64,000 bases of DNA from a virus (IMGVR_UViG_3300045119_000370:53743-117742), one strand, 5' to 3'. Shown: positions 1-64,000, counted from the stretch's first letter. Notes: generated from the sequence alone by a model not told the origin. A program made the numbers and translations.

Positions 1-849
1 GCGCGGCGACAGGCGCTCGCCCGACAGGACAAAGGCCCGCCGGATCGAGCGATGCTTGTGCAGGTCGATCTCCACCGTGTGATGGCTCTTGTAAGCAACG
101 TTCTTGCCCCGGAAGAATCGCCGGCCCGCCGGCTGATTCGAGATGATGGTATGCGCCGGCCGGTTTAGCCAGAGCAGCGCTGCCCAGACATTGCGGACGT
201 CGCCGGCCGAGTTCATCAGCATGTTAGCGATGTTCTCACGGCTCTTTTGCGTGGTGCCGCCACCGACCGCGATGTGGCTCACGTAGTCGGTGAACATATG
301 TGCCTGACACTGGTCGAGCAGCATCTGCCGCTCGTCCTCGTCGACGATCTTCATCTGCGACGAGCCATAGGCGAGGGCGAGCTTGCTCCACTCGTGATCG
401 AGCGCAACGACGATGCCGCGCGTCTTGTGATCGGGCACGACCTTCTCGCCGGGCAAGGTCCACTTGTAATAGTGCGGCAGTAGCGACGAGGACTCGGTGT
501 CGTTCAGTCCTTTGCCGCGCGCCATGACGTAGATGCGCTGGCCGGACAAGAGGTAGCCGACGGCGACGTCGCTGCCGGGCTTGAAGCCCAAGACTGGGAA
601 CTGGTCAAAGAACCCCTTGTTGAACTCCAAGTACATGGTGTCAAACGGCGGGATCGCGAACTGGCGATGATGCAGGACGAGGTCGCCACACTCTAAAGCG
701 AACTGACCGATGAGCTTGCTCGCCGAGTCCGAGAAGACGAAGCGCTCGGCGCGCCGAGCCGTAGCGAGGAGTTCCTCGCGTACTGCGCGGCTCATCCACT
801 TGATGGGCTGTCCGGCGACCTCGTCGATGACGAGTGGCTGAGTGGTCAT
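1..849 (-). CDS. Phage hypothetical protein, 3' end outside window (>283 aa, MTTQPLVIDEVAG...)
   Basis: Translated by hand: open frame from ATG at 849 to the window edge; absent from the ORF track because no stop is in the window. Confidence 0.75.
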   Translation of the reverse strand, partial: MTTQPLVIDEVAGQPIKWMSRAVREELLATARRAERFVFSDSASKLIGQFALECGDLVLHHRQFAIPPFDTMYLEFNKGFFDQFPVLGFKPGSDVAVGYLLSGQRIYVMARGKGLNDTESSSLLPHYYKWTLPGEKVVPDHKTRGIVVALDHEWSKLALAYGSSQMKIVDEDERQMLLDQCQAHMFTDYVSHIAVGGGTTQKSRENIANMLMNSAGDVRNVWAALLWLNRPAHTIISNQPAGRRFFRGKNVAYKSHHTVEIDLHKHRSIRRAFVLSGERLSPR

Positions 850-851
850 GG

Positions 852-1025
852 TCAAACGTCCTCGTCGTGGCCATTGCGCTCGATCCACTCCTCGACCTCG
901 CGCCGGGTTCCGTAGAACACTCGACGCTTGTCGCGGATGCGGACGGCGGCGTAGTCGGTCATGTAACCATCGGCCTTGAGGTGGCCGACGCCGACGCGGT
1001 AGAGCTTGGGAGTCTCGGTGGTCAT
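852..1025 (-). CDS. Small early hypothetical protein (57 aa, MTTETPKLYRVG...)
   Basis: Translated by hand; preceded by GGAAGGGACTGACCATG leader. Confidence 0.6.
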   Translation of the reverse strand: MTTETPKLYRVGVGHLKADGYMTDYAAVRIRDKRRVFYGTRREVEEWIERNGHDEDV

Positions 1026-1095
1026 GGTCAGTCCCTTCCTTTACATCATACATAGAGAGGGTGCGCCGCCGACGCAATCCCGGCGGCGCACTTAT

Positions 1096-1431
1096 TTACG
1101 CTTTCACCTTCTCCTTCGCCTTCTTCCCGGGGAAGACAGTCTCGATCAGATCGAGGCGCTCGATCTGGGTGAACTTGGCGTCTTCGGCCTTGTTGCCGTT
1201 GTCGCCTCTGACACCGTCACCACTCCAGACCACCCGGTCGTGACCAGTGACATCATAGACATTGACCATGATGTCGTGGCCGGCGAGCTTGAACGTGGTC
1301 TTCCAGTCGAGGTAGGCGAGCTTGACGCAACGGTTGATCACGTCGAGCTTGTTCGGGCCTCGCGTCCAGCTGCCACAGCCAAGGCTGTTCAGCTGGATCA
1401 GTGCGAGGTAGTCGCGTTTGGTTTCGGTCAT
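1096..1431 (-). CDS. Hypothetical protein (MTETKRDY...)
   Basis: ORF 1096..1491 with start moved to the ATG after GAAGGGAAACTA. Confidence 0.7.
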   Translation of the reverse strand: MTETKRDYLALIQLNSLGCGSWTRGPNKLDVINRCVKLAYLDWKTTFKLAGHDIMVNVYDVTGHDRVVWSGDGVRGDNGNKAEDAKFTQIERLDLIETVFPGKKAKEKVKA

Positions 1432-1568
1432 TAGTTTCCCTTCTCTAGCTTCTCCAACTCGGCGAGGAGTTGGGCACGACGCTCTTCCCACTCTCGGCCC
1501 TCTTGGCTTGGGCGGGCAAGCTCATCATTGATATCCGACCGACGTCGGTCTCTCTGCTCTCTGGTCAT
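1431..1568 (-). CDS. Small hypothetical protein (45 aa, MTREQRDRRR...)
   Basis: GAAGGGTACCATG leader; stop overlaps the next start. Confidence 0.5.
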   Translation of the reverse strand: MTREQRDRRRSDINDELARPSQEGREWEERRAQLLAELEKLEKGN

Positions 1569-1602
1569 GGTACCCTTCTCTCGTTCGGAGGATCACTGCC
1601 TC

Positions 1603-1710
1603 CATACTACATATATGTACTGACCTCCCACTTTACAAGAGCTAAAGTTGGCGATCACGTTTTTGTTTTAGCTCTTGTAAAGTGGACAGGGCGTACTTAT
1701 ATGTAGTATG
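1603..1710. promoter_or_regulatory. Divergent twin sigma70-type promoters forming an imperfect ~44 bp inverted repeat
   Basis: Arms 1603-1646 and 1667-1710 both read TTTAGCTCTTGTAAAGTGG-N-GTAC-W-TATATGTAGTATG outward; CTTGTA-N17-TTATAT on +. Confidence 0.8.
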
Positions 1711-1753
1711 AAGGAAGGGAACCCGGCGAGGCCGGGGAGTGACAGGAGACCAG

Positions 1754-1918
1754 ATGGCTATGACCAAGGGCAAGCGCAAGACCCGCCGTCGCTCAGTGCG
1801 TCGCACTCGGCACGCACTCAATGCGGCGGTCGACTTTCTGACTCACGTGAGCGTGCGCAAGCTGACCAAGCGCAGCGACACTCACCCCGTCCGCAGCATG
1901 GTTCGCGAACGGTTTTAG
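1754..1918 (+). CDS. Small basic protein (54 aa, MAMTKGKRKTRRRS...)
   Basis: Translated by hand; AGGAG RBS upstream; first ORF after the promoter. Confidence 0.5.
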   Translation: MAMTKGKRKTRRRSVRRTRHALNAAVDFLTHVSVRKLTKRSDTHPVRSMVRERF

Positions 1919-2000
1919 CTGATGTAAAGAAAACACTTGAAATCACGAAAGGCAGTGTTTAGCTATGGTAAAGCGAATGACACTTGAAGGGACCAAGACC

Positions 2001-3578
2001 ATGACCAAGAGTGAAAAGGAAGGGGCCGATGTGACCGCGCTGCTCAAGGCGCGGAACAGCCTCCTGTGGGTAGTGACCCGCGAGGAAGGCCGGTCTGAGC
2101 GCTACCTGTTCGAGGCGGCCGCCGATGCCAAATATGTCCCTCGCACTTGGGACGCCGGCCAAGGCGTTGCCAGCATCAACGGGCAGGTCGACGAGACCAT
2201 CGGTGGCCCGTTCGTCGACGACATTCTCGCGGCCATCCGCGAGCGTGCGGAAAAGGGGAATGAACGCGGTGTGTGGATTCTCCGCGATCTGCCCGTGTGG
2301 CTGGGCGGCCCGCTCGGCGCGACGGTTCTCCGCAAGGTGCGGAACCTCGCCCGGCTTCTGCCGACCGTGCCCCGCGAGCGTGCGCAGGCGATCATTGTAG
2401 TGACGACCAGCGGTGAAGTGCCGCCCGATCTACAGGGTCACGCTACCGTCATCGAGTGGCCGCTGCCCGACCGGGCAGAAATCGCGGCCGCGCTCGACGA
2501 CGCCATTGCCAGCCTGCCCGACAATATCCGGGCTGGCGCGGCCCCGAACGGCTCTAGGGACGCGGCAATCGACGCGGCCGTGGGGTTGACGGGCGAGGAA
2601 GCTGCGGGCTGCTACGCTCGCTCTCTGGTGCAGCTGAAGCGCATCGACCCGGTCATCGTGGCCGGCGAGAAGAAGCGGATTGTTGCACGCGAGGGTGTCC
2701 TCGAATGGTTCGACCCGCTGCCCGATGGTTTGGCTTCGGTCGGCGGCCTTGAGAACCTCAAGGCATGGCTGGTTTCGCGCAAGGCGGCCTACTCCCCGGC
2801 GGCACGTGCCTACGGTCTGCCGGCACCGCGTGGCGCGATCTTCGTCGGCATCTCTGGCTGCGGCAAGTCTCTGATGGCCAAAGCCACTGCCACTGCTTGG
2901 AGCGTCCCGCTCTTGCGGCTCGATCTCGGCGCACTGAAGAACAAGTACGTCGGCGGAAGCGAGGCGTTGATCCGCAAGGCACTGAAAGTCGTCGAGGCGA
3001 TTGGCAGATGCGTCCTGTGGATCGACGAGGTCGAGAAAGCACTGCAAGGCTCGACCTCTGGCGCGTCCGATGGTGGCACGTCTGCTGACCAGCTGGGCAC
3101 GCTGCTCAACTGGATGCAAGAGAGGTCCGGGGAGGCGTTCATCATCGCCACCTCGAACGACATCACTGCCCTGCCGCCTGAGTTCTTGCGGAAGGGAAGG
3201 TTCGACGAAATCTGGTGGGTCGATACGCCTACCGAGATCGAGCGGACTGAAGTTTGCAAGGCTGCACTGCGTCAGTACGGACGCACTGTGGACGGCATCG
3301 ACCTCGCCAAGGTGGCGACTGAGACTGCCGGCTTCACGGGTGCTGAGATCGCCGCACTGATACCGGACAGCTTGTATGTCGCCTTCGCCGATGGCGAGCG
3401 CGAGCTTCGGACGGCGGACCTCGTGGCAGCTGCCAAGCAGGTGGTGCCGTTGACCAAGACTGCCGAGGCTGTCATCGCCAAGCAGCGCGAGTGGGCCAAA
3501 GGCAAGGCGCGGCCGGCATCGGCGGCACCGGTTGCGGTCACTGAAAAGGGTGTTCAGCGGCGCACGCTGGACCTCTGA
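2001..3578 (+). CDS. AAA+ ATPase, Ycf46-like architecture
   Basis: Walker A GISGCGKS, Walker B LWIDEVEK, SRH PEFLRKGRFD; degenerate N-terminal AAA-like half; start after GAAGGGACCAAGACC (alternative start 1965). Confidence 0.85.
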   Translation: MTKSEKEGADVTALLKARNSLLWVVTREEGRSERYLFEAAADAKYVPRTWDAGQGVASINGQVDETIGGPFVDDILAAIRERAEKGNERGVWILRDLPVWLGGPLGATVLRKVRNLARLLPTVPRERAQAIIVVTTSGEVPPDLQGHATVIEWPLPDRAEIAAALDDAIASLPDNIRAGAAPNGSRDAAIDAAVGLTGEEAAGCYARSLVQLKRIDPVIVAGEKKRIVAREGVLEWFDPLPDGLASVGGLENLKAWLVSRKAAYSPAARAYGLPAPRGAIFVGISGCGKSLMAKATATAWSVPLLRLDLGALKNKYVGGSEALIRKALKVVEAIGRCVLWIDEVEKALQGSTSGASDGGTSADQLGTLLNWMQERSGEAFIIATSNDITALPPEFLRKGRFDEIWWVDTPTEIERTEVCKAALRQYGRTVDGIDLAKVATETAGFTGAEIAALIPDSLYVAFADGERELRTADLVAAAKQVVPLTKTAEAVIAKQREWAKGKARPASAAPVAVTEKGVQRRTLDL

Positions 3579-3587
3579 TAAAAGCAA

Positions 3588-3625
3588 GGGGTGGCCCTTG
3601 AAATGCGAAGGGCCACCCTTTATAT
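3588..3625 (+). promoter_or_regulatory. Promoter overlapping a GC hairpin (possible terminator/operator)
   Basis: CTTGAA(3597)-N17-TTATAT(3620) inside inverted repeat GGGTGGCCCTT...AAGGGCCACCC. Confidence 0.65.
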
Positions 3626-3660
3626 CAGGTAAAGCAAGACGCTAACGAAGGGAAACTAAA

Positions 3661-4404
3661 ATGACCACGATCTCCACCATACGCCCGGGCCTTTTGGTCA
3701 GCCTGAAGACCAGCTTGAAGGGCAACGTTCATTACGACCGCTACGACCTCGAACGCGACACCATCACCGCCGAGGGCGAGTCGAAGGCGCGCTGGGAGAC
3801 CCTGCGCACCATCGCGGACCCGGCCGAGTACGAGGCGATGACCAAGGTCCGCAACAAGGGTGCCGGCATGATCCGGGGCGCGTGCACCAAGTCGGCGTTC
3901 GGGCTGCTCTGCCCGGAGGCGAACATCGACAACCTCAACCGCGCCATAGCTGACGCGAATCGGCTGGTCGATGGAGCCAACCGGACGGCTAAGCTGACCC
4001 GCGTCGACGTGTACACTATCGTCGGCCGGATCGAGCCTAACGACGTCGAAGCAGTGCGGGCGATCAAGGGCGAAATCTCCGACCTGATCTCCACGATCAG
4101 CGATGGCGTCAAGAACCTCGACGTCAAGGCTATCCGGGCAGCTGCCGCCAAGGCTCGCAGTGTCGCCCAGATGCTCCCGGACGACGCCAAGGAGCGGGTC
4201 AAGGAAGCCATCGCTACCGGTCGCAAGGTCGCTACGGCGATCAAGAAGGCCGGCGAGGACGCGGCGGTCGAGATCGACAAGGAAGCACTCCGCACTTTGG
4301 CTTCGGCCCGGACTGCCTTCCTCGACTTCGACGACGAGGACGAGGTCGTCGAGGCCCGGCCGACCAAGGTCGGTGGCGGCGTCCCCCGGATGCTCGACCT
4401 CTGA
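3661..4404 (+). CDS. Helical hypothetical protein adjacent to the AAA ATPase
   Basis: 247 aa, GAAGGG RBS, GC3-rich codons; ends RMLDL like the ATPase (RTLDL). Confidence 0.8.
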   Translation: MTTISTIRPGLLVSLKTSLKGNVHYDRYDLERDTITAEGESKARWETLRTIADPAEYEAMTKVRNKGAGMIRGACTKSAFGLLCPEANIDNLNRAIADANRLVDGANRTAKLTRVDVYTIVGRIEPNDVEAVRAIKGEISDLISTISDGVKNLDVKAIRAAAAKARSVAQMLPDDAKERVKEAIATGRKVATAIKKAGEDAAVEIDKEALRTLASARTAFLDFDDEDEVVEARPTKVGGGVPRMLDL

Positions 4405-4463
4405 GGCACAAGCGGGGCGGCTACGGCCGCCCCAGCTACCCTCCAGCCCAAAGGATCACTACA

Positions 4464-4805
4464 ATGCCTTGCGACACGATCAGAAAGACGAACCAGACCA
4501 TCAGCCAGCGCGCCACCGAGGTGCGCAAGGCGGTCGACACGATTGGCAAGGGCGTGGCCACTGGCCGCATCAAGGTCAAGATTGGCCCGCAGGGTGCCAT
4601 CGTTTTCGACGGTATCCTCGCCAACGAACGCGACGGCGTTACCGACGCCTGCGTCTACCGGAGACTCCTCGCCAGCGGTGCAGCGTCGGCCCTTGCCAAG
4701 ATCGCCGAGGCGGAACGTCTCGCCGGCCGGCAAGTTGATAGACGAGTCGTCGGCCATGGTGTTCACAGCCACGACGGTGGAGTAACGTGGCATGGCAAAG
4801 GATAG
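4464..4805 (+). CDS. Hypothetical protein (MPCDTIRK...)
   Basis: 113 aa, AAGGA RBS, followed by hairpins. Confidence 0.7.
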   Translation: MPCDTIRKTNQTISQRATEVRKAVDTIGKGVATGRIKVKIGPQGAIVFDGILANERDGVTDACVYRRLLASGAASALAKIAEAERLAGRQVDRRVVGHGVHSHDGGVTWHGKG

Positions 4806-4860
4806 CGGGCGATAAATCCCTTCTCGCCCGTTGCGGCGGTTCTCCCCGAACCGTAGCAGG

Positions 4861-4896
4861 GGCCGGCGTGAGATTGGTCTCCCACGCCGGCCTTTA
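4861..4896 (+). terminator. Probable intrinsic terminator
   Basis: GGCCGGCGTG...CACGCCGGCC followed by TTT. Confidence 0.5.
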
Positions 4897-4966
4897 CATC
4901 TTGTAAAGTACGTCAAAATACTTACATCTGGAATGGCCGGATGACCCGGTCGAAGGGATGAGACCG

Positions 4967-5197
4967 ATGACCAAAGCTGTCAAAACTTGGGAAGCCGTCC
5001 AGCTGGAGCGCGCCGTCCTCGCGGCCAAGACCCGTTGGGGCCATGGCTGGCGTCTGCTCGGTGCCGATATCCGCGAGGCACTGGTCCGCGCCGAGGTGCT
5101 CGTCATACTGGCGCAGGCCGCGACCGCTGTAGCCGAAACTCCGCAGGGTAAGCTCGCCGAGCTTGCCATGCACTGGCCGGAAGGAGACGCGAAATGA
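4967..5197 (+). CDS. Hypothetical protein
   Basis: GAAGGG leader; ATGA overlap with next ORF. Confidence 0.6.
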   Translation: MTKAVKTWEAVQLERAVLAAKTRWGHGWRLLGADIREALVRAEVLVILAQAATAVAETPQGKLAELAMHWPEGDAK

Positions 5198-5427
5198 CCA
5201 AGGCCGATCTCGCTGCCTTCCGGTTCGCTGGACGTGGTCGCTGGGTGCACGATGACAAGAAGCTGCTCATCGACCTCGACGACGACTATGGCCGGACCTT
5301 CCGCGCCTACACGTCGGCATACGCTTCGCAGGATACACTGATGCGTAACAAGGCTGGTAACGTCATGCGCTTCCGGTCTGCCGAGGCCGCCGCCCGCTAC
5401 CTCCTGAAATGGAAGGTGACACCATGA
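5194..5427 (+). CDS. Hypothetical protein
   Basis: 77 aa, coupled ATGA overlaps at both ends. Confidence 0.65.
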
Positions 5428-6053
5428 GCACTTGGGACGAGGCCCGCTGGCTGGCCGACCACGATATCGTACAGGAGGCGACGCTCGAACTACGTGCTCG
5501 CGTCTATGCCACGGCCGCCCACGCTGCCGTCGGCCAGCTGCGCAAGTACACGGGCGAGCCGTACATCAAACACCCGGAGGCGGTCGCCGAGCTTGTCCGC
5601 GCCGTGCCACACACTGAGGAGATGCTCGCCGCCGCATGGCTGCACGACGTGGTCGAGGATACCAAGGTGACTGATGCCGACCTCCGTGAGGAGTTCGGTC
5701 CCGAGGTTGCTGAGCTTGTTCGCTGGTTGACCGACGTGTCCGCGCCACAGGATGGGAATCGCGTCGCTCGCAAGCGGATGGACCTCATCCATCTGGCAGA
5801 CGCGCCGGCCGGCGCGCAGACGGTCAAGGTGGCCGATCTGATCGACAACGCCTCGACCATCGTCGAGTTCGATCCGCACTTCGCGCGGGTCTTCCTCGCC
5901 GAGAAGGCAGCGTTGCTCACCGTACTGACCAAGGCCGACGCCACCCTGCTCGCGCAAGCGCACAGGGTGGTCGCGGCCGGCATCGATAGGCTGAACGAGA
6001 AGCTCGGCGAGGACTTTCTGCAAGTTTTGAGAGGGTACGATGACACAGTTTAG
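5424..6053 (+). CDS. HD-domain small alarmone hydrolase-like protein (SpoT/Mesh1 hydrolase family)
   Basis: [19 protein letters not shown] and VKVADLIDN motifs; no synthetase domain. Confidence 0.85.
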
Positions 6054-6267
6054 CAAGCTGACGCTCGACGCCGACGGCAAGCCGGTCGAGAGCCACATCC
6101 GCGTCATCAAGCAGAGTGACCTGATGAAGTGTCCGCACGTGATCCTGATGGAAGCCCACTACCGCGAGGATGGCAGCTGTCGCTGCGACGACGTCAACCA
6201 TCGCATCATGCATGACTGGGGCTATCGCTGGCGCGATGGCCGATGGAGATCAGGAGATGAAGGGTAA
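6040..6267 (+). CDS. Hypothetical Cys/His-containing protein
   Basis: 75 aa, overlaps upstream stop. Confidence 0.55.
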
Positions 6268-6391
6268 GTACACGAAGCGTCACCGCCGCACGGCCCGACA
6301 GGTCATGCGGTACGGCAAGAACGCCAAGCGCAAGCACCGCCGCAAGGCGGGCCGCACCGGTATGGTGTTCAAGAAGCAGACTAAGGCATGA
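6257..6391 (+). CDS. Very basic small protein ([11 protein letters not shown]...)
   Basis: AGGAG RBS, K/R-rich 44 aa. Confidence 0.45.
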   Translation: MKGKYTKRHRRTARQVMRYGKNAKRKHRRKAGRTGMVFKKQTKA

Positions 6392-6403
6392 AAGGAGATC
6401 ACC

Positions 6404-6748
6404 GTGTGGATTTGTTTCAACGATGCGTTCGTCTCGGCGGTTGCCGATCCGACCATGCCGGGCATGCTCAAGGTGCGCGCGCGCAAACGTGAACACCTTG
6501 AGAAGCTCTTCCCGGGCGTCAAGATTCAAGGCTCAGCCCGCACCGACTACGGTTGGCGGGTGATCGTCCCCAAGCGGGAGTTCATCACGCTCGTGACTGA
6601 GCGCATCCGTGGTATCGAGTACGACAACTTCAAGGACAGTGTGCTTGACGAGCGGCTGCACGAACTGTACGCCGATTTTTGGACGCTGCACTGGGAGTAC
6701 CAGCACGGATGGCGAAAACCAAAGGAAGTGACCGTCAGCTATGGCTGA
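6404..6748 (+). CDS. Phage hypothetical protein (MWICFNDAFVSAV...)
   Basis: AAAGGAG RBS, GTG start. Confidence 0.7.
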   Translation: MWICFNDAFVSAVADPTMPGMLKVRARKREHLEKLFPGVKIQGSARTDYGWRVIVPKREFITLVTERIRGIEYDNFKDSVLDERLHELYADFWTLHWEYQHGWRKPKEVTVSYG

Positions 6749-6750
6749 GA

Positions 6751-6779
6751 CTTGTAATCCCTTCTCCTTTGCATCATAT
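6751..6779 (+). promoter_or_regulatory. Early promoter
   Basis: CTTGTA-N17-TCATAT, same family as 1674 and 9390. Confidence 0.55.
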
Positions 6780-6825
6780 AAAGCGTGGCGGCAACATAAC
6801 CGCCATGCTAGAAGGGAACGAGACC

Positions 6826-7320
6826 ATGAACACCAAGATCGAATTCGAGCGCGCGCAGATCACCAACCCGCTCGACATCGCCGCCTTCACCTTTTCCGGT
6901 AAGGCGATTTTCACGCTGGTCGGCAAGTCCGGTCGCTACACTTACAAGGTGACCAAGGCCGACGACGGCCCGGTCTATTTCGTGTCGCTGTTCACCGGTA
7001 CCGACAACGCCGACAAGTACGCCTACGAGTACGTCGGCGTCGTCCGCACTTACGACAACGTCGACATCAAGGTGTGGGAGTTCGGACAGACCAGCAAGTC
7101 CAAGATCACGCCGGCTGACCCAAAGTGGGGCAAGGCGATCACGGGCTTCGCGTGGTTGCTGAAGGAGATCAAGAAGGCTCAGACGCTGGAGCCACACACT
7201 CTCGGTCAGGTCGAGTTCTGGCACGAGGGGCGCTGTGGACGGTGTGGCGCGCGGCTGACCGTGCCGGCGAGCATTGCTCGCGGGTTGGGGCCAGAGTGCA
7301 CCAAGCTGGGAGCTAAGTAG
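6826..7320 (+). CDS. DUF6011-like Zn-ribbon phage protein
   Basis: C-terminal GRCGRCGARLTVPASIARGLGPEC; leader GAAGGGAACGAGACCATG. Confidence 0.7.
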   Translation: MNTKIEFERAQITNPLDIAAFTFSGKAIFTLVGKSGRYTYKVTKADDGPVYFVSLFTGTDNADKYAYEYVGVVRTYDNVDIKVWEFGQTSKSKITPADPKWGKAITGFAWLLKEIKKAQTLEPHTLGQVEFWHEGRCGRCGARLTVPASIARGLGPECTKLGAK

Positions 7321-7390
7321 AACGACGCGGGGCCGCTGACAGTCGGCCATTCCAGTTCATCAAGTGTCGCTTCACCTGACCGCGTCGTGG

Positions 7391-7420
7391 GAGGCCCCTA
7401 GCGTCGGAGGGGCCTCTTTC
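7391..7420. terminator. Terminator between convergent genes
   Basis: GAGGCCCCT...AGGGGCCTC then TTTC. Confidence 0.55.
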
Positions 7421-7422
7421 GT

Positions 7423-7875
7423 TTAGACGATGGTGATCTCGTTCGAGGTCGACTCTTCTGAGCCGATTGAGTTGGTGGCGGTTAAGACGCAGAGTGCTTG
7501 CTTGCCGACATCGGCAGGGGTGACCGTGTAGTTCGCACCGTCACCGGATACGTCGTCGCCATCCAGCTGCCATTGATAAGCGTAGGTGCCGGTCCCCATG
7601 GCGTTCCAGTTGCCCATCGTGCAGTTGAGGGTCTGGCCGCTCTGCGAGACGTAGGGCGCGTCCACGACGGTGGGCGGCTCGGTGGGTTCTGGTTCTGGTG
7701 GGGCTGTGTCGTCGCCAGTAATCGGCACCACGATCTCGCTGCCGTCGCCCATCTTGATGACGACCTGCGAGTTGGGCGGGGCTTCCGGGTCGAAGCCTTC
7801 GTCGTTGGGATATGCGATGCGCAGGACGCGCCGTTCTTGTCCCTGCCAAGTGACCGTCAAAGGCGTGGTGGGCAT
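7423..7875 (-). CDS. Small beta-domain fused to an Ig-like C-terminal domain
   Basis: N-term WQGQ..VLR.A...D.GFD...QVVIK..DGSE; C-term YAYQWQLDG...YTVTPADVGK.. LTATNSIGS typical of Ig-like repeats; AGGAGG RBS. Confidence 0.7.
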   Translation of the reverse strand: MPTTPLTVTWQGQERRVLRIAYPNDEGFDPEAPPNSQVVIKMGDGSEIVVPITGDDTAPPEPEPTEPPTVVDAPYVSQSGQTLNCTMGNWNAMGTGTYAYQWQLDGDDVSGDGANYTVTPADVGKQALCVLTATNSIGSEESTSNEITIV

Positions 7876-7956
7876 GGTGTTGTCCTCCTGCTGGTGAGGC
7901 AGGAGGATAGCAAGGCCCCCGTTGTAAGGCGAGGGCCTGTCGTTTCAGCTGTTGGT

Positions 7957-8376
7957 TCAGCCGTTGGCGCGGGCTTCGGCCCGCTCGCGGTCGCGTTCGC
8001 GCTTCGTTGGCCGCAGCCGGGGCACCTGACGAGACGGCTTTTCGTCGAAGTTGCCGCTGATGCTTCCGACCGTCGATCCACCGCGTGGATCGCTCTTCAT
8101 GACTGCTTCGGGATCGTCGCCCGGCTCGCGCGGCGGGATACCGGGAGCACCAGTGCCGGCGGACATGTTGTTGGTGCTCTGCGGGTCATTGAGGTGCGGG
8201 TGACCACGCAGCACGACGTCGCCGATATCTTCGCGACGAACTACCCGCTCTTCACCGCCGCCACCTTTGATGATGACCTGCTCGCCGGCTTCCGGGTCAT
8301 GGTTGAAACCCTTGTCGCCGCCGTGTGCCGGTCGGACGATTTGGTAGCCTGCATACTGCGGTTCGGTGTTATTCAT
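7957..8376 (-). CDS. Small beta-domain protein with disordered tail
   Basis: QIVRPAHGGDKGF...EQVIIKGGGGEERVV; GGAG RBS. Confidence 0.65.
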   Translation of the reverse strand: MNNTEPQYAGYQIVRPAHGGDKGFNHDPEAGEQVIIKGGGGEERVVRREDIGDVVLRGHPHLNDPQSTNNMSAGTGAPGIPPREPGDDPEAVMKSDPRGGSTVGSISGNFDEKPSRQVPRLRPTKRERDRERAEARANG

Positions 8377-8418
8377 GGGGTTCTCCACTTGAGAATAGAT
8401 CAAAGGGGAACGCGGTTA

Positions 8419-9066
8419 CTACGCAGACTCACCGGACTGGACTTCGCTCTTGGAGACGGTCTTCTCCTTGCCATCGCTGCCCTTGATGACGACCTGATCA
8501 CCCTTGGCGGCGTCGAAGCCTTGATCGCCCTGCTTGGCGGGACGAACGATCTGCACGTCCTGTCCCTGATACTTACCTTTATTCTGGGTCATTGGAAAGA
8601 CCTCCGCTGATCGGCCCGGATGGGCCGGGGCATCTTCAACGGTCGAGGTTGCGGATTTGTTCCGATAGAACCTACCGTCGGCTGTCCAGCGTAATGTACC
8701 GTTACGCTGAGCTTTAGTTAAACGCTTGATCTTGCCATCAGCAGCGGTCAGTAACTCGTCGTCGAATGTCGCCGAGAGACGTTGGGTAAAGCGTTGCAAG
8801 AGAGCGGTGTCGGCCAGTTCTCCAATGATCTCGGACTGGTTGGCGACTACGCTGTCGTTGAAGCCGACCTCTGGATGTTTCTCATGCTCGTTCTTCAGGG
8901 CATCATGGATCGATACAGATATGTCAGCTGGCGACGCGCCGCACGCCAGACACAGTTCGACGGTCTCTTCCAACAGGCGCAGTGCGATGGCACGTGACTC
9001 GGGTATCGGCAGTTTGGCGAGGGCGTAGATTTGAATCAGATCGTCTACTAAGTCGTCGATACGCAT
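8419..9066 (-). CDS. MazG-like nucleotide pyrophosphohydrolase, in frame with a C-terminal small beta-domain (likely separate start at 8592)
   Basis: RLLEETVEL...IGELAD acidic motifs; internal GGAGG-N8-ATG at 8592. Confidence 0.55.
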   Translation of the reverse strand: MRIDDLVDDLIQIYALAKLPIPESRAIALRLLEETVELCLACGASPADISVSIHDALKNEHEKHPEVGFNDSVVANQSEIIGELADTALLQRFTQRLSATFDDELLTAADGKIKRLTKAQRNGTLRWTADGRFYRNKSATSTVEDAPAHPGRSAEVFPMTQNKGKYQGQDVQIVRPAKQGDQGFDAAKGDQVVIKGSDGKEKTVSKSEVQSGESA

Positions 9067-9141
9067 GGCTGATCTCCGGTGCATGCACTTGATTTGACGG
9101 GGCGTCGCTCATATGTATGATGTAAAGGAAGGGGAAAGACA

Positions 9142-9378
9142 ATGACCATTTACGGAAAAGACCCACGCGAGACCGAGTACGTTGGGAACCCTCACGAATT
9201 CACCGTCGCCTCCGACAAGGACGGTTTTTACTTGGTCAACGAGTTCGACGAGGAAGCACAGGACGGCGTCCGCTTTCTCACCCACGACACCGCTCGTGGC
9301 ATGATACACTGGTTGATCGATAACTGGGAGCCAAGAGACCCGCCCGGCTGGGAAGGTGGTTTCGCCAAGAACCACTAA
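9142..9378 (+). CDS. Hypothetical protein
   Basis: 78 aa; leader TATGTATGATGTAAAGGAAGGG identical to 1033-1054 (minus). Confidence 0.65.
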   Translation: MTIYGKDPRETEYVGNPHEFTVASDKDGFYLVNEFDEEAQDGVRFLTHDTARGMIHWLIDNWEPRDPPGWEGGFAKNH

Positions 9379-9382
9379 TCGC

Positions 9383-9418
9383 TTTAGCTCTTGTAAAGTA
9401 GCCCGGTTTCTCCTATAT
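9383..9418 (+). promoter_or_regulatory. Early promoter
   Basis: TTTAGCTCTTGTAAAGT shared with 1667; CTTGTA(9390)-N17-CTATAT(9413). Confidence 0.75.
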
Positions 9419-9531
9419 CAGGGGTGTAGGAAGGAAGGGAACCAAGACCATGAAACGCCTTCTCTTGAAATGGCTGAAAGCCGTTATCCGTTACTTCTCC
9501 CTCGAAACCAAAGAAGACAAGGAGGTGTAAG

Positions 9532-9738
9532 GTGACCAAGGCCCTGATGGCGGTGGACTTTCTCGCTCCACGAGAAGCTCCCCGCCCGGCCATGAACCCG
9601 GCCTCCGTGATCTGGCCGGAATGGCCACGCGAGGGCGTCGCCCGGGTCTTCGCCATGGAGACGGCGAAGGGCCGGAAGTGGCGGAACGACCAGCCGGTCG
9701 TCATACTGAACAAGGATTGGAAGGGACCAAGACCATGA
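9532..9738 (+). CDS. Hypothetical protein
   Basis: AGGAGG RBS, GTG start. Confidence 0.55.
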   Translation: MTKALMAVDFLAPREAPRPAMNPASVIWPEWPREGVARVFAMETAKGRKWRNDQPVVILNKDWKGPRP

Positions 9739-9986
9739 CCAAGAGAACCAGAAAATTCGATAGCGAAGAGGGCGAGCGCACTGCGCAGGCTTTATTCACT
9801 TTCATGGGCAAGGTGCGCTTGTACAACGCTGAGGCGCGCGCCGCCGCCATTCGCATCATCGAGGCCGAGGCGAAGAACGAATCCGATCCGGTCGAGAAGA
9901 AGTTTTTCGAGACCGCCGTCGAGTTCATCAAGAACGTCGGCGACAAGCATGATCAGGTCATGCGAGAGACTTACGAAAACATTTAG
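9735..9986 (+). CDS. Hypothetical protein (MTKRTRKF...)
   Basis: GAAGGGACCAAGACCATG leader identical to the one before 2001. Confidence 0.65.
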   Translation: MTKRTRKFDSEEGERTAQALFTFMGKVRLYNAEARAAAIRIIEAEAKNESDPVEKKFFETAVEFIKNVGDKHDQVMRETYENI

Positions 9987-10175
9987 GTACCGGAGGAGGG
10001 TTACTAATCGACAGCCGCAGTGGCAACGGGTCAACGTCAAGGCCCCAATGGGTAACCGTGGGTGTCCCCAGTCGGAATCAAGGGCGTGCTCTGGCCTCCT
10101 CCCCCGCTTTAAGGCGGGTAGTCATTTACCAGCGAAGCGCGTCAAGCCACTTTAACACTGACAGGAGCAACGATC

Positions 10176-10487
10176 ATGAGCGTGAACACGAGAACGGTCG
10201 AGCAGTGGAAGCAGGTGCTAGGACGATTGCCGTCGCCGGAAGGGACGCCAGTCGAGCAGGTCGTGGCGAATCGCGTACTCGGTGATCTGGTCGGATACCG
10301 CCATGGTTCCCGCCACCGCAAGCGTGACTTCGAGGAACTCGCCAACGCGATGACGGCATGGTCCGAGATGAACGCTGAGTCGGTCGTGCTCGCGCGCACT
10401 TACAACGAGGGCCGCGAAGCCAAGGTGCAACGTCATGCCAGTGACGAGTTCGCCAGAGAAATGGCCGGCGACGATGAAGCCACGTGA
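10176..10487 (+). CDS. Hypothetical protein
   Basis: AGGAG RBS, 103 aa. Confidence 0.6.
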   Translation: MSVNTRTVEQWKQVLGRLPSPEGTPVEQVVANRVLGDLVGYRHGSRHRKRDFEELANAMTAWSEMNAESVVLARTYNEGREAKVQRHASDEFAREMAGDDEAT

Positions 10488-10653
10488 GGAGACGTGCTGG
10501 CACTGTGGCGGCACCGGCCTCGTGTCTGTGCCGGCCAACCAGCAGCTGACCGTGCTCTGTGAGGCATGCGGCTGGAAGGGGAGGCGGTACCGCTTTATGG
10601 ATAAGCCTTGCCCACGTTGTGGCCGCCACGAGGTCAAGGAGACAGGCGAATGA
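10474..10653 (+). CDS. Small Zn-finger protein
   Basis: CWHCGGTG, CEACGWKG, CPRCG motifs. Confidence 0.6.
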   Translation: MKPREETCWHCGGTGLVSVPANQQLTVLCEACGWKGRRYRFMDKPCPRCGRHEVKETGE

Positions 10654-10862
10654 ACTGGAGCGCGGTCGTCGACAGTCTGCGAGCACAGGCTGACAATGCG
10701 AGCAAGCACGCCGAAGCGCTGCGCACACGCACGGTGACCACTGGTGCCTTGGCTGACGATCCGATCATGGTCGAGCGCGCCAAGACGGTCGAGCGGCACC
10801 GCATCAACGCCAATTTTTGTCTGGCTCTGGCTGAAGCTTTGGAGGCTGGTCTCGATGAGTAA
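10650..10862 (+). CDS. Hypothetical protein
   Basis: ATGA overlap, AGGAG RBS. Confidence 0.55.
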   Translation: MNWSAVVDSLRAQADNASKHAEALRTRTVTTGALADDPIMVERAKTVERHRINANFCLALAEALEAGLDE

Positions 10863-11049
10863 AATGGTCTCGTTGGCAATGTTGGTCTGTGGAGTTGGCG
10901 GGATGATCATCGGCATGTGGGGAGGCCAGATGATCGGTCTGACGCAAGGTCGCGCTCAGGTCACAGCCGAGGTCAATGAGAAGGTCAGGTGGGAGTGCTC
11001 TAGCTCGGACTATGCCAAGGTCTGGCTCGTCTCCGCGACCGTTAAATGA
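10855..11049 (+). CDS. Small membrane protein
   Basis: Hydrophobic Gly-rich N-terminus; GGAGG RBS. Confidence 0.5.
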   Translation: MSKMVSLAMLVCGVGGMIIGMWGGQMIGLTQGRAQVTAEVNEKVRWECSSSDYAKVWLVSATVK

Positions 11050-11339
11050 GTGTTCTTGACACCATCCCCGATGACGTCAAGGTCGAGTACATCGCGCTGC
11101 GTGTCCTCTCGGACGGTCGCGTGATCGGGGTCATGCGGCTGCTCTTTCATTGGACCCTACACGTTGACGTCGATTGGTACGGCTACAACGACCGCTACTG
11201 TTACGCGACGTTGGAGCAGGCCATGGCGGGGTTCAATCAGTGGACCGGGGACGGCGAGCCGAGCGGCTGGCACCGACACGTCAAAACCGGAAGGCGTCGG
11301 CCGAACGGCAACCCGGCGCTGGAGTATGTCAATTTCTAA
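11046..11339 (+). CDS. Phage hypothetical protein
   Basis: 97 aa with DRYCY...W.G.GEP.GWHRH..TGRRR. Confidence 0.65.
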   Translation: MSVLDTIPDDVKVEYIALRVLSDGRVIGVMRLLFHWTLHVDVDWYGYNDRYCYATLEQAMAGFNQWTGDGEPSGWHRHVKTGRRRPNGNPALEYVNF

Positions 11340-12910
11340 ACTTTCTCGATGCCGCGCACGATGGCGTCGAACAGGTTCATGCCGGCCTTGTAGAAGGCGA
11401 GGATGCGCTGATCCATGGTGCCGGTCACCACTAGATCGTACAGGAACACGCGGTCGTGCGGCGAGTTCTGGCGCTCGAACCGGCGGATCATTTGCTTCCG
11501 CGTGATCACCGGGACCGGTGACTCGTAGAAAATCCCGTACTGCGCCGCTTGCAGGTTCAGGCCGTAAGCGCCGGCCGTCGACAAGACGAAGACGCGCAGA
11601 CGTGGATCGCTTTCGAAGCGTTGCAGGAGGCCGGCGGCATTGGTCTGCTTGCCACCATACTTGATGTGGCTGATGCCGGCCGTGGTCAGCGCCGCCGTGA
11701 TCACCTCGCCACTGTGGACGAAATCGTGGAAGACCAGAATCTTGCGGTCCTCACGGATCGAATCGATCAGTGCCATGAGCGTGTCGAGCTTGGGGTTCTC
11801 CGGGAAAACATAGTGTGCCTTCTCGCCGTTGTCGTCGTCATGGTAGCCGACGAAGCCGGACGATATCTGGCGCATCCTGAGAAAGGCGTTCTTCATCTCG
11901 CGATAGCTGCCCTTCGCCTCCATGATCACGGTGCGCGCGCGCTGGTAGTACTCTTGCGCATCGGCGGGCAATCCCACCTCGCGGACGATGTGGCTGAGCA
12001 CCGGCAGTGTGCTCTGCTCGACCTCGTAGCGGATCGAGCCATGGGCGAGCAGCCGGTTGAGCTTGGCCATGTTCGCTTTGGTGTCGTCGAAGCTCCACTC
12101 TTGACCGCCGAAGGCGTTCTCCTTGCTCTTGTAGAGCGCGGCGCGGAACAGACCGAGCGTCTCGCCGAGCGAGTAGCCGCCATCGACCAGATACATCTGC
12201 GCCCACAGGGGCGTAGGATCGCGCCCGAAGGGGGTGCCAGCGAGCAGAAAGAAGATGCCGGCCTCGTTGCCCAGCCGGCGGCAAATGCGAAAGGGCAGGG
12301 TGTCGTGAGCGCCGACATGGTTGCTCTCGTCGCAGACGACGCCGTCGACGTGCTTCTGGAGGCGCTTGACCAGCCTCTCGTCGATGATCAGCTTGTCCAC
12401 CGGCACAGCCCGGCCGCCACGTTTGCGCTTGACCGTCTTCAGCGGGCTGACCATGCGGGCCAGCCCGGCATAGGTCTCGACCACGATGGACGCGCGCGCC
12501 GATTCCAGCTGCTCCCACTTCTCGGCGCTCGTGCCGCGCAGGATGGTGTACTTGGTATTCGGCGACCACTTCTGAATCTCTTTCTCCCACGAGTCTTTGA
12601 CGATCTTGTAGGGGACCAAGACCAGCACGGTGTCGACAACGTCGAGGCGGCGGAAGTATCTGGTCAGTGCGATGGTCAGCAGGGTCTTGCCCATGCCAGT
12701 GTCCACCCAGAAGGCGGCGCGACGGCGCATCGCGCCAATCAGAAAGCAAACCTTCTGTTCGAGGCGCAGTGTGTACCAGATCGGCGGCATCACTGGCAGC
12801 GTGCACATCAGTGCGTCGAGTTCAGCGTCGTCGAGCTTCTTCCAGTCGCGCAGGTCGTCGCGCTCGCGGTCGAGGAACTTCTCGATGGCCCTTTTGGGAA
12901 TGATGCCCAT
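11336..12910 (-). CDS. SNF2-like SF2 helicase
   Basis: DTGMGKT, CDESNH, LAGTP, YGLNLQ, Q...RFERQ motifs. Confidence 0.9.
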   Translation of the reverse strand: MGIIPKRAIEKFLDRERDDLRDWKKLDDAELDALMCTLPVMPPIWYTLRLEQKVCFLIGAMRRRAAFWVDTGMGKTLLTIALTRYFRRLDVVDTVLVLVPYKIVKDSWEKEIQKWSPNTKYTILRGTSAEKWEQLESARASIVVETYAGLARMVSPLKTVKRKRGGRAVPVDKLIIDERLVKRLQKHVDGVVCDESNHVGAHDTLPFRICRRLGNEAGIFFLLAGTPFGRDPTPLWAQMYLVDGGYSLGETLGLFRAALYKSKENAFGGQEWSFDDTKANMAKLNRLLAHGSIRYEVEQSTLPVLSHIVREVGLPADAQEYYQRARTVIMEAKGSYREMKNAFLRMRQISSGFVGYHDDDNGEKAHYVFPENPKLDTLMALIDSIREDRKILVFHDFVHSGEVITAALTTAGISHIKYGGKQTNAAGLLQRFESDPRLRVFVLSTAGAYGLNLQAAQYGIFYESPVPVITRKQMIRRFERQNSPHDRVFLYDLVVTGTMDQRILAFYKAGMNLFDAIVRGIEKV

Positions 12911-13092
12911 TAGCGCTTGGTTTTAACTGGTGGCGGTGGCCATGGGGATGGTGTCGGTACACCCAGTGTTTCGGGTGTTTTCTCGCAGCCGACGCAGATC
13001 GGGTTGCCGCGTGCGTTCATGGCGAAGCAGATCGCGCCATCTTTCAGGACGCATGGTGTCATATCGGATTTGGCGTAGGGACACTTGGTCAT
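12910..13092 (-). CDS. Small Cys-rich protein
   Basis: 60 aa coupled between the two helicases. Confidence 0.5.
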   Translation of the reverse strand: MTKCPYAKSDMTPCVLKDGAICFAMNARGNPICVGCEKTPETLGVPTPSPWPPPPVKTKR

Positions 13093-14561
13093 GCGAAACG
13101 TCTCTCGTTTTTGTCGTCAGCACTGGTCTCGTCGTCATCCTCGCGATCTTCCGACAATTTGGCAATCAGATTGTAGACCTCTGCGGTGATCGGTCTCGAA
13201 TCTATGGCGAACTGTCCGGTGTCGTAACTCTGGATCAGGAACACGCCAAACTTATCGCGCTCATCGCGGCCCTTGCTGACGTACAGGCGACCCAGCCCGC
13301 GTCGCTGCTCGCGGTCGGTCGAACTGTAATTCAGTACGATGTCGGCAGTGTAGGCGACCGAGATGTCTTCGGCGGCGTCGGTCATCTTGTTCGAGGTCGA
13401 CTCGATGCCTTTGCGGGTCACCTGATTGGGTGTCACGCCGGCCATGTTGCGTGCGACCATGAGCGAGCGGAACTGCTTGAAGGCGCGGCCCATACCCAGC
13501 CGGTACTCGTCGGCGCGCACCTTCGGATCGATCAAGCCCCAGTAGTCGAGGATGACCATGTCAGGCGTCCAGTTCTCATGGTTCTGGAGGCCGTCGAGGT
13601 AGGATTCCAAGCCGTCCATGGAGAGGACTGGGAAGCGCTTGATGATCAGGTTATCGATACGTGCGCCGACCACCGCATTGAGCCGCAATTCCAACTCGTC
13701 GCGGGCATAGTTGCCGCGCAAGAGGAAGTCGCTGTCCACCTTACTGAAGGTGACGAGTGGGAGGCTTTTGTCGTCTTTCTCGCCGCGAAACTTGCCGACC
13801 TCGCTCTCTTTGTTGCGCTTCGAAGCGGAGAACAGCGACTGGTAATAGCGCTGGGCCACCTGCTCTTCCGACATCTCCAAGGTGATGTGCAGCACGCGCT
13901 TGTTCCGCATCAGTGCCATCTTGCCAAGGTGGACGCAGAACCACGATTTGCCCTTGCCCGATGGTCCGAGCAGCAACAACACTGTGCCGCGTGCTGGACA
14001 AATGAACGCCTTGTCAAACGCCGTTATCCCGGTCGGGAATTCAAGCTGCTGACTATCGAGGAAATCGAGTACACGGTCGAACTCGGCGAGCGACAGGCCC
14101 CGGTCGAACGCGATCTGATCCTTCTTGCGCAGGAGGTCGTTCCAGATCGCCTCGACCTCGTCGGTGGCCAATTCGGCTAGTGCGTTGACCCGCTCGGCCG
14201 ACTGCATGATGGCGCGCTTGATCTGTTGGGCGCGGACGAACGCACGCAGCTGGTCGAGCACGTATATTTCGTTGATCGTGTCGGCGAGTTCGATGGTCGA
14301 GCGCAGAATCTCCTCGTAGAGCCGCGCCTTGGCGTCGCCCGCGTCGATGATGTCGGCAATCAGGTCGCCGGCTTGCGCACCCGGCGCGCGGCCGTAGCGC
14401 TTCCAGTAGTCGACGGCACGCTCGGCGATGACGCCGTAGTCGCCCTCGAACAGTTCAGGGTCGACCATGCCGGCGACGAGCTTGCCCTGCTTCTCGTTGT
14501 GCAGGAGCATCGCGAGGACGTTCTCTTGCAGTGCTTTGGTAGGCTTGTCGACATTTGCCAT
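13089..14561 (-). CDS. dnaB: DnaB-like replicative helicase
   Basis: GPSGKGKS, ITLEMS, ILDYWGLI, PNQVTR, SKGRD motifs. Confidence 0.85.
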   Translation of the reverse strand: MANVDKPTKALQENVLAMLLHNEKQGKLVAGMVDPELFEGDYGVIAERAVDYWKRYGRAPGAQAGDLIADIIDAGDAKARLYEEILRSTIELADTINEIYVLDQLRAFVRAQQIKRAIMQSAERVNALAELATDEVEAIWNDLLRKKDQIAFDRGLSLAEFDRVLDFLDSQQLEFPTGITAFDKAFICPARGTVLLLLGPSGKGKSWFCVHLGKMALMRNKRVLHITLEMSEEQVAQRYYQSLFSASKRNKESEVGKFRGEKDDKSLPLVTFSKVDSDFLLRGNYARDELELRLNAVVGARIDNLIIKRFPVLSMDGLESYLDGLQNHENWTPDMVILDYWGLIDPKVRADEYRLGMGRAFKQFRSLMVARNMAGVTPNQVTRKGIESTSNKMTDAAEDISVAYTADIVLNYSSTDREQRRGLGRLYVSKGRDERDKFGVFLIQSYDTGQFAIDSRPITAEVYNLIAKLSEDREDDDETSADDKNERRFA

Positions 14562-14563
14562 GG

Positions 14564-14797
14564 TCAGGTGGCCTTCAGACCGGTGCCGGCGCAGTCCGGG
14601 CACTTGACGAAGTGCCAGCCGTCGTCGGTCGGCTTCGTGGCTTCAGCCTCAAGCCAGAGTGTATGGAACGGCTCTTCCGTGTCGTCTTTGGCGACCGGCA
14701 CCCAGCCGGTGCCCTCGCACTGGCCTTTGCACATGGTTTCTGGGTCGGGTGGGTTCATACCGAGTGCGTCGTAGCGACTGGTGAATTCATGCTCCAT
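14564..14797 (-). CDS. Small DnaJ-type Zn-finger protein
   Basis: CKGQCEGTG and CPDCAGTG. Confidence 0.6.
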   Translation of the reverse strand: MEHEFTSRYDALGMNPPDPETMCKGQCEGTGWVPVAKDDTEEPFHTLWLEAEATKPTDDGWHFVKCPDCAGTGLKAT

Positions 14798-15020
14798 GGT
14801 AGCCGTTCCTTATGCGCGCTCGCCGCTCTTCGTTATACGCGATCTTGAGTTGGATGATCTCGGTGAGTGCCTGCTCGAACTCGTCCAGTAGTGCCAAGAC
14901 CCCCGTTGCATGCAGTGTGATGACTGCGAAATCGGGGAAGTCTTGGTTTTCAGGTTTGGCCAGTTCGTCTTCGCACAGCCGGCGAACATCGTCACGTTCT
15001 CGCTGTGTGGTCTTCCTCAC
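14787..15020 (-). CDS. Hypothetical protein
   Basis: 77 aa in a coupled operon. Confidence 0.55.
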   Translation of the reverse strand: MRKTTQRERDDVRRLCEDELAKPENQDFPDFAVITLHATGVLALLDEFEQALTEIIQLKIAYNEERRARIRNGYHGA

Positions 15021-15553
15021 GCAAGCGTCTCATGACGCGCGACAAGGCCGAGCAGACCAGCTTGTGCATATCCCGGGAACTGCGCATTGAGCGCGTCCGG
15101 CAGGCGGTGAATCTGTTGCATCAGTGTTTGCGGCCCGACCATGCGATCTGGTCGGTGCAGATACCCAAACAGCAACTCGACGCCGAGCCTGAAGATGGCG
15201 CGCCGCTGCTGGAACTCTGGTGCAGCGTGCTCGATGAACTCGATCAGCCCCGGCAGCTTGGGTCGGAACGATGTGTGGTAAGCAGTCATCTTGCGCAGAT
15301 GCTCTTTGCCGATGGAGTAGCCGATGGTCTCGCTGGTGACCTCGATGATGCAGTCGAGTAGCACCTCGCCCCATGGTAGGATCACACCGTGCTGACCTAA
15401 CTTCGTAGGTTCTGGCCCTACACTGGCGAGTGCTTTGGTGGCTGCGTCTTTGCGACGTTTTATGGCTTGCTCGACGGTGCGCAAGTCAGCTGCCGACAGC
15501 TTCGGCAGCTGGCTTAGGATCGCGGTTAGAGGGACGCCGGGAGCCTCGGCCAT
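15017..15553 (-). CDS. Hypothetical protein
   Basis: 178 aa in a coupled operon. Confidence 0.65.
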   Translation of the reverse strand: MAEAPGVPLTAILSQLPKLSAADLRTVEQAIKRRKDAATKALASVGPEPTKLGQHGVILPWGEVLLDCIIEVTSETIGYSIGKEHLRKMTAYHTSFRPKLPGLIEFIEHAAPEFQQRRAIFRLGVELLFGYLHRPDRMVGPQTLMQQIHRLPDALNAQFPGYAQAGLLGLVARHETLA

Positions 15554-15559
15554 GGATGA

Positions 15560-15892
15560 CTACGCAGCGGTCCACTCGGCGAACGTCAGCCGCTTGATCG
15601 GCTGTTTGATCGGCTGTTTGACTGGTCGATGAGCAGGGACAGTATCGTCGTCCTTTAGACGCTCGATCAGTGGGTAAGTGGGAACGTCATTCCTCTTTGC
15701 CCAAGCGAGGACGTCGTTGGGGACAAAGCGAATAGCTGGCCGCTTGCTGCCGGGAACTTCGAGCGCCGGCAGGCCACGTGTCTGCCGCCAAGTGATCACG
15801 GTCATCGAGGTCACCTTGAGCACACGACAAACGTCGGCCGTGGTCCACAGCGCGCGAAGCTGGTTCTGGAGTTGGCGGGTAGCAATGGTCAT
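15560..15892 (-). CDS. MerR/excisionase-like HTH DNA-binding protein
   Basis: LWTTADVCRVLKVTSMTVITWRQTRGLP...IRF...DVLAW. Confidence 0.75.
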   Translation of the reverse strand: MTIATRQLQNQLRALWTTADVCRVLKVTSMTVITWRQTRGLPALEVPGSKRPAIRFVPNDVLAWAKRNDVPTYPLIERLKDDDTVPAHRPVKQPIKQPIKRLTFAEWTAA

Positions 15893-15966
15893 GGGTAGTT
15901 TTCCTTAATTTCAAGCCGCGCCGAAGCCCATAGATATTAGCGGTTTGGCCAATTTTCCAGCCCTTT

Positions 15967-16410
15967 TTGCAAACCCGGGCGGATCGGCTATAGTCGGGTC
16001 ACGGGTCGGCGACTTTGCATTAGCACAACGAAGCACATAGCGATAGCCAAAAGACCCCGCAAACGACTGGACCGGGTGTGCCATTACGGTGGCGGTCGTG
16101 CGCTACATAGGTGCCTACCACGGGAAGCGTCCGAAGGCACCACGGTGGCCGTAGCAGCGGGCCGGGACGCGGGTCAGTGTTTACACTGATCTAAACCTCT
16201 GCCGCCGTAGCGATAGGGTGATATCGCTTAGGTGAGGAACCCTACTCGTACACTGATCATTGACACTTAGTTGTCAGTGGCCATATCAGTGTACGGGTAG
16301 GGTGGCCTCGCCTTCGCTCCTGAATGATAGTGATAACGGTAATGGTAACGTAAGGGTAACCGCGCACGCGAGGTAAAATACACTGACAGACAAACGAAAA
16401 GGTAAAATAC
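15967..16410 (+). other. Structured non-coding region (candidate ncRNA/leader or replication origin)
   Basis: TTGCAA-N16-TATAGT promoter, several hairpins including 16230-16313 with G-U pairs, repeated TACACTGA and AGGTAAAATAC. Confidence 0.5.
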
Positions 16411-16411
16411 C

Positions 16412-16885
16412 ATGGGAAATTCAGACGACACCAATCAGACAGATACCACCGAACAGGAAATTGACCGTTTCTTCGCAATCCTCGGCAAACTGGCTGGTCT
16501 GCAAAATACTGAAACCAAGCCGACAGCCGCCGACGCAGACGACAAGCCGCCCAAGTACGAAGTGCACGAACTCGACCAGACCATGATCGACCGGCTCTTG
16601 CTCTCGCCCAGTGAACTGGAGAACGTCAAGGGCCGGCTGTTGGCGACCGGTGTCGGCGAGACCATCCGCCAGTTCGTCGACCACGAGCGTGAGCGTGCCA
16701 GCAACATCGGACTGGTCATGCTGGCAATCAACGAACTGGGAGCGATGATGCTTGGCTCGATGATCGCCCAGAGCGCCAAGGACAAGCCGGCGAGCGCCAA
16801 GCTCCACATCGCCATGGTCGGTGTGTTTTCACGCCATCTCAGTCAGGTCATCCAGCTGGGTTGGACCAAGGCCCGCCGCCGATGA
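16412..16885 (+). CDS. Hypothetical protein
   Basis: 157 aa, AAGGT RBS. Confidence 0.6.
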   Translation: MGNSDDTNQTDTTEQEIDRFFAILGKLAGLQNTETKPTAADADDKPPKYEVHELDQTMIDRLLLSPSELENVKGRLLATGVGETIRQFVDHERERASNIGLVMLAINELGAMMLGSMIAQSAKDKPASAKLHIAMVGVFSRHLSQVIQLGWTKARRR

Positions 16886-17253
16886 GCACACTGAAGACGA
16901 CAGCAGAGGAAAGGGCCGCGTGGTGGGACAGAGTTCGCGGGGCTTATGGCGGCGTCAACCGTCACCCTGAGCTACCCTTCCAGAGCTTGGACGAAGCTGA
17001 GCGCTGTCTCAGCGACCTCGACTGCACTCTCACCGAGAATGCCAGTCTGACCAAACTGGTCTTCGAGCGGGCCGAGCGGATTACCGAGCTTGAGACCATG
17101 ACCCGACATCTCGCCGACGCACTGGCACGGTGTTGTGATGATTTCGCCAAGCTGGTCGCCCTCGACCGGATCATCGACGAAAAGCACGACAAGATCGAAA
17201 CCATACTTGCTCAAGTGGAAGCGCGCCGGCAGAAGAAAGGCAAACCATCGTGA
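16882..17253 (+). CDS. Hypothetical coiled-coil protein
   Basis: ATGA overlap with upstream ORF. Confidence 0.6.
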   Translation: MSTLKTTAEERAAWWDRVRGAYGGVNRHPELPFQSLDEAERCLSDLDCTLTENASLTKLVFERAERITELETMTRHLADALARCCDDFAKLVALDRIIDEKHDKIETILAQVEARRQKKGKPS

Positions 17254-17474
17254 GCGACAAGTACGAGATCGGCGACCTCGTCGTCTACCAGTACGGACAG
17301 GTGCGTTTCGCCGGCACGGTCATCGCTGTCGGCCGTGCCCTCGACGCCGATACCGGTGCGCCGCTGCAAAGCAACGATGGTCTCCGCTACATCGTCCAGC
17401 AGATGTCGACCGGCGTCCTGCACGTCTACAGCGGACGCAATCTGGTGCCATGGGATGTGGCCCCGGACCCTTGA
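17250..17474 (+). CDS. Small SH3/KOW-like protein
   Basis: KYEIGDLV...FAGTVIAV...RYIV pattern. Confidence 0.55.
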   Translation: MSDKYEIGDLVVYQYGQVRFAGTVIAVGRALDADTGAPLQSNDGLRYIVQQMSTGVLHVYSGRNLVPWDVAPDP

Positions 17475-17561
17475 ACATATTAACCGATGCACCAGATATG
17501 GTAGCGGTGCGTCGGGTTCTCATGGACGATGCACCATGCCTTAGTGTTGCACCCTCGCGTA

Positions 17562-17605
17562 GCCCGGCAGCGGCCCCTCCCCCTCCGCTGCCGGGTTTTC
17601 TTTTT
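17562..17605 (+). terminator. Intrinsic terminator
   Basis: CCCGGCAGCGG...CCGCTGCCGGG followed by TTTTCTTTTT. Confidence 0.8.
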
Positions 17606-17608
17606 CCG

Positions 17609-17651
17609 CTTAGTCCCGTTTAGTATCACTGAGTACCACTTAGTCCCGTTT
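17609..17651. repeat. 13 bp direct repeat upstream of a CTTGAC promoter (possible operator)
   Basis: CTTAGTCCCGTTT at 17609 and 17639; CTTGAC at 17671. Confidence 0.45.
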
Positions 17652-17783
17652 TAGGATTGATCAACTTTCGCTTGACGGACGCTTTCGAACAGGCATAGCC
17701 TTGTGATGGTGCGGCAACCGCCCACCCGCTCAACGTTGTCACGAGCCGTGACAAGTCAGGGGCGTTCCAGTAAGGAGTTTGCC

Positions 17784-18173
17784 ATGAACTTCCTTAGTGC
17801 AATCGAGACCATCAGCGGCATCGCCGACAGGACCGGCGTCAAGGACATCAATCAGGTTTTCGCTGTCATCAAGGAGGTTGAGGCGTTCCACGCCAAGGAG
17901 CACTCGGAGCGTTCGGCTTCGCCCGACGACAAAGCCAAGGTCGCCTCGCTCTTCGATTCGCTCGACGGCGCAATCGTTGAACTTAAAGACATACCGATGA
18001 AGGATATCGTCTCTCGTGCCGGCGCGCGCGACAATCAGGGTGTGCGCATGCATGCCAAGCGTGATCTCGCCAAGCGCCTGTTGACGTATACCAAGCCTGC
18101 CGAGCCGGCCAATGCGGAAGAGGCAGATACCGATCCGGCATTACGGCCGGTGAAGAAGTCGGCCAGCAAGTAA
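17784..18173 (+). CDS. Hypothetical protein
   Basis: TAAGGAG RBS before ATG 17784. Confidence 0.7.
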   Translation: MNFLSAIETISGIADRTGVKDINQVFAVIKEVEAFHAKEHSERSASPDDKAKVASLFDSLDGAIVELKDIPMKDIVSRAGARDNQGVRMHAKRDLAKRLLTYTKPAEPANAEEADTDPALRPVKKSASK

Positions 18174-18251
18174 ATCGTCCATATCCGAGAGGAAGGGGAG
18201 TGGGGCTTGCGCCCCGCTCCCTCCTTGCGTTGAAATCATGGAGGAACGTCA

Positions 18252-19097
18252 ATGGACGATCTCAAGCAGCAGGCGCAAAGGCTGAAGGTTCTGTGGAAGA
18301 GCGGTCGCGATAAGTACGCATCGTTTTTCACTGTGTTGCGTGAAGTCAGGACGGTCGTCGGCGACGCCAAATTGTACAACTGGTGCTTTGACGAACTGCG
18401 CATCGCTTTGCCGGTTATCATGCGCTATCGCGATTTGCTGACCGAGACCGACGATCAAATCGTCAAGGACGAGTTGGCAGCTGCCACTGCGGTGGAGAAG
18501 AAGGAGCGCGAAGAAGCCAAGTTTCAGGCCGCACTCGAAAAGGCTCGCAAGGCAAAGCTGGTTGCCGAAGCCAAGGCCGAAGCCGCACGTGCCAAGGCGG
18601 CGTCGAAGGTCGAGGTGGCGCGTCTCAACACTGAGAAAAAGAAGGTCGAGGACACCGAGAAGGATCGACAGCGCAAGCGGGCGAGCAATACTGAGCGAGG
18701 CCCGGCCGCCAATGCCAAACGACGACGACGTGAGTTCACGTCGGGTCTTTCCGATGTCACGCTTGCCGAGTTGGAGAAGCGGTTCGCCGCCGCCGACAAG
18801 GTGTGCACTGACAGCCTCATATCGTGGACCGAGGGGTCGATAACCAAGGCACTGGTTCTGGCGGCGGCGAGAGAAAAGTTACGCGCCGACCAAGATTTCG
18901 GGGCGTGGGTAGATCGGTTTTCTAACGCTAGAAAACCGAGCGTTCAGGACCGCGCTGCACTGGTTAGTCTTGGTCGTCTCGGCGAAGCGCGCCTGCGTGA
19001 AATCCTGATGAGCACTGAGAGTCGGTCGTACCAGTTGATCTGGGAGAAGAACAAGCCGAAGCTCGAACTGGTCGAGGACGAAGCGGCAGTCTCGTGA
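18252..19097 (+). CDS. Hypothetical protein with central K/A/E-rich coiled coil
   Basis: 281 aa, GGAGG RBS. Confidence 0.7.
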   Translation: MDDLKQQAQRLKVLWKSGRDKYASFFTVLREVRTVVGDAKLYNWCFDELRIALPVIMRYRDLLTETDDQIVKDELAAATAVEKKEREEAKFQAALEKARKAKLVAEAKAEAARAKAASKVEVARLNTEKKKVEDTEKDRQRKRASNTERGPAANAKRRRREFTSGLSDVTLAELEKRFAAADKVCTDSLISWTEGSITKALVLAAAREKLRADQDFGAWVDRFSNARKPSVQDRAALVSLGRLGEARLREILMSTESRSYQLIWEKNKPKLELVEDEAAVS

Positions 19098-19372
19098 ATC
19101 GACCAACCCCGGACGCCGAGATGAACCTGCGCTTCGCGTGGGCAGTGTTGATGCTCGGCATGAACCAGCACGACGTCGCCGCACTGTTTGGCGTCAATGG
19201 TGGGCGGGTGGCGGAAGCGGTGCAAGCCGTGCGCCGAGCGATCCACGAACCGCTCCGCGTCGCCAAGCTGCCGCCCACCCTCGACGAGCTACAGGAGATT
19301 CTGAACCTGCCTGAACCGGACGTGAAGGTGCTGCCGGACGGGACGACCGCGCCAATGGAGGGGAGTGCGTAA
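19094..19372 (+). CDS. Putative HTH protein
   Basis: MNQHDVAALFGVNGGRVAEAV. Confidence 0.55.
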   Translation: MNRPTPDAEMNLRFAWAVLMLGMNQHDVAALFGVNGGRVAEAVQAVRRAIHEPLRVAKLPPTLDELQEILNLPEPDVKVLPDGTTAPMEGSA

Positions 19373-19374
19373 CC

Positions 19375-19605
19375 ATGCCGATGGTCTTCATTCAGAACCC
19401 GCAGCGGCTTAAGGACGAACTGGGCTTTTCGGGCATCGGCCCGGAGGACAGGCCGAAGCCCGGTGATCTGCCTACGGCAGGAGAAGTCTTTGCCGTCATG
19501 TCGCGTGTACGGGTGGACAAGGCTACCACCACCATTACTCGCGGGACGCCTGTCCGCCGCCCGCGCAAGAGCAAGCGTATACGGCCGGCGCGTCCCGCCG
19601 ATTAA
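19375..19605 (+). CDS. Hypothetical protein
   Basis: 76 aa, GGAG RBS. Confidence 0.45.
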   Translation: MPMVFIQNPQRLKDELGFSGIGPEDRPKPGDLPTAGEVFAVMSRVRVDKATTTITRGTPVRRPRKSKRIRPARPAD

Positions 19606-19871
19606 GTGGTGGCGTCCTCGACGATTACGCCGGCCGCCTCCATGTAGCGTTTGATGCCCTCGTAGTCGCCCTGTTGCTGCTCGGCCAGTTCGTCGGCCGA
19701 GCAGGGCATCCCCGCCACGTAGGGCATGCGCGCCGTCAGGACGAGCTTGTTGTTGCCGCGCTTGGTGAACATCAGCCCACTGCGCGGAACACCCCAGACG
19801 CCGCCGTCGGCGATGATCCTGAAGTGGTTGCGGGACCATTCGATGTGGTCGGGATCGAGCTTGTCGGTCAT
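19602..19871 (-). CDS. Hypothetical protein
   Basis: 89 aa, coupled to 19868..20191. Confidence 0.6.
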   Translation of the reverse strand: MTDKLDPDHIEWSRNHFRIIADGGVWGVPRSGLMFTKRGNNKLVLTARMPYVAGMPCSADELAEQQQGDYEGIKRYMEAAGVIVEDATT

Positions 19872-20191
19872 GGCTGGTTCTCGTCTGATTCTGGGATGGG
19901 CCAGAAGCCGAAGTCGGAGCCGTCGCCTTCATGTGCGCCGAAGCACAGACCATGCTGGGCGGCGATCTCGTCGAGGGAGTCTTCCAGTTCAGCCACTATT
20001 TCGCTGGCTTCGTCGCCATCGATGATATTGGTGGTCATGGCTTGCACCGCTTCGAACGCTTCCATGACCAGCTTGGCGTTGCCCTCGCCGCTGCCGTAGG
20101 TGTTGAGCGCGTCGGCAAAGGCGACGAGCAGGTCTTCAGTACGGAGGGTGCCGTGGCTGATGGTGCCGACGGTGGGGATAAGTGTGGTCAT
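19868..20191 (-). CDS. Acidic phage hypothetical protein
   Basis: GTISHGTLR...FGAHEGDGSDFGFW; GGAAGGG leader. Confidence 0.7.
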   Translation of the reverse strand: MTTLIPTVGTISHGTLRTEDLLVAFADALNTYGSGEGNAKLVMEAFEAVQAMTTNIIDGDEASEIVAELEDSLDEIAAQHGLCFGAHEGDGSDFGFWPIPESDENQP

Positions 20192-20289
20192 TTCCTGTTC
20201 CCTTCCTGTGAGTAACCTGTGCTCACACTTGGTCTCTTGTAAAGCCGATTACAAGCCCTATCTTGGCTGGGCCAGACGGGAGAATTCAA

Positions 20290-20739
20290 ATGCTGACGCT
20301 CAATGACATTGGTCTGCACGAGCAGGTGTTCACTCACGTGTACGAGGGTGTCGCCACCATGGTGGCCGCCGAGCGTATGCAGAAGTCGGACGAGTACAAG
20401 GCACTGGAGATCGTGGTCACTCCGGTCGAGGAGCACTTCGCCAAATGGTGCATGGAGAATCGCGGCATCGAGCAGCGCCGGTTGGACCGGATCACACTGC
20501 AACACTTGATTATCAGCCCGCTCTGTTACTGCGAGTTCCCGCGCCCGGAGTCGCTCGGTGGCGGTATGGCGCATATGCTGACCGACGGCAACCATCGTTA
20601 CGTCAAGGCGTCGATGCTGGGCATGTTGGCGCTGCCGGCACGCGTCGCACCTGAGACACTGTGGCGGAAGTTTCAGGTCGATGGCATCCCGGTCGAGATC
20701 GCCGAGTTCTTCGTCGAGAACGATTCTGGTATCCCTTGA
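20290..20739 (+). CDS. ParB/Srx-like domain protein
   Basis: HMLTDGNHRY motif; GGAG RBS. Confidence 0.6.
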   Translation: MLTLNDIGLHEQVFTHVYEGVATMVAAERMQKSDEYKALEIVVTPVEEHFAKWCMENRGIEQRRLDRITLQHLIISPLCYCEFPRPESLGGGMAHMLTDGNHRYVKASMLGMLALPARVAPETLWRKFQVDGIPVEIAEFFVENDSGIP

Positions 20740-20791
20740 GCATTGCCAAACCGACACGAGGCGTTTAGGCTTATCGACGAGAGGACACATC

Positions 20792-21037
20792 ATGGTAATC
20801 AAGGGACACCGTAACTTCGGTCTGAAGCTTGGTGCGACCGGCACCTTCCCGAAAGGGAAGCTGGACGAGACCGACGAGGGCGCACTTACCTTTGCTGTGG
20901 CACGTGATGGTGACAACGTGCGCATAGATTTCGGTACCCCGGTGGCGTGGCTGGTCTGCCCGTTGGAGACCGCCATCGACTTTGCCAAGGCACTGCTCAG
21001 TGCGTCCGGCGTCACCTACCAGATCGACGATGAGTGA
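20792..21037 (+). CDS. Phage hypothetical protein
   Basis: GATGTFPKGKL...DEGAL...VRIDFGTPVAW; GAGGA RBS. Confidence 0.65.
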   Translation: MVIKGHRNFGLKLGATGTFPKGKLDETDEGALTFAVARDGDNVRIDFGTPVAWLVCPLETAIDFAKALLSASGVTYQIDDE

Positions 21038-21136
21038 GGTTTCGGCATGGTTGGCACTTTCCATGCCGGAAAGGCGGGACCGGCCAACGCCCCCTAAGCT
21101 ACCGCCGGTCCCGTTCTTCCCTCTTGGAGTTGGTAG

Positions 21137-21418
21137 ATGACTGAGAATCCTGCAATGACCGATGGTCCGATGTTCCCCGGTCGCACGTGTATCAGCTGCG
21201 GCAAGCTCAACGACCAAGCGACCGACCCTTTGGAGGAGGTGCAGCCGAAACCCGGCGACGTCTCGATCTGTTTTTACTGTGGGCATATCGCTGTATTCAC
21301 TCTCGACTTGACACTGCGTGAACCCAATTTGGAGGAGGCGCGCGACATTGCCGGTAACCCCGAAATACTGAGTTATCAGCGCGCCCGTGCGGCGGCCATG
21401 GCAGAGTGGAAAAAATGA
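21137..21418 (+). CDS. Zn-binding hypothetical protein
   Basis: CISCG and CFYCG. Confidence 0.6.
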   Translation: MTENPAMTDGPMFPGRTCISCGKLNDQATDPLEEVQPKPGDVSICFYCGHIAVFTLDLTLREPNLEEARDIAGNPEILSYQRARAAAMAEWKK

Positions 21419-21798
21419 CTGACGAGCAGTTCGACCCGGTCGTGAGTGTGTCGAAGAGCTATCAGCGCAGGACCGACGCCGAGCTTGAGCAGCTGGCGCA
21501 GGACATCATTGCGGGCAAGGTCTTCACCTCGATGCAGGTCGAGCACACCAGCCAAATCCCCATGGTGTTCATGATTATGTCGTTCCTCAGTGCGGACGAC
21601 GTCGAGTGGATGAAGGCGCACGGCATCAGTTTCATGTACGAGTACATGGACAAGGCGAGTCCGCGCTCGGTCAACGGCTACCCGTGTTTCTTGTCCATGC
21701 AGTATCTCGACGGCAAGGACGCTGATAGGCTCGGTAGGCGCTACGACGAGATCAAGAACTTTTTAGCCGCACGCACGGTTGGAGATTCCAAGCCGTGA
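21415..21798 (+). CDS. Hypothetical protein
   Basis: Coupled overlaps; YEY..KA.PRSVNGYPCF. Confidence 0.65.
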   Translation: MTDEQFDPVVSVSKSYQRRTDAELEQLAQDIIAGKVFTSMQVEHTSQIPMVFMIMSFLSADDVEWMKAHGISFMYEYMDKASPRSVNGYPCFLSMQYLDGKDADRLGRRYDEIKNFLAARTVGDSKP

Positions 21799-22064
21799 AC
21801 GTAGAAACCGATCTCAAGGTGGGCGACGTCGTCACGGTCAAAGGCAACGCTCTTTTCCCGGACGATATTTTTCAGTCGAAGATCGTCTCCATTGGTCAGT
21901 ACCCCTCGATGTGGTTGCCGTTCGGCGAGAAGCGTTGGGGCGCAACTTTCGAGGCGACGTCGCTGGACGAGGACGGCAAGAACCCGATGGTCTACGAATC
22001 GTCACCGATGCGCGCCGAGCAGTTTTGGTGGTTCGCCGATCACTGGGAGATACAGCTGCGATGA
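21795..22064 (+). CDS. Hypothetical protein
   Basis: 89 aa, coupled overlaps. Confidence 0.55.
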   Translation: MNVETDLKVGDVVTVKGNALFPDDIFQSKIVSIGQYPSMWLPFGEKRWGATFEATSLDEDGKNPMVYESSPMRAEQFWWFADHWEIQLR

Positions 22065-22504
22065 TCCTGAGCATGGAGTCGATCTACGCACGCAAGCCGT
22101 TGACGCCAATCGTAGCCAAAGGCTATCAGAACGGACTGTCTTACGGTTTGTCGAACGCCAGCTACGACGTGCGCATCGATCAGAACATGGTCCTGTGGCC
22201 CGGCCGCTTCGCGCTCGCCTCTACCATCGAGGTGTTCAGTATGCCGGACGATCTCGCTGGTGTCGTCATGGACAAGAGCACCAACGCACGGCGTGGACTG
22301 TGCGTGCAGAACACGTTCATCGACCCGGGCTTCCGTGGCTGGCTGACCGTCGAACTGACCAATCACTCATGGCGCTTCATCCGCTTGCAGCAAGGCGACG
22401 CCATTGCGCAGGTCGTCTTTCACCAGCTGGATCATCCGACCAAGGGCTATTCCGGCAAGTATCAGGACCAGCAGCGTGGCGCGCAGTTCCCGAGGTTCTC
22501 ATGA
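22061..22504 (+). CDS. dcd: dCTP deaminase / trimeric dUTPase family protein
   Basis: SYGLSNASYDVR, DKSTNARRGL, IDPGFRG.LTVEL, IAQVVF, YSGKYQ.Q. Confidence 0.85.
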   Translation: MILSMESIYARKPLTPIVAKGYQNGLSYGLSNASYDVRIDQNMVLWPGRFALASTIEVFSMPDDLAGVVMDKSTNARRGLCVQNTFIDPGFRGWLTVELTNHSWRFIRLQQGDAIAQVVFHQLDHPTKGYSGKYQDQQRGAQFPRFS

Positions 22505-22719
22505 CCCGTATAGAACACTTAGCATGGTGCAAGCAGCGCGCACTCGAATATCTCGACCGTGGCGACCTGACCAACGCGCTCTCTTCGATGATGTCGGACA
22601 TGCGTAAGCACCCGGAGAATGCCGGCGCGATTCAGGGTATGCTACCCATGGTGGGGATGCTGGCGGTACAGCAGCACGACCGTGAAGGGCTGCGTTATTG
22701 GATAGAGGGATTTAACTGA
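22501..22719 (+). CDS. Phage hypothetical protein (MTRIEHLAWCKQRALEY...)
   Basis: ATGA overlap; 72 aa. Confidence 0.65.
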   Translation: MTRIEHLAWCKQRALEYLDRGDLTNALSSMMSDMRKHPENAGAIQGMLPMVGMLAVQQHDREGLRYWIEGFN

Positions 22720-22922
22720 TGGCGACCGACCGCATGATGCAGTTCTTCGAGTACAAGCACTTGCCCGAGCACTTGCAGATCGTCTCGGCGCGCTTCTCCG
22801 AATTGGCCACGTGGATGGTCGACATGCTGCCGCAGAACGCCGAGCGCACCGCCGGCTTGCGCAAGCTGTTGGAGGCCAAGGACTGCGCCGTGCGCGCCAA
22901 GCTCTACAAGGAACCCGAATGA
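22719..22922 (+). CDS. Small helical-hairpin protein resembling Acb2/Tad1-type signal sponges
   Basis: FEYKHLP..LQ..S..F.ELA......LP...ERTAGLRKLLEAKDCAVRA; resemblance judged by eye. Confidence 0.45.
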   Translation: MATDRMMQFFEYKHLPEHLQIVSARFSELATWMVDMLPQNAERTAGLRKLLEAKDCAVRAKLYKEPE

Positions 22923-23142
22923 GTTTCCGACGAATGTCGGTCATGGTGGGCGGCCACACCGCCCCTTCTAGCTAGGGAGCCTCAAAGATTCTTTTGCCGG
23001 ATTCGGTTGTGAGCATCACAACGCGAATCCCTCTCAGTCATCCAACTGAGAATACTGGAATGCCGCCTGAGCCAAGGCGGTCGTGTGCGAATCCCTCCCC
23101 GGACCCGCCCTGACTGTCTTGGCTCTTTTCCCCGAGCTATCA

Positions 23143-24177
23143 ATGGTGCGCGCATTGGCTTTCGATTTTCTCGAATTCTTCCGCCGTCATCGCATCGAGT
23201 ATGCGACCAGCGGCCCGTCGGTGACCAAGAACAACGTCGCCATACACTGTCCTTTCTGTGGTGGGTCCGATCACAGCCAGCACATGGGTGTCAGCCTACT
23301 CGGCAAGGGGTGGCGCTGTTGGCGCAACCCCGGTGAGCACAAGGGCCGTCACCCGTTCCGGCTGGTCAGGGCGCTCTTGGGCTGCTCGACTGCCGAGGCC
23401 ATGCGGATTACTGGATCGTCGCATGTGCCGGTGTCCACGGACCTTCTGGAGCGTGTCAGAGGTTTATTGGAGCCGGAAGAGGCCGGCGAGGAGGAGTCCG
23501 AGCCACCGGACCTGCCAGCCACGTTCCGCCGCCTGATCGATGGTCTGCCGGCGTCGCGGCCGTATCGTGAGTATCTGGCGACGCGCGGCTACACCGACGA
23601 AGACCTGCCATGGCTGGATTGGCTGGGCCTGCGCTATGCCACCCGGGGAGCGTGGAAGGGTCGCATCCTGTTTCCGGTGTGGGTTTATGGCACACTGATG
23701 TCGTGGACCGGTCGCACCATCTGGCCAAGCGAGGAACTGCGTTATCGGACACTGTCAATCGACCCGGTGAAAGCCAAGTATGGCGGCGACCGCCCGGCGC
23801 TGGGACCGATCAATCATAACCTTCTATGGCACGATAGACTGCTCGACTCCGACGCCAACACCTTGGTTGCGGTCGAAGGGCCGTTTGACGCACTGCGGGT
23901 GATGCAGGTGGCCGGTGACGATGGTGTCGACGCTACCTGTCTGTTCAGTGCGCTGCCCACCGAGGCGCAGGTCAATCTGCTCTACGACGTCCTGCCGCGC
24001 TTCAAGCGTAGTTACTTGCTGCTCGACAACGACATGATGCACACCTCGTTGCGCGTCGGTTGGGACCAGCTGTCTGCGATTGGACTGGAGCCACGCTTTT
24101 TGCCGCGCGGTTTGAAAGACCCCGGCGACGTCAGGTTAACACGTGATCGGCTTTGGTCCGCACTCGTAACAAACTGA
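23143..24177 (+). CDS. DNA primase (Zn finger + Toprim)
   Basis: CPFC...WRCW Zn finger, VEGPFD, LLDND, KDPGD. Confidence 0.85.
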   Translation: MVRALAFDFLEFFRRHRIEYATSGPSVTKNNVAIHCPFCGGSDHSQHMGVSLLGKGWRCWRNPGEHKGRHPFRLVRALLGCSTAEAMRITGSSHVPVSTDLLERVRGLLEPEEAGEEESEPPDLPATFRRLIDGLPASRPYREYLATRGYTDEDLPWLDWLGLRYATRGAWKGRILFPVWVYGTLMSWTGRTIWPSEELRYRTLSIDPVKAKYGGDRPALGPINHNLLWHDRLLDSDANTLVAVEGPFDALRVMQVAGDDGVDATCLFSALPTEAQVNLLYDVLPRFKRSYLLLDNDMMHTSLRVGWDQLSAIGLEPRFLPRGLKDPGDVRLTRDRLWSALVTN

Positions 24178-24213
24178 TTGCTTCACCGACTTTGTATGTG
24201 CTAAAGGAGACTG

Positions 24214-24438
24214 ATGATGGTGGAGCGTGAGCGCATACGTGGTGGTGGTTCAATACGTGACCGCATCCGGCTCATGGTCATCGACGACGAAGAGATCAAG
24301 ACCAAGGACATCATAGCCAAGCTGAAGCCGAAGAACGATCCGAAGGCCGAGATGCCCTCTAAGTTCCTGATCGAGTCCCTGCGTAACGACACCCGTCAGA
24401 CGCTGCGCCTACTGAGAGAGTTAGGTCGGATCAGATAA
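24214..24438 (+). CDS. Small putative winged-helix protein
   Basis: AAAGGAG RBS; similar to C-terminus of the next ORF. Confidence 0.6.
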   Translation: MMVERERIRGGGSIRDRIRLMVIDDEEIKTKDIIAKLKPKNDPKAEMPSKFLIESLRNDTRQTLRLLRELGRIR

Positions 24439-24439
24439 G

Positions 24440-24468
24440 CTTGAAACTTGCATTCCACACTGTTACAT
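24440..24468 (+). promoter_or_regulatory. Promoter
   Basis: CTTGAA-N17-TTACAT. Confidence 0.45.
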
Positions 24469-24525
24469 AGTGTGTTTAAGGGTCCGGCTGTTCGGCCCTG
24501 CAAGGCAAGGAAAAAGGAAACGTTA

Positions 24526-25191
24526 ATGGCGAAGACGATAGAAGCCGAAATCCTCGAAGTGTATGACGCGGCTGGACAGAAGCGTAACGAGGACGACCAG
24601 ACCTACTGGGCGCGGCTCGTGCAGACTTCGGTCGAGGGTACCGACGAGCAGTGGAAGCAGTTGGAGGCCCCGGCGCAGGAGTGGATCAACGCTGGCGTCA
24701 CCGCCAAGAAGCGCGGCACTGATTACATTCCCTTCCCCGATGCGCCCAAGCCCGAGCCAGTGGTCGAGAAGGAACCCGAGCAGGATCGTTTCCGGGTTCG
24801 AGAGGTGAAGGCCACCAAGCCGGCGGCGGAACCAGAGCCGGTACAGGCGGCATTGCCCCCGGCCCGACGTCGGCGTACTCGAACCGCAGCGCCGGCACCG
24901 ACGCCGATCCCGGCCGCAACGGCTGAGCCGGCAGCGGCAGCGCCTAAGCAGCGGCGAGCGCGCGGCCCCAACAAAGGCAACGGCAAGAGCAAGAAGCCGG
25001 GCGTCTACGCTCATACGCAGGAGTACGTGGTCAAGCACCCCAATGCCTCTACGCAGGACATCATGGCGGCTTTGACCAAGAAGGGAATCGTTCCGAAGCA
25101 GAACACTGTGCAGTCGGTGCGTGGTCACACGCGCGATACCATCAAGGTGATGCAGCGCGTGCACGAGACCGACTTTGGTCTCAAAGTTTGA
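24526..25191 (+). CDS. Putative nucleoid/DNA-binding protein (two domains, Pro/Ala/Arg linker)
   Basis: AAAGGA RBS, low-complexity linker, own terminator. Confidence 0.65.
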   Translation: MAKTIEAEILEVYDAAGQKRNEDDQTYWARLVQTSVEGTDEQWKQLEAPAQEWINAGVTAKKRGTDYIPFPDAPKPEPVVEKEPEQDRFRVREVKATKPAAEPEPVQAALPPARRRRTRTAAPAPTPIPAATAEPAAAAPKQRRARGPNKGNGKSKKPGVYAHTQEYVVKHPNASTQDIMAALTKKGIVPKQNTVQSVRGHTRDTIKVMQRVHETDFGLKV

Positions 25192-25210
25192 CGTTAGAGA
25201 TCGTTTGATA

Positions 25211-25245
25211 GGCTGGTGAGCCGGGCAGGTTCACCAGCCTTTTTC
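25211..25245 (+). terminator. Intrinsic terminator
   Basis: GGCTGGTGAGCC...GGTTCACCAGCC then TTTTT. Confidence 0.8.
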
Positions 25246-25259
25246 ATGGGGACAATCAT

Positions 25260-26354
25260 ATGAAGCGTAAAGACCTGCTTGACTTGTTGGCCGAGGTGCG
25301 GCCGGCATTGGCGACGAGTGAATCGCTCAGTCCGCTGTTCACCCATTACTGCTTCGATGGCAAATATCTGACGGCCTACAACGGTGCAAGTTTGGGGGTC
25401 ACGGTACCCTTCACCAGCCCGTTCAAGGGTGGCGTCCCCGGCAAGACGCTCGACGATCTGCTGACCCACATCAGCGACGACGATGTGACCATCACACCGG
25501 GCAACGGCAATATCGAGATCAAGGCCGGCAAGGCCGTGATGACGCTGGCCACCATCCCGGCCGACGATCTTGCTTCGGTGTTCGAGAAGGAGTTCTCCGA
25601 GGCCGAGGGTCAGGAGATCAAGGCGACCGGCAAGGAGTTGCTCGGCGCGGTCAGCTGTTGCCTCAACTCGCTGGGAGCCGACGCCGGCCGAAGCGACCAG
25701 ACCGGACTCCTGTTCCGCCGCGACAAGGACTTTCTGGTGGTCTACGGCTTCAACAACATCTCGTTGTCGGTGGCCGAGGTGCCACTGGATGGTGACAGTC
25801 GGGGACTGTCCGAGGAAGGCGTCCTCCTGCCCGGCGTGTTTTGCAAGCGGATGGTCGATTACCTCAAGGCCGACAATGCCGTGCGCTTCGAGATCGGCGA
25901 GCGCTATGCGATGTTTTCCACCGGAAAAGTAAACGTTTACGGGACTTTAATTCCGCGTCCGACTAAGATTGATTACGACAAGATTTTGGACGATAATTTC
26001 CCCACAGCGGATTCGAAAAAGCTTGTCGCCATCCCGGACGGCCTGAAAAAGGCGCTCGAACGGGCTTGCGTCATCGTCAATACCAAGCTTGACGGAAAGC
26101 TGAGAACGGAGGTCGAGGTGAAGGCTGGCACTGCCAGATTGTTTTCACGCTCGGCTCGTGGCGAGGTCGAGGACATCGTCGAGCTTCCCAATCATCCCGA
26201 TGTCAAGCTGGCCATCGATCCGCGACCGGTGCTCGACGCGATGCCGTTTTTCGGTGTTGGTGGTCGAGTGCTGTTCGAGCATAAGTGTGCAGTGTTGAAC
26301 CGTAAGGCGCAGACCTACATGGTCGCCGCCTTCCAACCTTCCAACAATAAGTAG
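25260..26354 (+). CDS. dnaN: DNA polymerase III beta-clamp-like sliding clamp
   Basis: 364 aa, three-domain size, L.AYNG / YGFN / DY.KIL / LKKALER pattern, beside polymerase. Confidence 0.7.
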   Translation: MKRKDLLDLLAEVRPALATSESLSPLFTHYCFDGKYLTAYNGASLGVTVPFTSPFKGGVPGKTLDDLLTHISDDDVTITPGNGNIEIKAGKAVMTLATIPADDLASVFEKEFSEAEGQEIKATGKELLGAVSCCLNSLGADAGRSDQTGLLFRRDKDFLVVYGFNNISLSVAEVPLDGDSRGLSEEGVLLPGVFCKRMVDYLKADNAVRFEIGERYAMFSTGKVNVYGTLIPRPTKIDYDKILDDNFPTADSKKLVAIPDGLKKALERACVIVNTKLDGKLRTEVEVKAGTARLFSRSARGEVEDIVELPNHPDVKLAIDPRPVLDAMPFFGVGGRVLFEHKCAVLNRKAQTYMVAAFQPSNNK

Positions 26355-26541
26355 GCATGACCGGCCCAAGCACCCCACGCTTGGGCTATGCCGTCTCGGC
26401 ACTGATCCCCCTTCGTTAACTGACTACCAATGGAGATGTCGCCATTTCCATGGACCTACCCTTTACGCCGATTTTTGACCAGTACCCATAGCGTACACTT
26501 GTCCCCGCGTTTTGACCGTCAAAATTTGAGAGGATGTCGCA

Positions 26542-29136
26542 ATGGGATTTATCGTCGGCCGTTTGCGCCGTGAGCAAACACCAACCAAGGGCGTGTCGCT
26601 GGGACTACTGCATCGGCACGAATGTTCAGTCTGCCCGCTCAATCGTGCTCCCAATCTCAAGAACGCCAAGATGCCACCCAACGGCAACCCCAAGCCGCTG
26701 GTCTACATGCTGGGCGAAGCACCCGGTGAGCAGGAGGACCGGTATGGCGAGGCTTTCATTGGACCGTCAGGTGAGTGCCTGCGCTCACATATCGAGGATG
26801 ACTGGATCAAGTCCTTGCGATGGTCGAACACGATACGCTGCCGGCCGACCGAGAAATCCAAGGAGAGCGGCAAGACGATCAACCGCGAACCGACCAATGT
26901 CGAGATCGAGTGCTGCCGGCCCAAGCTGATCAGAGATATTCAGGAGACCAAGCCGGTCGCCATCTTCGGCTTCGGCAACGTCCCATTACACTGGGTGACT
27001 GGCGAGGCCGGCATCACCAAGTGGCGCGGCAAGCGCTTGCCGGTGACCATCGGCACGCACACTTGCTGGTACTACCCGATGTACCACCCGAGCTACATCC
27101 TGCAAATGCAGGAGGAGATGCGCGGCCGCGACTTGGAGTTCGCTTTCGACATGGACCTCAAGCGTGCCTTCGCCGAGGTCGACGCCGGCCTACCCGAGCC
27201 GGTCGTGCACACTGCCGAGATCGCCCACGCCGACGTCGAGATCATCACTGGCGAGCATGGTGATGCCGACGTCGACCGCGTGCTCAACTTCCTCGACCAG
27301 TGCAAGCAGTTCGAGGTGGTCGGCCTCGATTACGAGACCAAGGGCAAGCGGCCTTATGGCGACACCGTCAAGCTTCTCACCATCGCTATCTCGAACGAGA
27401 CGCGCAGTGTGGCCTTCGCGTTCAACCATGCGCGGGCTGGGTGGACCAGCCGACAACGAGAGCGCATCACCAAGGGCTTCTTGGATTTCCTGTGCTCCTC
27501 GCCAGAAACACGCAAAGTGGCGCACCACCTCGCCTACGAACTGGAATGGTCGGCGCACTTCTTCGGTCCCGAGGTCATCTACGAGAACCGTTGGGGCGAC
27601 ACCATCAGTCAGGCGTTCATTCTCGATGAGCGGCAGGGCGCACTGAGTCTGGAGTTCCTTTGCTGGCAGCACTTCGGCATCAACGTCAAGGCGCTCTCGC
27701 CGGAATTCAACAAGGAGGACATCGAGCAGGAAGACCTGAGCGACGTGCTCACTTACAACGCCATCGACGCCAAGTACGCCCGGGTGCTCTACCATGCGCA
27801 GAAGCGGGAGCTAAAGGACGAGAAACTGATCGAGGTCTACGCGCACCATATGCGACGTGTGCAGGCGACCGTGGCCACGCAGCTGAAAGGGGTGCCGGTC
27901 GATCAGGATCGTGTCGCCGAGTTCTACAAGCAGTACAGGGACGAGCTTGACATCATCGAGGCCGACATCGCGGCGCTGCCCATGGTCAAGCAGTACAACA
28001 TCAGCCACAAGGACTTCCGACCGTCAGCGCCGCAAAACCTCGTCGATATACTGCGCAAGGAGGGCATCCACCTCGACACCACCAAGGAAGGCGAACTGGA
28101 GAAGTATGCCGGCACGCCGATCATCGATCTGGTGCTCAAATGGCGCGGCGTCAACAAACTGCTCTCGACCTACGTCAAGCCGCTGCTGAGCATGGAGACG
28201 GCACAGCGGCTCGCCGTCCCCGAGTTCACTATCAAGGACACCGTCATTCACGACGATGGTCTGATGCATCCGATCATCTCGACGGTGAAGACGCGCACGT
28301 GGCGGACCAGTGCCGAGGAACCCAACGAGCAGAATTTCCCCAAGCACGAGAACCGCCAAGTGCGGCGCATGATCAAATCGCGCAACGCGCAGCGCAAGGT
28401 CGTCAGCTTTGACTATGCCGGCATCCAAGCCCGCAACATTGCCATGGAGTCGCGCGACGACGCTTTGGTCAAGGCGTTCTGGGATCGTTACGACATCCAC
28501 ACCGATTGGATGGAGCGCATCGAGCGGCGGGTGCCGGGCTGGATCAAACTGACCGACGACCATGACAAGAAATACTGGCGCAATCGGGCCAAGAACGGTT
28601 TCGTGTTCCCGTCCTTCTTCGGGGCGCAGCCGAAAAAGACGTCCGGCGAGTTGGGCATCGACATCAGCGACAGCGAGCGTCTGCAAGGCGACCTGTGGGA
28701 GATGTTCCCGAATGTCCATGGTTGGCAGAAGCGGCTCAGGGACGATTACTACAAGCGCGGCTACGTCACCGGGCTGAGCGGCTTCCGCAGGCGTGCACCA
28801 GTGTCACCGAACGAATTGATCAATGCACCCATTCAAGCCGACGAGGCGATCATCGTACTCACCGCCATGGCCGAGCTTGCCGAGATGGGCGATCCGCGTT
28901 TCGTCGCCAATATGGAAATCCACGACGACCTGACGTTTTTCTGGCACGTCGACGAGATCGAGCGCAACGCTGAAACAGTTATCGACACCATGCTCAACAC
29001 GCCATATGAGTGGGCGCACATCGTACCTATCGGAGTCGAGATGGCGGTCGGTGACGACTGGGAGAGTGTCAAGGGCGTCGGCGAGTACTTCTCGGACCAG
29101 TGGTCAGGGAGAATACCCAAGAAGGTGGCGGCATGA
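26542..29136 (+). CDS. polA: Family A DNA polymerase with N-terminal uracil-DNA-glycosylase-like domain (SPO1-type)
   Basis: GEAPG.QED..G.AFIGPSG, CRP, YHPSY; exonuclease LDYET/YNAIDA; motifs FDYAGIQAR, RAKNGFVF..FFG, EIHDDL. Confidence 0.92.
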   Translation: MGFIVGRLRREQTPTKGVSLGLLHRHECSVCPLNRAPNLKNAKMPPNGNPKPLVYMLGEAPGEQEDRYGEAFIGPSGECLRSHIEDDWIKSLRWSNTIRCRPTEKSKESGKTINREPTNVEIECCRPKLIRDIQETKPVAIFGFGNVPLHWVTGEAGITKWRGKRLPVTIGTHTCWYYPMYHPSYILQMQEEMRGRDLEFAFDMDLKRAFAEVDAGLPEPVVHTAEIAHADVEIITGEHGDADVDRVLNFLDQCKQFEVVGLDYETKGKRPYGDTVKLLTIAISNETRSVAFAFNHARAGWTSRQRERITKGFLDFLCSSPETRKVAHHLAYELEWSAHFFGPEVIYENRWGDTISQAFILDERQGALSLEFLCWQHFGINVKALSPEFNKEDIEQEDLSDVLTYNAIDAKYARVLYHAQKRELKDEKLIEVYAHHMRRVQATVATQLKGVPVDQDRVAEFYKQYRDELDIIEADIAALPMVKQYNISHKDFRPSAPQNLVDILRKEGIHLDTTKEGELEKYAGTPIIDLVLKWRGVNKLLSTYVKPLLSMETAQRLAVPEFTIKDTVIHDDGLMHPIISTVKTRTWRTSAEEPNEQNFPKHENRQVRRMIKSRNAQRKVVSFDYAGIQARNIAMESRDDALVKAFWDRYDIHTDWMERIERRVPGWIKLTDDHDKKYWRNRAKNGFVFPSFFGAQPKKTSGELGIDISDSERLQGDLWEMFPNVHGWQKRLRDDYYKRGYVTGLSGFRRRAPVSPNELINAPIQADEAIIVLTAMAELAEMGDPRFVANMEIHDDLTFFWHVDEIERNAETVIDTMLNTPYEWAHIVPIGVEMAVGDDWESVKGVGEYFSDQWSGRIPKKVAA

Positions 29137-29309
29137 TTACGCGATGGGAGTATGCGGGTTTTTGGTACGTCATCCAGCGAGCGGTAGATGGTAGTGTGAC
29201 CGCTGAGCCGGAACCCGGCCAGCACCGGGCGGCGTACAAGGACAAGCACAGACGCGCTGCTATAGAAACCTATGCAGAGGCGCACAAGACTGATGTTCAA
29301 AAGCGTTGA
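29133..29309 (+). CDS. Hypothetical protein
   Basis: ATGA overlap with polymerase stop. Confidence 0.45.
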   Translation: MITRWEYAGFWYVIQRAVDGSVTAEPEPGQHRAAYKDKHRRAAIETYAEAHKTDVQKR

Positions 29310-29607
29310 AGGGCTGGTCGACGAGATCAACAAGACGGGTTGGCTGATCACTGAGATTTACCAACGCGATCATGACCAGTGGTTCGCGGTGCTGCGCAAG
29401 CGAGGCGACTTCAGTGCCGCCTATGGTGAGGCTGCAACCATGCTCGGCGCGCTGGGTACGGCGTGGACCGAGGCGCAGATGCACAAGCGCATGACCAACG
29501 CCGACTGGGATGCGCTCAAGCCCAAGAAGGTCAAGGTGGACGAGCCGATTAAGCAGATTGCCGCAGAGATCAAGCGGCGCGGGTCAATTCCAAGGATCAA
29601 GCCATAA
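29293..29607 (+). CDS. Hypothetical protein
   Basis: 104 aa, abuts clamp loader start. Confidence 0.55.
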   Translation: MFKSVEGLVDEINKTGWLITEIYQRDHDQWFAVLRKRGDFSAAYGEAATMLGALGTAWTEAQMHKRMTNADWDALKPKKVKVDEPIKQIAAEIKRRGSIPRIKP

Positions 29608-30579
29608 ATGGTCAAGCGTATCGTCGAGGTCGAGCCGCCGCGTGGCGGCACTCTTTACAACACATATAGACCGAAGCTGTTCAAGGAGGTCATTGGCCAA
29701 GAGTTGGTGGTCAACGCGCTGGTCAAGATTTTGCAGAAGGACGCAGCGCACACCTTCCTGTTCACGGGACCGTCGGGAGTCGGCAAGACAACGTTGGCCC
29801 GATTGTCAGCGAAGTTCGTGCGCTGCGCTCCGCAAGATATCGTCGAGATCGCGGCGGCGGTCAATACCGGCGTCGATGCCATGCGTGAAATCCAAGCGGC
29901 GGCGGACTATCAGCCGTTCGGTGGCGAGAGCAAGGCGATCATCCTCGACGAGGTCCAGCGGCTGAGCAAGCCGGCATGGGAATCGCTGCTCAAGGCGTTG
30001 GAGGAGCCGGCATCGCACACTTACTGGTTCCTGTGCACTACCGAGCCGGACAAGGTGCCGAAGACCGTCACCACACGTGCGGTCAGTTTCAAGCTCAAGC
30101 CGGTCGCCGACGCGGACATGCGCGACCTCTTAGCCGACGTTTGCAACAAGGAGGGCATCGAGCTTGCCGGCGACGTCGACAACCTCCTGATCAGTAATGC
30201 CGGCGGCTCACCTCGTCAGCTGCTCAGCGATCTCGCCATGGTGCGTGATGCCGAGAGCAAGGCATCGGCGGCGGCACTCTTGTCGACGGCAGTCGAGAGT
30301 GAGCCAGTGCGTGAACTGTGTCGGATGCTGAGCGACGGCAAGGGCAGCTGGCAGAAGGCGATGGCCATCGTCGCCAAAATACTGGATGAGCAAGAACCGG
30401 AAGAGGCCCGCATCTTGGTGTGTCGCTACATGGCGGCCGTGGCGATCAGTGCGACCAACGACCGCGCCGCGCAGCATGCGTGCATGGTGCTCGATTTCTT
30501 TCGTGCGCAGTTTTTCAGTGGCGAGGGCGCTGCCCCTTTAATTTTAGCAATCGGAAACGTTTTGCTGGCAAACCGCTGA
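29608..30579 (+). CDS. dnaX: Clamp loader, DNA Pol III gamma/tau-like
   Basis: LY..YRP..F.EVIGQ, GPSGVGKTT, ILDEVQ, LLKALEEP, GSPR. Confidence 0.9.
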   Translation: MVKRIVEVEPPRGGTLYNTYRPKLFKEVIGQELVVNALVKILQKDAAHTFLFTGPSGVGKTTLARLSAKFVRCAPQDIVEIAAAVNTGVDAMREIQAAADYQPFGGESKAIILDEVQRLSKPAWESLLKALEEPASHTYWFLCTTEPDKVPKTVTTRAVSFKLKPVADADMRDLLADVCNKEGIELAGDVDNLLISNAGGSPRQLLSDLAMVRDAESKASAAALLSTAVESEPVRELCRMLSDGKGSWQKAMAIVAKILDEQEPEEARILVCRYMAAVAISATNDRAAQHACMVLDFFRAQFFSGEGAAPLILAIGNVLLANR

Positions 30580-30604
30580 GCCGATGTTATATGATGGGGC
30601 AATC

Positions 30605-31171
30605 ATGGTAGACCGTTTGCAGCCCGAGAAGCCGGCCGTATCGAGACTGACACTCGACCAGCTGGAAGGCGACCTCAAGATCGACGAGTACGCGCTCAAC
30701 GACGTGTGTCGTGAGCACCCGACGCTGTTTTATCGGGTCGCCCGCGAACTGGCTTTCGCCATCTCGCGTCGCGACGCCGCCAAGGTCGAACTGGAAAGGA
30801 CCGAGGGCCAGATAACCCTGTCCATGCGTGATCAGGCCCGCGACGTTGGTGAAAAAACCACGGTCGACGAGATCAAGGCGCGGGTCCGCGAGAGCAATCA
30901 GTACATGACAGCTGCCGAGCGGTTGGCCATGCGGCAGATGGAAGTCGGCGAATGGGCGGCGCTAAAGGAAGCCTACGGGCAGCGTAGCTACGCATTGAAT
31001 CACATGGTCGACCTGTACCTCGCCAATTACTATGGCAACATCGAGCGACGCGAGAGCGTCGAGGATCGCGAGCGCAACGCCGACCGCGCCCGTGAGCGGC
31101 TGGCCGAGATGCGTCGCGCCGCTCCCTATAACAGGACCAGAAGAGAGGAAGATTCAGATGGTAGAACGTAA
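30605..31171 (+). CDS. UvsY-like recombination mediator
   Basis: Helical; LKIDE..L......HP.LF, KTTVDEIKARV; next to SSB and RecA. Confidence 0.55.
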   Translation: MVDRLQPEKPAVSRLTLDQLEGDLKIDEYALNDVCREHPTLFYRVARELAFAISRRDAAKVELERTEGQITLSMRDQARDVGEKTTVDEIKARVRESNQYMTAAERLAMRQMEVGEWAALKEAYGQRSYALNHMVDLYLANYYGNIERRESVEDRERNADRARERLAEMRRAAPYNRTRREEDSDGRT

Positions 31172-32486
31172 CCGACCGGACGACGACCGGGGCCGCAGTG
31201 GCGGCAGCACTCGTGGAAAATGGCATTACGAACCGCAGAAGGCCGAAGACATCCGGGCGCGGGCGACGCGCACCAGTGGTCGCTTCGACAGTATCTTCAA
31301 GCCGGGCTTCGACACGTTCCGTCCCAAGGGTGGCGATAACTTGGTCCGCTTCCTGCCCGGCACGTGGAACTTGGGCGTAGCTTACGCTTACGACGTCTGG
31401 GTCCATCGTTACGTTGGTCCTGACGACTCGACGTATCTCTGTCTCGACAGAATGCTCGGCAAACAATGTCCGATCTGCGATGCGGCGGCCGAGGCCAAGC
31501 GTGCCAAGGATGACGAGGAAGCCAAGCAGCTGCGTGTGCTCCAGCAGGGCGTCGCATGGATACTCGACCGGCGTGGCGAGATGCCGAAGCAACCGCTCTT
31601 GTTTCAGATGAGCCGGACCCTCGACAGCACCATCCTGTCTTTGACTAACATCAAGGAGCAGATTTGGATCGATAACCCGACTGAAGGGTTCGATGTGACC
31701 ATCAAGCGTTCGGGCACCGGTCTGAACACGCGCTACATCGCTGCCATCGACCGTGATCCGTCGCCGATTGCCGAGAAGCAGCGCGACTTCGACAAGATCA
31801 TGGACTACATCGAGACAAACCCCCTCGACACCGTGCTCCATTACTTCGACGCCGACTATCTCGACCGGGTCATGTCGGGGACTACCGGCCCGCGTGATGA
31901 CAAGGAGGAGGTACGCGGCCGCGAGCGCGAGCGTGATGATCGGGACGAGCGTGAGGAACCCCGCCGTGACCGCGACCGTGATGGTGAGCGGGACGAGCGG
32001 GCGGTGCGCAGCCGGCGTGATGAACCAGAACCGGAGCGCGCACGATCCAGCCGGCGTGACGAGCCGGAACCGGATCGCGAGGAGCGCTCGCCAAGGCGTG
32101 GGCGTGATGAGCCGGAACCGGATCGCCCGGGCCGTAGGGCGGCCCGTGACGAGGCCAAGGACGAGGAGGACGAGGATCGGGCCGGTCGTGGCCGGCGCGA
32201 GCCTGACGACGCTCCCAGCCGCCGGGACCGGCGTTCTGACCCGGAGGAGGAGGATCAGGCGCGGGATGAGCGTCGCGCACGCGGCAATGGTGCTCGTAGG
32301 GACGACAAGGACGAACCACCTTTCGATGCCGATCCCCCGGCACGCAGCCGTCGCGAGCGTGCCGACGAGGATGAGGAAAGCCGTCCCCGTCGCAGCGTAG
32401 AGCGTCAGCGGCCGGACGATGAACCGCGTGCGGCCCGGCGCGGTGACGATGATGAAGAGGACCGCCGGCCGCCGCGTCGTCGCTGA
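31158..32486 (+). CDS. T4 gp32-like ssDNA-binding protein with long Arg/Asp/Glu tail
   Basis: VRFLP, H....C...CPIC Zn site, NPTEGFDVTIKRSGTG..TRY; GAGGA RBS before 31158. Confidence 0.75.
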   Translation: MVERNRPDDDRGRSGGSTRGKWHYEPQKAEDIRARATRTSGRFDSIFKPGFDTFRPKGGDNLVRFLPGTWNLGVAYAYDVWVHRYVGPDDSTYLCLDRMLGKQCPICDAAAEAKRAKDDEEAKQLRVLQQGVAWILDRRGEMPKQPLLFQMSRTLDSTILSLTNIKEQIWIDNPTEGFDVTIKRSGTGLNTRYIAAIDRDPSPIAEKQRDFDKIMDYIETNPLDTVLHYFDADYLDRVMSGTTGPRDDKEEVRGRERERDDRDEREEPRRDRDRDGERDERAVRSRRDEPEPERARSSRRDEPEPDREERSPRRGRDEPEPDRPGRRAARDEAKDEEDEDRAGRGRREPDDAPSRRDRRSDPEEEDQARDERRARGNGARRDDKDEPPFDADPPARSRRERADEDEESRPRRSVERQRPDDEPRAARRGDDDEEDRRPPRRR

Positions 32487-33586
32487 TGATCAAGCGACTT
32501 CGCCTCACTGACAATCCGCCTGTCACGGACGACGAGGACGCGGCAGGTGGATTGTACTTCGCCGCGCCCAAGAAGCGCGGCTTCATTCCGTCTGGCTGCA
32601 AGCTCTTGGATTTGGTTCTGGGAGGTGGCTGGGCGGAAGGCCGCATTGCCAACATCATCGGCGACAAGTCCACCGGCAAGACTTTACTGTGTATCGAGGC
32701 CGTCGCCAACTTCGTCAAAAAGTACAAGAATCGTGGTCGCGTTTTTTATCGCGAGGTCGAGGCCGCCTTCGACGTGGACTATGCCGAGGCTTTGGGTATG
32801 CCGGTCAGGGGCATCGATTTCAGTCATAACTTAGATAAGCCGCTTGAGACGGTGGAAGACCTGTTCGAGGACATGGATGCCGTCCTGACCGAGTTAGAGA
32901 ACGCCAAGACCAAGTATCATAGTCTGTACATCGTGGACTCGCTCGACGCACTGACCGACCGCGAGGAGCAGGCCCGCGCCATGGACAAGGGCAGCTACGG
33001 GGCCGACAAGTCCAAGAAGATGTCGCAGCTGTTCCGCCGGCTGGTGCGTCGCTTCGAAAACGCCAACATGACGGTCATCATCGTCAGTCAAGTGCGCAGC
33101 AAGATCGGTGTGACTTTCGGCGAGCGCACCACCCGGTCAGGCGGCCGCGCACTCGACTTCTATGGTTCGCAGTTCATCAAGCTGGCGCACTTGTCCGTAC
33201 TCTACCAGACACGTGATAGCCAGCGTCGCGCCATCGGTGTGAGCATCCGCGCCAAGAGCACCAAGAACAAGATCGGCTTACCGTTCCGCGAGTGTGATTT
33301 TGACTTGCTCTTTGGCTATGGTATAGACGATCTCGATGCGTGCTTACGATGGTTGGATGAGGCCAAGGGGTTGGGTCCGCTCGGTTACCATATCGTCAAG
33401 ACCAAGAAGGGCGACAAGCGCGCCAATGGTGCCTACGGTTCATTGAACGAGGTCATCGACGACATCTGGAAGCGGCCCAACGAGGAGTTCAAGAGCGAAC
33501 TGGAACGCGTGCGCAAAGTCGTCGAGGCGCGATGGTGGGAGATCGAGAAGAGCCATCTGCCTACGCGGAGGAAATACGATGGCTAA
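32486..33586 (+). CDS. recA: RecA/UvsX recombinase
   Basis: SG..LLDLVLGGG, GDKSTGKT, IVDSLDAL, SQVRSKIG, GGRALDFY, KNK. Confidence 0.92.
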   Translation: MIKRLRLTDNPPVTDDEDAAGGLYFAAPKKRGFIPSGCKLLDLVLGGGWAEGRIANIIGDKSTGKTLLCIEAVANFVKKYKNRGRVFYREVEAAFDVDYAEALGMPVRGIDFSHNLDKPLETVEDLFEDMDAVLTELENAKTKYHSLYIVDSLDALTDREEQARAMDKGSYGADKSKKMSQLFRRLVRRFENANMTVIIVSQVRSKIGVTFGERTTRSGGRALDFYGSQFIKLAHLSVLYQTRDSQRRAIGVSIRAKSTKNKIGLPFRECDFDLLFGYGIDDLDACLRWLDEAKGLGPLGYHIVKTKKGDKRANGAYGSLNEVIDDIWKRPNEEFKSELERVRKVVEARWWEIEKSHLPTRRKYDG

Positions 33587-33926
33587 GGACGACGAGCGTG
33601 ATGGGTTCTTGAATCGTGGCGAGTATCTCAAACAGGAAGGGATGCAGCGGGTCGACGACAACGCCGACGAGGATTGGAAGTTGGAAGCCGACCGGGCTGT
33701 GTTGGCTGTCGCCGAGGAGAACCTCTATCTGACTTCTGACGATGTCATGGAGCGTATCGATCCAAGTGTACAAACGGGCGAACTAAGGGCGATGGGACCA
33801 GTAATGCTGCGTGCCGCCAAGGCAGGCTTGATAGTCAAGTCAGAGAAACCGGGGCGCAACTCGAACCGGCCATCGTTGCACTCCTCTCCGCGCACGGTTT
33901 GGAAGAGTTTGGTGTACGTACCTTGA
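33579..33926 (+). CDS. Phage hypothetical protein
   Basis: 115 aa, overlaps recA stop. Confidence 0.65.
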   Translation: MAKDDERDGFLNRGEYLKQEGMQRVDDNADEDWKLEADRAVLAVAEENLYLTSDDVMERIDPSVQTGELRAMGPVMLRAAKAGLIVKSEKPGRNSNRPSLHSSPRTVWKSLVYVP

Positions 33927-33941
33927 AAAGGAGAAGGTCCA

Positions 33942-34475
33942 ATGTCGGAAGTCACAGCCAGTTCAGGACTGAAGGTGAAGAGTCCCCGTTTCAAAGTCAA
34001 AGTGGGGCAGAAACATATCGACGAATCGCTTACTAAAAGCTCGTCGCACTGCATGACTGCCGAAGCGATCAAGGATGCCATACCGGAAGCACGCTACGTG
34101 TCGGTTGACATATCCACCGTCCGATTTACCGATATCAAGAAGGGTCTTCGCTACACTTATCTGACCCCGAGGGTTTGTCAGATAGCAATCCTCGACTATG
34201 ATCGTGGCGCGAAAATCTACCCGTTCGGATTTGAGTTGCGCACTGCGATGATCACTCAGAGTGCCGTCGGCTCGACGTGGGCCGCCAGTAAGGAGCGCAA
34301 TCGCAATGCGCTGCGTAAACGGAATCTGCTCGGCGCGAAAAAGATGTCGGATGAAGCAAGCGAGGGCACCGGACGTATTCCTCATATTGTCGGTGGGAAG
34401 CCACCACCGCGCATGGGTACCCGACGTCAACACGGAATTAGAGCTTACGAGACATCCCTCCAAAGGCTGAAGTAA
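33942..34475 (+). CDS. Hypothetical protein (visibly more AT-rich codons)
   Basis: AGGAG RBS, 177 aa. Confidence 0.65.
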   Translation: MSEVTASSGLKVKSPRFKVKVGQKHIDESLTKSSSHCMTAEAIKDAIPEARYVSVDISTVRFTDIKKGLRYTYLTPRVCQIAILDYDRGAKIYPFGFELRTAMITQSAVGSTWAASKERNRNALRKRNLLGAKKMSDEASEGTGRIPHIVGGKPPPRMGTRRQHGIRAYETSLQRLK

Positions 34476-34999
34476 TGGCGGGTGGCCGGGCGTCCAAGGC
34501 CAAGGGCAGTGCGTTCGAGCGTGACGTCTGCGTAAAGCTCAGCCTGTGGATCAGCGAGGGCAAGAACAAGGACTTGTTCTGGCGCTCGGCCATGAGCGGC
34601 GGTCGAGCCAGTCGGGGATTGACGCGCGGTGACATCTTACGCCGGCAGGCCGGCGACATCACCGCCGTCGCCCCGGAAGGGCACGTACTCACCGACCAGT
34701 TCTACATCGAACTGAAACACCTGAAGAACCTCGCGATGATGTCGTTCGTCGTGTCGAACTCCGGGGCGTTGCAACGCGAGTGGGTGAAGACGATCAAGCA
34801 GGCGCATTGCTTCGGCCGCATTCCGATGATGATCGTCAAGCAGAACAACTACGCCACACTGGTGCTGGTCGCCGGCAGTATGTACAGACCGCGTACCAAT
34901 CCGCTCGTCAGTCGACGCATCCCGCTCGCCACCGTGCGCGGCGTCAATCTGTATCTGTTCGACGAGCTTTTGGAGGAGAGGTTCACAGTATGCCTATGA
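34475..34999 (+). CDS. Holliday junction resolvase-like PD-(D/E)xK nuclease
   Basis: KAKGSAFERDV...RSAMSGG...GDI...IELKH. Confidence 0.75.
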   Translation: MAGGRASKAKGSAFERDVCVKLSLWISEGKNKDLFWRSAMSGGRASRGLTRGDILRRQAGDITAVAPEGHVLTDQFYIELKHLKNLAMMSFVVSNSGALQREWVKTIKQAHCFGRIPMMIVKQNNYATLVLVAGSMYRPRTNPLVSRRIPLATVRGVNLYLFDELLEERFTVCL

Positions 35000-35334
35000 A
35001 GCCAATTATGAAGCCGGAAGAGTACCCGACGGCGCACAACATCGAGGCTGGCAACGTTTACGCGGCGCTCAACTATCTGCGCGAGGTCGGTCGCCAGATG
35101 ACCGTCAGTGCGAATCTCGGCCGGACGTCGGGCGAGGGCGAGGCGGCCGAGATGACCGTCAAGGCGGTCGAGGTGGTGGCGCATGCGATTGAGGTAATCC
35201 TCGACGATCTGGTCGAGAGTGCAGAAGGCATGCGCGATAAGTTCGAGACCATCCTGAAGCCGGCCATCGACGTGCGTGCGCCCTACGCCAAGGTGATGGT
35301 GAGCAAACTGGTCAAAGCAGCACTGGGCAAATGA
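34996..35334 (+). CDS. Hypothetical protein
   Basis: Coupled overlaps. Confidence 0.55.
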   Translation: MKPIMKPEEYPTAHNIEAGNVYAALNYLREVGRQMTVSANLGRTSGEGEAAEMTVKAVEVVAHAIEVILDDLVESAEGMRDKFETILKPAIDVRAPYAKVMVSKLVKAALGK

Positions 35335-35729
35335 CCTACGCTGTTCGTACCAAGGTACCGGTCACCAAGAGCAAGACTGAGATCGAGGCGACGCTCGCCA
35401 AGCATGGGGCGAAGAGGTTCGCTTACTACATCGAGCCGAACCGTGCATCGGTGGTGTTCGAGGCTTCCGACCGGCGGATCAGGTTTGACTTGCCTCTCCC
35501 AGAGGGCGAGCAGAAGCAGCGCGAGCGCTGGCGTGCACTGCTCCTGTGCATCAAGGCCAAGCTGGAAAGTGTGGAAGCCAAGATCGAGACGTTCGAGGAG
35601 GCTTTCTTAGCGCACGTGGTAATGCCTGACGGCTCGACGGTCAGCGAAGGTCTCATCCCGCAGATCAGGATCGCGTACAAGGACGGCACCATGCCGACGC
35701 TCCTGCCGCCGCCGAGGAAGGGTCCGTGA
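35331..35729 (+). CDS. Phage hypothetical protein
   Basis: YA..TKVPV.KS..EIE...WRALLL.IKAKLE.VE..IETFEEAFL. Confidence 0.7.
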   Translation: MTYAVRTKVPVTKSKTEIEATLAKHGAKRFAYYIEPNRASVVFEASDRRIRFDLPLPEGEQKQRERWRALLLCIKAKLESVEAKIETFEEAFLAHVVMPDGSTVSEGLIPQIRIAYKDGTMPTLLPPPRKGP

Positions 35730-35953
35730 GACGACGACACTATCCGCAGTTGGTCAATGCTTACTCGTTGGTCGACCCGATGAGTGTCATGCGTTCAGTC
35801 GCGACCGAGGTCTATTTATTCCCCAATAGAAAAGTATGGGTGCCGGCTAGAGGGTTGGGCTTCCAATCAGTGTTCCATGCCGGCAAGCTGGCGTGGGGCG
35901 TGTTCCGGGGCCGCTACGACGCACTGGTGTGGCCGGGACAGGGCGACATATGA
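35726..35953 (+). CDS. Hypothetical protein
   Basis: GTGA overlap, 75 aa. Confidence 0.5.
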   Translation: MRRRHYPQLVNAYSLVDPMSVMRSVATEVYLFPNRKVWVPARGLGFQSVFHAGKLAWGVFRGRYDALVWPGQGDI

Positions 35954-36255
35954 CCGTCATCGCTTGGTTGACTGGGTCGGCACTGACACCCGAGATCATG
36001 CGCCAGATGCAAGAGTCGGCACGCGCGCCGTTCAACTGCGGCTACTCGCTCGGTCTCCAGTATCCATGGGTGTACGGTCGACCCGGCGGTTTCTGGGAGG
36101 TGTGGTGCAAATACTGCAACGTGCTGCACTCGGTCCATGAGCACGACAACGATGTGTTGGCGCGCTTCGCTGCCATGGATGCATGCCACCAAGCCAACGG
36201 TCTGAGCCAGTACCCGACGCAGGACGTCATCAACGCAATGGACACGACACCATGA
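35950..36255 (+). CDS. Hypothetical protein
   Basis: ATGA overlaps at both ends. Confidence 0.5.
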   Translation: MTVIAWLTGSALTPEIMRQMQESARAPFNCGYSLGLQYPWVYGRPGGFWEVWCKYCNVLHSVHEHDNDVLARFAAMDACHQANGLSQYPTQDVINAMDTTP

Positions 36256-37247
36256 CCGTGATCGTTACGGCCGACCTACACTGGAATGACAATCCGCGCG
36301 ACGCCTACCGGCATCAGTATGTCGAGTGGCTGGAAGGGTGCCTGAAGAAGCACAAGGCGGAAGCACTGTTCATTCTCGGTGATCTCACCGACGCCAAGGA
36401 CGAGCACCGCAGTTGGTTGGTCAATCAGGTGGTCGCGCATTTAACCAGATGGGCGCGCCTTTGCCCGGTCATCATCATCCGGGGCAACCATGATTTTCTC
36501 AGCCCGGACTGGCCGTTTTTCGGCTTCGTCGACAAGCTGCACAACGTCCATTGGGTCAATTGGCCAATGAACTACGATGAGATCGCGCTCAAGATGGAAT
36601 TGAGCATCGGTCGCTTCGTCATGCTGCCACACACCAGCGACTACAAGAAGGAGTGGGCCGAGTTCGATTTTGGTAAGTATGAGTGGGTGTTCACGCACAA
36701 CACGTTCACCGGTTCCGACTATGGTCAGGGACCGCTGGCCAAGGGCATCCCGCCCGATGTGTTCCCGGACTCGTGCGTGGTCCTGTCCGGCGACGTGCAC
36801 ATCCCACAACACGTTAAGCCGGTGACCTATGTGGGTGCACCGTATCTCATCGACTTCGGCGACGACTACGACCCGCGTGTCATGCTGATCGGCAGGGGCA
36901 GTGTCAAATCGATCTTGGTCGACGGCCCGCAGAAGCGTCTGGTCGAGATCAAGAGCCTCGCCGATCTGAAGAAGGTCAAGCTCGCAGGCGGCGACATGGT
37001 CAAGGTGCGGCTCAACCTTGCGACAGAAGATCGCAGCAAGTGGCCCGAGATGCAGACGGCGATCAAGCAGTGGGCCGAGAAGCAGGGGCTTGTGCTATCG
37101 TCAAGCCAGCCGATGGTCGCGCGTGAGCCGGGGCTGAAACGAGTGCGTATATATGATGACAAGTTGCTGGTAAGGGATTATGTAAAGAGTCGTGGGGCCG
37201 ACGCCGCTACCGAGAAGACCGGTTTACGTTTGATGGAGAAGGCATGA
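36252..37247 (+). CDS. sbcD: SbcD/Mre11/gp47-like metallophosphoesterase nuclease
   Basis: ADLH, LGDL, GNHD, SGDVH, YVGAP. Confidence 0.85.
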   Translation: MTVIVTADLHWNDNPRDAYRHQYVEWLEGCLKKHKAEALFILGDLTDAKDEHRSWLVNQVVAHLTRWARLCPVIIIRGNHDFLSPDWPFFGFVDKLHNVHWVNWPMNYDEIALKMELSIGRFVMLPHTSDYKKEWAEFDFGKYEWVFTHNTFTGSDYGQGPLAKGIPPDVFPDSCVVLSGDVHIPQHVKPVTYVGAPYLIDFGDDYDPRVMLIGRGSVKSILVDGPQKRLVEIKSLADLKKVKLAGGDMVKVRLNLATEDRSKWPEMQTAIKQWAEKQGLVLSSSQPMVAREPGLKRVRIYDDKLLVRDYVKSRGADAATEKTGLRLMEKA

Positions 37248-37250
37248 GCC

Positions 37251-37601
37251 ATGACGTACAAACCCAAACCAGACGACTCCATCATCGACTATCCGGGCAT
37301 AGGAAAATTCATGGAGGGGTTAGCCGACATGCTCGAAGATATGCTCAGAATTACGGGCAAGAGCGATAAGAAATTGGTTTGGCTCATTGCTCAGGCGCGT
37401 CAGGAGGCGGCCGATCTGCCCGCTCATATCAAGCGAGTGCACGAGATTCGCTTCCAAAGGAAAATGACCGGCGATCCAGAAATCACCATGGAAGAGGTAT
37501 GCGGCGAGGTGTTGACCGAAAAAACACTGACCGAGTTATGTGAGGCGCTTACGGAGCGTTTGAACGCGATGGTGAGGGAAAGCAAACTGGAGAAGGCATG
37601 A
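37251..37601 (+). CDS. Hypothetical protein
   Basis: 116 aa, between the two nuclease subunit genes. Confidence 0.55.
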   Translation: MTYKPKPDDSIIDYPGIGKFMEGLADMLEDMLRITGKSDKKLVWLIAQARQEAADLPAHIKRVHEIRFQRKMTGDPEITMEEVCGEVLTEKTLTELCEALTERLNAMVRESKLEKA

Positions 37602-37888
37602 GTGACGGGGCAGGGGATGATAGCAAGAGCCAATTTCGCAAATCTATTGAAACTGCCATCAACTCTCATTCGATGGAGAACGGCAGCGACACACCGGATT
37701 ACATTCTGGCCGAATATCTGGTCGGTTGTTTGGAGGCGTTCGACCGGGCAGTGACCAAGCGCACTGCATGGTATGACAAGGACGAGACGGACTTGCGTCG
37801 GATAGAGGAGGTGGCGGGTCGAATGCGAATGCCTCCTCCTACTTTCGTGGACCGGAACAAGTTGTCTGAGAACGACGACTCCGAATGA
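37598..37888 (+). CDS. Phage hypothetical protein
   Basis: IN.HSMENGSDTPDYILAEYL..CL. Confidence 0.65.
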   Translation: MSDGAGDDSKSQFRKSIETAINSHSMENGSDTPDYILAEYLVGCLEAFDRAVTKRTAWYDKDETDLRRIEEVAGRMRMPPPTFVDRNKLSENDDSE

Positions 37889-39744
37889 AGCTGTCGTTCC
37901 TCCATATATTCGTCGACGACTTCAAGAGTTTCGCCGGCAAGCACCAGCTGCCGTTCGACGCCTTTCGGCCGGGCTTGCACTTCGTTGGCGGCAACAACAA
38001 GGTCGAGCCACGGCTCGGTGCCAACGGTGCCGGCAAGAGTGCACTGATGGTCGACGCGATTACGTGGTGCCTGTTCGGCCGCACGCCGAGTGCGCTACGT
38101 AACCCCGACATCAAGCCATGGCAGAAGGGTGGCAAGACCAGTGTGGCGCTGCTCGTCGACATCGACGGCGAGCGCATGACGTTCATGCGCACGGCATCGC
38201 CTAACGCGTTCACGGTCGATGGCAAGGCGGCTTCCGACGAAGCGTTCGCGGAGTTGACCGGCCTCAACTATGACCTGTTCTGCAACACCATCGTGCTCGG
38301 TCAGGGTCAGCCGCTGTTCTTCGACCTGCCACCGCGTGGCAAGATGCAGCTGTTCGTCGACGTGCTGCAACTCGACAAGTGGGACGCCCGCTCGGAGTCC
38401 GCCAACACCCGGGTCCGTGAGATCGAGCGCGAGCACGCACAAGCCGATGGTGAACTGATGGGGCTGGCCGGGCAGCGCCGGCAGACCGACGACCTCTTGA
38501 AGACCGCGACCATGCAGGCGGCCGAGTGGGACGCGCTCCAGAAGAAGTGGCTGGTCGAGGCCGAGACTGGTCTCGTCGAGGCGACCAAGCGTCACGCCAG
38601 TGTCAAGGCCAAGGCGGATAAGGCCGACCTCGCCGCCGAAAGCGCCGGCCTCGATCTGAAGCACCTTCGCGAGGAGATCGACAAACACAATCTGGTCATC
38701 GCCAACACCCGCGCCGAGATGGCCAAGCTGCAAGAGCGACGGCGCGGTCTGGACGCGGCCGCCAGCCAACTGGAAAAGGAACTGACTGCGTTCGGTGACA
38801 CTGACACCTGTCCGATCTGTGGCGAGACGATTCGTGAGGGTTCGAAGATCGACAAGCACAAACGGGAAATGAGGAAGCGCATCGACAAAATCGACGACGA
38901 CATCGACGCCATCGATCTGGCCCCGTTCGAGAAGAAGATTGCCACTGCGCATACCGCCAAGGAGAAGCTGCGCGCCGATCTGGAAAAGCGCGAGCAGCGT
39001 ATGCATGCCGCCGAGGCCGAGCAGAAGCTGTACGCGCCGATGGTTGCCGCCGAGGCCGCCCGTATCACCACCTGCGAGCGCGACATCGCCCGCTTGACGC
39101 GGGAGACCAACCCACATCAGGAGCAGGTCAGCAAGCTGACCCGCGAGCGCACCAAGCTGATCGACCGCGACAAGGAACTGCGCGAGGAGTTGGAGCTTCT
39201 CGCCCGCGCCATCGAGCGCAACAAGTTCTGGGTGAAGGGCTTCAAGGACATCCGGCTCTTGGTAATCGAGGAGGTGTTGCAGGAACTCGAACTGACGTGT
39301 AACGCCATGCTCGCCGAGGTCGGCCTCGTCGATTGGCGGATCAGCTACGCCATCGAGCGCGAGACCAAGGCCGGGACCACCTCGCGCGGACTTAATGTCA
39401 GCATCCTTTCCCCGAAGTCACGCGATGCGGTAAAATGGGAATCGTGGTCGGGGGGCGAAGGTCAGCGCCTGCGAATGGTTGGTGCATTGGCACTGTCCGA
39501 GGTGCTCCTCGACCATGCCGGCATCCAGCCCGACTTCGAAGTCCTTGACGAGCCGACCCGACATCTGTCGGCGGAAGGCGTGCGTGACCTGTGTGATTTT
39601 CTGGCAGTGCGCGCAGAGCAGTTAGAACGGCGCACGATGTACATCGACCATATGGCAGTTGAAAGTGCGCAGTTCGCCTCGACTACAACAATTGAAAAAG
39701 ATGCTGACGGATCGCATATTCTCCGCACGGCCCGGTCAGCCTAG
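37885..39744 (+). CDS. sbcC: SbcC/Rad50/gp46-like ABC ATPase
   Basis: GANGAGKS, Q-loop LGQG, CPIC hook, SGGEGQR, VLDEP, IDH. Confidence 0.9.
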   Translation: MKLSFLHIFVDDFKSFAGKHQLPFDAFRPGLHFVGGNNKVEPRLGANGAGKSALMVDAITWCLFGRTPSALRNPDIKPWQKGGKTSVALLVDIDGERMTFMRTASPNAFTVDGKAASDEAFAELTGLNYDLFCNTIVLGQGQPLFFDLPPRGKMQLFVDVLQLDKWDARSESANTRVREIEREHAQADGELMGLAGQRRQTDDLLKTATMQAAEWDALQKKWLVEAETGLVEATKRHASVKAKADKADLAAESAGLDLKHLREEIDKHNLVIANTRAEMAKLQERRRGLDAAASQLEKELTAFGDTDTCPICGETIREGSKIDKHKREMRKRIDKIDDDIDAIDLAPFEKKIATAHTAKEKLRADLEKREQRMHAAEAEQKLYAPMVAAEAARITTCERDIARLTRETNPHQEQVSKLTRERTKLIDRDKELREELELLARAIERNKFWVKGFKDIRLLVIEEVLQELELTCNAMLAEVGLVDWRISYAIERETKAGTTSRGLNVSILSPKSRDAVKWESWSGGEGQRLRMVGALALSEVLLDHAGIQPDFEVLDEPTRHLSAEGVRDLCDFLAVRAEQLERRTMYIDHMAVESAQFASTTTIEKDADGSHILRTARSA

Positions 39745-39973
39745 TTGGTTCGCCACCTTTGCGGCGACCGCGATAGCGGTGACACTTGGCCTTGTTATCT
39801 GGGCGTTGATTCAGACGTATGTCGGGGATCGCGGCGTCCCGATCCCGCGACCACGACCAGATCACGTGTCGTCGATCCAGCCGTTGAAACTGAGAGTCAA
39901 GACGATCCCGATTGGTCCCGACCCGTTGGCCGAGCCTGATCCGCTCAAGCCGTTTAGTGGGGGTAAGCCATGA
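39701..39973 (+). CDS. Small membrane protein
   Basis: One hydrophobic segment; ATGA overlap with the methyltransferase. Confidence 0.45.
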   Translation: MLTDRIFSARPGQPSWFATFAATAIAVTLGLVIWALIQTYVGDRGVPIPRPRPDHVSSIQPLKLRVKTIPIGPDPLAEPDPLKPFSGGKP

Positions 39974-41133
39974 GCACAGTCACGATCCACCATGGCGATT
40001 GCCACAAGGTGCTGGCCCGGCTCGCCGACAACAGCGTGCACTGTGTGGTCACCAGCCCGCCTTACTACGGCGTCCGCGATTATCAGGTGACGCCGAGCAC
40101 GTGGTCGGACGGTTGGACCGGTGCACTTGGTCTCGAACCGACTATCGAGATGTACGTCGACCACATGGTGCAGGTCTTCCGCGAGGTCCGCCGCGTCCTC
40201 AGAAAGGACGGCACACTGTGGCTCAACATGGGCGACGGTTACGTCAGTGCACCGCCCGGCAACAAGGGCAAGTACAATCCCGAGACCGACCGGGACGGGG
40301 CTTATAGCCGGCGTGGCAATCGCCAGCTGGGCCACGGCGAGGACATGGACGCGATCTACATCAAGAGCAAGCAGTCAGGTCTCAAGCAAAAAGACCTGAT
40401 CGGCATGCCATGGCGCTTAGCCCTCGCCTTGCAGAAAGACGGCTGGTACCTCAGACAGGACATCGTCTGGCAGAAGCCCAACCCGCTGCCCGAGAGCGCC
40501 ACCGACCGGTGCACCCGGGCGCACGAGTATCTGTTCATGCTGTCGAAGGCGTCGCGCTACTACTACGACGCCGAGGCCATCGCCGAGCCAGTCATGCCGA
40601 CACAGGTGGTCCGCATCACCGCCGGCAACGGCGACACCGAGCGCAGCCTGCCCAATTACGCGCGCAGCAAGCCACTGCATGGTGACGGCTTCGTCAACAC
40701 GTTTGTGCCCGAGCCACCCAAGCAGGCATACGCTTCGAACTCGCCGCGTACTGATCGCTGGGGCAGGCTGCTGCCGACAATCGAGCAGGCAAACGGTTCG
40801 CAGGCATGGGAAGGCTGGACGCGCAACAAGCGCAGTGTCTGGACGATCCCGGTGCAGCCGTTCCCCGGCTCGCACTTTGCAGTGTTCCCGCCGGCATTGG
40901 TTCGGCCCGCCATTCTTGCCGGCTGTCCACAGCGTGGCATCGTCCTCGATCCGTTCGCCGGTTCAGGTACGGTCGCCGCCGAAGCCAGCCTCTTGGATCG
41001 CGACTCGATCCTGATCGAACTCAGCCCGGAGTATGTCGACATGATCACTGGACGGCTTGCCCAGCTGGGCTTCCTCGCGCCCAAGATCGAGATGGTCAGG
41101 GGTTCAGTGCCGAGATTACGACTTGCCATTTGA
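39970..41133 (+). CDS. Orphan beta-class N4-C/N6-A DNA methyltransferase
   Basis: VTSPPYY before LDPFAGSGT; no cognate endonuclease adjacent. Confidence 0.9.
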   Translation: MSTVTIHHGDCHKVLARLADNSVHCVVTSPPYYGVRDYQVTPSTWSDGWTGALGLEPTIEMYVDHMVQVFREVRRVLRKDGTLWLNMGDGYVSAPPGNKGKYNPETDRDGAYSRRGNRQLGHGEDMDAIYIKSKQSGLKQKDLIGMPWRLALALQKDGWYLRQDIVWQKPNPLPESATDRCTRAHEYLFMLSKASRYYYDAEAIAEPVMPTQVVRITAGNGDTERSLPNYARSKPLHGDGFVNTFVPEPPKQAYASNSPRTDRWGRLLPTIEQANGSQAWEGWTRNKRSVWTIPVQPFPGSHFAVFPPALVRPAILAGCPQRGIVLDPFAGSGTVAAEASLLDRDSILIELSPEYVDMITGRLAQLGFLAPKIEMVRGSVPRLRLAI

Positions 41134-41276
41134 TCAAATCATGATACACAAACAAAGTCGCGCCAGTCCGCCGCACCGAACGAGCGCGACTGAGTGGAAG
41201 GGTGAGGCCCGACAGCGTACAGTATCGCGTAAGGGCGCGCTGTCGGCCTCGCTCTCTCCCTAAAGGACCAAGATCA

Positions 41277-41510
41277 ATGGTCGCTCCCAATAATGAAGCC
41301 AAAGCACGGGAACTGGGCGGCGAGCGGTTGGTGCGTTTCTTCGATCTGGTCCAGCAGGAGCAGCGCAAGCGGTGGAACGTCCCGCCATGGCGCGAGCAGA
41401 AGCTCATCGACGCCGATCTGGTTAACTGGAAAGACGTCAGCCGCGCACTGGAACTCTTGGAAGAGAGCACTGCCCGTTGGCCATGGCGACGACATGACCG
41501 ACCTCGCTAA
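41277..41510 (+). CDS. Hypothetical protein
   Basis: AAAGGACCAAGATCAATG leader. Confidence 0.5.
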   Translation: MVAPNNEAKARELGGERLVRFFDLVQQEQRKRWNVPPWREQKLIDADLVNWKDVSRALELLEESTARWPWRRHDRPR

Positions 41511-41694
41511 GATCAAGGACGTCACGCTGACCGTCGACCCCGACGGCGAACTCTTGGCTCACCGCACTGATTGCCCGATGGTCCAGCTGCATCGCATGCA
41601 GGGTCGTTACATTGCAACACTGTTCGGCATGGAGGTGCCGCTCAAGCCGGACACCAAAGATGTCAGGTTGCACGAATGCCTCACGAAACCATGA
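41494..41694 (+). CDS. Hypothetical protein
   Basis: 66 aa, coupled. Confidence 0.5.
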   Translation: MTDLAKIKDVTLTVDPDGELLAHRTDCPMVQLHRMQGRYIATLFGMEVPLKPDTKDVRLHECLTKP

Positions 41695-41942
41695 ACTGCC
41701 CGAAGTGTGGTACCGAGTGCATGCGTGAAGACGTCGACATCGGTGTCGGCATCCTCTACGGCCCATGGGGTTGTCCCGGTTGTGGCTGGTCGGAAGACAG
41801 CGAGTATGACCTGACCATTCAGAACCCGGTCGACGCCAAGGGCGGCGCAATCGATCAGTATGGCGGCTATCACCCACCCGGTTCGAGTATGGCCCTCGCC
41901 TACCGCTTGGCCGAGGCGCAGAAGGTGGACGAGGACAAATGA
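41691..41942 (+). CDS. Zn-ribbon protein
   Basis: CPKCG...VDIGVG...CPGCGW. Confidence 0.65.
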   Translation: MNCPKCGTECMREDVDIGVGILYGPWGCPGCGWSEDSEYDLTIQNPVDAKGGAIDQYGGYHPPGSSMALAYRLAEAQKVDEDK

Positions 41943-42376
41943 AGATCGACGAGACACTGGCGTTCTTCCGCTCAGTCATCAAGTCCGGCGAGACATGGAC
42001 AGACACGTGCGAGATCGCTTTCCGCGAGGCCCTCTCCGATGTGGAAGGATTGCGCCAGCTGCTCAAGCAGTGTCAGAACGACCGTGCACAGGACCAGCAG
42101 CGCCTGTTCAATTATGAAGGGCTGCTCAAGCCCAAGCCGATGCACACTGCCCCGCGCGACGGCACCATCATCGTCATCATCACCACGACCGGCGTGATCA
42201 GTGGCAGCTACAACAAGGGTCACGGCTGGGTCGAAAACCAAGAGGGCAAGGAGTATTGGGGACCGGAGTGGATATGCTACGATTCCGCCGTCTCACTCGA
42301 AATCGAGGAAACCCCGGAAGGCGAGTACTGCCCGGAAGCACTCGGCTGGTTGCCAATGATCGGAGACCCGGCATGA
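41939..42376 (+). CDS. Hypothetical protein with DUF551-like C-terminus
   Basis: PMHTAPRDGT.I...P..WLPM. Confidence 0.55.
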   Translation: MKIDETLAFFRSVIKSGETWTDTCEIAFREALSDVEGLRQLLKQCQNDRAQDQQRLFNYEGLLKPKPMHTAPRDGTIIVIITTTGVISGSYNKGHGWVENQEGKEYWGPEWICYDSAVSLEIEETPEGEYCPEALGWLPMIGDPA

Positions 42377-42978
42377 CCACACTCGAAGAGGCCGCGTTCG
42401 TCATCATACCCGATTGGATCACGCCGGCCGAGATCAATTCCATCCGGGTCGAGTGTGCCGGGATCGATTGGTGGATAAGCAGTCACGCCATACTGGCCTT
42501 GCGCGGCTACGACGCCAACGATCCACTCTATTCCGCCGACCCGGAAGAGATGGACCCGGAGTGGCAGGCGTTGAACCCCGACCGCATGGGAGCCACCCTC
42601 ACCGACACCAAAGCCTACGGAGCGTTCCCGGTCACTCGCACTGTCGTCGACCGCATCCCCGGCGACAAGGATCGCGTCCGCTTCATGGGGCTGAGCAAGG
42701 GCGAGAGGATCATCCCGCACACCGATCCGCTCAAGGCCGGCTTAGCCGACGGCGAACTGATCCGCTTGCACATCCCGATTGACACCAACGACACTGTCCT
42801 GTTCCACTCGGAGGACCAGACCATCCATTTCCCCGAGGCCGCCTTGTGTTACTTCGACATGCGCAAGACACACAGTGTCGAGAACGAGGGCACCTTGCGT
42901 CTGCATCTGGTGGTCGACGTCGAAGCCAACCAAGCACTGCGTGATCTCTTGACCGCGAACATCAAGGACACCCCATGA
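42373..42978 (+). CDS. Aspartyl/asparaginyl beta-hydroxylase-like 2OG-Fe(II) oxygenase
   Basis: RVRFM.L..G..I.PHTD, RLHIPIDTN, HSVEN.G..RLHLVVD. Confidence 0.8.
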   Translation: MTTLEEAAFVIIPDWITPAEINSIRVECAGIDWWISSHAILALRGYDANDPLYSADPEEMDPEWQALNPDRMGATLTDTKAYGAFPVTRTVVDRIPGDKDRVRFMGLSKGERIIPHTDPLKAGLADGELIRLHIPIDTNDTVLFHSEDQTIHFPEAALCYFDMRKTHSVENEGTLRLHLVVDVEANQALRDLLTANIKDTP

Positions 42979-43541
42979 GCTACTCGAACGCCGATCTCAA
43001 AGCCGGCCTGATCCAACCTCAGACATTGGAGAACGGCGCGGTCGTTCACCCCGGTCTCCAGATCGGCGAGATGACACTGAGAGAGCATCAGGACTATCTC
43101 AAGTGGATGAAGATGCAGCGACCACTGACCAGAGGCGAGGCCATCCTCGCCGGCCATCGCCCGAAGGAAGTCTACGAGTGGTTCGGCCCGCTCGACGTTC
43201 AACGCGATCAAGTCATCCCGCCGGCACAGAGCAGAGAGACCGTGGTGCATCTGAGCATGGCCAAGCTCGATGCATACGTGGACACGCCCAAGACAATCGA
43301 GCACCAACGTTTCATCGCCCCGCCACCGCAGCCGAATGCCGCCCCAACCCCGACCACCGTCGCCATGGAGGGCTTCCGCCAACTCAATGAGGCCGTCCCC
43401 ACCACACAGGAGCAGTTCGTCGAGAGCAAGGCGCGCGGCTATACCGGCGACGCCTGTCCCGACTGCGGCAGCTTCACCATGCTCAACAACGGCACGTGTC
43501 TGGTCTGCGACAACTGCGGCCGCACGACAGGGTGTTCATGA
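42975..43541 (+). CDS. Protein ending in a class II ribonucleotide reductase (NrdJ)-type Cys tail
   Basis: ARGYTGDACPDCGSFTMLNNGTCLVCDNCGRTTGCS; no RNR catalytic barrel. Confidence 0.7.
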   Translation: MSYSNADLKAGLIQPQTLENGAVVHPGLQIGEMTLREHQDYLKWMKMQRPLTRGEAILAGHRPKEVYEWFGPLDVQRDQVIPPAQSRETVVHLSMAKLDAYVDTPKTIEHQRFIAPPPQPNAAPTPTTVAMEGFRQLNEAVPTTQEQFVESKARGYTGDACPDCGSFTMLNNGTCLVCDNCGRTTGCS

Positions 43542-43690
43542 CCGCGCACGACGTGATGCTGATCGCTGTCGGCGCGACTATCGGCAGCTTTCTCGGCAGC
43601 ATCACTGGTCACGCCATAAGTGCGTGGTGGAAACGGTTGGCGCGTCAGCGTTTGGTGCGTCGGCGAAATAAGTATTTGACAGGCCGGTAA
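43538..43690 (+). CDS. Small membrane protein
   Basis: Hydrophobic N-terminus, basic C-terminus. Confidence 0.45.
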   Translation: MTAHDVMLIAVGATIGSFLGSITGHAISAWWKRLARQRLVRRRNKYLTGR

Positions 43691-43713
43691 GATTTAATAA
43701 ATAATCGGTGATC

Positions 43714-44205
43714 ATGGTAGAGCGCCTTCTCCTCGAACCGCCGCCGCCCAAGCGAAAACGCGGCCGCCCACCCGGTGGCAATAAGGGCCGCCCGTTTGGC
43801 GCACGCAACAAGTCGAGCAAGGCTGAGCGGCAAGCCGCCGCCAAGACCGGTGCCCTGCCCCATCAGATACTGCTCAAGATCGCGCGCATGATGCCGGGCG
43901 ACAAATACGGCGAATACGAGGTCGAGTTCGAGGACATCATCGAAGCCGCCAAGGCGGCCGCGCAGTTCTACGCCCCGAAGTTCGCCAGTATCACGATCAA
44001 GCCGGCCGACCGCCCGCCCGTCAATGTGCAACTCGATCCGCGTCCGCTGGCCAATCTCGCCCCGGACGATCTGCTCAAGATACTCGACGCCCTGATCAAG
44101 GCGAGCACGCAAGGGATCATCGACGCCGAATCCACCCCGGTGATCAATCCCGACGCCGACATCGAAGATATCGATCCTTCCCTCTACGAACGCACACTCC
44201 AGTAA
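43714..44205 (+). CDS. Putative terminase small subunit
   Basis: GRPPG..KGRP.G.RNK and AAKAAAQFYAPK; upstream of TerL. Confidence 0.55.
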   Translation: MVERLLLEPPPPKRKRGRPPGGNKGRPFGARNKSSKAERQAAAKTGALPHQILLKIARMMPGDKYGEYEVEFEDIIEAAKAAAQFYAPKFASITIKPADRPPVNVQLDPRPLANLAPDDLLKILDALIKASTQGIIDAESTPVINPDADIEDIDPSLYERTLQ

Positions 44206-44248
44206 ACGGCTAATTCCGGGGCGGGGGCGCTAACCGGAGAATAGTGAT

Positions 44249-44773
44249 ATGCCGTATTTGTACGCCACCGCATTCGCGTTGTTCGTACTGAGCACCCCGG
44301 CACATGCCGGCGACATCAACTACTGCCGGCCTTACGCCGCGCAGTTAACTCAGACGTTCATAAACTATGTGTGGAAGCGGGCCTACACTGCCTGCCTCAA
44401 TGTCGAGGGTGAAGACCCGATCCCACCGAATAACTGGTTGACCGCTTGGAACATCGTCGCACCGGAATCCGATCTGAAAACGGTCGCGCTCACGTCGAAG
44501 ACTTCGCTCGACATCAGTAAGATCGGCAACGTGCCGGCGTCCGACGCACCCAAGGGTAAGAAGGTCAAGACCGATCCGGTCGAGGTGGCGGCAATTGATC
44601 CCGCACCTGATCCGGTAGACCCACCACCGACCAAATCCAAGAAGCGCGTCAGGACGGCGTTAGCCGATCCGACGCCGCAATCATCCGGTGGCGCGCCACA
44701 AGCACTGTGCACCAGTCATAAAATGCGCACAGTTTACACTGCTAATGGCAAAAGTTGGAACTGCCGTAAATGA
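44249..44773 (+). CDS. Exported protein with signal peptide
   Basis: LFVLSTPAHA-G signal; paired Cys. Confidence 0.6.
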   Translation: MPYLYATAFALFVLSTPAHAGDINYCRPYAAQLTQTFINYVWKRAYTACLNVEGEDPIPPNNWLTAWNIVAPESDLKTVALTSKTSLDISKIGNVPASDAPKGKKVKTDPVEVAAIDPAPDPVDPPPTKSKKRVRTALADPTPQSSGGAPQALCTSHKMRTVYTANGKSWNCRK

Positions 44774-44852
44774 TCAGAGAACTGTTCGCTGCGGTGTGTC
44801 TGATCGCACTGGTTTACGGTCTCTACAAACTCTTTGATATGGTGCCGGCCCA

Positions 44853-45119
44853 ATGAGCGATAGCGAAGTAACCGTCAGAGACGTGCAGCATCAGGGCTTG
44901 TCTCTGGCAGCGGTCGGCCTCGACGAGGGCGAACTCGCCGACGCGGTCAAGCGGACATTGCTCATCAACTACGCGGCACAGTTTCTGTGCCGCCACTACG
45001 GCCCCAAGGACGGTTGCCATTGTCGCGGCAACGAGGCACACTGTCATGCTCACATATTGTGGGAGGACGAGGCCCGTGTCGTGGTCACGGGTTTCGAGCG
45101 GATCGGAGCGATCAAATGA
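44853..45119 (+). CDS. Hypothetical Cys/His-rich protein
   Basis: 88 aa. Confidence 0.5.
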   Translation: MSDSEVTVRDVQHQGLSLAAVGLDEGELADAVKRTLLINYAAQFLCRHYGPKDGCHCRGNEAHCHAHILWEDEARVVVTGFERIGAIK

Positions 45120-45273
45120 GCGATAGGATCAAGGACGCAGTTAAACAGATCAACCGCGAGATCGATCTCCAGACAGGTCCACCGTCCATGTCTCAGAATG
45201 AAGCGTTGGAGATACTGGAGCAGGTTGCCTCTGACGTCGAGGCGAAGATCGACGCACTGAAAGATGAAATGAA

Positions 45274-45501
45274 ATGAAAAAGAAGAAGCTCAAGCGTCAG
45301 GCAGAGGCGTTGTCGCGTACTATGGGTATCAGTATTGAAGCCGCCCGTGAGTTAGTACTCTCGATCAGGAATCCGACACCGGACGGATTCGTGGAGTGGA
45401 GCCTGCCGCTCACTGAAGAGATCATTGCGGCACTGGACCGGAGCAAGAATCCAGACGAGCCTATAAGCTCAGCAAGAAGCACGGCACCGAGACGTGGCTG
45501 A
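45274..45501 (+). CDS. Hypothetical protein
   Basis: Shares R.(M/L)..SI..ARE motif with the next ORF. Confidence 0.45.
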   Translation: MKKKKLKRQAEALSRTMGISIEAARELVLSIRNPTPDGFVEWSLPLTEEIIAALDRSKNPDEPISSARSTAPRRG

Positions 45502-45515
45502 GCGCAAGAGTGGCG

Positions 45516-45887
45516 ATGAGCCGTAAGGAGATCAAACGGCGCTGGCGTGATCGGCATCCCGAGAACGGTCGCGAATATAGTAGGCGCTGGCGTGCCGAGC
45601 ATCCTGATTACTGGAAGGCGTGGGCCAAGGCGTATCGCCAAGCCAATCCCGGCATCATGGCCGAGAAGGCGCGCCGCTACCGTGCCACTCACCGTGAAGC
45701 GATCAAGGTGGCACGAGTGTTGGAGGTCAGTATAATGGAAGCCCGCGAGATGCTGAAGGCACTGGGGGAGCGCAATGGACCACGAGATACCGTTCACCAG
45801 CGAGGAGTGGTGGAAGCTCAAGCTGAAGACGCGCGAGCGCTGGTGGAAGGAGACCGACTACAGCAAGCGCCCACAGGACGCCAGTGA
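45516..45887 (+). CDS. Basic repeat protein
   Basis: Repeated RR(W/Y)R..(H/N)P units. Confidence 0.5.
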   Translation: MSRKEIKRRWRDRHPENGREYSRRWRAEHPDYWKAWAKAYRQANPGIMAEKARRYRATHREAIKVARVLEVSIMEAREMLKALGERNGPRDTVHQRGVVEAQAEDARALVEGDRLQQAPTGRQ

Positions 45888-45942
45888 GGAACTCCTGACT
45901 GAGATCAGGGAGCAGCTGTGCGCGACTACCTCGTTACACTGA
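45775..45942 (+). CDS. Small hypothetical protein (55 aa, MDHEIPFTSEEWW...)
   Basis: Translated by hand; GGGGAG RBS; overlaps previous ORF. Confidence 0.4.
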   Translation: MDHEIPFTSEEWWKLKLKTRERWWKETDYSKRPQDASEELLTEIREQLCATTSLH

Positions 45943-46172
45943 CCAACTTTAGACGTGGTCGGCGTGTGCAGAACGGCACCGCCGACTGGCACCGCCTCAA
46001 GCGTATCCTTGAAGCGGTGCGCAAGCGTCACGGTTGGAAAACGACGCTGTCCGAGACTGGACACTTCCCACTGGTCGTGCGCACGCATCGTGGTGGTCCG
46101 GTCGTCTTGAAGATCGAAGACGGCAAACTGATCGAGCAGGCTAAGCAGCTGGCCGAAGTGTTCGGGCCGTAA
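45918..46172 (+). CDS. Hypothetical protein
   Basis: AGGGAG RBS, GTG start. Confidence 0.45.
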   Translation: MRDYLVTLTNFRRGRRVQNGTADWHRLKRILEAVRKRHGWKTTLSETGHFPLVVRTHRGGPVVLKIEDGKLIEQAKQLAEVFGP

Positions 46173-46223
46173 CTTAAACCCGGTCAAGTTGCGTGTGCCG
46201 TGGATAGCTGGTAGCCACGCCAC

Positions 46224-47984
46224 ATGAACCAAGTCAACATCAACCCGATGATCAACCAATTGCGGGGGATCATCATCGAGCAGCGTGAAGGCACGCTCAA
46301 CGCACCACGCACCCTCGACCGTGAAGACTGGCCACCCGATTACGGGGCGGTGCATGCGTGGCGACAGAACCAGCTGACCCGCTTTGCCAGTGATCGCAAG
46401 GTGGTCGCCGCCGCCAAGCGCTTCTACGCCAACAAGCCGGTCGCGTTCATCAATCACTGGCTCGACACCTACGATCCGCGCAATGCCGCTGTCGGCGATC
46501 CGGTGTGGTTGCCGATGGTCCTGTTCAGGCGTCAGCAGAACCTGATCGAGTTCGTCAACGCATGTGTGGCCGGCGAGACGTCCGGCCTCGTCGAGAAATC
46601 CCGTGACATGGGGGCGACGTGGGTCTGTGTCGGCATGAGCGTGCATTGGTTCCTGTTCGGTGGCGCGGTCGCCATCGGCTGGGGGAGCCAGACGCAGGAC
46701 AAGGTCGACCGGCTCGGCGATCCGTCCGGCGTGTTCGAGAAGATCAGGATGGCGCTCCACCACCTGCCCGACTACTTCAAGCCTGCCGGCCTCGACGCCA
46801 GCCTCAACTACATGCGTTGCGTCAACCCGAAGACCGGGGCAACGATTGTCGGCGAGGTCGGCGACAACATCGGTCGTGGCGGCCGCACAATGGTCACCTT
46901 CGTCGACGAGGCGGCCTACTTGCTCAGACCAGAGAAGGTCGAGGGCGCACTCTTAGAAACCACCCGTACACGTATTGACATCTCCAGTGTGTCCGGTCCC
47001 GGCACGGTGTTTCACCGCAAGCGTGAATCCGGTGTCGACTGGGAACCCGGACAGAGTACGGTCAAGGCCCGCACTAACGTGTTCGTGATGGACTGGCGCG
47101 ATCACCCGACCAAGGATCAAGACTGGTACGACACGCGCAAGGAAGACCTCAAGCAGAAGGGTCTTGGTCACGTCTTCGCGCAGGAGATCGATAGAAATTA
47201 CTTGGCGGCCGCCGAAGGCATCATCATCAACGCCGAGTGGGTCGAGGCGGCAATCGATGCCGACAAGAAGCTCGGCCTCGACATCGAGACACTGGGTGGT
47301 CAGACGATTGCGGCTCTCGACGTCGCCGACGGCGGCGCAGACAGTAATGCACTGGCCATACGTAAAGGCCCGGTGCTCAAGTACCTCGACGAGTGGGGCG
47401 AGCGGGATACCACGATCACCGCCCGCCGCGCAGTGACTACGTGTGAACCGTTCGCGCCGCTCGATCTCGAATACGACGCAGTCGGTGTCGGTTCCGGCGT
47501 CAAGGGCGAGACCAATCGCCTCGTCGAGGACAAGGTGATGCCGAAGGGCATCCGTATGCAGCCGTGGCTGGCCAGTGCCAAGGTCAACTTCCCCGCCGAC
47601 TTCGTTCATCAGGGAGATCGACAATCACCCCGCAATCGCGACTTTTTCCAGAACCTGAAAGCGCAGGCGTGGTGGATGCTGGCGCGGAGGTTCGAATTAA
47701 CGTGGCAGGCAGTCAATAATATACTGACCGGCGAACTCGATCCCGACGAACTGATTATCTTGCCGAGCAAGCTGCCACTTATCCGCAAGCTGCAAAAAGA
47801 ACTGAGCCAAGCCACTGCCAGCCGCAAGAGCACGACGCTCAAGCTGATCGTCGACAAGAACCCGGAAGGGACCAAGTCGCCCAACCTCGCCGACTCCGTG
47901 GTCATGTCGTACTGGCCAGTCATGTTGCCTGAGCGTCATCTTGCCATTGGTGGTTTCAGTGTGTTGCGTCAGACCGGACCCTAA
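46224..47984 (+). CDS. terL: Terminase large subunit
   Basis: EKSRDMGATW Walker A, GRGGR, FVDEAA Walker B, ALDVADGG.D, YDAVGVG, KSPNLADS nuclease motifs. Confidence 0.93.
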   Translation: MNQVNINPMINQLRGIIIEQREGTLNAPRTLDREDWPPDYGAVHAWRQNQLTRFASDRKVVAAAKRFYANKPVAFINHWLDTYDPRNAAVGDPVWLPMVLFRRQQNLIEFVNACVAGETSGLVEKSRDMGATWVCVGMSVHWFLFGGAVAIGWGSQTQDKVDRLGDPSGVFEKIRMALHHLPDYFKPAGLDASLNYMRCVNPKTGATIVGEVGDNIGRGGRTMVTFVDEAAYLLRPEKVEGALLETTRTRIDISSVSGPGTVFHRKRESGVDWEPGQSTVKARTNVFVMDWRDHPTKDQDWYDTRKEDLKQKGLGHVFAQEIDRNYLAAAEGIIINAEWVEAAIDADKKLGLDIETLGGQTIAALDVADGGADSNALAIRKGPVLKYLDEWGERDTTITARRAVTTCEPFAPLDLEYDAVGVGSGVKGETNRLVEDKVMPKGIRMQPWLASAKVNFPADFVHQGDRQSPRNRDFFQNLKAQAWWMLARRFELTWQAVNNILTGELDPDELIILPSKLPLIRKLQKELSQATASRKSTTLKLIVDKNPEGTKSPNLADSVVMSYWPVMLPERHLAIGGFSVLRQTGP

Positions 47985-48001
47985 CGCACAGGCACAGTCA
48001 G

Positions 48002-48322
48002 ATGACCCAGATCAGGTCGTGGCTCAAGGACAATGCAACACTGGCCACGTTCTTGGTGGCGCAAGCCGCTGCCGTGGCTGTGGGTATTGTCAGCCTCATC
48101 ATTTATGCAGTGAAGCTCGAAACCCGCGTGCACATCATGGAGACGCGCGGCTCGGCCTACACGGTCGAGAGCATCGGCAAGATCGAGGAGAATCTCGGCA
48201 AGATCGAGGTGCGGGTAACGACATTAGAAGGACACGTCGAGGCCAACACCGACTCGGTCAAGCGGATCGTCGACGTCATGACCCGTGAGTTGAACAAGCA
48301 ACATCAAGGAGAGAAACAGTGA
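48002..48322 (+). CDS. Membrane protein with coiled coil (holin/antiholin candidate)
   Basis: One TM segment then heptads; directly before endolysin. Confidence 0.5.
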   Translation: MTQIRSWLKDNATLATFLVAQAAAVAVGIVSLIIYAVKLETRVHIMETRGSAYTVESIGKIEENLGKIEVRVTTLEGHVEANTDSVKRIVDVMTRELNKQHQGEKQ

Positions 48323-49092
48323 CAGCCGAAACCGAGAAGCGGATGCCGGGTGACACCGAGCCGTCTGTAAAGGCAGCGACGATCACCACACTGACCCCGA
48401 AAGATTTTCAACGCCGGCTGGTCGAGCACGGCTTCGACTTGCCCAAGTATGGGGCCGACGGCGACTGGGGCGACGAGACCGCGAGCGCGTGCGATAACTG
48501 GTTCGCCGAGGGCACCGACCTACTTACTGATCCGTCGGTCCCGATCACACCACCAGACACCGATGTCGGTGAGGGTCTCGTCCCGGCCGATTGGATGCCC
48601 GACTGCGACATGGATAAGCTCATCATTCACTGGACCGCCGGCAGCTACACGGTGAGCGCCACCGACCGTGAGCACTACCACATCATCGTCGGTGGCGACG
48701 GCCACCTCGCCAAGGGCGACAAGTCGATCAAGGCGAACGTCTCGACCAGCGACAATGACGGTTACGCCGCGCACACCAAGAATTGCAACAGCAAGTCAAT
48801 CGGCATCAGTGCAGCGTGCATGGCCGGCGCTTGGGAAAGCCCGTTCAATGCGGGAGCCTATCCGCTCAAGCAAATCCAGTGGGACACACTGGCCGAGGTC
48901 GCCGCCGAACTGTGCAACAAGTACAATATCGCGGTGACCCCGACGACCGTGCTTCAGCATGGCGAGGTCGAGGACAACCTCAACATCGCGCAGGACGGCA
49001 AGTGGGATATCTGCAAGCTGCCGTGGGCACCGTCGCTGAATCACAAACAGGTCGGCGATCAGTTCCGCGACATGGTCAAAGCACGCATGTGA
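48319..49092 (+). CDS. Endolysin: peptidoglycan-binding domain + N-acetylmuramoyl-L-alanine amidase
   Basis: FQRRL...G..L..YGADGDWG.ET; IIHWTAG, HYH, AAHT..CNS.SIGIS, QHGEV. Confidence 0.85.
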   Translation: MTAETEKRMPGDTEPSVKAATITTLTPKDFQRRLVEHGFDLPKYGADGDWGDETASACDNWFAEGTDLLTDPSVPITPPDTDVGEGLVPADWMPDCDMDKLIIHWTAGSYTVSATDREHYHIIVGGDGHLAKGDKSIKANVSTSDNDGYAAHTKNCNSKSIGISAACMAGAWESPFNAGAYPLKQIQWDTLAEVAAELCNKYNIAVTPTTVLQHGEVEDNLNIAQDGKWDICKLPWAPSLNHKQVGDQFRDMVKARM

Positions 49093-49412
49093 TGCAGGTC
49101 TCCGACCAACTACGCAAAAGCACCTACGGCTACACCCATTGGTGCCCGGGCTGTAGGTGCTGTCATCACATCGCCGTCGACGAACCCAACGCGAGCGGCG
49201 CGATGTGGTACTTCGACCGCAACTTAAACAAGCCGACCTTCTCGCCGAGCGTTTACTTCCGCTATCTTGACCAGAAGGGCATGCCAATCGGCATCTGTCA
49301 CTACCACTTGGTCGCCGGCCAGCTGAGCTTTCAGGACGATTGCACACATGGTTACGTCGGCCGGATCGTCGATTTGCCCGCATTGCCGCCCGGACTACGC
49401 GACAAGGAATAG
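49092..49412 (+). CDS. DUF6527-like Cys/His protein (MQVSDQ...)
   Basis: HWCPGC...W.FD....KPTFSPS...CHY.L..G.LSF.DDCTH. Confidence 0.6.
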   Translation: MQVSDQLRKSTYGYTHWCPGCRCCHHIAVDEPNASGAMWYFDRNLNKPTFSPSVYFRYLDQKGMPIGICHYHLVAGQLSFQDDCTHGYVGRIVDLPALPPGLRDKE

Positions 49413-49417
49413 CCGAA

Positions 49418-52400
49418 ATGGTTGAACGTCTCAGACTGGACGCGGTGGACAAAGCCGCCAAGGGCAACAACGGCCGCGCCGGCCTGATGATGACCGGCCT
49501 CGTCGCGCCGCCGCCCCGCCTCAAGGCAATGACCCCGATGGGCGTGTCCGGCGTCAGTGTGTTGAGCGGCTACGTCCGCACCACCGAGAAGAATGCCGAC
49601 TGGGTCGGAAGCCGCAAATGGCAGACGATTGCCGACATGAGCGTCAACGTCAGTATCGTTGCCGCCAGTGTCGGCTTCTTCTTGAACATGGTGGCGCATC
49701 CAGCGTGGACGGTGAAGCCGGCCGAGGACGTCAAAGAGGGCAAGTCGAGCAAGGAAGCCGAGAAGCTCGCCGAGTTCGTCCACGAAGTCATCAACGACAT
49801 GACCACGCCGTGGCAGCGCGTGGTCCGCCGTAGTGCGATGTACCGCTTCAACGGTTTCGGCATTCAGGAGTGGATTGCCAAGAAGCGCGACGACGGCAAG
49901 ATCGGCATCAAGGACATCGAGCCGCGTCCGCCGTTCACGATTGAGCGCTGGGCAGTCGACGACGACGGCACGATTCTCGGTGTGTGGCAGCGCAGCCCAC
50001 AGACGTTTGAGCTTCTCGGCTTGCCACGCGGCAAGCTGATATACTTGGTCGACGACACTTATACTGACCAGCCCGACGGTATCGGTGTCTACCGTATGCT
50101 GGCCGAGCCGTTCAATCGGCTGAAGCAGTATCTCGAACTCGAAGCCCGCGCCTATGAGCGCGACATGCGTGGCATCCCGATTGGCCGCGCCCCGATCACT
50201 GCGATCAGGCAGATGGTCAAGGAAGGCCGCCTGACCGACAAGGAGGGCGAGGGCCTGTTGCAGGGCATCCGCGATTTCATCACCACGCAGGTGCGCGACA
50301 AGAACACGTCGCTGCTGATGGATTCGCTGCCTTACGAGAACCAGACCGCCGACGGCCTGACGATTGCCGGCACCCAGCAGTGGGACGTCAGCCTGTTGTC
50401 GGGCGGCGTCAGTGGCTTCGCCGACATGGCCAAGGCCATCGACCGGCTACAGCGCGAGATCGCGAGGATCATCGGTACTGAGCATTTGATGATGGGCGAT
50501 CAGGGCGGCAACCGTGCCCTCTCCGAGGACAAGAGCCGCAACCTCTACCTCATCGCCAATGCCGTGCTCGCCAACATCGCCGATGCGATGAACCACGACG
50601 TCATCGATCCGGTCTGGTCGTTGAACGGCTTCGATCCCAAGCTCAAGCCGAAGTTCAGCACCGAGGACGTCGCCTTCAAGAACGCGCAAGAGATCGCCAC
50701 GGCGCTGCAAGCGATGGCGGCGGCCGGCGCTGTGCTCCAGCCCAACGACCCGGCCATCGACGACGTCCGCGACTTGCTCGGCATCGCCAAAGCACCCGAG
50801 ATGACGCCGGCACAGATCGGCATGATGCAGGGAGCCGCCGCTGGCGCGCCCGGAGCGCCCGGCGCTGCCGGTGGACCGTTCGGGGCCAAGAAACCACCCC
50901 AGCCCGCTCCTACCCCGGCGGCCGGGGCCAACGGCAAGGCACCGGGCAGGGGCAGTCCTCCCCAACTCGACGATGCCAAGCAGCAACAGGTCGCAGATAC
51001 AACCGACAGTCAGTCGAAGCGGCCCGGTCAGAAGCCGGTGCCGACCAAGAAGCGCTGGGACGAGTACGACGAGTTCAGGAAGTACAATCACTACCACGGC
51101 GAGCACGGCTACTTCGCGTCTGGTTCCGGCGACCCGACGAGCACGGCCGGCTGGGGCGGTAGCGGCCCGGGCGGCTCACTGAGCATCGACGACTACGCCA
51201 ACCAAGCGATGGGCAATCTCGGTCGTACCAGCCGCACGGCACAGGGTGTGCTCGACACCTCGTCGAGCGCCGGCAAGGAGGACAAGTTGGTCGCCGGCCT
51301 GACCGGCGAGCACGCCGCGATGCAGGCCAAGCAGAACTTCGAAGGGGCGATCCGCGATCTCTACTACGAGCGCAACGACGTCCCCGACCGCTGGCGCGAC
51401 ATGGAGGTGCGTGTCGACAAGCTCGCCGAGGACATCAATCAGGGCATCGTGCGTCCGGGCGAGGTCAACCGCACACTCGAAACCAAGTTCCCCAACCAGA
51501 CCAGTGCACTCGATCTGCCGATTGCCAAGAAGCAGTTCGCGCAGGAATTGACCGACCGGCTACGTGATCCGCACGCCGATCCGGTCGAGACCGCCGCGTG
51601 GATCGAGTGGCGCGCCAACATCATGGACCATTTCTGGTCGGACGGTGTCGGCAAGACCTCGAAGGCGCTGGCGGCATTGCCGCTGATGCGCGCCGGCATC
51701 GCACTGCCCAACTACCCCGACAACAAAGTATTTTATGGCTACGCGCCCAAGACCAAGGTCGACCCGCGCAACGGCGGCAGTGCCTATCTCGGCAGCGAGT
51801 GGAAGAAGTTCAACGATTACTATCACACACTGATCCCGGTCAGGAAGTACAATCCGAACCACGTTCCGGCTGGCTCACCGGAAGGCGGACAGTTCGCGCC
51901 GAAGGACGGGCAACTCGAACTGCCGTTCGAATCGCGGGCGCTGGTGCCGGCGGAATCGCATGCACTGGTGCCGATGGAGTCCGGGCCGAACGCAAACAGT
52001 CTGGCGACCCAGCTGCCGGCGGCCGCCAACGACAATCTGCCGGTTTCACGCAAAGACCCGGAAGCTTCGCTTAAGACGAGGCAGTGGCTGGCCTTGAACG
52101 CGCGCCGGAAGCTGGCCGACGGTTTGTCCAGCGTCAAGGAGGTCGGGGCGGAACTGGGTGCAAGTACGGCGCGCGAGTTCGCGGTTATCGCGGCGGTCGA
52201 CATGGTCATGCATGCTGTCGTCCCGGTCCTGCCCGAGCCGTTCGGTGCACTGACGGCGGCGGCGTTGACCGCGACCGTCGGCAAGATCGCTACCAAGCTC
52301 GGCGTTACCGAGGAGAACATCCGTCACGGTCTGAGGGCCGGGATCAACAAGCTCATCGAGTTCCGCAAGTCGCAGCTGACACTCGGTCGTTTGCGGGCGG

Positions 52401-55400
52401 TCCCGGCAGGCGCGGTCGTCGATCTGGACAGAGGTCGCATCCTGACCAAGGGCGACGAGGACATTGGCCTGTTCTTCCTTTTCAAGGACGACAACGCGGC
52501 CGGACCAGACGACGCCATCTTGCAGTGGCTGTATGCGATCAACGACATGCTCGACCATCCAACGCCGGCACAGCGTGACCCGGCGACACAGCCGGCCGCC
52601 AATGCCACCGTGCACGTCAATCGTCTGCATGACGTCACCGACATGACCGTCAAGTACAATCACGAGCATGATCCGAAGAGTGGCGAGTTCGCCCCGACCG
52701 GCGAAGGCGAGGTCAGTGGTGGCGGCGGGGCTGAACTGACTGGCACCGCGCAGTGGGTGCGCCCGAGCGAAGCCAACATGCGGCAGGAGTACAAGGTCGA
52801 GTACCAGCATCACTTCAAGGATGCGCACGGTGACATGTTCCCGAACGAGCAGGACTTCGTCGATGCGGTCAAGGCCGCGCCGACGGTGACTGTCGACCGT
52901 GCTCTCGACGGTCGCATCAGCAACCGCAGCCAGACCTCCAGCATGAGCAGTCTGCTCGGTCTGATCCGGGGCTACCGCTCCTATCCCAAGTTCAGGAACG
53001 AGAAAACACTGACGGCACTGGAAGACCGCATCAAGACCGGCAAGCCTACCGACATGGCGATTGTCACCAAGGACGGCAACAGTATGCGCGTGCTCAGTGG
53101 CAACACGCGCATGGACATCGGCTTCATGCATAACGACCGGGTCAAGGTGGTCATGCTCGATGTCGGCAAGTACCGTAAGTACAACGAGAAGCACCAGCCG
53201 GGTGGCTCGCCCCAAGGTGGAGAGTTCGCGCCGAAGGACGGCGGTGAGGGCGGCGGCGTCGGTGGAGGCAAAAACTACGGACTGGTCCCCGGCGACGTCC
53301 AGAAGTTCCACGAACTCAAGTCGCAGTGGGCCAAGGTCAACAACAATCTCTTGACCCACATCGATCACCCGGATTCGCCGGAAGCGCAGATCGCGATGCA
53401 CGAGATGGAGCGCATCTCGAAGGAGATCGGTCAGCTGCATGCTGATCCCGGTGGCCCGGAAGGCATCGGTCTCCCCGGCGGTCCCCGTGACGTGACGATT
53501 ATCGGCGCAGGTCCGGGCGGTCTGGCAGCGAGCATCTTCGGTGGGGCCGAGGGTCTCGATACACTGATTGTCGAGAAGAACGTCGAGGCCGGCGGACAGG
53601 CACGCTACTCGTCGCGCATCGAGAACTTCCCCGGCTTCCCGGTCGGTGTGACCGGCGAGACCCTGACCAGCAATATGTTCGAGCAGTCGGCGCGTCTCGG
53701 TGCCGAGAACAAGCTCGGTGTCAGTGTCACCGGCATGACCGTTGATCCGATCACCGGGATGAAGACGCTGACGATGTCGGACGGCACCTCCGTCGACAGC
53801 CGCACGGTCATACTGGCCGGCGGCGTCGAGTTCCGCCAGCCCGACTTCCCCGGTGCGGATGGGTCGGGCGTGTTCGTCGGCGACGGCAAGAAGCTGGCCG
53901 AGGAGAGCGTCGGCGGCACTGCCGTGGTGCTCGGCGGCTCGAATGGCGCGGCACAGGCTGCACTGGGCGCAGCGACGCAAGCCGATCAGGTCTACCTGAT
54001 CTCGCGCAGCCCAATCGCCAAGGGCATGAGCGACTACCAAGTCAGTGCACTGGGCAACCAGCCGAAGGTCACGGTCCTAGAGAACGACGGCATCGCCAGT
54101 CTCAACCGCGATGCGGCGGGCAACCCGGTGAGCATCACCACCAAGAGCGGGCAGACGATCTCGACCAAGGCGGTCGGTGTGTTCACTGGCAGTGTGCCGT
54201 CGACGAACTGGCTACCGTCAGGAATTAGTCGCAACAAGGCCGGCATGGTGACCACCGACCGGAACCTGCAAACCAGTATTCCGGGTGTGTTCGCGGTCGG
54301 CGACATGCGCGAGGGAGCCATCGGCAGAATCGGTGTCGCGGTCGGCGAGGGGCAGCTGGCACTGCGTGAAGCGCACGTCTATCTGGAAGACAGCCGGAAA
54401 GCGCAGGCCAAGCTCGACGTGGCGATTGCCCACGACGACACGCACAAGGCGGCCCAAACGTTCAACGCCTCCGATCTGCTCACACGGCTGTTTGCCATCG
54501 ACCGCGCCAATCCGTGGTTCGGGCAGACGGTCGAGGACGTCAAGCCGCCGGTCAAGAAGTACAACGAGAAGCATCAGCCGGGCGGTTCACCTGAAGGCGG
54601 ACAGTTCGCGCCGAAGGACGGCGGCGGTGAGGGCGGCGGTAGCGCCGAGGGCGGCCACAAGGTCAACAGCGCAGGCGAACTGGTAGGCTACGTCCCGAAG
54701 CCCGTCAGTTCGGCCAGCGAATTGTACGAGCGCACACGTGATCCCAGTGCCACCCCGGAGAGCGTCATGGCAATCGCCGGTCCCGATGTCGCCGCCAAGG
54801 CCGCCGAGGCCGAGCGGCGGCTGAAAGACGATGTGGCGACGCAGACCAAGTTCTTGGGCAAGGACGGCAAGTACATTCCCACGCGCGAGGCCCTGCACAA
54901 CGACATCCTGCACAACGGTGGCATTGACAGCAAAGGCAAGCGCACTGCATGGACCGGCTTCACTCCCGAGGCGATTGCCAATGCAAGGCCGGCAGAAGGC
55001 GAACAGAAGACGCTGTACGTGTTGGGTGGACGTGGCGGGGCCGGCAAGAGTTGGTTCTCGAAATCGCCCGACAGCCCCTTCGACGCTTCCAAGACGATGT
55101 ACATCAACAGCGACGACTTCAAGGAATCGTTGCCCGAGTACGCGGGCTGGAACGCCGGCTCGGTACACGAGGAGGCCAGCGACATAGCCAACCGTGCGCA
55201 TGAGTGGGCGCGCAACGCCGGCCTCAACGTCACCTTCGACGCCACCCTCAAATCGAGCGGCTCGGTCAGTAAGCTGATCTCGGATTATGAGAAGGCCGGT
55301 TACAAGATCGAGGGCTACTTCATGCACACTGCGCCACAGGTTAGTGCGGTGCGCGCCATGCACCGCTTCAATCACACTGGCAGGTACGTGCCGGCGAAAT

Positions 55401-55525
55401 ACATATTGGGCAGCACGTCCAACGAGGCAACGTTCGACTCGATGCGGACGCGCTTCAGTAAGTGGGCGGTTTATGATAACAACACCGGCAGAGGCCCGGT
55501 CAAGGTGGCCGAGAACAAGAGGTGA
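49418..55525 (+). CDS. Portal protein fused to five motif-delimited effector modules (2035 aa)
   Basis: N-terminal ~470 aa portal-like (DUF935/Mu gp29-type pattern, located after TerL); one uninterrupted frame through Fic-like, unknown, ParB-like, TrxR-like and zeta-like domains; AAGGA RBS before 49418. Confidence 0.85.
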   Translation: MVERLRLDAVDKAAKGNNGRAGLMMTGLVAPPPRLKAMTPMGVSGVSVLSGYVRTTEKNADWVGSRKWQTIADMSVNVSIVAASVGFFLNMVAHPAWTVKPAEDVKEGKSSKEAEKLAEFVHEVINDMTTPWQRVVRRSAMYRFNGFGIQEWIAKKRDDGKIGIKDIEPRPPFTIERWAVDDDGTILGVWQRSPQTFELLGLPRGKLIYLVDDTYTDQPDGIGVYRMLAEPFNRLKQYLELEARAYERDMRGIPIGRAPITAIRQMVKEGRLTDKEGEGLLQGIRDFITTQVRDKNTSLLMDSLPYENQTADGLTIAGTQQWDVSLLSGGVSGFADMAKAIDRLQREIARIIGTEHLMMGDQGGNRALSEDKSRNLYLIANAVLANIADAMNHDVIDPVWSLNGFDPKLKPKFSTEDVAFKNAQEIATALQAMAAAGAVLQPNDPAIDDVRDLLGIAKAPEMTPAQIGMMQGAAAGAPGAPGAAGGPFGAKKPPQPAPTPAAGANGKAPGRGSPPQLDDAKQQQVADTTDSQSKRPGQKPVPTKKRWDEYDEFRKYNHYHGEHGYFASGSGDPTSTAGWGGSGPGGSLSIDDYANQAMGNLGRTSRTAQGVLDTSSSAGKEDKLVAGLTGEHAAMQAKQNFEGAIRDLYYERNDVPDRWRDMEVRVDKLAEDINQGIVRPGEVNRTLETKFPNQTSALDLPIAKKQFAQELTDRLRDPHADPVETAAWIEWRANIMDHFWSDGVGKTSKALAALPLMRAGIALPNYPDNKVFYGYAPKTKVDPRNGGSAYLGSEWKKFNDYYHTLIPVRKYNPNHVPAGSPEGGQFAPKDGQLELPFESRALVPAESHALVPMESGPNANSLATQLPAAANDNLPVSRKDPEASLKTRQWLALNARRKLADGLSSVKEVGAELGASTAREFAVIAAVDMVMHAVVPVLPEPFGALTAAALTATVGKIATKLGVTEENIRHGLRAGINKLIEFRKSQLTLGRLRAVPAGAVVDLDRGRILTKGDEDIGLFFLFKDDNAAGPDDAILQWLYAINDMLDHPTPAQRDPATQPAANATVHVNRLHDVTDMTVKYNHEHDPKSGEFAPTGEGEVSGGGGAELTGTAQWVRPSEANMRQEYKVEYQHHFKDAHGDMFPNEQDFVDAVKAAPTVTVDRALDGRISNRSQTSSMSSLLGLIRGYRSYPKFRNEKTLTALEDRIKTGKPTDMAIVTKDGNSMRVLSGNTRMDIGFMHNDRVKVVMLDVGKYRKYNEKHQPGGSPQGGEFAPKDGGEGGGVGGGKNYGLVPGDVQKFHELKSQWAKVNNNLLTHIDHPDSPEAQIAMHEMERISKEIGQLHADPGGPEGIGLPGGPRDVTIIGAGPGGLAASIFGGAEGLDTLIVEKNVEAGGQARYSSRIENFPGFPVGVTGETLTSNMFEQSARLGAENKLGVSVTGMTVDPITGMKTLTMSDGTSVDSRTVILAGGVEFRQPDFPGADGSGVFVGDGKKLAEESVGGTAVVLGGSNGAAQAALGAATQADQVYLISRSPIAKGMSDYQVSALGNQPKVTVLENDGIASLNRDAAGNPVSITTKSGQTISTKAVGVFTGSVPSTNWLPSGISRNKAGMVTTDRNLQTSIPGVFAVGDMREGAIGRIGVAVGEGQLALREAHVYLEDSRKAQAKLDVAIAHDDTHKAAQTFNASDLLTRLFAIDRANPWFGQTVEDVKPPVKKYNEKHQPGGSPEGGQFAPKDGGGEGGGSAEGGHKVNSAGELVGYVPKPVSSASELYERTRDPSATPESVMAIAGPDVAAKAAEAERRLKDDVATQTKFLGKDGKYIPTREALHNDILHNGGIDSKGKRTAWTGFTPEAIANARPAEGEQKTLYVLGGRGGAGKSWFSKSPDSPFDASKTMYINSDDFKESLPEYAGWNAGSVHEEASDIANRAHEWARNAGLNVTFDATLKSSGSVSKLISDYEKAGYKIEGYFMHTAPQVSAVRAMHRFNHTGRYVPAKYILGSTSNEATFDSMRTRFSKWAVYDNNTGRGPVKVAENKR
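51080..51844 (+). other. Module 1: Fic/Doc-like domain
   Basis: HFWSDGVGKTSK at 51629 versus Fic HPFxDGNGRxxR. Confidence 0.6.
52652..53176 (+). other. Module 3: ParB/Srx-like domain
   Basis: AIV......RVLSGNTRM (SGNTR at 53096). Confidence 0.5.
53177..54556 (+). other. Module 4: thioredoxin-reductase-like flavoprotein
   Basis: DVTIIGAGPGGL, IENFPGF, VLGGSNGA, TSIPGVFAVGD, AVGEG. Confidence 0.9.
54557..55525 (+). other. Module 5: zeta-toxin-like P-loop kinase
   Basis: GGRGGAGKS at 55025, INSDDFK, FDATLK, R...TGRYVP, WAVYDN. Confidence 0.8.
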
Positions 55526-55529
55526 GCCG

Positions 55530-56129
55530 ATGGCCGACGAGAAGCTGAAGTGGCCTGCCGAGTTCTACGAATCCGGCGAAGCCATGCCCGACAGCGAGGA
55601 TGTCACGGCGCGCTATTCGTCCGACTTCGACAAAAACAATCTCGCGCGCATCCGCGCGATCATGGCACAGCAGCGCGAGATCGAGCCGGTCCTCAAGTAT
55701 TTTGTCGACACTGGTTATCGGGCGATGAACAAGGTGCTGCGCGGCGAGCACCTGCGCAAGCGTGACAACGACTTCGCTCGCGAGCAGATGGTCAAGATCG
55801 ACGAGGCGCTCGCCTCGCCCTACAACCGGACGCCGTCGCCGCTCTTGGTCTATCGCGGCATCACACCCGAGTTCGCGCACAGCCTCATCGACGCGCTCAA
55901 GGCCGACGGCAAGTTCAGCGACGCCGGCTACATCATTGCCTCGACGGTGCCACGCCAGACGCCGTACCAGTTGCAGATCGAGCTACCCGCCGGCACGCCC
56001 TATCTCACGCTCAGCAAGTTCCTGATCAACGAGATCGTCCTGCCGCATGGCGGCCGCTTGCAAGCGGTGGCGCACCACGAGCTACCGCAGACCAAAGTCC
56101 GCATCGTGGCACGCTGGTTAGGCACATGA
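55530..56129 (+). CDS. VIP2/Alt-like ADP-ribosyltransferase-fold protein, possibly degenerate
   Basis: GYRAMNKVLRG, VYRGI, DAGYIIAST, NEIVLP; GAGGT RBS. Confidence 0.7.
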   Translation: MADEKLKWPAEFYESGEAMPDSEDVTARYSSDFDKNNLARIRAIMAQQREIEPVLKYFVDTGYRAMNKVLRGEHLRKRDNDFAREQMVKIDEALASPYNRTPSPLLVYRGITPEFAHSLIDALKADGKFSDAGYIIASTVPRQTPYQLQIELPAGTPYLTLSKFLINEIVLPHGGRLQAVAHHELPQTKVRIVARWLGT

Positions 56130-56449
56130 ACCTCGACACTTTCTGGTGGGGTTGGGCGTTCGGCGTCTTGGTCACGGGCGTCGGCGTGATCCTCGTCATC
56201 GGCTCAAGTGCCATCCGTCATCAGTACGACCGGATGCGACGACGCCGTGATTACACGTTGACCAATTACTCGATCAACTACGCGGATGAGTTCTTCAAAA
56301 AGCTGCACAAACGCGACGAACCGATCAGTTGGTTCGACGGTTTGCCCAACGACGATGAGGTCGACGAGGAATACTTAAAAGCAGGCGATAAACTTTTCGA
56401 GGAGCTAGAGGAGCAGGAGCATGGAAGACCGAGGCCCGAACAAAGGTAA
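56126..56449 (+). CDS. Membrane protein with acidic tail
   Basis: N-terminal TM helix; ATGA overlap. Confidence 0.6.
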   Translation: MNLDTFWWGWAFGVLVTGVGVILVIGSSAIRHQYDRMRRRRDYTLTNYSINYADEFFKKLHKRDEPISWFDGLPNDDEVDEEYLKAGDKLFEELEEQEHGRPRPEQR

Positions 56450-56612
56450 TTGGCAGGGTCAGGGCGTTGTCATCGTTCGTCCCGCCAAAGAGGGTGACCC
56501 AGACTTCGATCCCACGTTGGGAATCGGTGAGCAGGTCATCATCAAGCTCAGCGACGGTAGTGAGCAGACCGTTGCGAGGAAGGAAGTCGAGACCAACCCG
56601 CCGAGCACGTAA
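56421..56612 (+). CDS. Small beta-domain protein, paralogue of the 7.4-8.6 kb proteins
   Basis: WQGQGVVIVRPAKEGDPDFD...EQVIIKLSDGSEQTVARKEV; GAGGAG RBS. Confidence 0.75.
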   Translation: MEDRGPNKGNWQGQGVVIVRPAKEGDPDFDPTLGIGEQVIIKLSDGSEQTVARKEVETNPPST

Positions 56613-59600
56613 ATGGATGACTGGCAGATCGACAATATCCGCTTCCCGCTACGACCGCCGCCATGGGACGGTCGTGGCGTCAGCTTCGACTATCTGAAAG
56701 CCAGTCCCTTCGACGACAGTGCAAGCAGTGTAATCGACACTGCGACGGCCGCCACCGATCAGGACGGCTGGTCCAAGCAGTCGCTGTACTTCGGCAACGG
56801 CGCGGTCCTTACCGACCTCAAGCAGCCACTTACCCTGAGCGAACGGGCGAGCGAAGCCGCCGGCAAGTACGTTTACGAGGTCAAGTTCCAGCCCGGCTAC
56901 ACTGTCAATGTCGACGCCTTGCACAATGGGCAAGGGATCGATTATCGCGGCCGCGCCCGCTATCTGGTTTTCTTGGGCAGGGTCGTCGCACTGCACCCCG
57001 ACGAAGACCTCAAGATCGTCGGACGCACCGTGGTCAAGGTGCTCAAGTACAATCCGCATCACGACGAACGTGGTCGCTTCACTACTGGTGACGGCAGCGG
57101 CGGCACCACGATCTCGTCGGACATCCCGGGGCAGGTCGACGTCGGCGGCGCTGGCCCGTTGTTCTCGGCCATACCCGGGCATCCCTCGATCCTCGACGTC
57201 AAGCCGCAAAAGCCCAAGGTCGTCGACGAGAGCGCTCTGCCGAAAGGTTACACAATTGATCCCGTCGCCGACCCGAAGACTGGTGTCGTCGACTATGCGG
57301 TCATGTACGAGGGCCATGGTGTCATCGGTCAGTTCGATCAGAAGATCAGTGCGGTCGAGTATGCGCACGAGCACGCGGCGACCGCGACGCCGGCCACACC
57401 GCTTGTCACGTCCGTCCCCAATCAGAGCAGCCTGTCGATCAATACGGCACCGGGAGCAGACTGGTTCCACCTTGGTGCCGAGCACCTGCCAGAGGATTAC
57501 ACTGTCGAGCCGGGAGCCGATAACGAGGGCGGCTTTAATGTGCATAACAAGGACGGTCTGTCGGTAACGCATGGGGTCACCGCTGCCGTGGCTGTGGCTA
57601 ACTACTTCAATGGCCACCCGGAGATGGCGCTGCCGGAAGGCTTCACATACGTCCAGTCGCCTTTCTCGCATTCCATTCTCGATACTCACGGTACTGCCGT
57701 GTGGGTGGCGTCGAGCGATCAGAAACCGGCGGACACCATTGAGGACTTCCTCAACAGTTCGAAGGCCCCGGGCATCTTCACGAACACTGGTGGCTCGTTG
57801 GTGCAAACCAAGCCAATGGGTGATCTGGGGTTAGGTCCGACGCCGGCAGGGTTCCAGCTGTCGAGCTACAGCTTGCCGACCGGCTACACTGCCGCGCAGG
57901 ACTCGGCTGGTTCGCAGCTGTGGGGCGTCAAGAACGCCAAGGGTGAGTACGAGACCTTCGGCACCAACGAGAAGGAGGCGGTCAACAACTTCTTCGATTC
58001 GCATCCGCAGTCGGGCATGCCGGACGGCTACACTTGGGTGTCCGGCAACATCCTCAACGCACAAGGCGAGGTGGTCCACTCACAGATCGATCCGGCGCAG
58101 AAGCCGTCGCAGGCTATCGAGGAGTTCCTCAACAGCCCGAAAGCACCGAGCGAGTTTCACATTGGCGACGGCACGGCCGCGATCCACGCCGAGCCTGCCA
58201 TCGCAACATACACTGGCACGTCAGCCCCGGGGACGCCGCAGTACACACTGGCGTCCGGCATGACGGCTGGGCACACGCCATACGGTGAATTGAAGATTGG
58301 CAACTCGGTCTTGCCCGACGTCAAGATCGAGCAGGTCTCGGCCGATGGTGGGTACAAGATCACCAACCAAGACGGTTTCAAGCTCGGTGAAGGCGACACA
58401 GCCGAGCACGCGCTGGACAACTTCATGGCGACGCATCCGTCGCTGGCGTCGACCATTGCGACGGAGTTCGGTTTGCCGGCGGCTACGAGTAAACCCTCGC
58501 CACCGATTGGCGTTGATCACTTGCCGAAGGGCTACAAGGTCGTCGACGACACTGCTGCTGGTGGCAGCGTCAAGGTACAGGATGAGGGCGGCAACAATTT
58601 AGTGCATGGTGACACTCAGGCCGAGGCGCTGCACAATTACTTTACGGCCTACCCGAACACGGCGCTGCCGGACGGCTTCACTACCGATTACAACCCGTTC
58701 AAGCAGTCAGTCACAATCCTCGACGAACATGGCATGACGGTTCACGAGGAGTTCCAACCGGACGGGGATCAGAAGACCTACGACGTCGTCGCCAATTATC
58801 TGGCGGGTAAGCCAAGCACGTTCGATACGAGCGGTAGTCTGCCGCCACCCAAGTTCGTCCCGGGCGAGGAGCATCTGCCGCCCGGCGTATACTTGAATGA
58901 GCATGCCGGCGGCTACTCACCGGTCAAGGTGCTCTCTTCAGGAGGTTCGGTGCTCGGTGCCGGCCAGACCAAGGAAGAGGCACTGCACGAGTATTTTACT
59001 TACCACGCCGGCTCGATGCTGCCGGCCGGCTACAAGGTAGATTTCGATTCCGTCGCCGACGTGCCGATCATCACTGATCCAGCCGGCAACGAGGTGCTGG
59101 AAGGCAAACCCGGTCAGGGCAGCTACGACGCGGTCGTCAGTTATCTCACCGCGAACCCGGGATTGGCGGCCGGCGGGACGCCGTCGGCTACGGCAACGGC
59201 CGCACCGAAGTTTCAGTGGCAACCCGGCATCGGCAATCTGCCCGAGGGCTACAAGGTCGAGCAAGACCCCTCCCCGTTCAAGGGGCAGGAGTTCAAGATC
59301 AAGAACGACTACGGCGAGACCGTCGCGTATGCCAGTACGCAGGACGCCGCACTGCATGAGTATTTCGATCAGCACCCGAACGAGGCGCTGCCGGAAGGAA
59401 TCAATCTCCACAACTATCATTACGGCAACGACGCGGCCACCATCACCGACTCACACGGTGCGACACTGTGGACCGCGCCGGCCGGCGTGTACGGCCTCGA
59501 AGCGGTCACCGCCTACATGTCGCGCGATCAGCCGGTCACTTCGCTTGCCGATCTCCCTGAGAGCTTTTATCTCGGCCCCGGTCGTCCCGGCCTCGAACCG

Positions 59601-61928
59601 CTGGGCGAGGCGGGCCTGCCGCCCGGCTTCAACGTCACGCACGAGCGCGGGGGCGACACTACTGACACCTACGGCGACACTGAGGCTGCGCCGCCGTCGT
59701 CGCACCAAATCACCTCCGATGAGAAGCAGGCGGTCTACGATTACACTGGCGTCGGCAACGCTTCGGTCAACAAGCTCTTGCGCGACGGCATCAAGCCTGA
59801 CAGCCCGGGCACCACCAACAAGCGCATCAAGCTACTCGATCAGATTTTCAGCGACACCTCGACGTCCAAGGACATGATACTGCACCGTGGCATCAGTTCC
59901 AACGCGGTGGCCAGATTGGAGGAGGCGATCAAGCATACTGACGGGCACTTCGTCGACCCCGGCTTCGTCTCGGCCTCGACCAAGGAGCACACTGCCGAAG
60001 GCTGGAAGAGTGGCGACTACGTGACCATCACGGTGCCGAGGGGCAGTAAGGCAATCGACGCCGACCCGATGTCGCAGAACCCCGGTGAGGGCGAGTGGAT
60101 CATGGCTCGCAATCAGCACTTCCAGATCACCGGCAAGGAACCAACTCACAGCGGTCTGAGCTACGGCCACCACACGCACTACTTCGCCAAGCTGGTCAAC
60201 AAGATCACGCCGAAGGACACAAGGCAGCTTGACCTGCCGTTCATCGACCGTGGTCCGGTCAATAAGCAGGACGAGGGAGCCTACGACCCGAACGAGAAAT
60301 TTACTTGGGACGAATCCGGCATCGTGCCGACGCTCCCCGAGGACATCGTCAGTAAGTACAACGAGGTCCACGATCCACACACTGGCGAGTTCGCTAGTGG
60401 ACCCGGCAGTCAGGCTTATATCGAGCGCGCCGCCCGTTTCATGCAGCGGGTAAAGGGCGAGCTTCAGCTGGGCGTCGAGGGCACCAACCCCAACGCAGGG
60501 ATACGGCAAGTCGACCGGACGCCGATCACCACCGACGATTCGCCCGAACTGCCGATGGTCATGCCGCAGACGCCACCGAGCGGGCCGCTGGTCTTTCACG
60601 GCACGTCGCAGGAGGCGCTCGCCTCAATCGAAGCCAATGGTCTGGTGGCGCGTGGTGGTGCCGGCGCGGACCAGTGGGCGCAGGAGCACCCCGAGTATTT
60701 CTCGCCGGGCGGCACCGACCCGGGCGTCGGCTCGGCGATGGTCACCAAGTTCGCCGACAAGCCTGCCAACCTGTTCGTCGCGTCCAATCCCGAGACCGCC
60801 ATCCGTTACGCCGGCTTCGCTGCCAAGCTGACTGGCTCGACCCCGGTGCTCATCCCGGTGCACCTGTCGCAGAACATGGCACGCATGCTCTCTTGGGACG
60901 CCGCCGGCCACGAAGGCGAGATGAAGCTCGACGGTGACGTGCACATTCCCAAGGAGTGGCTGGGCAAGCCTGCGGTGGGCACTGCCGCGATGACCGAGAT
61001 GCTCGCCAACTACTACCGGATGCCCAAGAGCGTGAAGCTGCCGGTGCCGTTCGAGACCGGTACACCGAGCCAGATATTGCCGAACGTCGACGAGCGATCA
61101 GCCCACGACGTCATGGGCAAGGCCGGCGACGTGGTCGTCTATCTCGTGTTTTTCGTCGCCGGCATCGAGAAGTACAATCCGCACCACGACGAGCATGGAC
61201 GGTTCAGTAGTGGCGACGGCGTACCGAGTGGCGACATACCGCTGGCACCGCATCTGCGCGCACAGGCAGAAACCCAAAACAAGAAGGCAAAGAACCTGCT
61301 GTTCATCAGACAGCAAAGCAAAGAGCTTGGCTTCGATCCCGACCGCGTCGACCTCATGTACACGCCGCGCACTTTCGAGTTGAACGGCAAGAAGTACGAT
61401 TATGCCGGCGCTGCCTACCCGAGCGGCGACATCGAACTGTGGCCAGATGAGATGCGCAACGACCAGTTCCAGATGCGACAGGTGCTGGCCCACGAGATCA
61501 TGCACGAGCGCTTCAACGACTTCGTCGCCGAGTATGAAAAGCAGAGCGAGGAGGTCCGGCTGGCTAATCAGGGTCACAACAGCACGTGGGACATGGAAGG
61601 GCATCTGACCCCCGAGTACGCCGCGAAGTGGCCGCTTTTTGCCGAGGTCAATAATCGCAACCTGTTCAGCGGCACCAAGATGGCCGAGGGCGACGGCATC
61701 ACGTCCTACAGTAAGGAGTGGTGGAAGGCGTGGGGTGACAGCAAGGCCAACACGTCGCAGGCGATTACCGAGACACTGGCCGAGATGGCGGCAAGCGCGG
61801 TCAGGGACCACAAGCCCAACAATCAGGTGTTCACATCGGGGGGAGCCAGCACCTACGCGCCGAGCAATGAATGGCTTCGTTTGGCCGAACTGGTCAACGA
61901 GAACTGGGACAGGAAGCACCCGACATGA
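56613..61928 (+). CDS. Effector polyprotein 2 (1771 aa): LPxG repeats + R-S-E ART, HGT-type ART-fold domain, zincin peptidase
   Basis: Three KYN motifs; LHRG / FVSAS / EGE; VFHGTS...I...GL; LAHEIMHE...ETLAE. Confidence 0.85.
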   Translation: MDDWQIDNIRFPLRPPPWDGRGVSFDYLKASPFDDSASSVIDTATAATDQDGWSKQSLYFGNGAVLTDLKQPLTLSERASEAAGKYVYEVKFQPGYTVNVDALHNGQGIDYRGRARYLVFLGRVVALHPDEDLKIVGRTVVKVLKYNPHHDERGRFTTGDGSGGTTISSDIPGQVDVGGAGPLFSAIPGHPSILDVKPQKPKVVDESALPKGYTIDPVADPKTGVVDYAVMYEGHGVIGQFDQKISAVEYAHEHAATATPATPLVTSVPNQSSLSINTAPGADWFHLGAEHLPEDYTVEPGADNEGGFNVHNKDGLSVTHGVTAAVAVANYFNGHPEMALPEGFTYVQSPFSHSILDTHGTAVWVASSDQKPADTIEDFLNSSKAPGIFTNTGGSLVQTKPMGDLGLGPTPAGFQLSSYSLPTGYTAAQDSAGSQLWGVKNAKGEYETFGTNEKEAVNNFFDSHPQSGMPDGYTWVSGNILNAQGEVVHSQIDPAQKPSQAIEEFLNSPKAPSEFHIGDGTAAIHAEPAIATYTGTSAPGTPQYTLASGMTAGHTPYGELKIGNSVLPDVKIEQVSADGGYKITNQDGFKLGEGDTAEHALDNFMATHPSLASTIATEFGLPAATSKPSPPIGVDHLPKGYKVVDDTAAGGSVKVQDEGGNNLVHGDTQAEALHNYFTAYPNTALPDGFTTDYNPFKQSVTILDEHGMTVHEEFQPDGDQKTYDVVANYLAGKPSTFDTSGSLPPPKFVPGEEHLPPGVYLNEHAGGYSPVKVLSSGGSVLGAGQTKEEALHEYFTYHAGSMLPAGYKVDFDSVADVPIITDPAGNEVLEGKPGQGSYDAVVSYLTANPGLAAGGTPSATATAAPKFQWQPGIGNLPEGYKVEQDPSPFKGQEFKIKNDYGETVAYASTQDAALHEYFDQHPNEALPEGINLHNYHYGNDAATITDSHGATLWTAPAGVYGLEAVTAYMSRDQPVTSLADLPESFYLGPGRPGLEPLGEAGLPPGFNVTHERGGDTTDTYGDTEAAPPSSHQITSDEKQAVYDYTGVGNASVNKLLRDGIKPDSPGTTNKRIKLLDQIFSDTSTSKDMILHRGISSNAVARLEEAIKHTDGHFVDPGFVSASTKEHTAEGWKSGDYVTITVPRGSKAIDADPMSQNPGEGEWIMARNQHFQITGKEPTHSGLSYGHHTHYFAKLVNKITPKDTRQLDLPFIDRGPVNKQDEGAYDPNEKFTWDESGIVPTLPEDIVSKYNEVHDPHTGEFASGPGSQAYIERAARFMQRVKGELQLGVEGTNPNAGIRQVDRTPITTDDSPELPMVMPQTPPSGPLVFHGTSQEALASIEANGLVARGGAGADQWAQEHPEYFSPGGTDPGVGSAMVTKFADKPANLFVASNPETAIRYAGFAAKLTGSTPVLIPVHLSQNMARMLSWDAAGHEGEMKLDGDVHIPKEWLGKPAVGTAAMTEMLANYYRMPKSVKLPVPFETGTPSQILPNVDERSAHDVMGKAGDVVVYLVFFVAGIEKYNPHHDEHGRFSSGDGVPSGDIPLAPHLRAQAETQNKKAKNLLFIRQQSKELGFDPDRVDLMYTPRTFELNGKKYDYAGAAYPSGDIELWPDEMRNDQFQMRQVLAHEIMHERFNDFVAEYEKQSEEVRLANQGHNSTWDMEGHLTPEYAAKWPLFAEVNNRNLFSGTKMAEGDGITSYSKEWWKAWGDSKANTSQAITETLAEMAASAVRDHKPNNQVFTSGGASTYAPSNEWLRLAELVNENWDRKHPT
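57237..59630 (+). repeat. Degenerate ~45-60 aa LPxG(Y/F) protein repeats, about 14 units
   Basis: LPKGY, LPEDY, LPEGF, LPTGY, MPDGY, LPDVK, LPKGY, LPDGF, LPPGV, LPAGY, LPEGY, LPEGI, LPESF, LPPGF. Confidence 0.8.
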
Positions 61929-64000
61929 GCTTGCAGCGCACCGAGATAGATGGCCGCCCGGTCTGGGTCGGTGAACTGGACAACGGCATGCTCAAGCTGG
62001 TCTACGACGATGGCGAGATCGCCTTCGCCGTTCCCCACGACGACACCCAGAAGTTCAATCCATGGCACGACTTGATGGGCCTGTTCTCCAGCGGCCCGGG
62101 TGCCGGCGCTGGCGCTCCTAGTCACGGCAGCACCGGTAGTGCCACTGCCAGCGAGACGACGATCAATGAACTGATCAATCCGAGCGTTCTCGCGGCGCAG
62201 CGTGAGGCGGTACAGTACTACACCGACGAAGGCTACCTCACGATCAACAACTGGCTCAGGGAGGGTGAAGCGCCGCCTGCGGTTCTGGCCGAGGAGAATC
62301 GGAGCACCATTCGTCACCTCGACAGCCTGCTCGGTTCGGCTTCGCTCGACAAGGACACCACGGTCTATCGCGGCATTTCCAAAGCCGGTGCCAAGCGTTT
62401 CGATGAGGCCCTCGCCAATGGTGATACAACTTTCGTCGACAGGGGATTCCTCTCGACCACACGTGATGAGCATTACGCCGAGGTCTTCGCTGCGAGCATC
62501 AAGCATAGCAACGCCGTCGTCGACATCGTCCTGCCCAAAGGCAGTCATGCACTCGACGTGGCGACATGGTCGAGTTCGCCGGACGAGCAGGAGACACTGG
62601 TCCAGCGGGGCAGCGTCTTCAAGATCGAGAGCAAGACGTTCGACAACGACACCAACGCGCCGATCTATCACGTGCGGCTGGTGCCCGGCCAACAGCAGCT
62701 AGACCTGCCGTTCGGCAAGCGCAAGTACGGCAGCGACAACAAGTACGTTTGGCAGGGCCACGAGTTGGTCTTCCTGACCAACAAGTACAATCACGAACAC
62801 GACCCCCACACGGGTGAGTTTGCCAGTTCCGGTGATGGTGGTGCCGGCGTCAATCAGGTCGGTGGTGCGCCGCTCACCCCGTGGAGCGATCATCCGACCG
62901 ACATCGCCGGCTGGGCCAAGGTCGAGGGGCAGAAGCCCGATCTGGTCGAGCCGCCCTTCCACCTCGATCACGGCGAGCGCACGGCCAGTGGCGTGGTCAT
63001 CCAAGAGCCGGACGGGCGCGTCTGGCTGGTTCACCCGGCCAACCAGTTCGGCGGCTACAACGCCACCTTCCCCAAGGGCGGCGTCGAGCCGGGCCTGAGC
63101 ATGCAGGCGAACGCGATCAAGGAAGCCTACGAGGAGTCCGGCCTCAAGGTGAGGATCACCGGCTACGCCCGCGACGTCGAGCGGACCACGTCGAAGACTC
63201 GCTACTATTTCGCTGAGCGCGTCGGCGGCAACCCGACCGACCATGGCTGGGAGACCGATCACGTCTCGCTGGTCGCACCCGGCAAGTTGTCGAGTGTCGC
63301 CGATCACCCCATCGATCAGCCGCTGATCGAGCAAATCCGCAACCTCAAAAAGTACAATCACGCACACGATCCCAAGAGCGGAGAGTTCGCCAGTGCAGGA
63401 GACACTGGACCGGTAGTGTTCCACGGCACCAGCGAGGCCATGCTCAAATCGATCCAAGAGAAGGGGCTGGTGCCACAGGGTGGGACTGGTGCCGACACTT
63501 GGCTGCATGGTCAGAAGTGGTCGACCGAGATCGCCGGCCGCCCGGCGTCGGTCTATTTCGCGGGTGACCCGCGCACGGCACAGCGCTTCGCCGAGTTGGC
63601 AGCACAGACCACTGGCTCGACCCCGGTCGTTCTGCCGATCCACCTGACCAATGCCGAGGCGGCGCAGATGGTCTGGGACGAGCAGGCGTCACGGCCGGCG
63701 CACATGCGCGTGGCGAGCGCTATCCCAGCCAGCCAGATCGGCACGCCCGCCGTGGGCATGGAAGCCATCGACAAGCTGACCCGGTTCTACGATTCGAACT
63801 GGGAAGACCTCGCGGTCGGTGAGGACCAGACCAATGCCGGCATGCGACCGTCCGAGACGCTGCTACCGGTGACGTCGGGCAACACTGTCGACCGGATCAT
63901 GCGCGGCACCTACAAGGTGATCGGCAAGCGTCTGATTTACGCTGTCATCCTCATCGACCCAGTGGCCAAGTATAATCACGCACACGATCCGCACTCTGGC
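61925..64000 (+). CDS. Effector polyprotein 3, truncated by window (>692 aa): R-S-E ART, Nudix hydrolase, HGT-type ART-fold domain, further module(s)
   Basis: Translated by hand from ATG 61925 (ATGA overlap), no stop to 64000; VYRGI/FLSTT/EQE; KGGVEPGLSMQANAIKEAYEESGL; VFHGTS; four K(Y/F)N motifs. Confidence 0.88.
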   Translation, partial: MSLQRTEIDGRPVWVGELDNGMLKLVYDDGEIAFAVPHDDTQKFNPWHDLMGLFSSGPGAGAGAPSHGSTGSATASETTINELINPSVLAAQREAVQYYTDEGYLTINNWLREGEAPPAVLAEENRSTIRHLDSLLGSASLDKDTTVYRGISKAGAKRFDEALANGDTTFVDRGFLSTTRDEHYAEVFAASIKHSNAVVDIVLPKGSHALDVATWSSSPDEQETLVQRGSVFKIESKTFDNDTNAPIYHVRLVPGQQQLDLPFGKRKYGSDNKYVWQGHELVFLTNKYNHEHDPHTGEFASSGDGGAGVNQVGGAPLTPWSDHPTDIAGWAKVEGQKPDLVEPPFHLDHGERTASGVVIQEPDGRVWLVHPANQFGGYNATFPKGGVEPGLSMQANAIKEAYEESGLKVRITGYARDVERTTSKTRYYFAERVGGNPTDHGWETDHVSLVAPGKLSSVADHPIDQPLIEQIRNLKKYNHAHDPKSGEFASAGDTGPVVFHGTSEAMLKSIQEKGLVPQGGTGADTWLHGQKWSTEIAGRPASVYFAGDPRTAQRFAELAAQTTGSTPVVLPIHLTNAEAAQMVWDEQASRPAHMRVASAIPASQIGTPAVGMEAIDKLTRFYDSNWEDLAVGEDQTNAGMRPSETLLPVTSGNTVDRIMRGTYKVIGKRLIYAVILIDPVAKYNHAHDPHSG

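Follow-up and report, generated by a model that had tools for sequence, protein, structure and literature searches.

A conserved, putative clamp-binding hexapeptide in the linkers of capsid-associated phage polyproteins

The window analysed here, a 64,000-nucleotide stretch (IMGVR_UViG_3300045119_000370:53743-117742) of a 117,742-base phage genome, encodes three long polyproteins, and the hexapeptide QL[D/E]LPF occurs once in each of them. It occurs there non-randomly, lies in linkers, is conserved in relatives and matches the consensus of beta-clamp ligands. We consider the chances to be about evenly balanced that the hexapeptide is an Hda-type clamp-binding motif, one that would tether effectors delivered by the capsid to the beta clamp of the host. 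Its presence suggests that the phage may aim three effector modules at the host replication machinery.

Table 1. Features of the phage genome discussed in the text; positions are counted from the first letter of the window unless another contig is named
Feature	Position	Strand	Description
Beta sliding clamp	25260..26354	+	phrog_947, E 2.1e-33; peptide pocket rebuilt
Family A DNA polymerase with N-terminal UDG-superfamily domain	26542..29136	+	Pfam DNA_pol_A 4.3e-40, UDG 2.2e-20
Clamp loader subunit	29608..30579	+	phrog_5846 9.8e-67
Terminase large subunit	46224-47984		Upstream of the polyproteins
Polyprotein 1 (2061 aa)	49340..55525	+	Portal, tagged modules, thioredoxin-reductase-like flavoprotein and zeta-toxin-like kinase, in this order
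Tag 2, KYNPNHVPAGSPEGGQF	51845..51895	+	KYNxxH...GxF tag, of which the genome has 13
Site 1, QLELPF	51911..51928	+	5 residues past tag 2 of the portal-fused polyprotein 1, heading a helical module
Polyprotein 2 (1771 aa)	56613..61928	+	N-terminal part, repeats of about 100 aa, ART, site 2, hairpin and tag, further module, tag, HEIMH module
ART of polyprotein 2	59700..60143	+	R (LHRGIS), S (FVSAST), ExE (EGE)
Site 2, QLDLPF	60225..60242	+	9 residues beyond the last ART strand, polyprotein 2
Hairpin-like EKFTW... element and tag, KYNEVHDPHTGEF	60294..60392	+	Opens the unit after site 2
HEIMH motif	61491..61505	+	C-terminal module of polyprotein 2; candidate zincin-type processing peptidase
Polyprotein 3	61871..64000 and beyond	+	Tag, ART, site 3, hairpin and tag, NUDIX, tag, further module, tag
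First ART of polyprotein 3	62192..62641	+	R (VYRGIS), S (FLSTT), ExE (EQE)
Site 3, QLDLPF	62696..62713	+	4 residues beyond the last strand of the first ART, polyprotein 3
Hairpin-like NKYVW... element and tag, KYNHEHDPHTGEF	62738..62821	+	Opens the unit after site 3
Head protein	L001 2928-3389		Downstream of the polyproteins

The hexapeptides and the modules that carry them

The three hexapeptides listed in the initial annotation were all recovered, each in frame with one of three long polyprotein ORFs, the last of which runs to the window end (Table 1). A six-frame scan of the window and of the entire 117,742-base genome found QLxLPF at these sites only, and the looser pattern LxLPF was likewise restricted to them; the phage's remaining ARTs are without the motif, as are the other ARTs of two relatives (P0014 and P0015). 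Within the 4,541 polyprotein residues, the three QLxLPF copies compare with 0.0016 expected (0 of 2000 residue shuffles reached three), and the a priori hexamer class Q[LIVM]x[LM]x[FL] was observed three times against 0.30 expected (at least three in 6 of 2000 shuffles), although the apparent coincidence is inflated, as it was likeness to a known motif that drew attention to the hexapeptides. The DNA flanks of the three sites cannot be aligned and the codons differ (CAA or CAG for Q; CTC, CTT or CTA for the first L), and selection therefore acts on the peptide and not on the DNA. We read QL[D/E]LPF as a short linear motif under purifying selection, placed in flexible linkers of capsid-associated polyproteins. 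Modules and tags of these polyproteins have been shuffled and duplicated, and the hexapeptide could in principle be a functionless leftover of linker duplication. We find this extremely improbable in view of the unrelated flanks and differing codons; moreover, the motif adjoins three unrelated modules, and it survives at 30-50% protein identity while the linker around it diverges in both sequence and length.

Each polypeptide combines several unrelated effector domains, namely portal, flavoprotein and zeta-like kinase in polyprotein 1 (portal, phrog_113 6.1e-45; Pfam Portal_Mu 1.2e-20, Pyr_redox_2 4.2e-30, Zeta_toxin 5.6e-24), ART and HEIMH module in polyprotein 2, and ART, NUDIX and a further ART in polyprotein 3. 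Polyprotein 1 holds five tags, and polyprotein 3 crosses the contig end (the two ends overlap by 182 bases) and closes with its second ART at genome bases 3-800. No significant Pfam or NCBIfam family was obtained for the HEIMH module; a homologous module on an unrelated phage contig (L002) has HEIEH instead. The hairpin-like element, in the form (D/N)(K/R)FxW, also starts separate ORFs, as seen in P0009, in P0010 (Met-start) and in two ORFs of L002.

Both motif-bearing ARTs are assigned to the R-S-ExE ADP-ribosyltransferases by profile, fold and catalytic residues. They match Pfam ADPrib_exo_Tox against a cutoff of 23.4 bits (polyprotein 2, 6.4e-17, 62.0 bits; first ART of polyprotein 3, 5e-21, 75.4 bits) and phrog_802 'Alt-like' (8.4e-10 and 1.7e-08, respectively), and the catalytic R, S and E are invariant across a 31-row ART alignment. 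With Foldseek, the best matches of the first polyprotein-3 ART were Certhrax, C3 and VIP2 (E 4e-13 and weaker, probability 1.00). Only two of the three motif-bearing modules are ARTs; the third is helical, with a sub-threshold match to the sigma-70 region 4 HTH (E 0.0012, 18.7 bits against a cutoff of 24.1). That these proteins are injected we infer from the portal fusion and from their position in the head gene module, and the three modules are probably loaded into the phage head.

Linker location and conservation in relatives

The linker placement noted in the initial annotation, and with it an accessible, disordered location, gains support from an AF2 model in the case of site 3 and from variable, low-complexity flanks in relatives in the case of sites 1 and 2. 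In the model, the ART has a pLDDT above 90, the motif is without secondary structure, and the mean pLDDT of 10-residue blocks drops from 97 to 70 to 40 across site 3.

In all the closer relatives found, the hexapeptide occupies the matching sites (QLKLPF twice, QMDLPF and QLDLPF). Site 2 is present in 4/4 orthologues of the polyprotein-2 ART at 47-100% identity (QLDLPF; QMDLPF in P0163; QLKLPF in both P0014 and P0015). Site 3 is present in 3/3 orthologues of the polyprotein-3 ART at 67-100% identity, two of the three being cluster mates, and is kept in P0011 and P0163, in which the ART is 67-68% identical. With regard to site 1, all three relatives have it (QLDLPF in L025 and L026, module 79% identical; QLELPF in L027, 99%), and it is still kept in L025 and L026, where the tag ahead of it has been swapped for a different, shorter variant. 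Q1, L4, P5 and F6 are invariant in 6/6 aligned junctions and are the sole invariant linker columns; L or M stands at position 2 and D, E or K at position 3. The spacers vary from 4 to 12 residues between ART end and motif and from 8 to 31 residues between motif and next unit. Because the motif is kept beside the orthologous ARTs, the lack of conservation in homologues that the initial annotation had named as speaking against its reading is not what we found.

The motif is limited to about four lineages that make up a narrow clade, and tagged polyproteins in general do not have it. Among 149 representatives with an ART, the other 146 show QLxLF and QLxLx[LF] no more often than expected by chance. 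A sample of 61 tag-bearing frames (30,520 residues and 83 tags from 40 IMG/VR loci) showed no enrichment of the clamp-motif class (2 observed against 4.4 expected), and its strict forms were observed once (L002 itself, present again as L028) against 0.49 expected. The copy in L002 is QLDLF, the strongest pentameric clamp consensus, which stands 8 residues after a tag and ahead of the HEIEH module; it is an isolated case, picked up post hoc and not conserved, since QLDLF is absent from the distant orthologue of this module (L029).

Five of the six residues being strictly conserved would also suit a specific protease, and QLxL(P)F could be a processing site, recognised by the polyproteins' own HExxH peptidase module or by a head maturation protease and marking where particular modules are cut free. 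Embedded zincin-like peptidases have been proposed, in passages of PMC5512222, to process polyvalent phage proteins; the HEIMH module ends polyprotein 2, and the QLDLF of L002, directly before the HEIEH module, would be a natural place for self-release. We nevertheless regard a processing site as unlikely. The motif is found at only 3 of about 13 module boundaries, whereas tags are found at every boundary, and the residues immediately flanking it are not conserved. P0163 keeps both motifs though the HExxH module is missing from that stretch, whereas L029 has the HExxH module and no motif, and the exact fit to both the 6- and the 5-residue clamp consensus would be left unexplained.

Fit to the clamp consensus and candidate partners

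According to the passages of a review on beta-clamp ligands (PMC11139829), these fall into a hexamer class, Q-phi-x-[L/M]-x-[F/L], and a pentamer class, Q-phi-x-[L/M]-[F/L]; QLxLF and QLxLxF are given as the best binders, and the Hda peptide PAQLSLPLYL binds with a Kd of 0.38 uM. QLELPF, the two QLDLPF and the relatives' QLKLPF, QMDLPF and QLDLPF all fit the hexamer class, in agreement with the clamp-motif likeness first noted, and sites 1-3 fit its high-affinity form QLxLxF. The substitutions also follow what the clamp pocket tolerates, in that Q1, L4 and F6 do not change, position 2 alternates between L and M, and position 3 is free. In the same passages (PMC11139829), Hda (QLSLPL) resembles our sites in the six-residue pattern, including Pro at position 5, and in the location in a disordered stretch adjoining a folded domain, and the hexamer class has the same fixed Q1, L4 and last hydrophobic residue and the same free position 3. 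The differences are that the carrier here is a virion polyprotein module (ART or helical module) and not a replication or repair protein, that the hexapeptide ends in Phe, like the best binders, where Hda has Leu, and that the match here is one of sequence.

P5 is invariant in every hexameric copy; it is not required by the clamp consensus, yet it is present in Hda. This proline, which the consensus does not explain, could point to a docking peptide for some other partner, either a component of phage assembly or ejection (portal, scaffold or inner head) or a different host hub, with the clamp likeness being coincidental. Short hydrophobic motifs are common docking elements, and the motif was found only in head-module polyproteins. 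Against such a partner, which we consider doubtful, stands that a shared assembly signal would more plausibly be sought in the tags and the (D/N)KFxW element, which every unit has, than in a motif limited to three modules; besides, a chance fit of a conserved hexamer to the best-binding consensus, with the same tolerated changes, is unlikely.

The bacterial SSB C-terminal tip is an acidic D-D-D-[I/L]-P-F end, and the Bacillus-type tip ends in DLPF, identical to the final four residues of QLDLPF. A cut behind the Phe could in this way create an imitation of the SSB end that competes for SSB partners, which is highly improbable: every copy is internal, none being at a free C-terminus, and Q-L (with M at position 2 once) is kept where SSB is acidic. 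In addition, K replaces the acidic SSB position in two orthologues (QLKLPF), and the L002 copy is without the proline.

As to which clamp a clamp-binding motif might engage, the phage's own was one of the two partners initially put forward. The identification of 25260-26354 as the phage clamp is corroborated by the phrog_947 hit and by an end-to-end match between the clamp family profile and solved DnaN chains (positions 1-358, E 2e-53), and the ORF qualifies as a predicted full-length, three-domain DnaN homologue. As a partner it is nevertheless the less likely one because, at the 18 canonical E. coli pocket positions taken from the review (PMC11139829), it is identical in 2/18 (R152 and L177), a count in which single positions are uncertain as the alignment to E. 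coli DnaN has an overall identity of 19.5%. In the same search, an ordinary bacterial clamp of 32% overall identity kept 14/18 and another bacterial-type clamp 6/18. The rebuilding is also apparent in the pocket segments, in which TDGHRL of E. coli corresponds to FNNISL of the phage clamp, and YVVMPMRL to YMVAAFQP.

Binding to the phage clamp, which might for instance bring effectors or a regulator to phage DNA during replication, would accord with the clamp, clamp loader and polymerase all being phage-encoded, with the sub-threshold HTH match in the module after site 1, and with phage T4, which in passages of PMC12867686 activates late transcription through its own clamp. We judge it very unlikely, as identity to E. 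coli DnaN is lower in the pocket than over the clamp as a whole, proteins that enter together with the DNA would precede any phage clamp synthesis, and a six-frame scan of the 117,742-base genome found no phage replication protein carrying QLxLPF.

Proposed route and comparison with known systems

In the route that we propose, the polyproteins would be built into the head, one being fused to the portal and the others encoded directly after it, and would be cut at or near the KYNxxH...GxF tags, the pieces exiting together with the DNA. Clamp-binding motifs usually sit near the C-terminal or N-terminal ends of proteins. Such cutting would leave the two ExE-type (arginine-type) ADP-ribosyltransferases with the motif near the C-terminal end and the helical module behind site 1 with the motif at the N-terminal end. 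The motif could then insert into the hydrophobic pocket of the host beta clamp, by which the effectors would be concentrated at forks and on those clamps that remain on host DNA; the phage clamp, with its rebuilt pocket, would probably not be the main target, so that phage replication would be left unaffected. Any substrate is conjectural, and modification of replisome or repair proteins by the ARTs is speculation.

T4 Alt has a cleaved targeting leader and acts on RNA polymerase; it is not known to have a clamp motif. It is described in a passage of PMC9503650 as a head-packaged ADP-ribosyltransferase. The ARTs described here would likewise be delivered alongside the DNA, and they differ from Alt in being polyprotein modules. 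The toxin SocB binds the beta clamp. Transposases do so too (a passage of PMC4549789), and both are selfish-element or toxin proteins landing on the clamp pocket, with other folds and delivery routes, none of them being an ART.

The head-module context here matches, by analogy, that of the head-packaged ART and Nudix effectors in the passages compared of PMC5512222 and PMC9503650. These polyvalent, MuF- or portal-fused proteins likewise have many domains per polypeptide (ART, Nudix, HExxH peptidase), a head-gene location and a predicted early injection. The word 'clamp' has 0 occurrences in the main text of either paper, and in the passages compared neither regular KYNxxH...GxF tags nor a clamp-type motif is mentioned.

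MuC of phage Mu, a member of the Mor/C family, carries two terminal clamp-binding motifs, QHDLF and QPDLF, which were tested by two-hybrid and mutation and which recruit the host clamp for late transcription (passages of PMC12867686). It differs from our modules in being a small transcription factor made during infection, whereas these are capsid-associated enzyme modules; its motifs are pentameric and deviant at position 2, and its interaction with the clamp is experimental where ours is a sequence match. The likeness lies in a phage protein having near-consensus clamp motifs at its ends, and also in the HTH that is possible, at sub-threshold level, in the module after site 1. By analogy, MuC provides a precedent, being a phage protein whose clamp-binding motifs are terminal.

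Occurrence and conservation of the QLxLPF motif

The three hexapeptides reported in the initial annotation, one QLELPF and two QLDLPF, lie in frame at exactly the positions it gave (sites 1 to 3 in the table below). They are the only matches to QL.LPF, and even to L.LPF, in six frames of the window and of the whole genome. By composition, 0.0016 occurrences of QL.LPF are expected in the 4,541 polyprotein residues, and three were not reached in any of 2000 shuffles. For the wider class Q[LIVM]x[LM]x[FL], which was taken from the literature definition and fixed before looking, 3 were observed against 0.30 expected, three being reached in 6 of 2000 shuffles, and for QLxLxF the expectation in the polyproteins was 0.026 (3 observed). 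A DNA-level repeat or a recent duplication of the sites was ruled out, since their DNA cannot be aligned beyond the 18 bases and the codons for Q and the first L differ, which points to selection on the peptide and not to recently copied DNA. With regard to other candidates, QLWLRL (6736-6753) precedes the likely Met start of ORF 6679-7320 and was taken as a chance match, and minus-strand frames that overlap the plus-strand genes 37885-39744 and polyprotein 2 hold the remaining QLxLx[LF] matches. No further clamp-type motif was seen by eye at either terminus of the phage polymerase. The phage has at least five ADP-ribosyltransferase (ART) domains, only two of which bear the motif; it is absent from its other ARTs and from the downstream ARTs of the related proteins P0014 and P0015.

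The motif is conserved next to homologous ARTs, which was a check proposed in the initial annotation, and this applies to the orthologues of both motif-bearing ARTs. Searched exhaustively and without a profile, the ART-linker-tag stretch matched 2734 proteins at E <=0.001. In 149 of the best 150 of these 2734 (own protein excluded; 191,713 residues), QLxLPF occurs three times, each time right after the orthologous ART, and in the remaining 146 representatives QLxLF and QLxLx[LF] are as frequent as chance predicts. The motif reads QLDLPF in the relative P0011 and QLKLPF in P0014 and P0015, while the cluster mate P0163 has QMDLPF behind its polyprotein-2-type ART and QLDLPF behind its polyprotein-3-type ART. 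Of the matches to the polyprotein-2 ART, the top four (100, 58, 49 and 47% identity) have the motif, which is missing from the fifth, a paralogous ART at 41%. For the polyprotein-3 ART the three best matches carry it (100, 68 and 67%, the latter two being cluster mates), and none at <=41% identity does among the matches listed. The clade with the motif comprises about four lineages, all metagenomic. Elsewhere, megablast and tblastn against the phages collection gave no match, the word-index protein search returned the self match only, a pattern search of genome contigs gave 97 matches of which 0 were confirmed, and the 7 weak loci from metagenome contigs all lacked the motif in an open frame.

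Three IMG/VR fragments, L027 (99%) and L025 and L026 (79%), preserve site 1. In the latter two the preceding tag (the KYNxxH...GxF element between modules) is swapped for a shorter variant, and the motif is retained with E changed to D. Tags are exchangeable: where this phage has the long variant KYNPNHVPAGSPEGGQFAPKDG (window 51845-51910), its 79%-identical relatives have the short KFNPNHDERGRFAESGGGQ (L025 3634-3700, L026 3029-3095), with both flanks kept.

The spacers range from 4 to 12 residues between ART and motif and from 8 to 31 residues between motif and next unit, and the only invariant linker columns in the junction alignment are Q, the second L, P and F. Variable spacers around these fixed residues are typical of a short linear motif within a disordered linker, and that the motif is conserved while the linkers diverge contradicts the idea of a functionless relic. 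Clamp motifs are not a general property of tagged polyproteins, as judged by the chance-level counts in both samples: in 61 tag-bearing frames (30,520 residues, 83 tags, 40 IMG/VR loci) the clamp-motif class was not enriched (2 observed, 4.4 expected), and strict forms numbered 1 (in the locus L002, seen again as L028) against 0.49 expected.

Location of the motif within the head gene module

The single virus contig, of which the window forms the right-hand 64 kb, has 117,742 bases, and since its first and last 182 bases are identical (window 63819-64000 and L001 1-182, L001 being the other contig end), the assembly is circular or terminally redundant. All motif sites fall within the head gene module, where the terminase large subunit gene is followed by three very long ORFs and, beyond the contig junction, by small ART genes and a head protein. 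Polyprotein 3 crosses the junction, its final ART lying at genome bases 3-800.

Positions of the motif sites and of the genes discussed (window coordinates unless L001 is given)
Feature	Position	Remarks
Phage beta clamp	25260-26354	True beta-clamp homologue
Family A DNA polymerase	26542-29136	N-terminal uracil-DNA-glycosylase-superfamily domain (Pfam UDG 2.2e-20)
Clamp loader	29608-30579	Close to phage clamp gene
Terminase large subunit	46224-47984	phrog_2 3.9e-19
Endolysin/amidase-like ORF	48319-49092	phrog_5867 3.3e-36
Polyprotein 1	49340-55525	2061 aa; portal, then tagged modules, the last a thioredoxin-reductase-like flavoprotein plus zeta-toxin-like kinase
Site 1 (QLELPF)	51911-51928	Polyprotein 1
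Weak ART-like ORF without tag	55287-56129	E 0.00026, under cutoff
Polyprotein 2	56613-61928	1771 aa; N-terminal part, ~100-residue repeats, ART, module of no assigned family, HEIMH module
Site 2 (QLDLPF)	60225-60242	Polyprotein 2
Polyprotein 3	61871 onward	ART, NUDIX domain, module of no assigned family, further ART past contig end
Site 3 (QLDLPF)	62696-62713	Polyprotein 3
Small genes with N-terminal (D/N)(K/R)FxW element and tag	L001 797-1537, ~1534-2127	Then ART or domain without assigned family

In the whole genome, 13 tags of the form KYNxxH...GxF separate the polyprotein modules. We infer that they are cleavage or targeting signals, because they stand at every boundary, the modules need freeing from the portal fusion, and processing has been proposed for polyvalent proteins in the consulted part of PMC5512222. 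Behind the motif, sites 2 and 3 have a (D/N)(K/R)FxW element and, after it, the tag; junctions without this element also lack the motif. Element and tag together form the N-terminus of separate small genes, namely P0009 and P0010 (from the Met start inside it) in this phage and two ORFs in L002. A similar DKF[S/A]Y element occurs behind the ART in the C-terminal tails of the distant proteins P0044, P0076 and P0129, so this type of element is not restricted to unit starts. The motifs of site 1 and of L002 would each represent the N-terminal tail of the module downstream of the tag.

An AF2 model of polyprotein 3 residues 60-330 (31-row alignment) has pLDDT >90 through the last strand of the ART. 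Site 3 begins four residues past this strand and adopts no secondary structure, and the mean confidence of 10-residue blocks falls from 97 to 70 to 40 across it. Foldseek assigned this ART to the C3/VIP2/Certhrax-type fold. The catalytic R, S-x-S/T and E-x-E are present in both motif-bearing ARTs, and this signature of the ART family points to arginine as the acceptor.

The module behind site 1 (51929-52651) has a sub-threshold sigma-70 region 4 match at residues 116-142 (KIATKLGVTEENIRHGLRAGINKLIEF; E 0.0012, 18.7 bits, cutoff 24.1). Over residues 111-164 it also weakly matches the NCBIfam regulatory-domain model TIGR03879 (E 0.0095). Solved structures matched in a profile search only at E >2, and the AF2 model (3-row alignment, mean pLDDT 37.4) was unusable. 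MuC of phage Mu and gp55/gp33 of T4 couple to clamps, and a candidate helix-turn-helix with a clamp motif in this module would parallel them. The linker directly past site 1 (51929-51985) contains a small imperfect repeat (ESRALVP / AESHALVP / MESGP), fully kept in L025 and L026.

Likeness to clamp-binding motifs and proposed action

Natural clamp-binding motifs take the forms Q-phi-x-[L/M]-[F/L] and Q-phi-x-[L/M]-x-[F/L], and the excerpts of the 2024 beta-clamp review used here (PMC11139829) name QLxLF and QLxLxF as the tightest binders and give 0.38 uM for the Hda peptide PAQLSLPLYL on the beta clamp. In the same excerpts Q1 is important, position 2 tolerant and position 3 free, and the last two hydrophobic residues serve as anchor; the phage copies vary just as this allows: position 2 is L or M and position 3 D, E or K, the rest being fixed. 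The motifs of Pol II, Pol IV, Hda and MuC sit in terminal tails, according to the portions consulted of PMC11139829 and PMC12867686. In the unrelated contig L002, a tag of the same type is followed after eight residues by QLDLF, which is the canonical pentameric form, ahead of an HEIEH module. This copy is absent from L029, the sole distant orthologue of the L002 module found, and it counts little alone because it is single, absent from L029 and noticed post hoc. The docking on a sliding clamp put forward in the initial annotation is partly supported: the motif is real, conserved and of clamp-binding type, and binding, target clamp and substrate stay putative. We put the chance that the motif acts in clamp docking, as predicted, at about even.

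The strongest rival is that the motif is a protease recognition site, given the presence of an HExxH module and the L002 copy, which stands directly ahead of one; however, the motif occurs at only 3 of about 13 boundaries, and a protease site leaves the match to both clamp consensus forms unexplained. The motif may also be a docking site for some other partner. SSB ends in DDD[I/L]PF, which DLPF resembles, but mimicry of the SSB tip does not fit the position of the motif, the K that two orthologues have at the acidic position, or the Q-L (M at position 2 in one copy) where SSB is acidic.

As to which clamp would be bound, the phage clamp was aligned to E. coli DnaN (public K-12 record) and compared at the 18 pocket positions given in the excerpts of PMC11139829. 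Only 2 of 18 are identical, below the overall identity of 19.5%; in this distant alignment individual positions may be shifted, but there is a clear difference in the two most conserved pocket segments (TDGHRL to FNNISL, and C-terminal YVVMPMRL to YMVAAFQP). These swaps are conserved in the four full-length relatives of the phage clamp (65-98% identity), whereas two bacterial-type clamps from the same search keep 14/18 and 6/18 pocket positions (32 and 25% overall identity). Because the phage pocket segments differ, the canonical motif fits a host clamp better than the phage clamp, and proteins entering with the DNA would precede any phage clamp. A complex prediction for the phage clamp dimer (9 rows) with the 36-residue site-2 linker (6 rows) scored 0.02 against a mark of 0.32, with the partner fold uncertain and no controls, and weighs on neither side of the question of binding. 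The nearest phage relatives of the phage polymerase, from Vibrio and Edwardsiella phages, share only 31% identity with it.

In the proposed mechanism, arginine-type ARTs delivered from the capsid would ride the host sliding clamp via a high-affinity docking peptide and modify either this clamp or the replication and repair proteins bound to it, so that host DNA transactions could be shut down within seconds of infection. The rim of the clamp pocket is arginine-rich (PMC11139829, in excerpt). A third delivered module, with the candidate sigma-region-4-like helix-turn-helix, might couple to clamps by the same peptide, and the phage, replicating with a pocket-rebuilt clamp, would have a replisome that is orthogonal to its own clamp-directed effectors and not open to attack by them. 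Taken jointly, the three parts (clamp-riding ARTs, helix-turn-helix module on clamps, orthogonal phage replisome) make an improbable whole.

To our knowledge, substrate and means of targeting are undefined for nearly all head-packaged phage ARTs. If the mechanism is true, the docking peptide would give such ARTs an address, the host replisome, and the sliding clamp would join the host hubs attacked by proteins arriving with phage DNA; peptide binding and a motif-dependent toxicity relieved by extra DnaN are predicted. Combined with the rebuilt pocket, this would be a case of a phage shielding its replisome against its own weapons. Should the motif prove to be a cleavage site, it would show what the peptidase modules of polyvalent proteins, so far little studied, recognise. 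The parts consulted of PMC5512222 and PMC9503650 describe head-packaged ARTs, Nudix domains and polyvalent proteins with a portal or MuF fusion; the main texts of both do not contain the word 'clamp', and Mu MuC and Mor are known phage users of clamp motifs (PMC12867686, in excerpt). Among the papers searched, none contains both 'ADP-ribosyltransferase' and 'clamp-binding motif', and nothing relevant came up for phage, clamp motif, injected and capsid. A high-affinity-type clamp motif on capsid-associated ARTs, along with a phage clamp with a rebuilt pocket, appears undescribed in print.

Other elements of the head gene module

The endolysin/amidase-like ORF lies between the terminase and the portal polyprotein, where a lysis gene would not usually be expected; its product may be a virion-associated wall hydrolase. 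Polyprotein 2 contains a run of repeats of ~100 residues (57200-59500, residues ~190-960) with the pattern ...DLP.GY...G..A...G.T..EAL.NYF..HP...LP.GF..., for which no family was found and which is common to P0014 and P0015. Polyproteins 2 and 3 both contain a module of the form PLVFHGTS...GLV..GG... (60393-61169 and 63389-63950), which has only a very weak match to the RNA 2'-phosphotransferase (KptA) model (E 0.12) and on that basis may be a further NAD-utilising domain.
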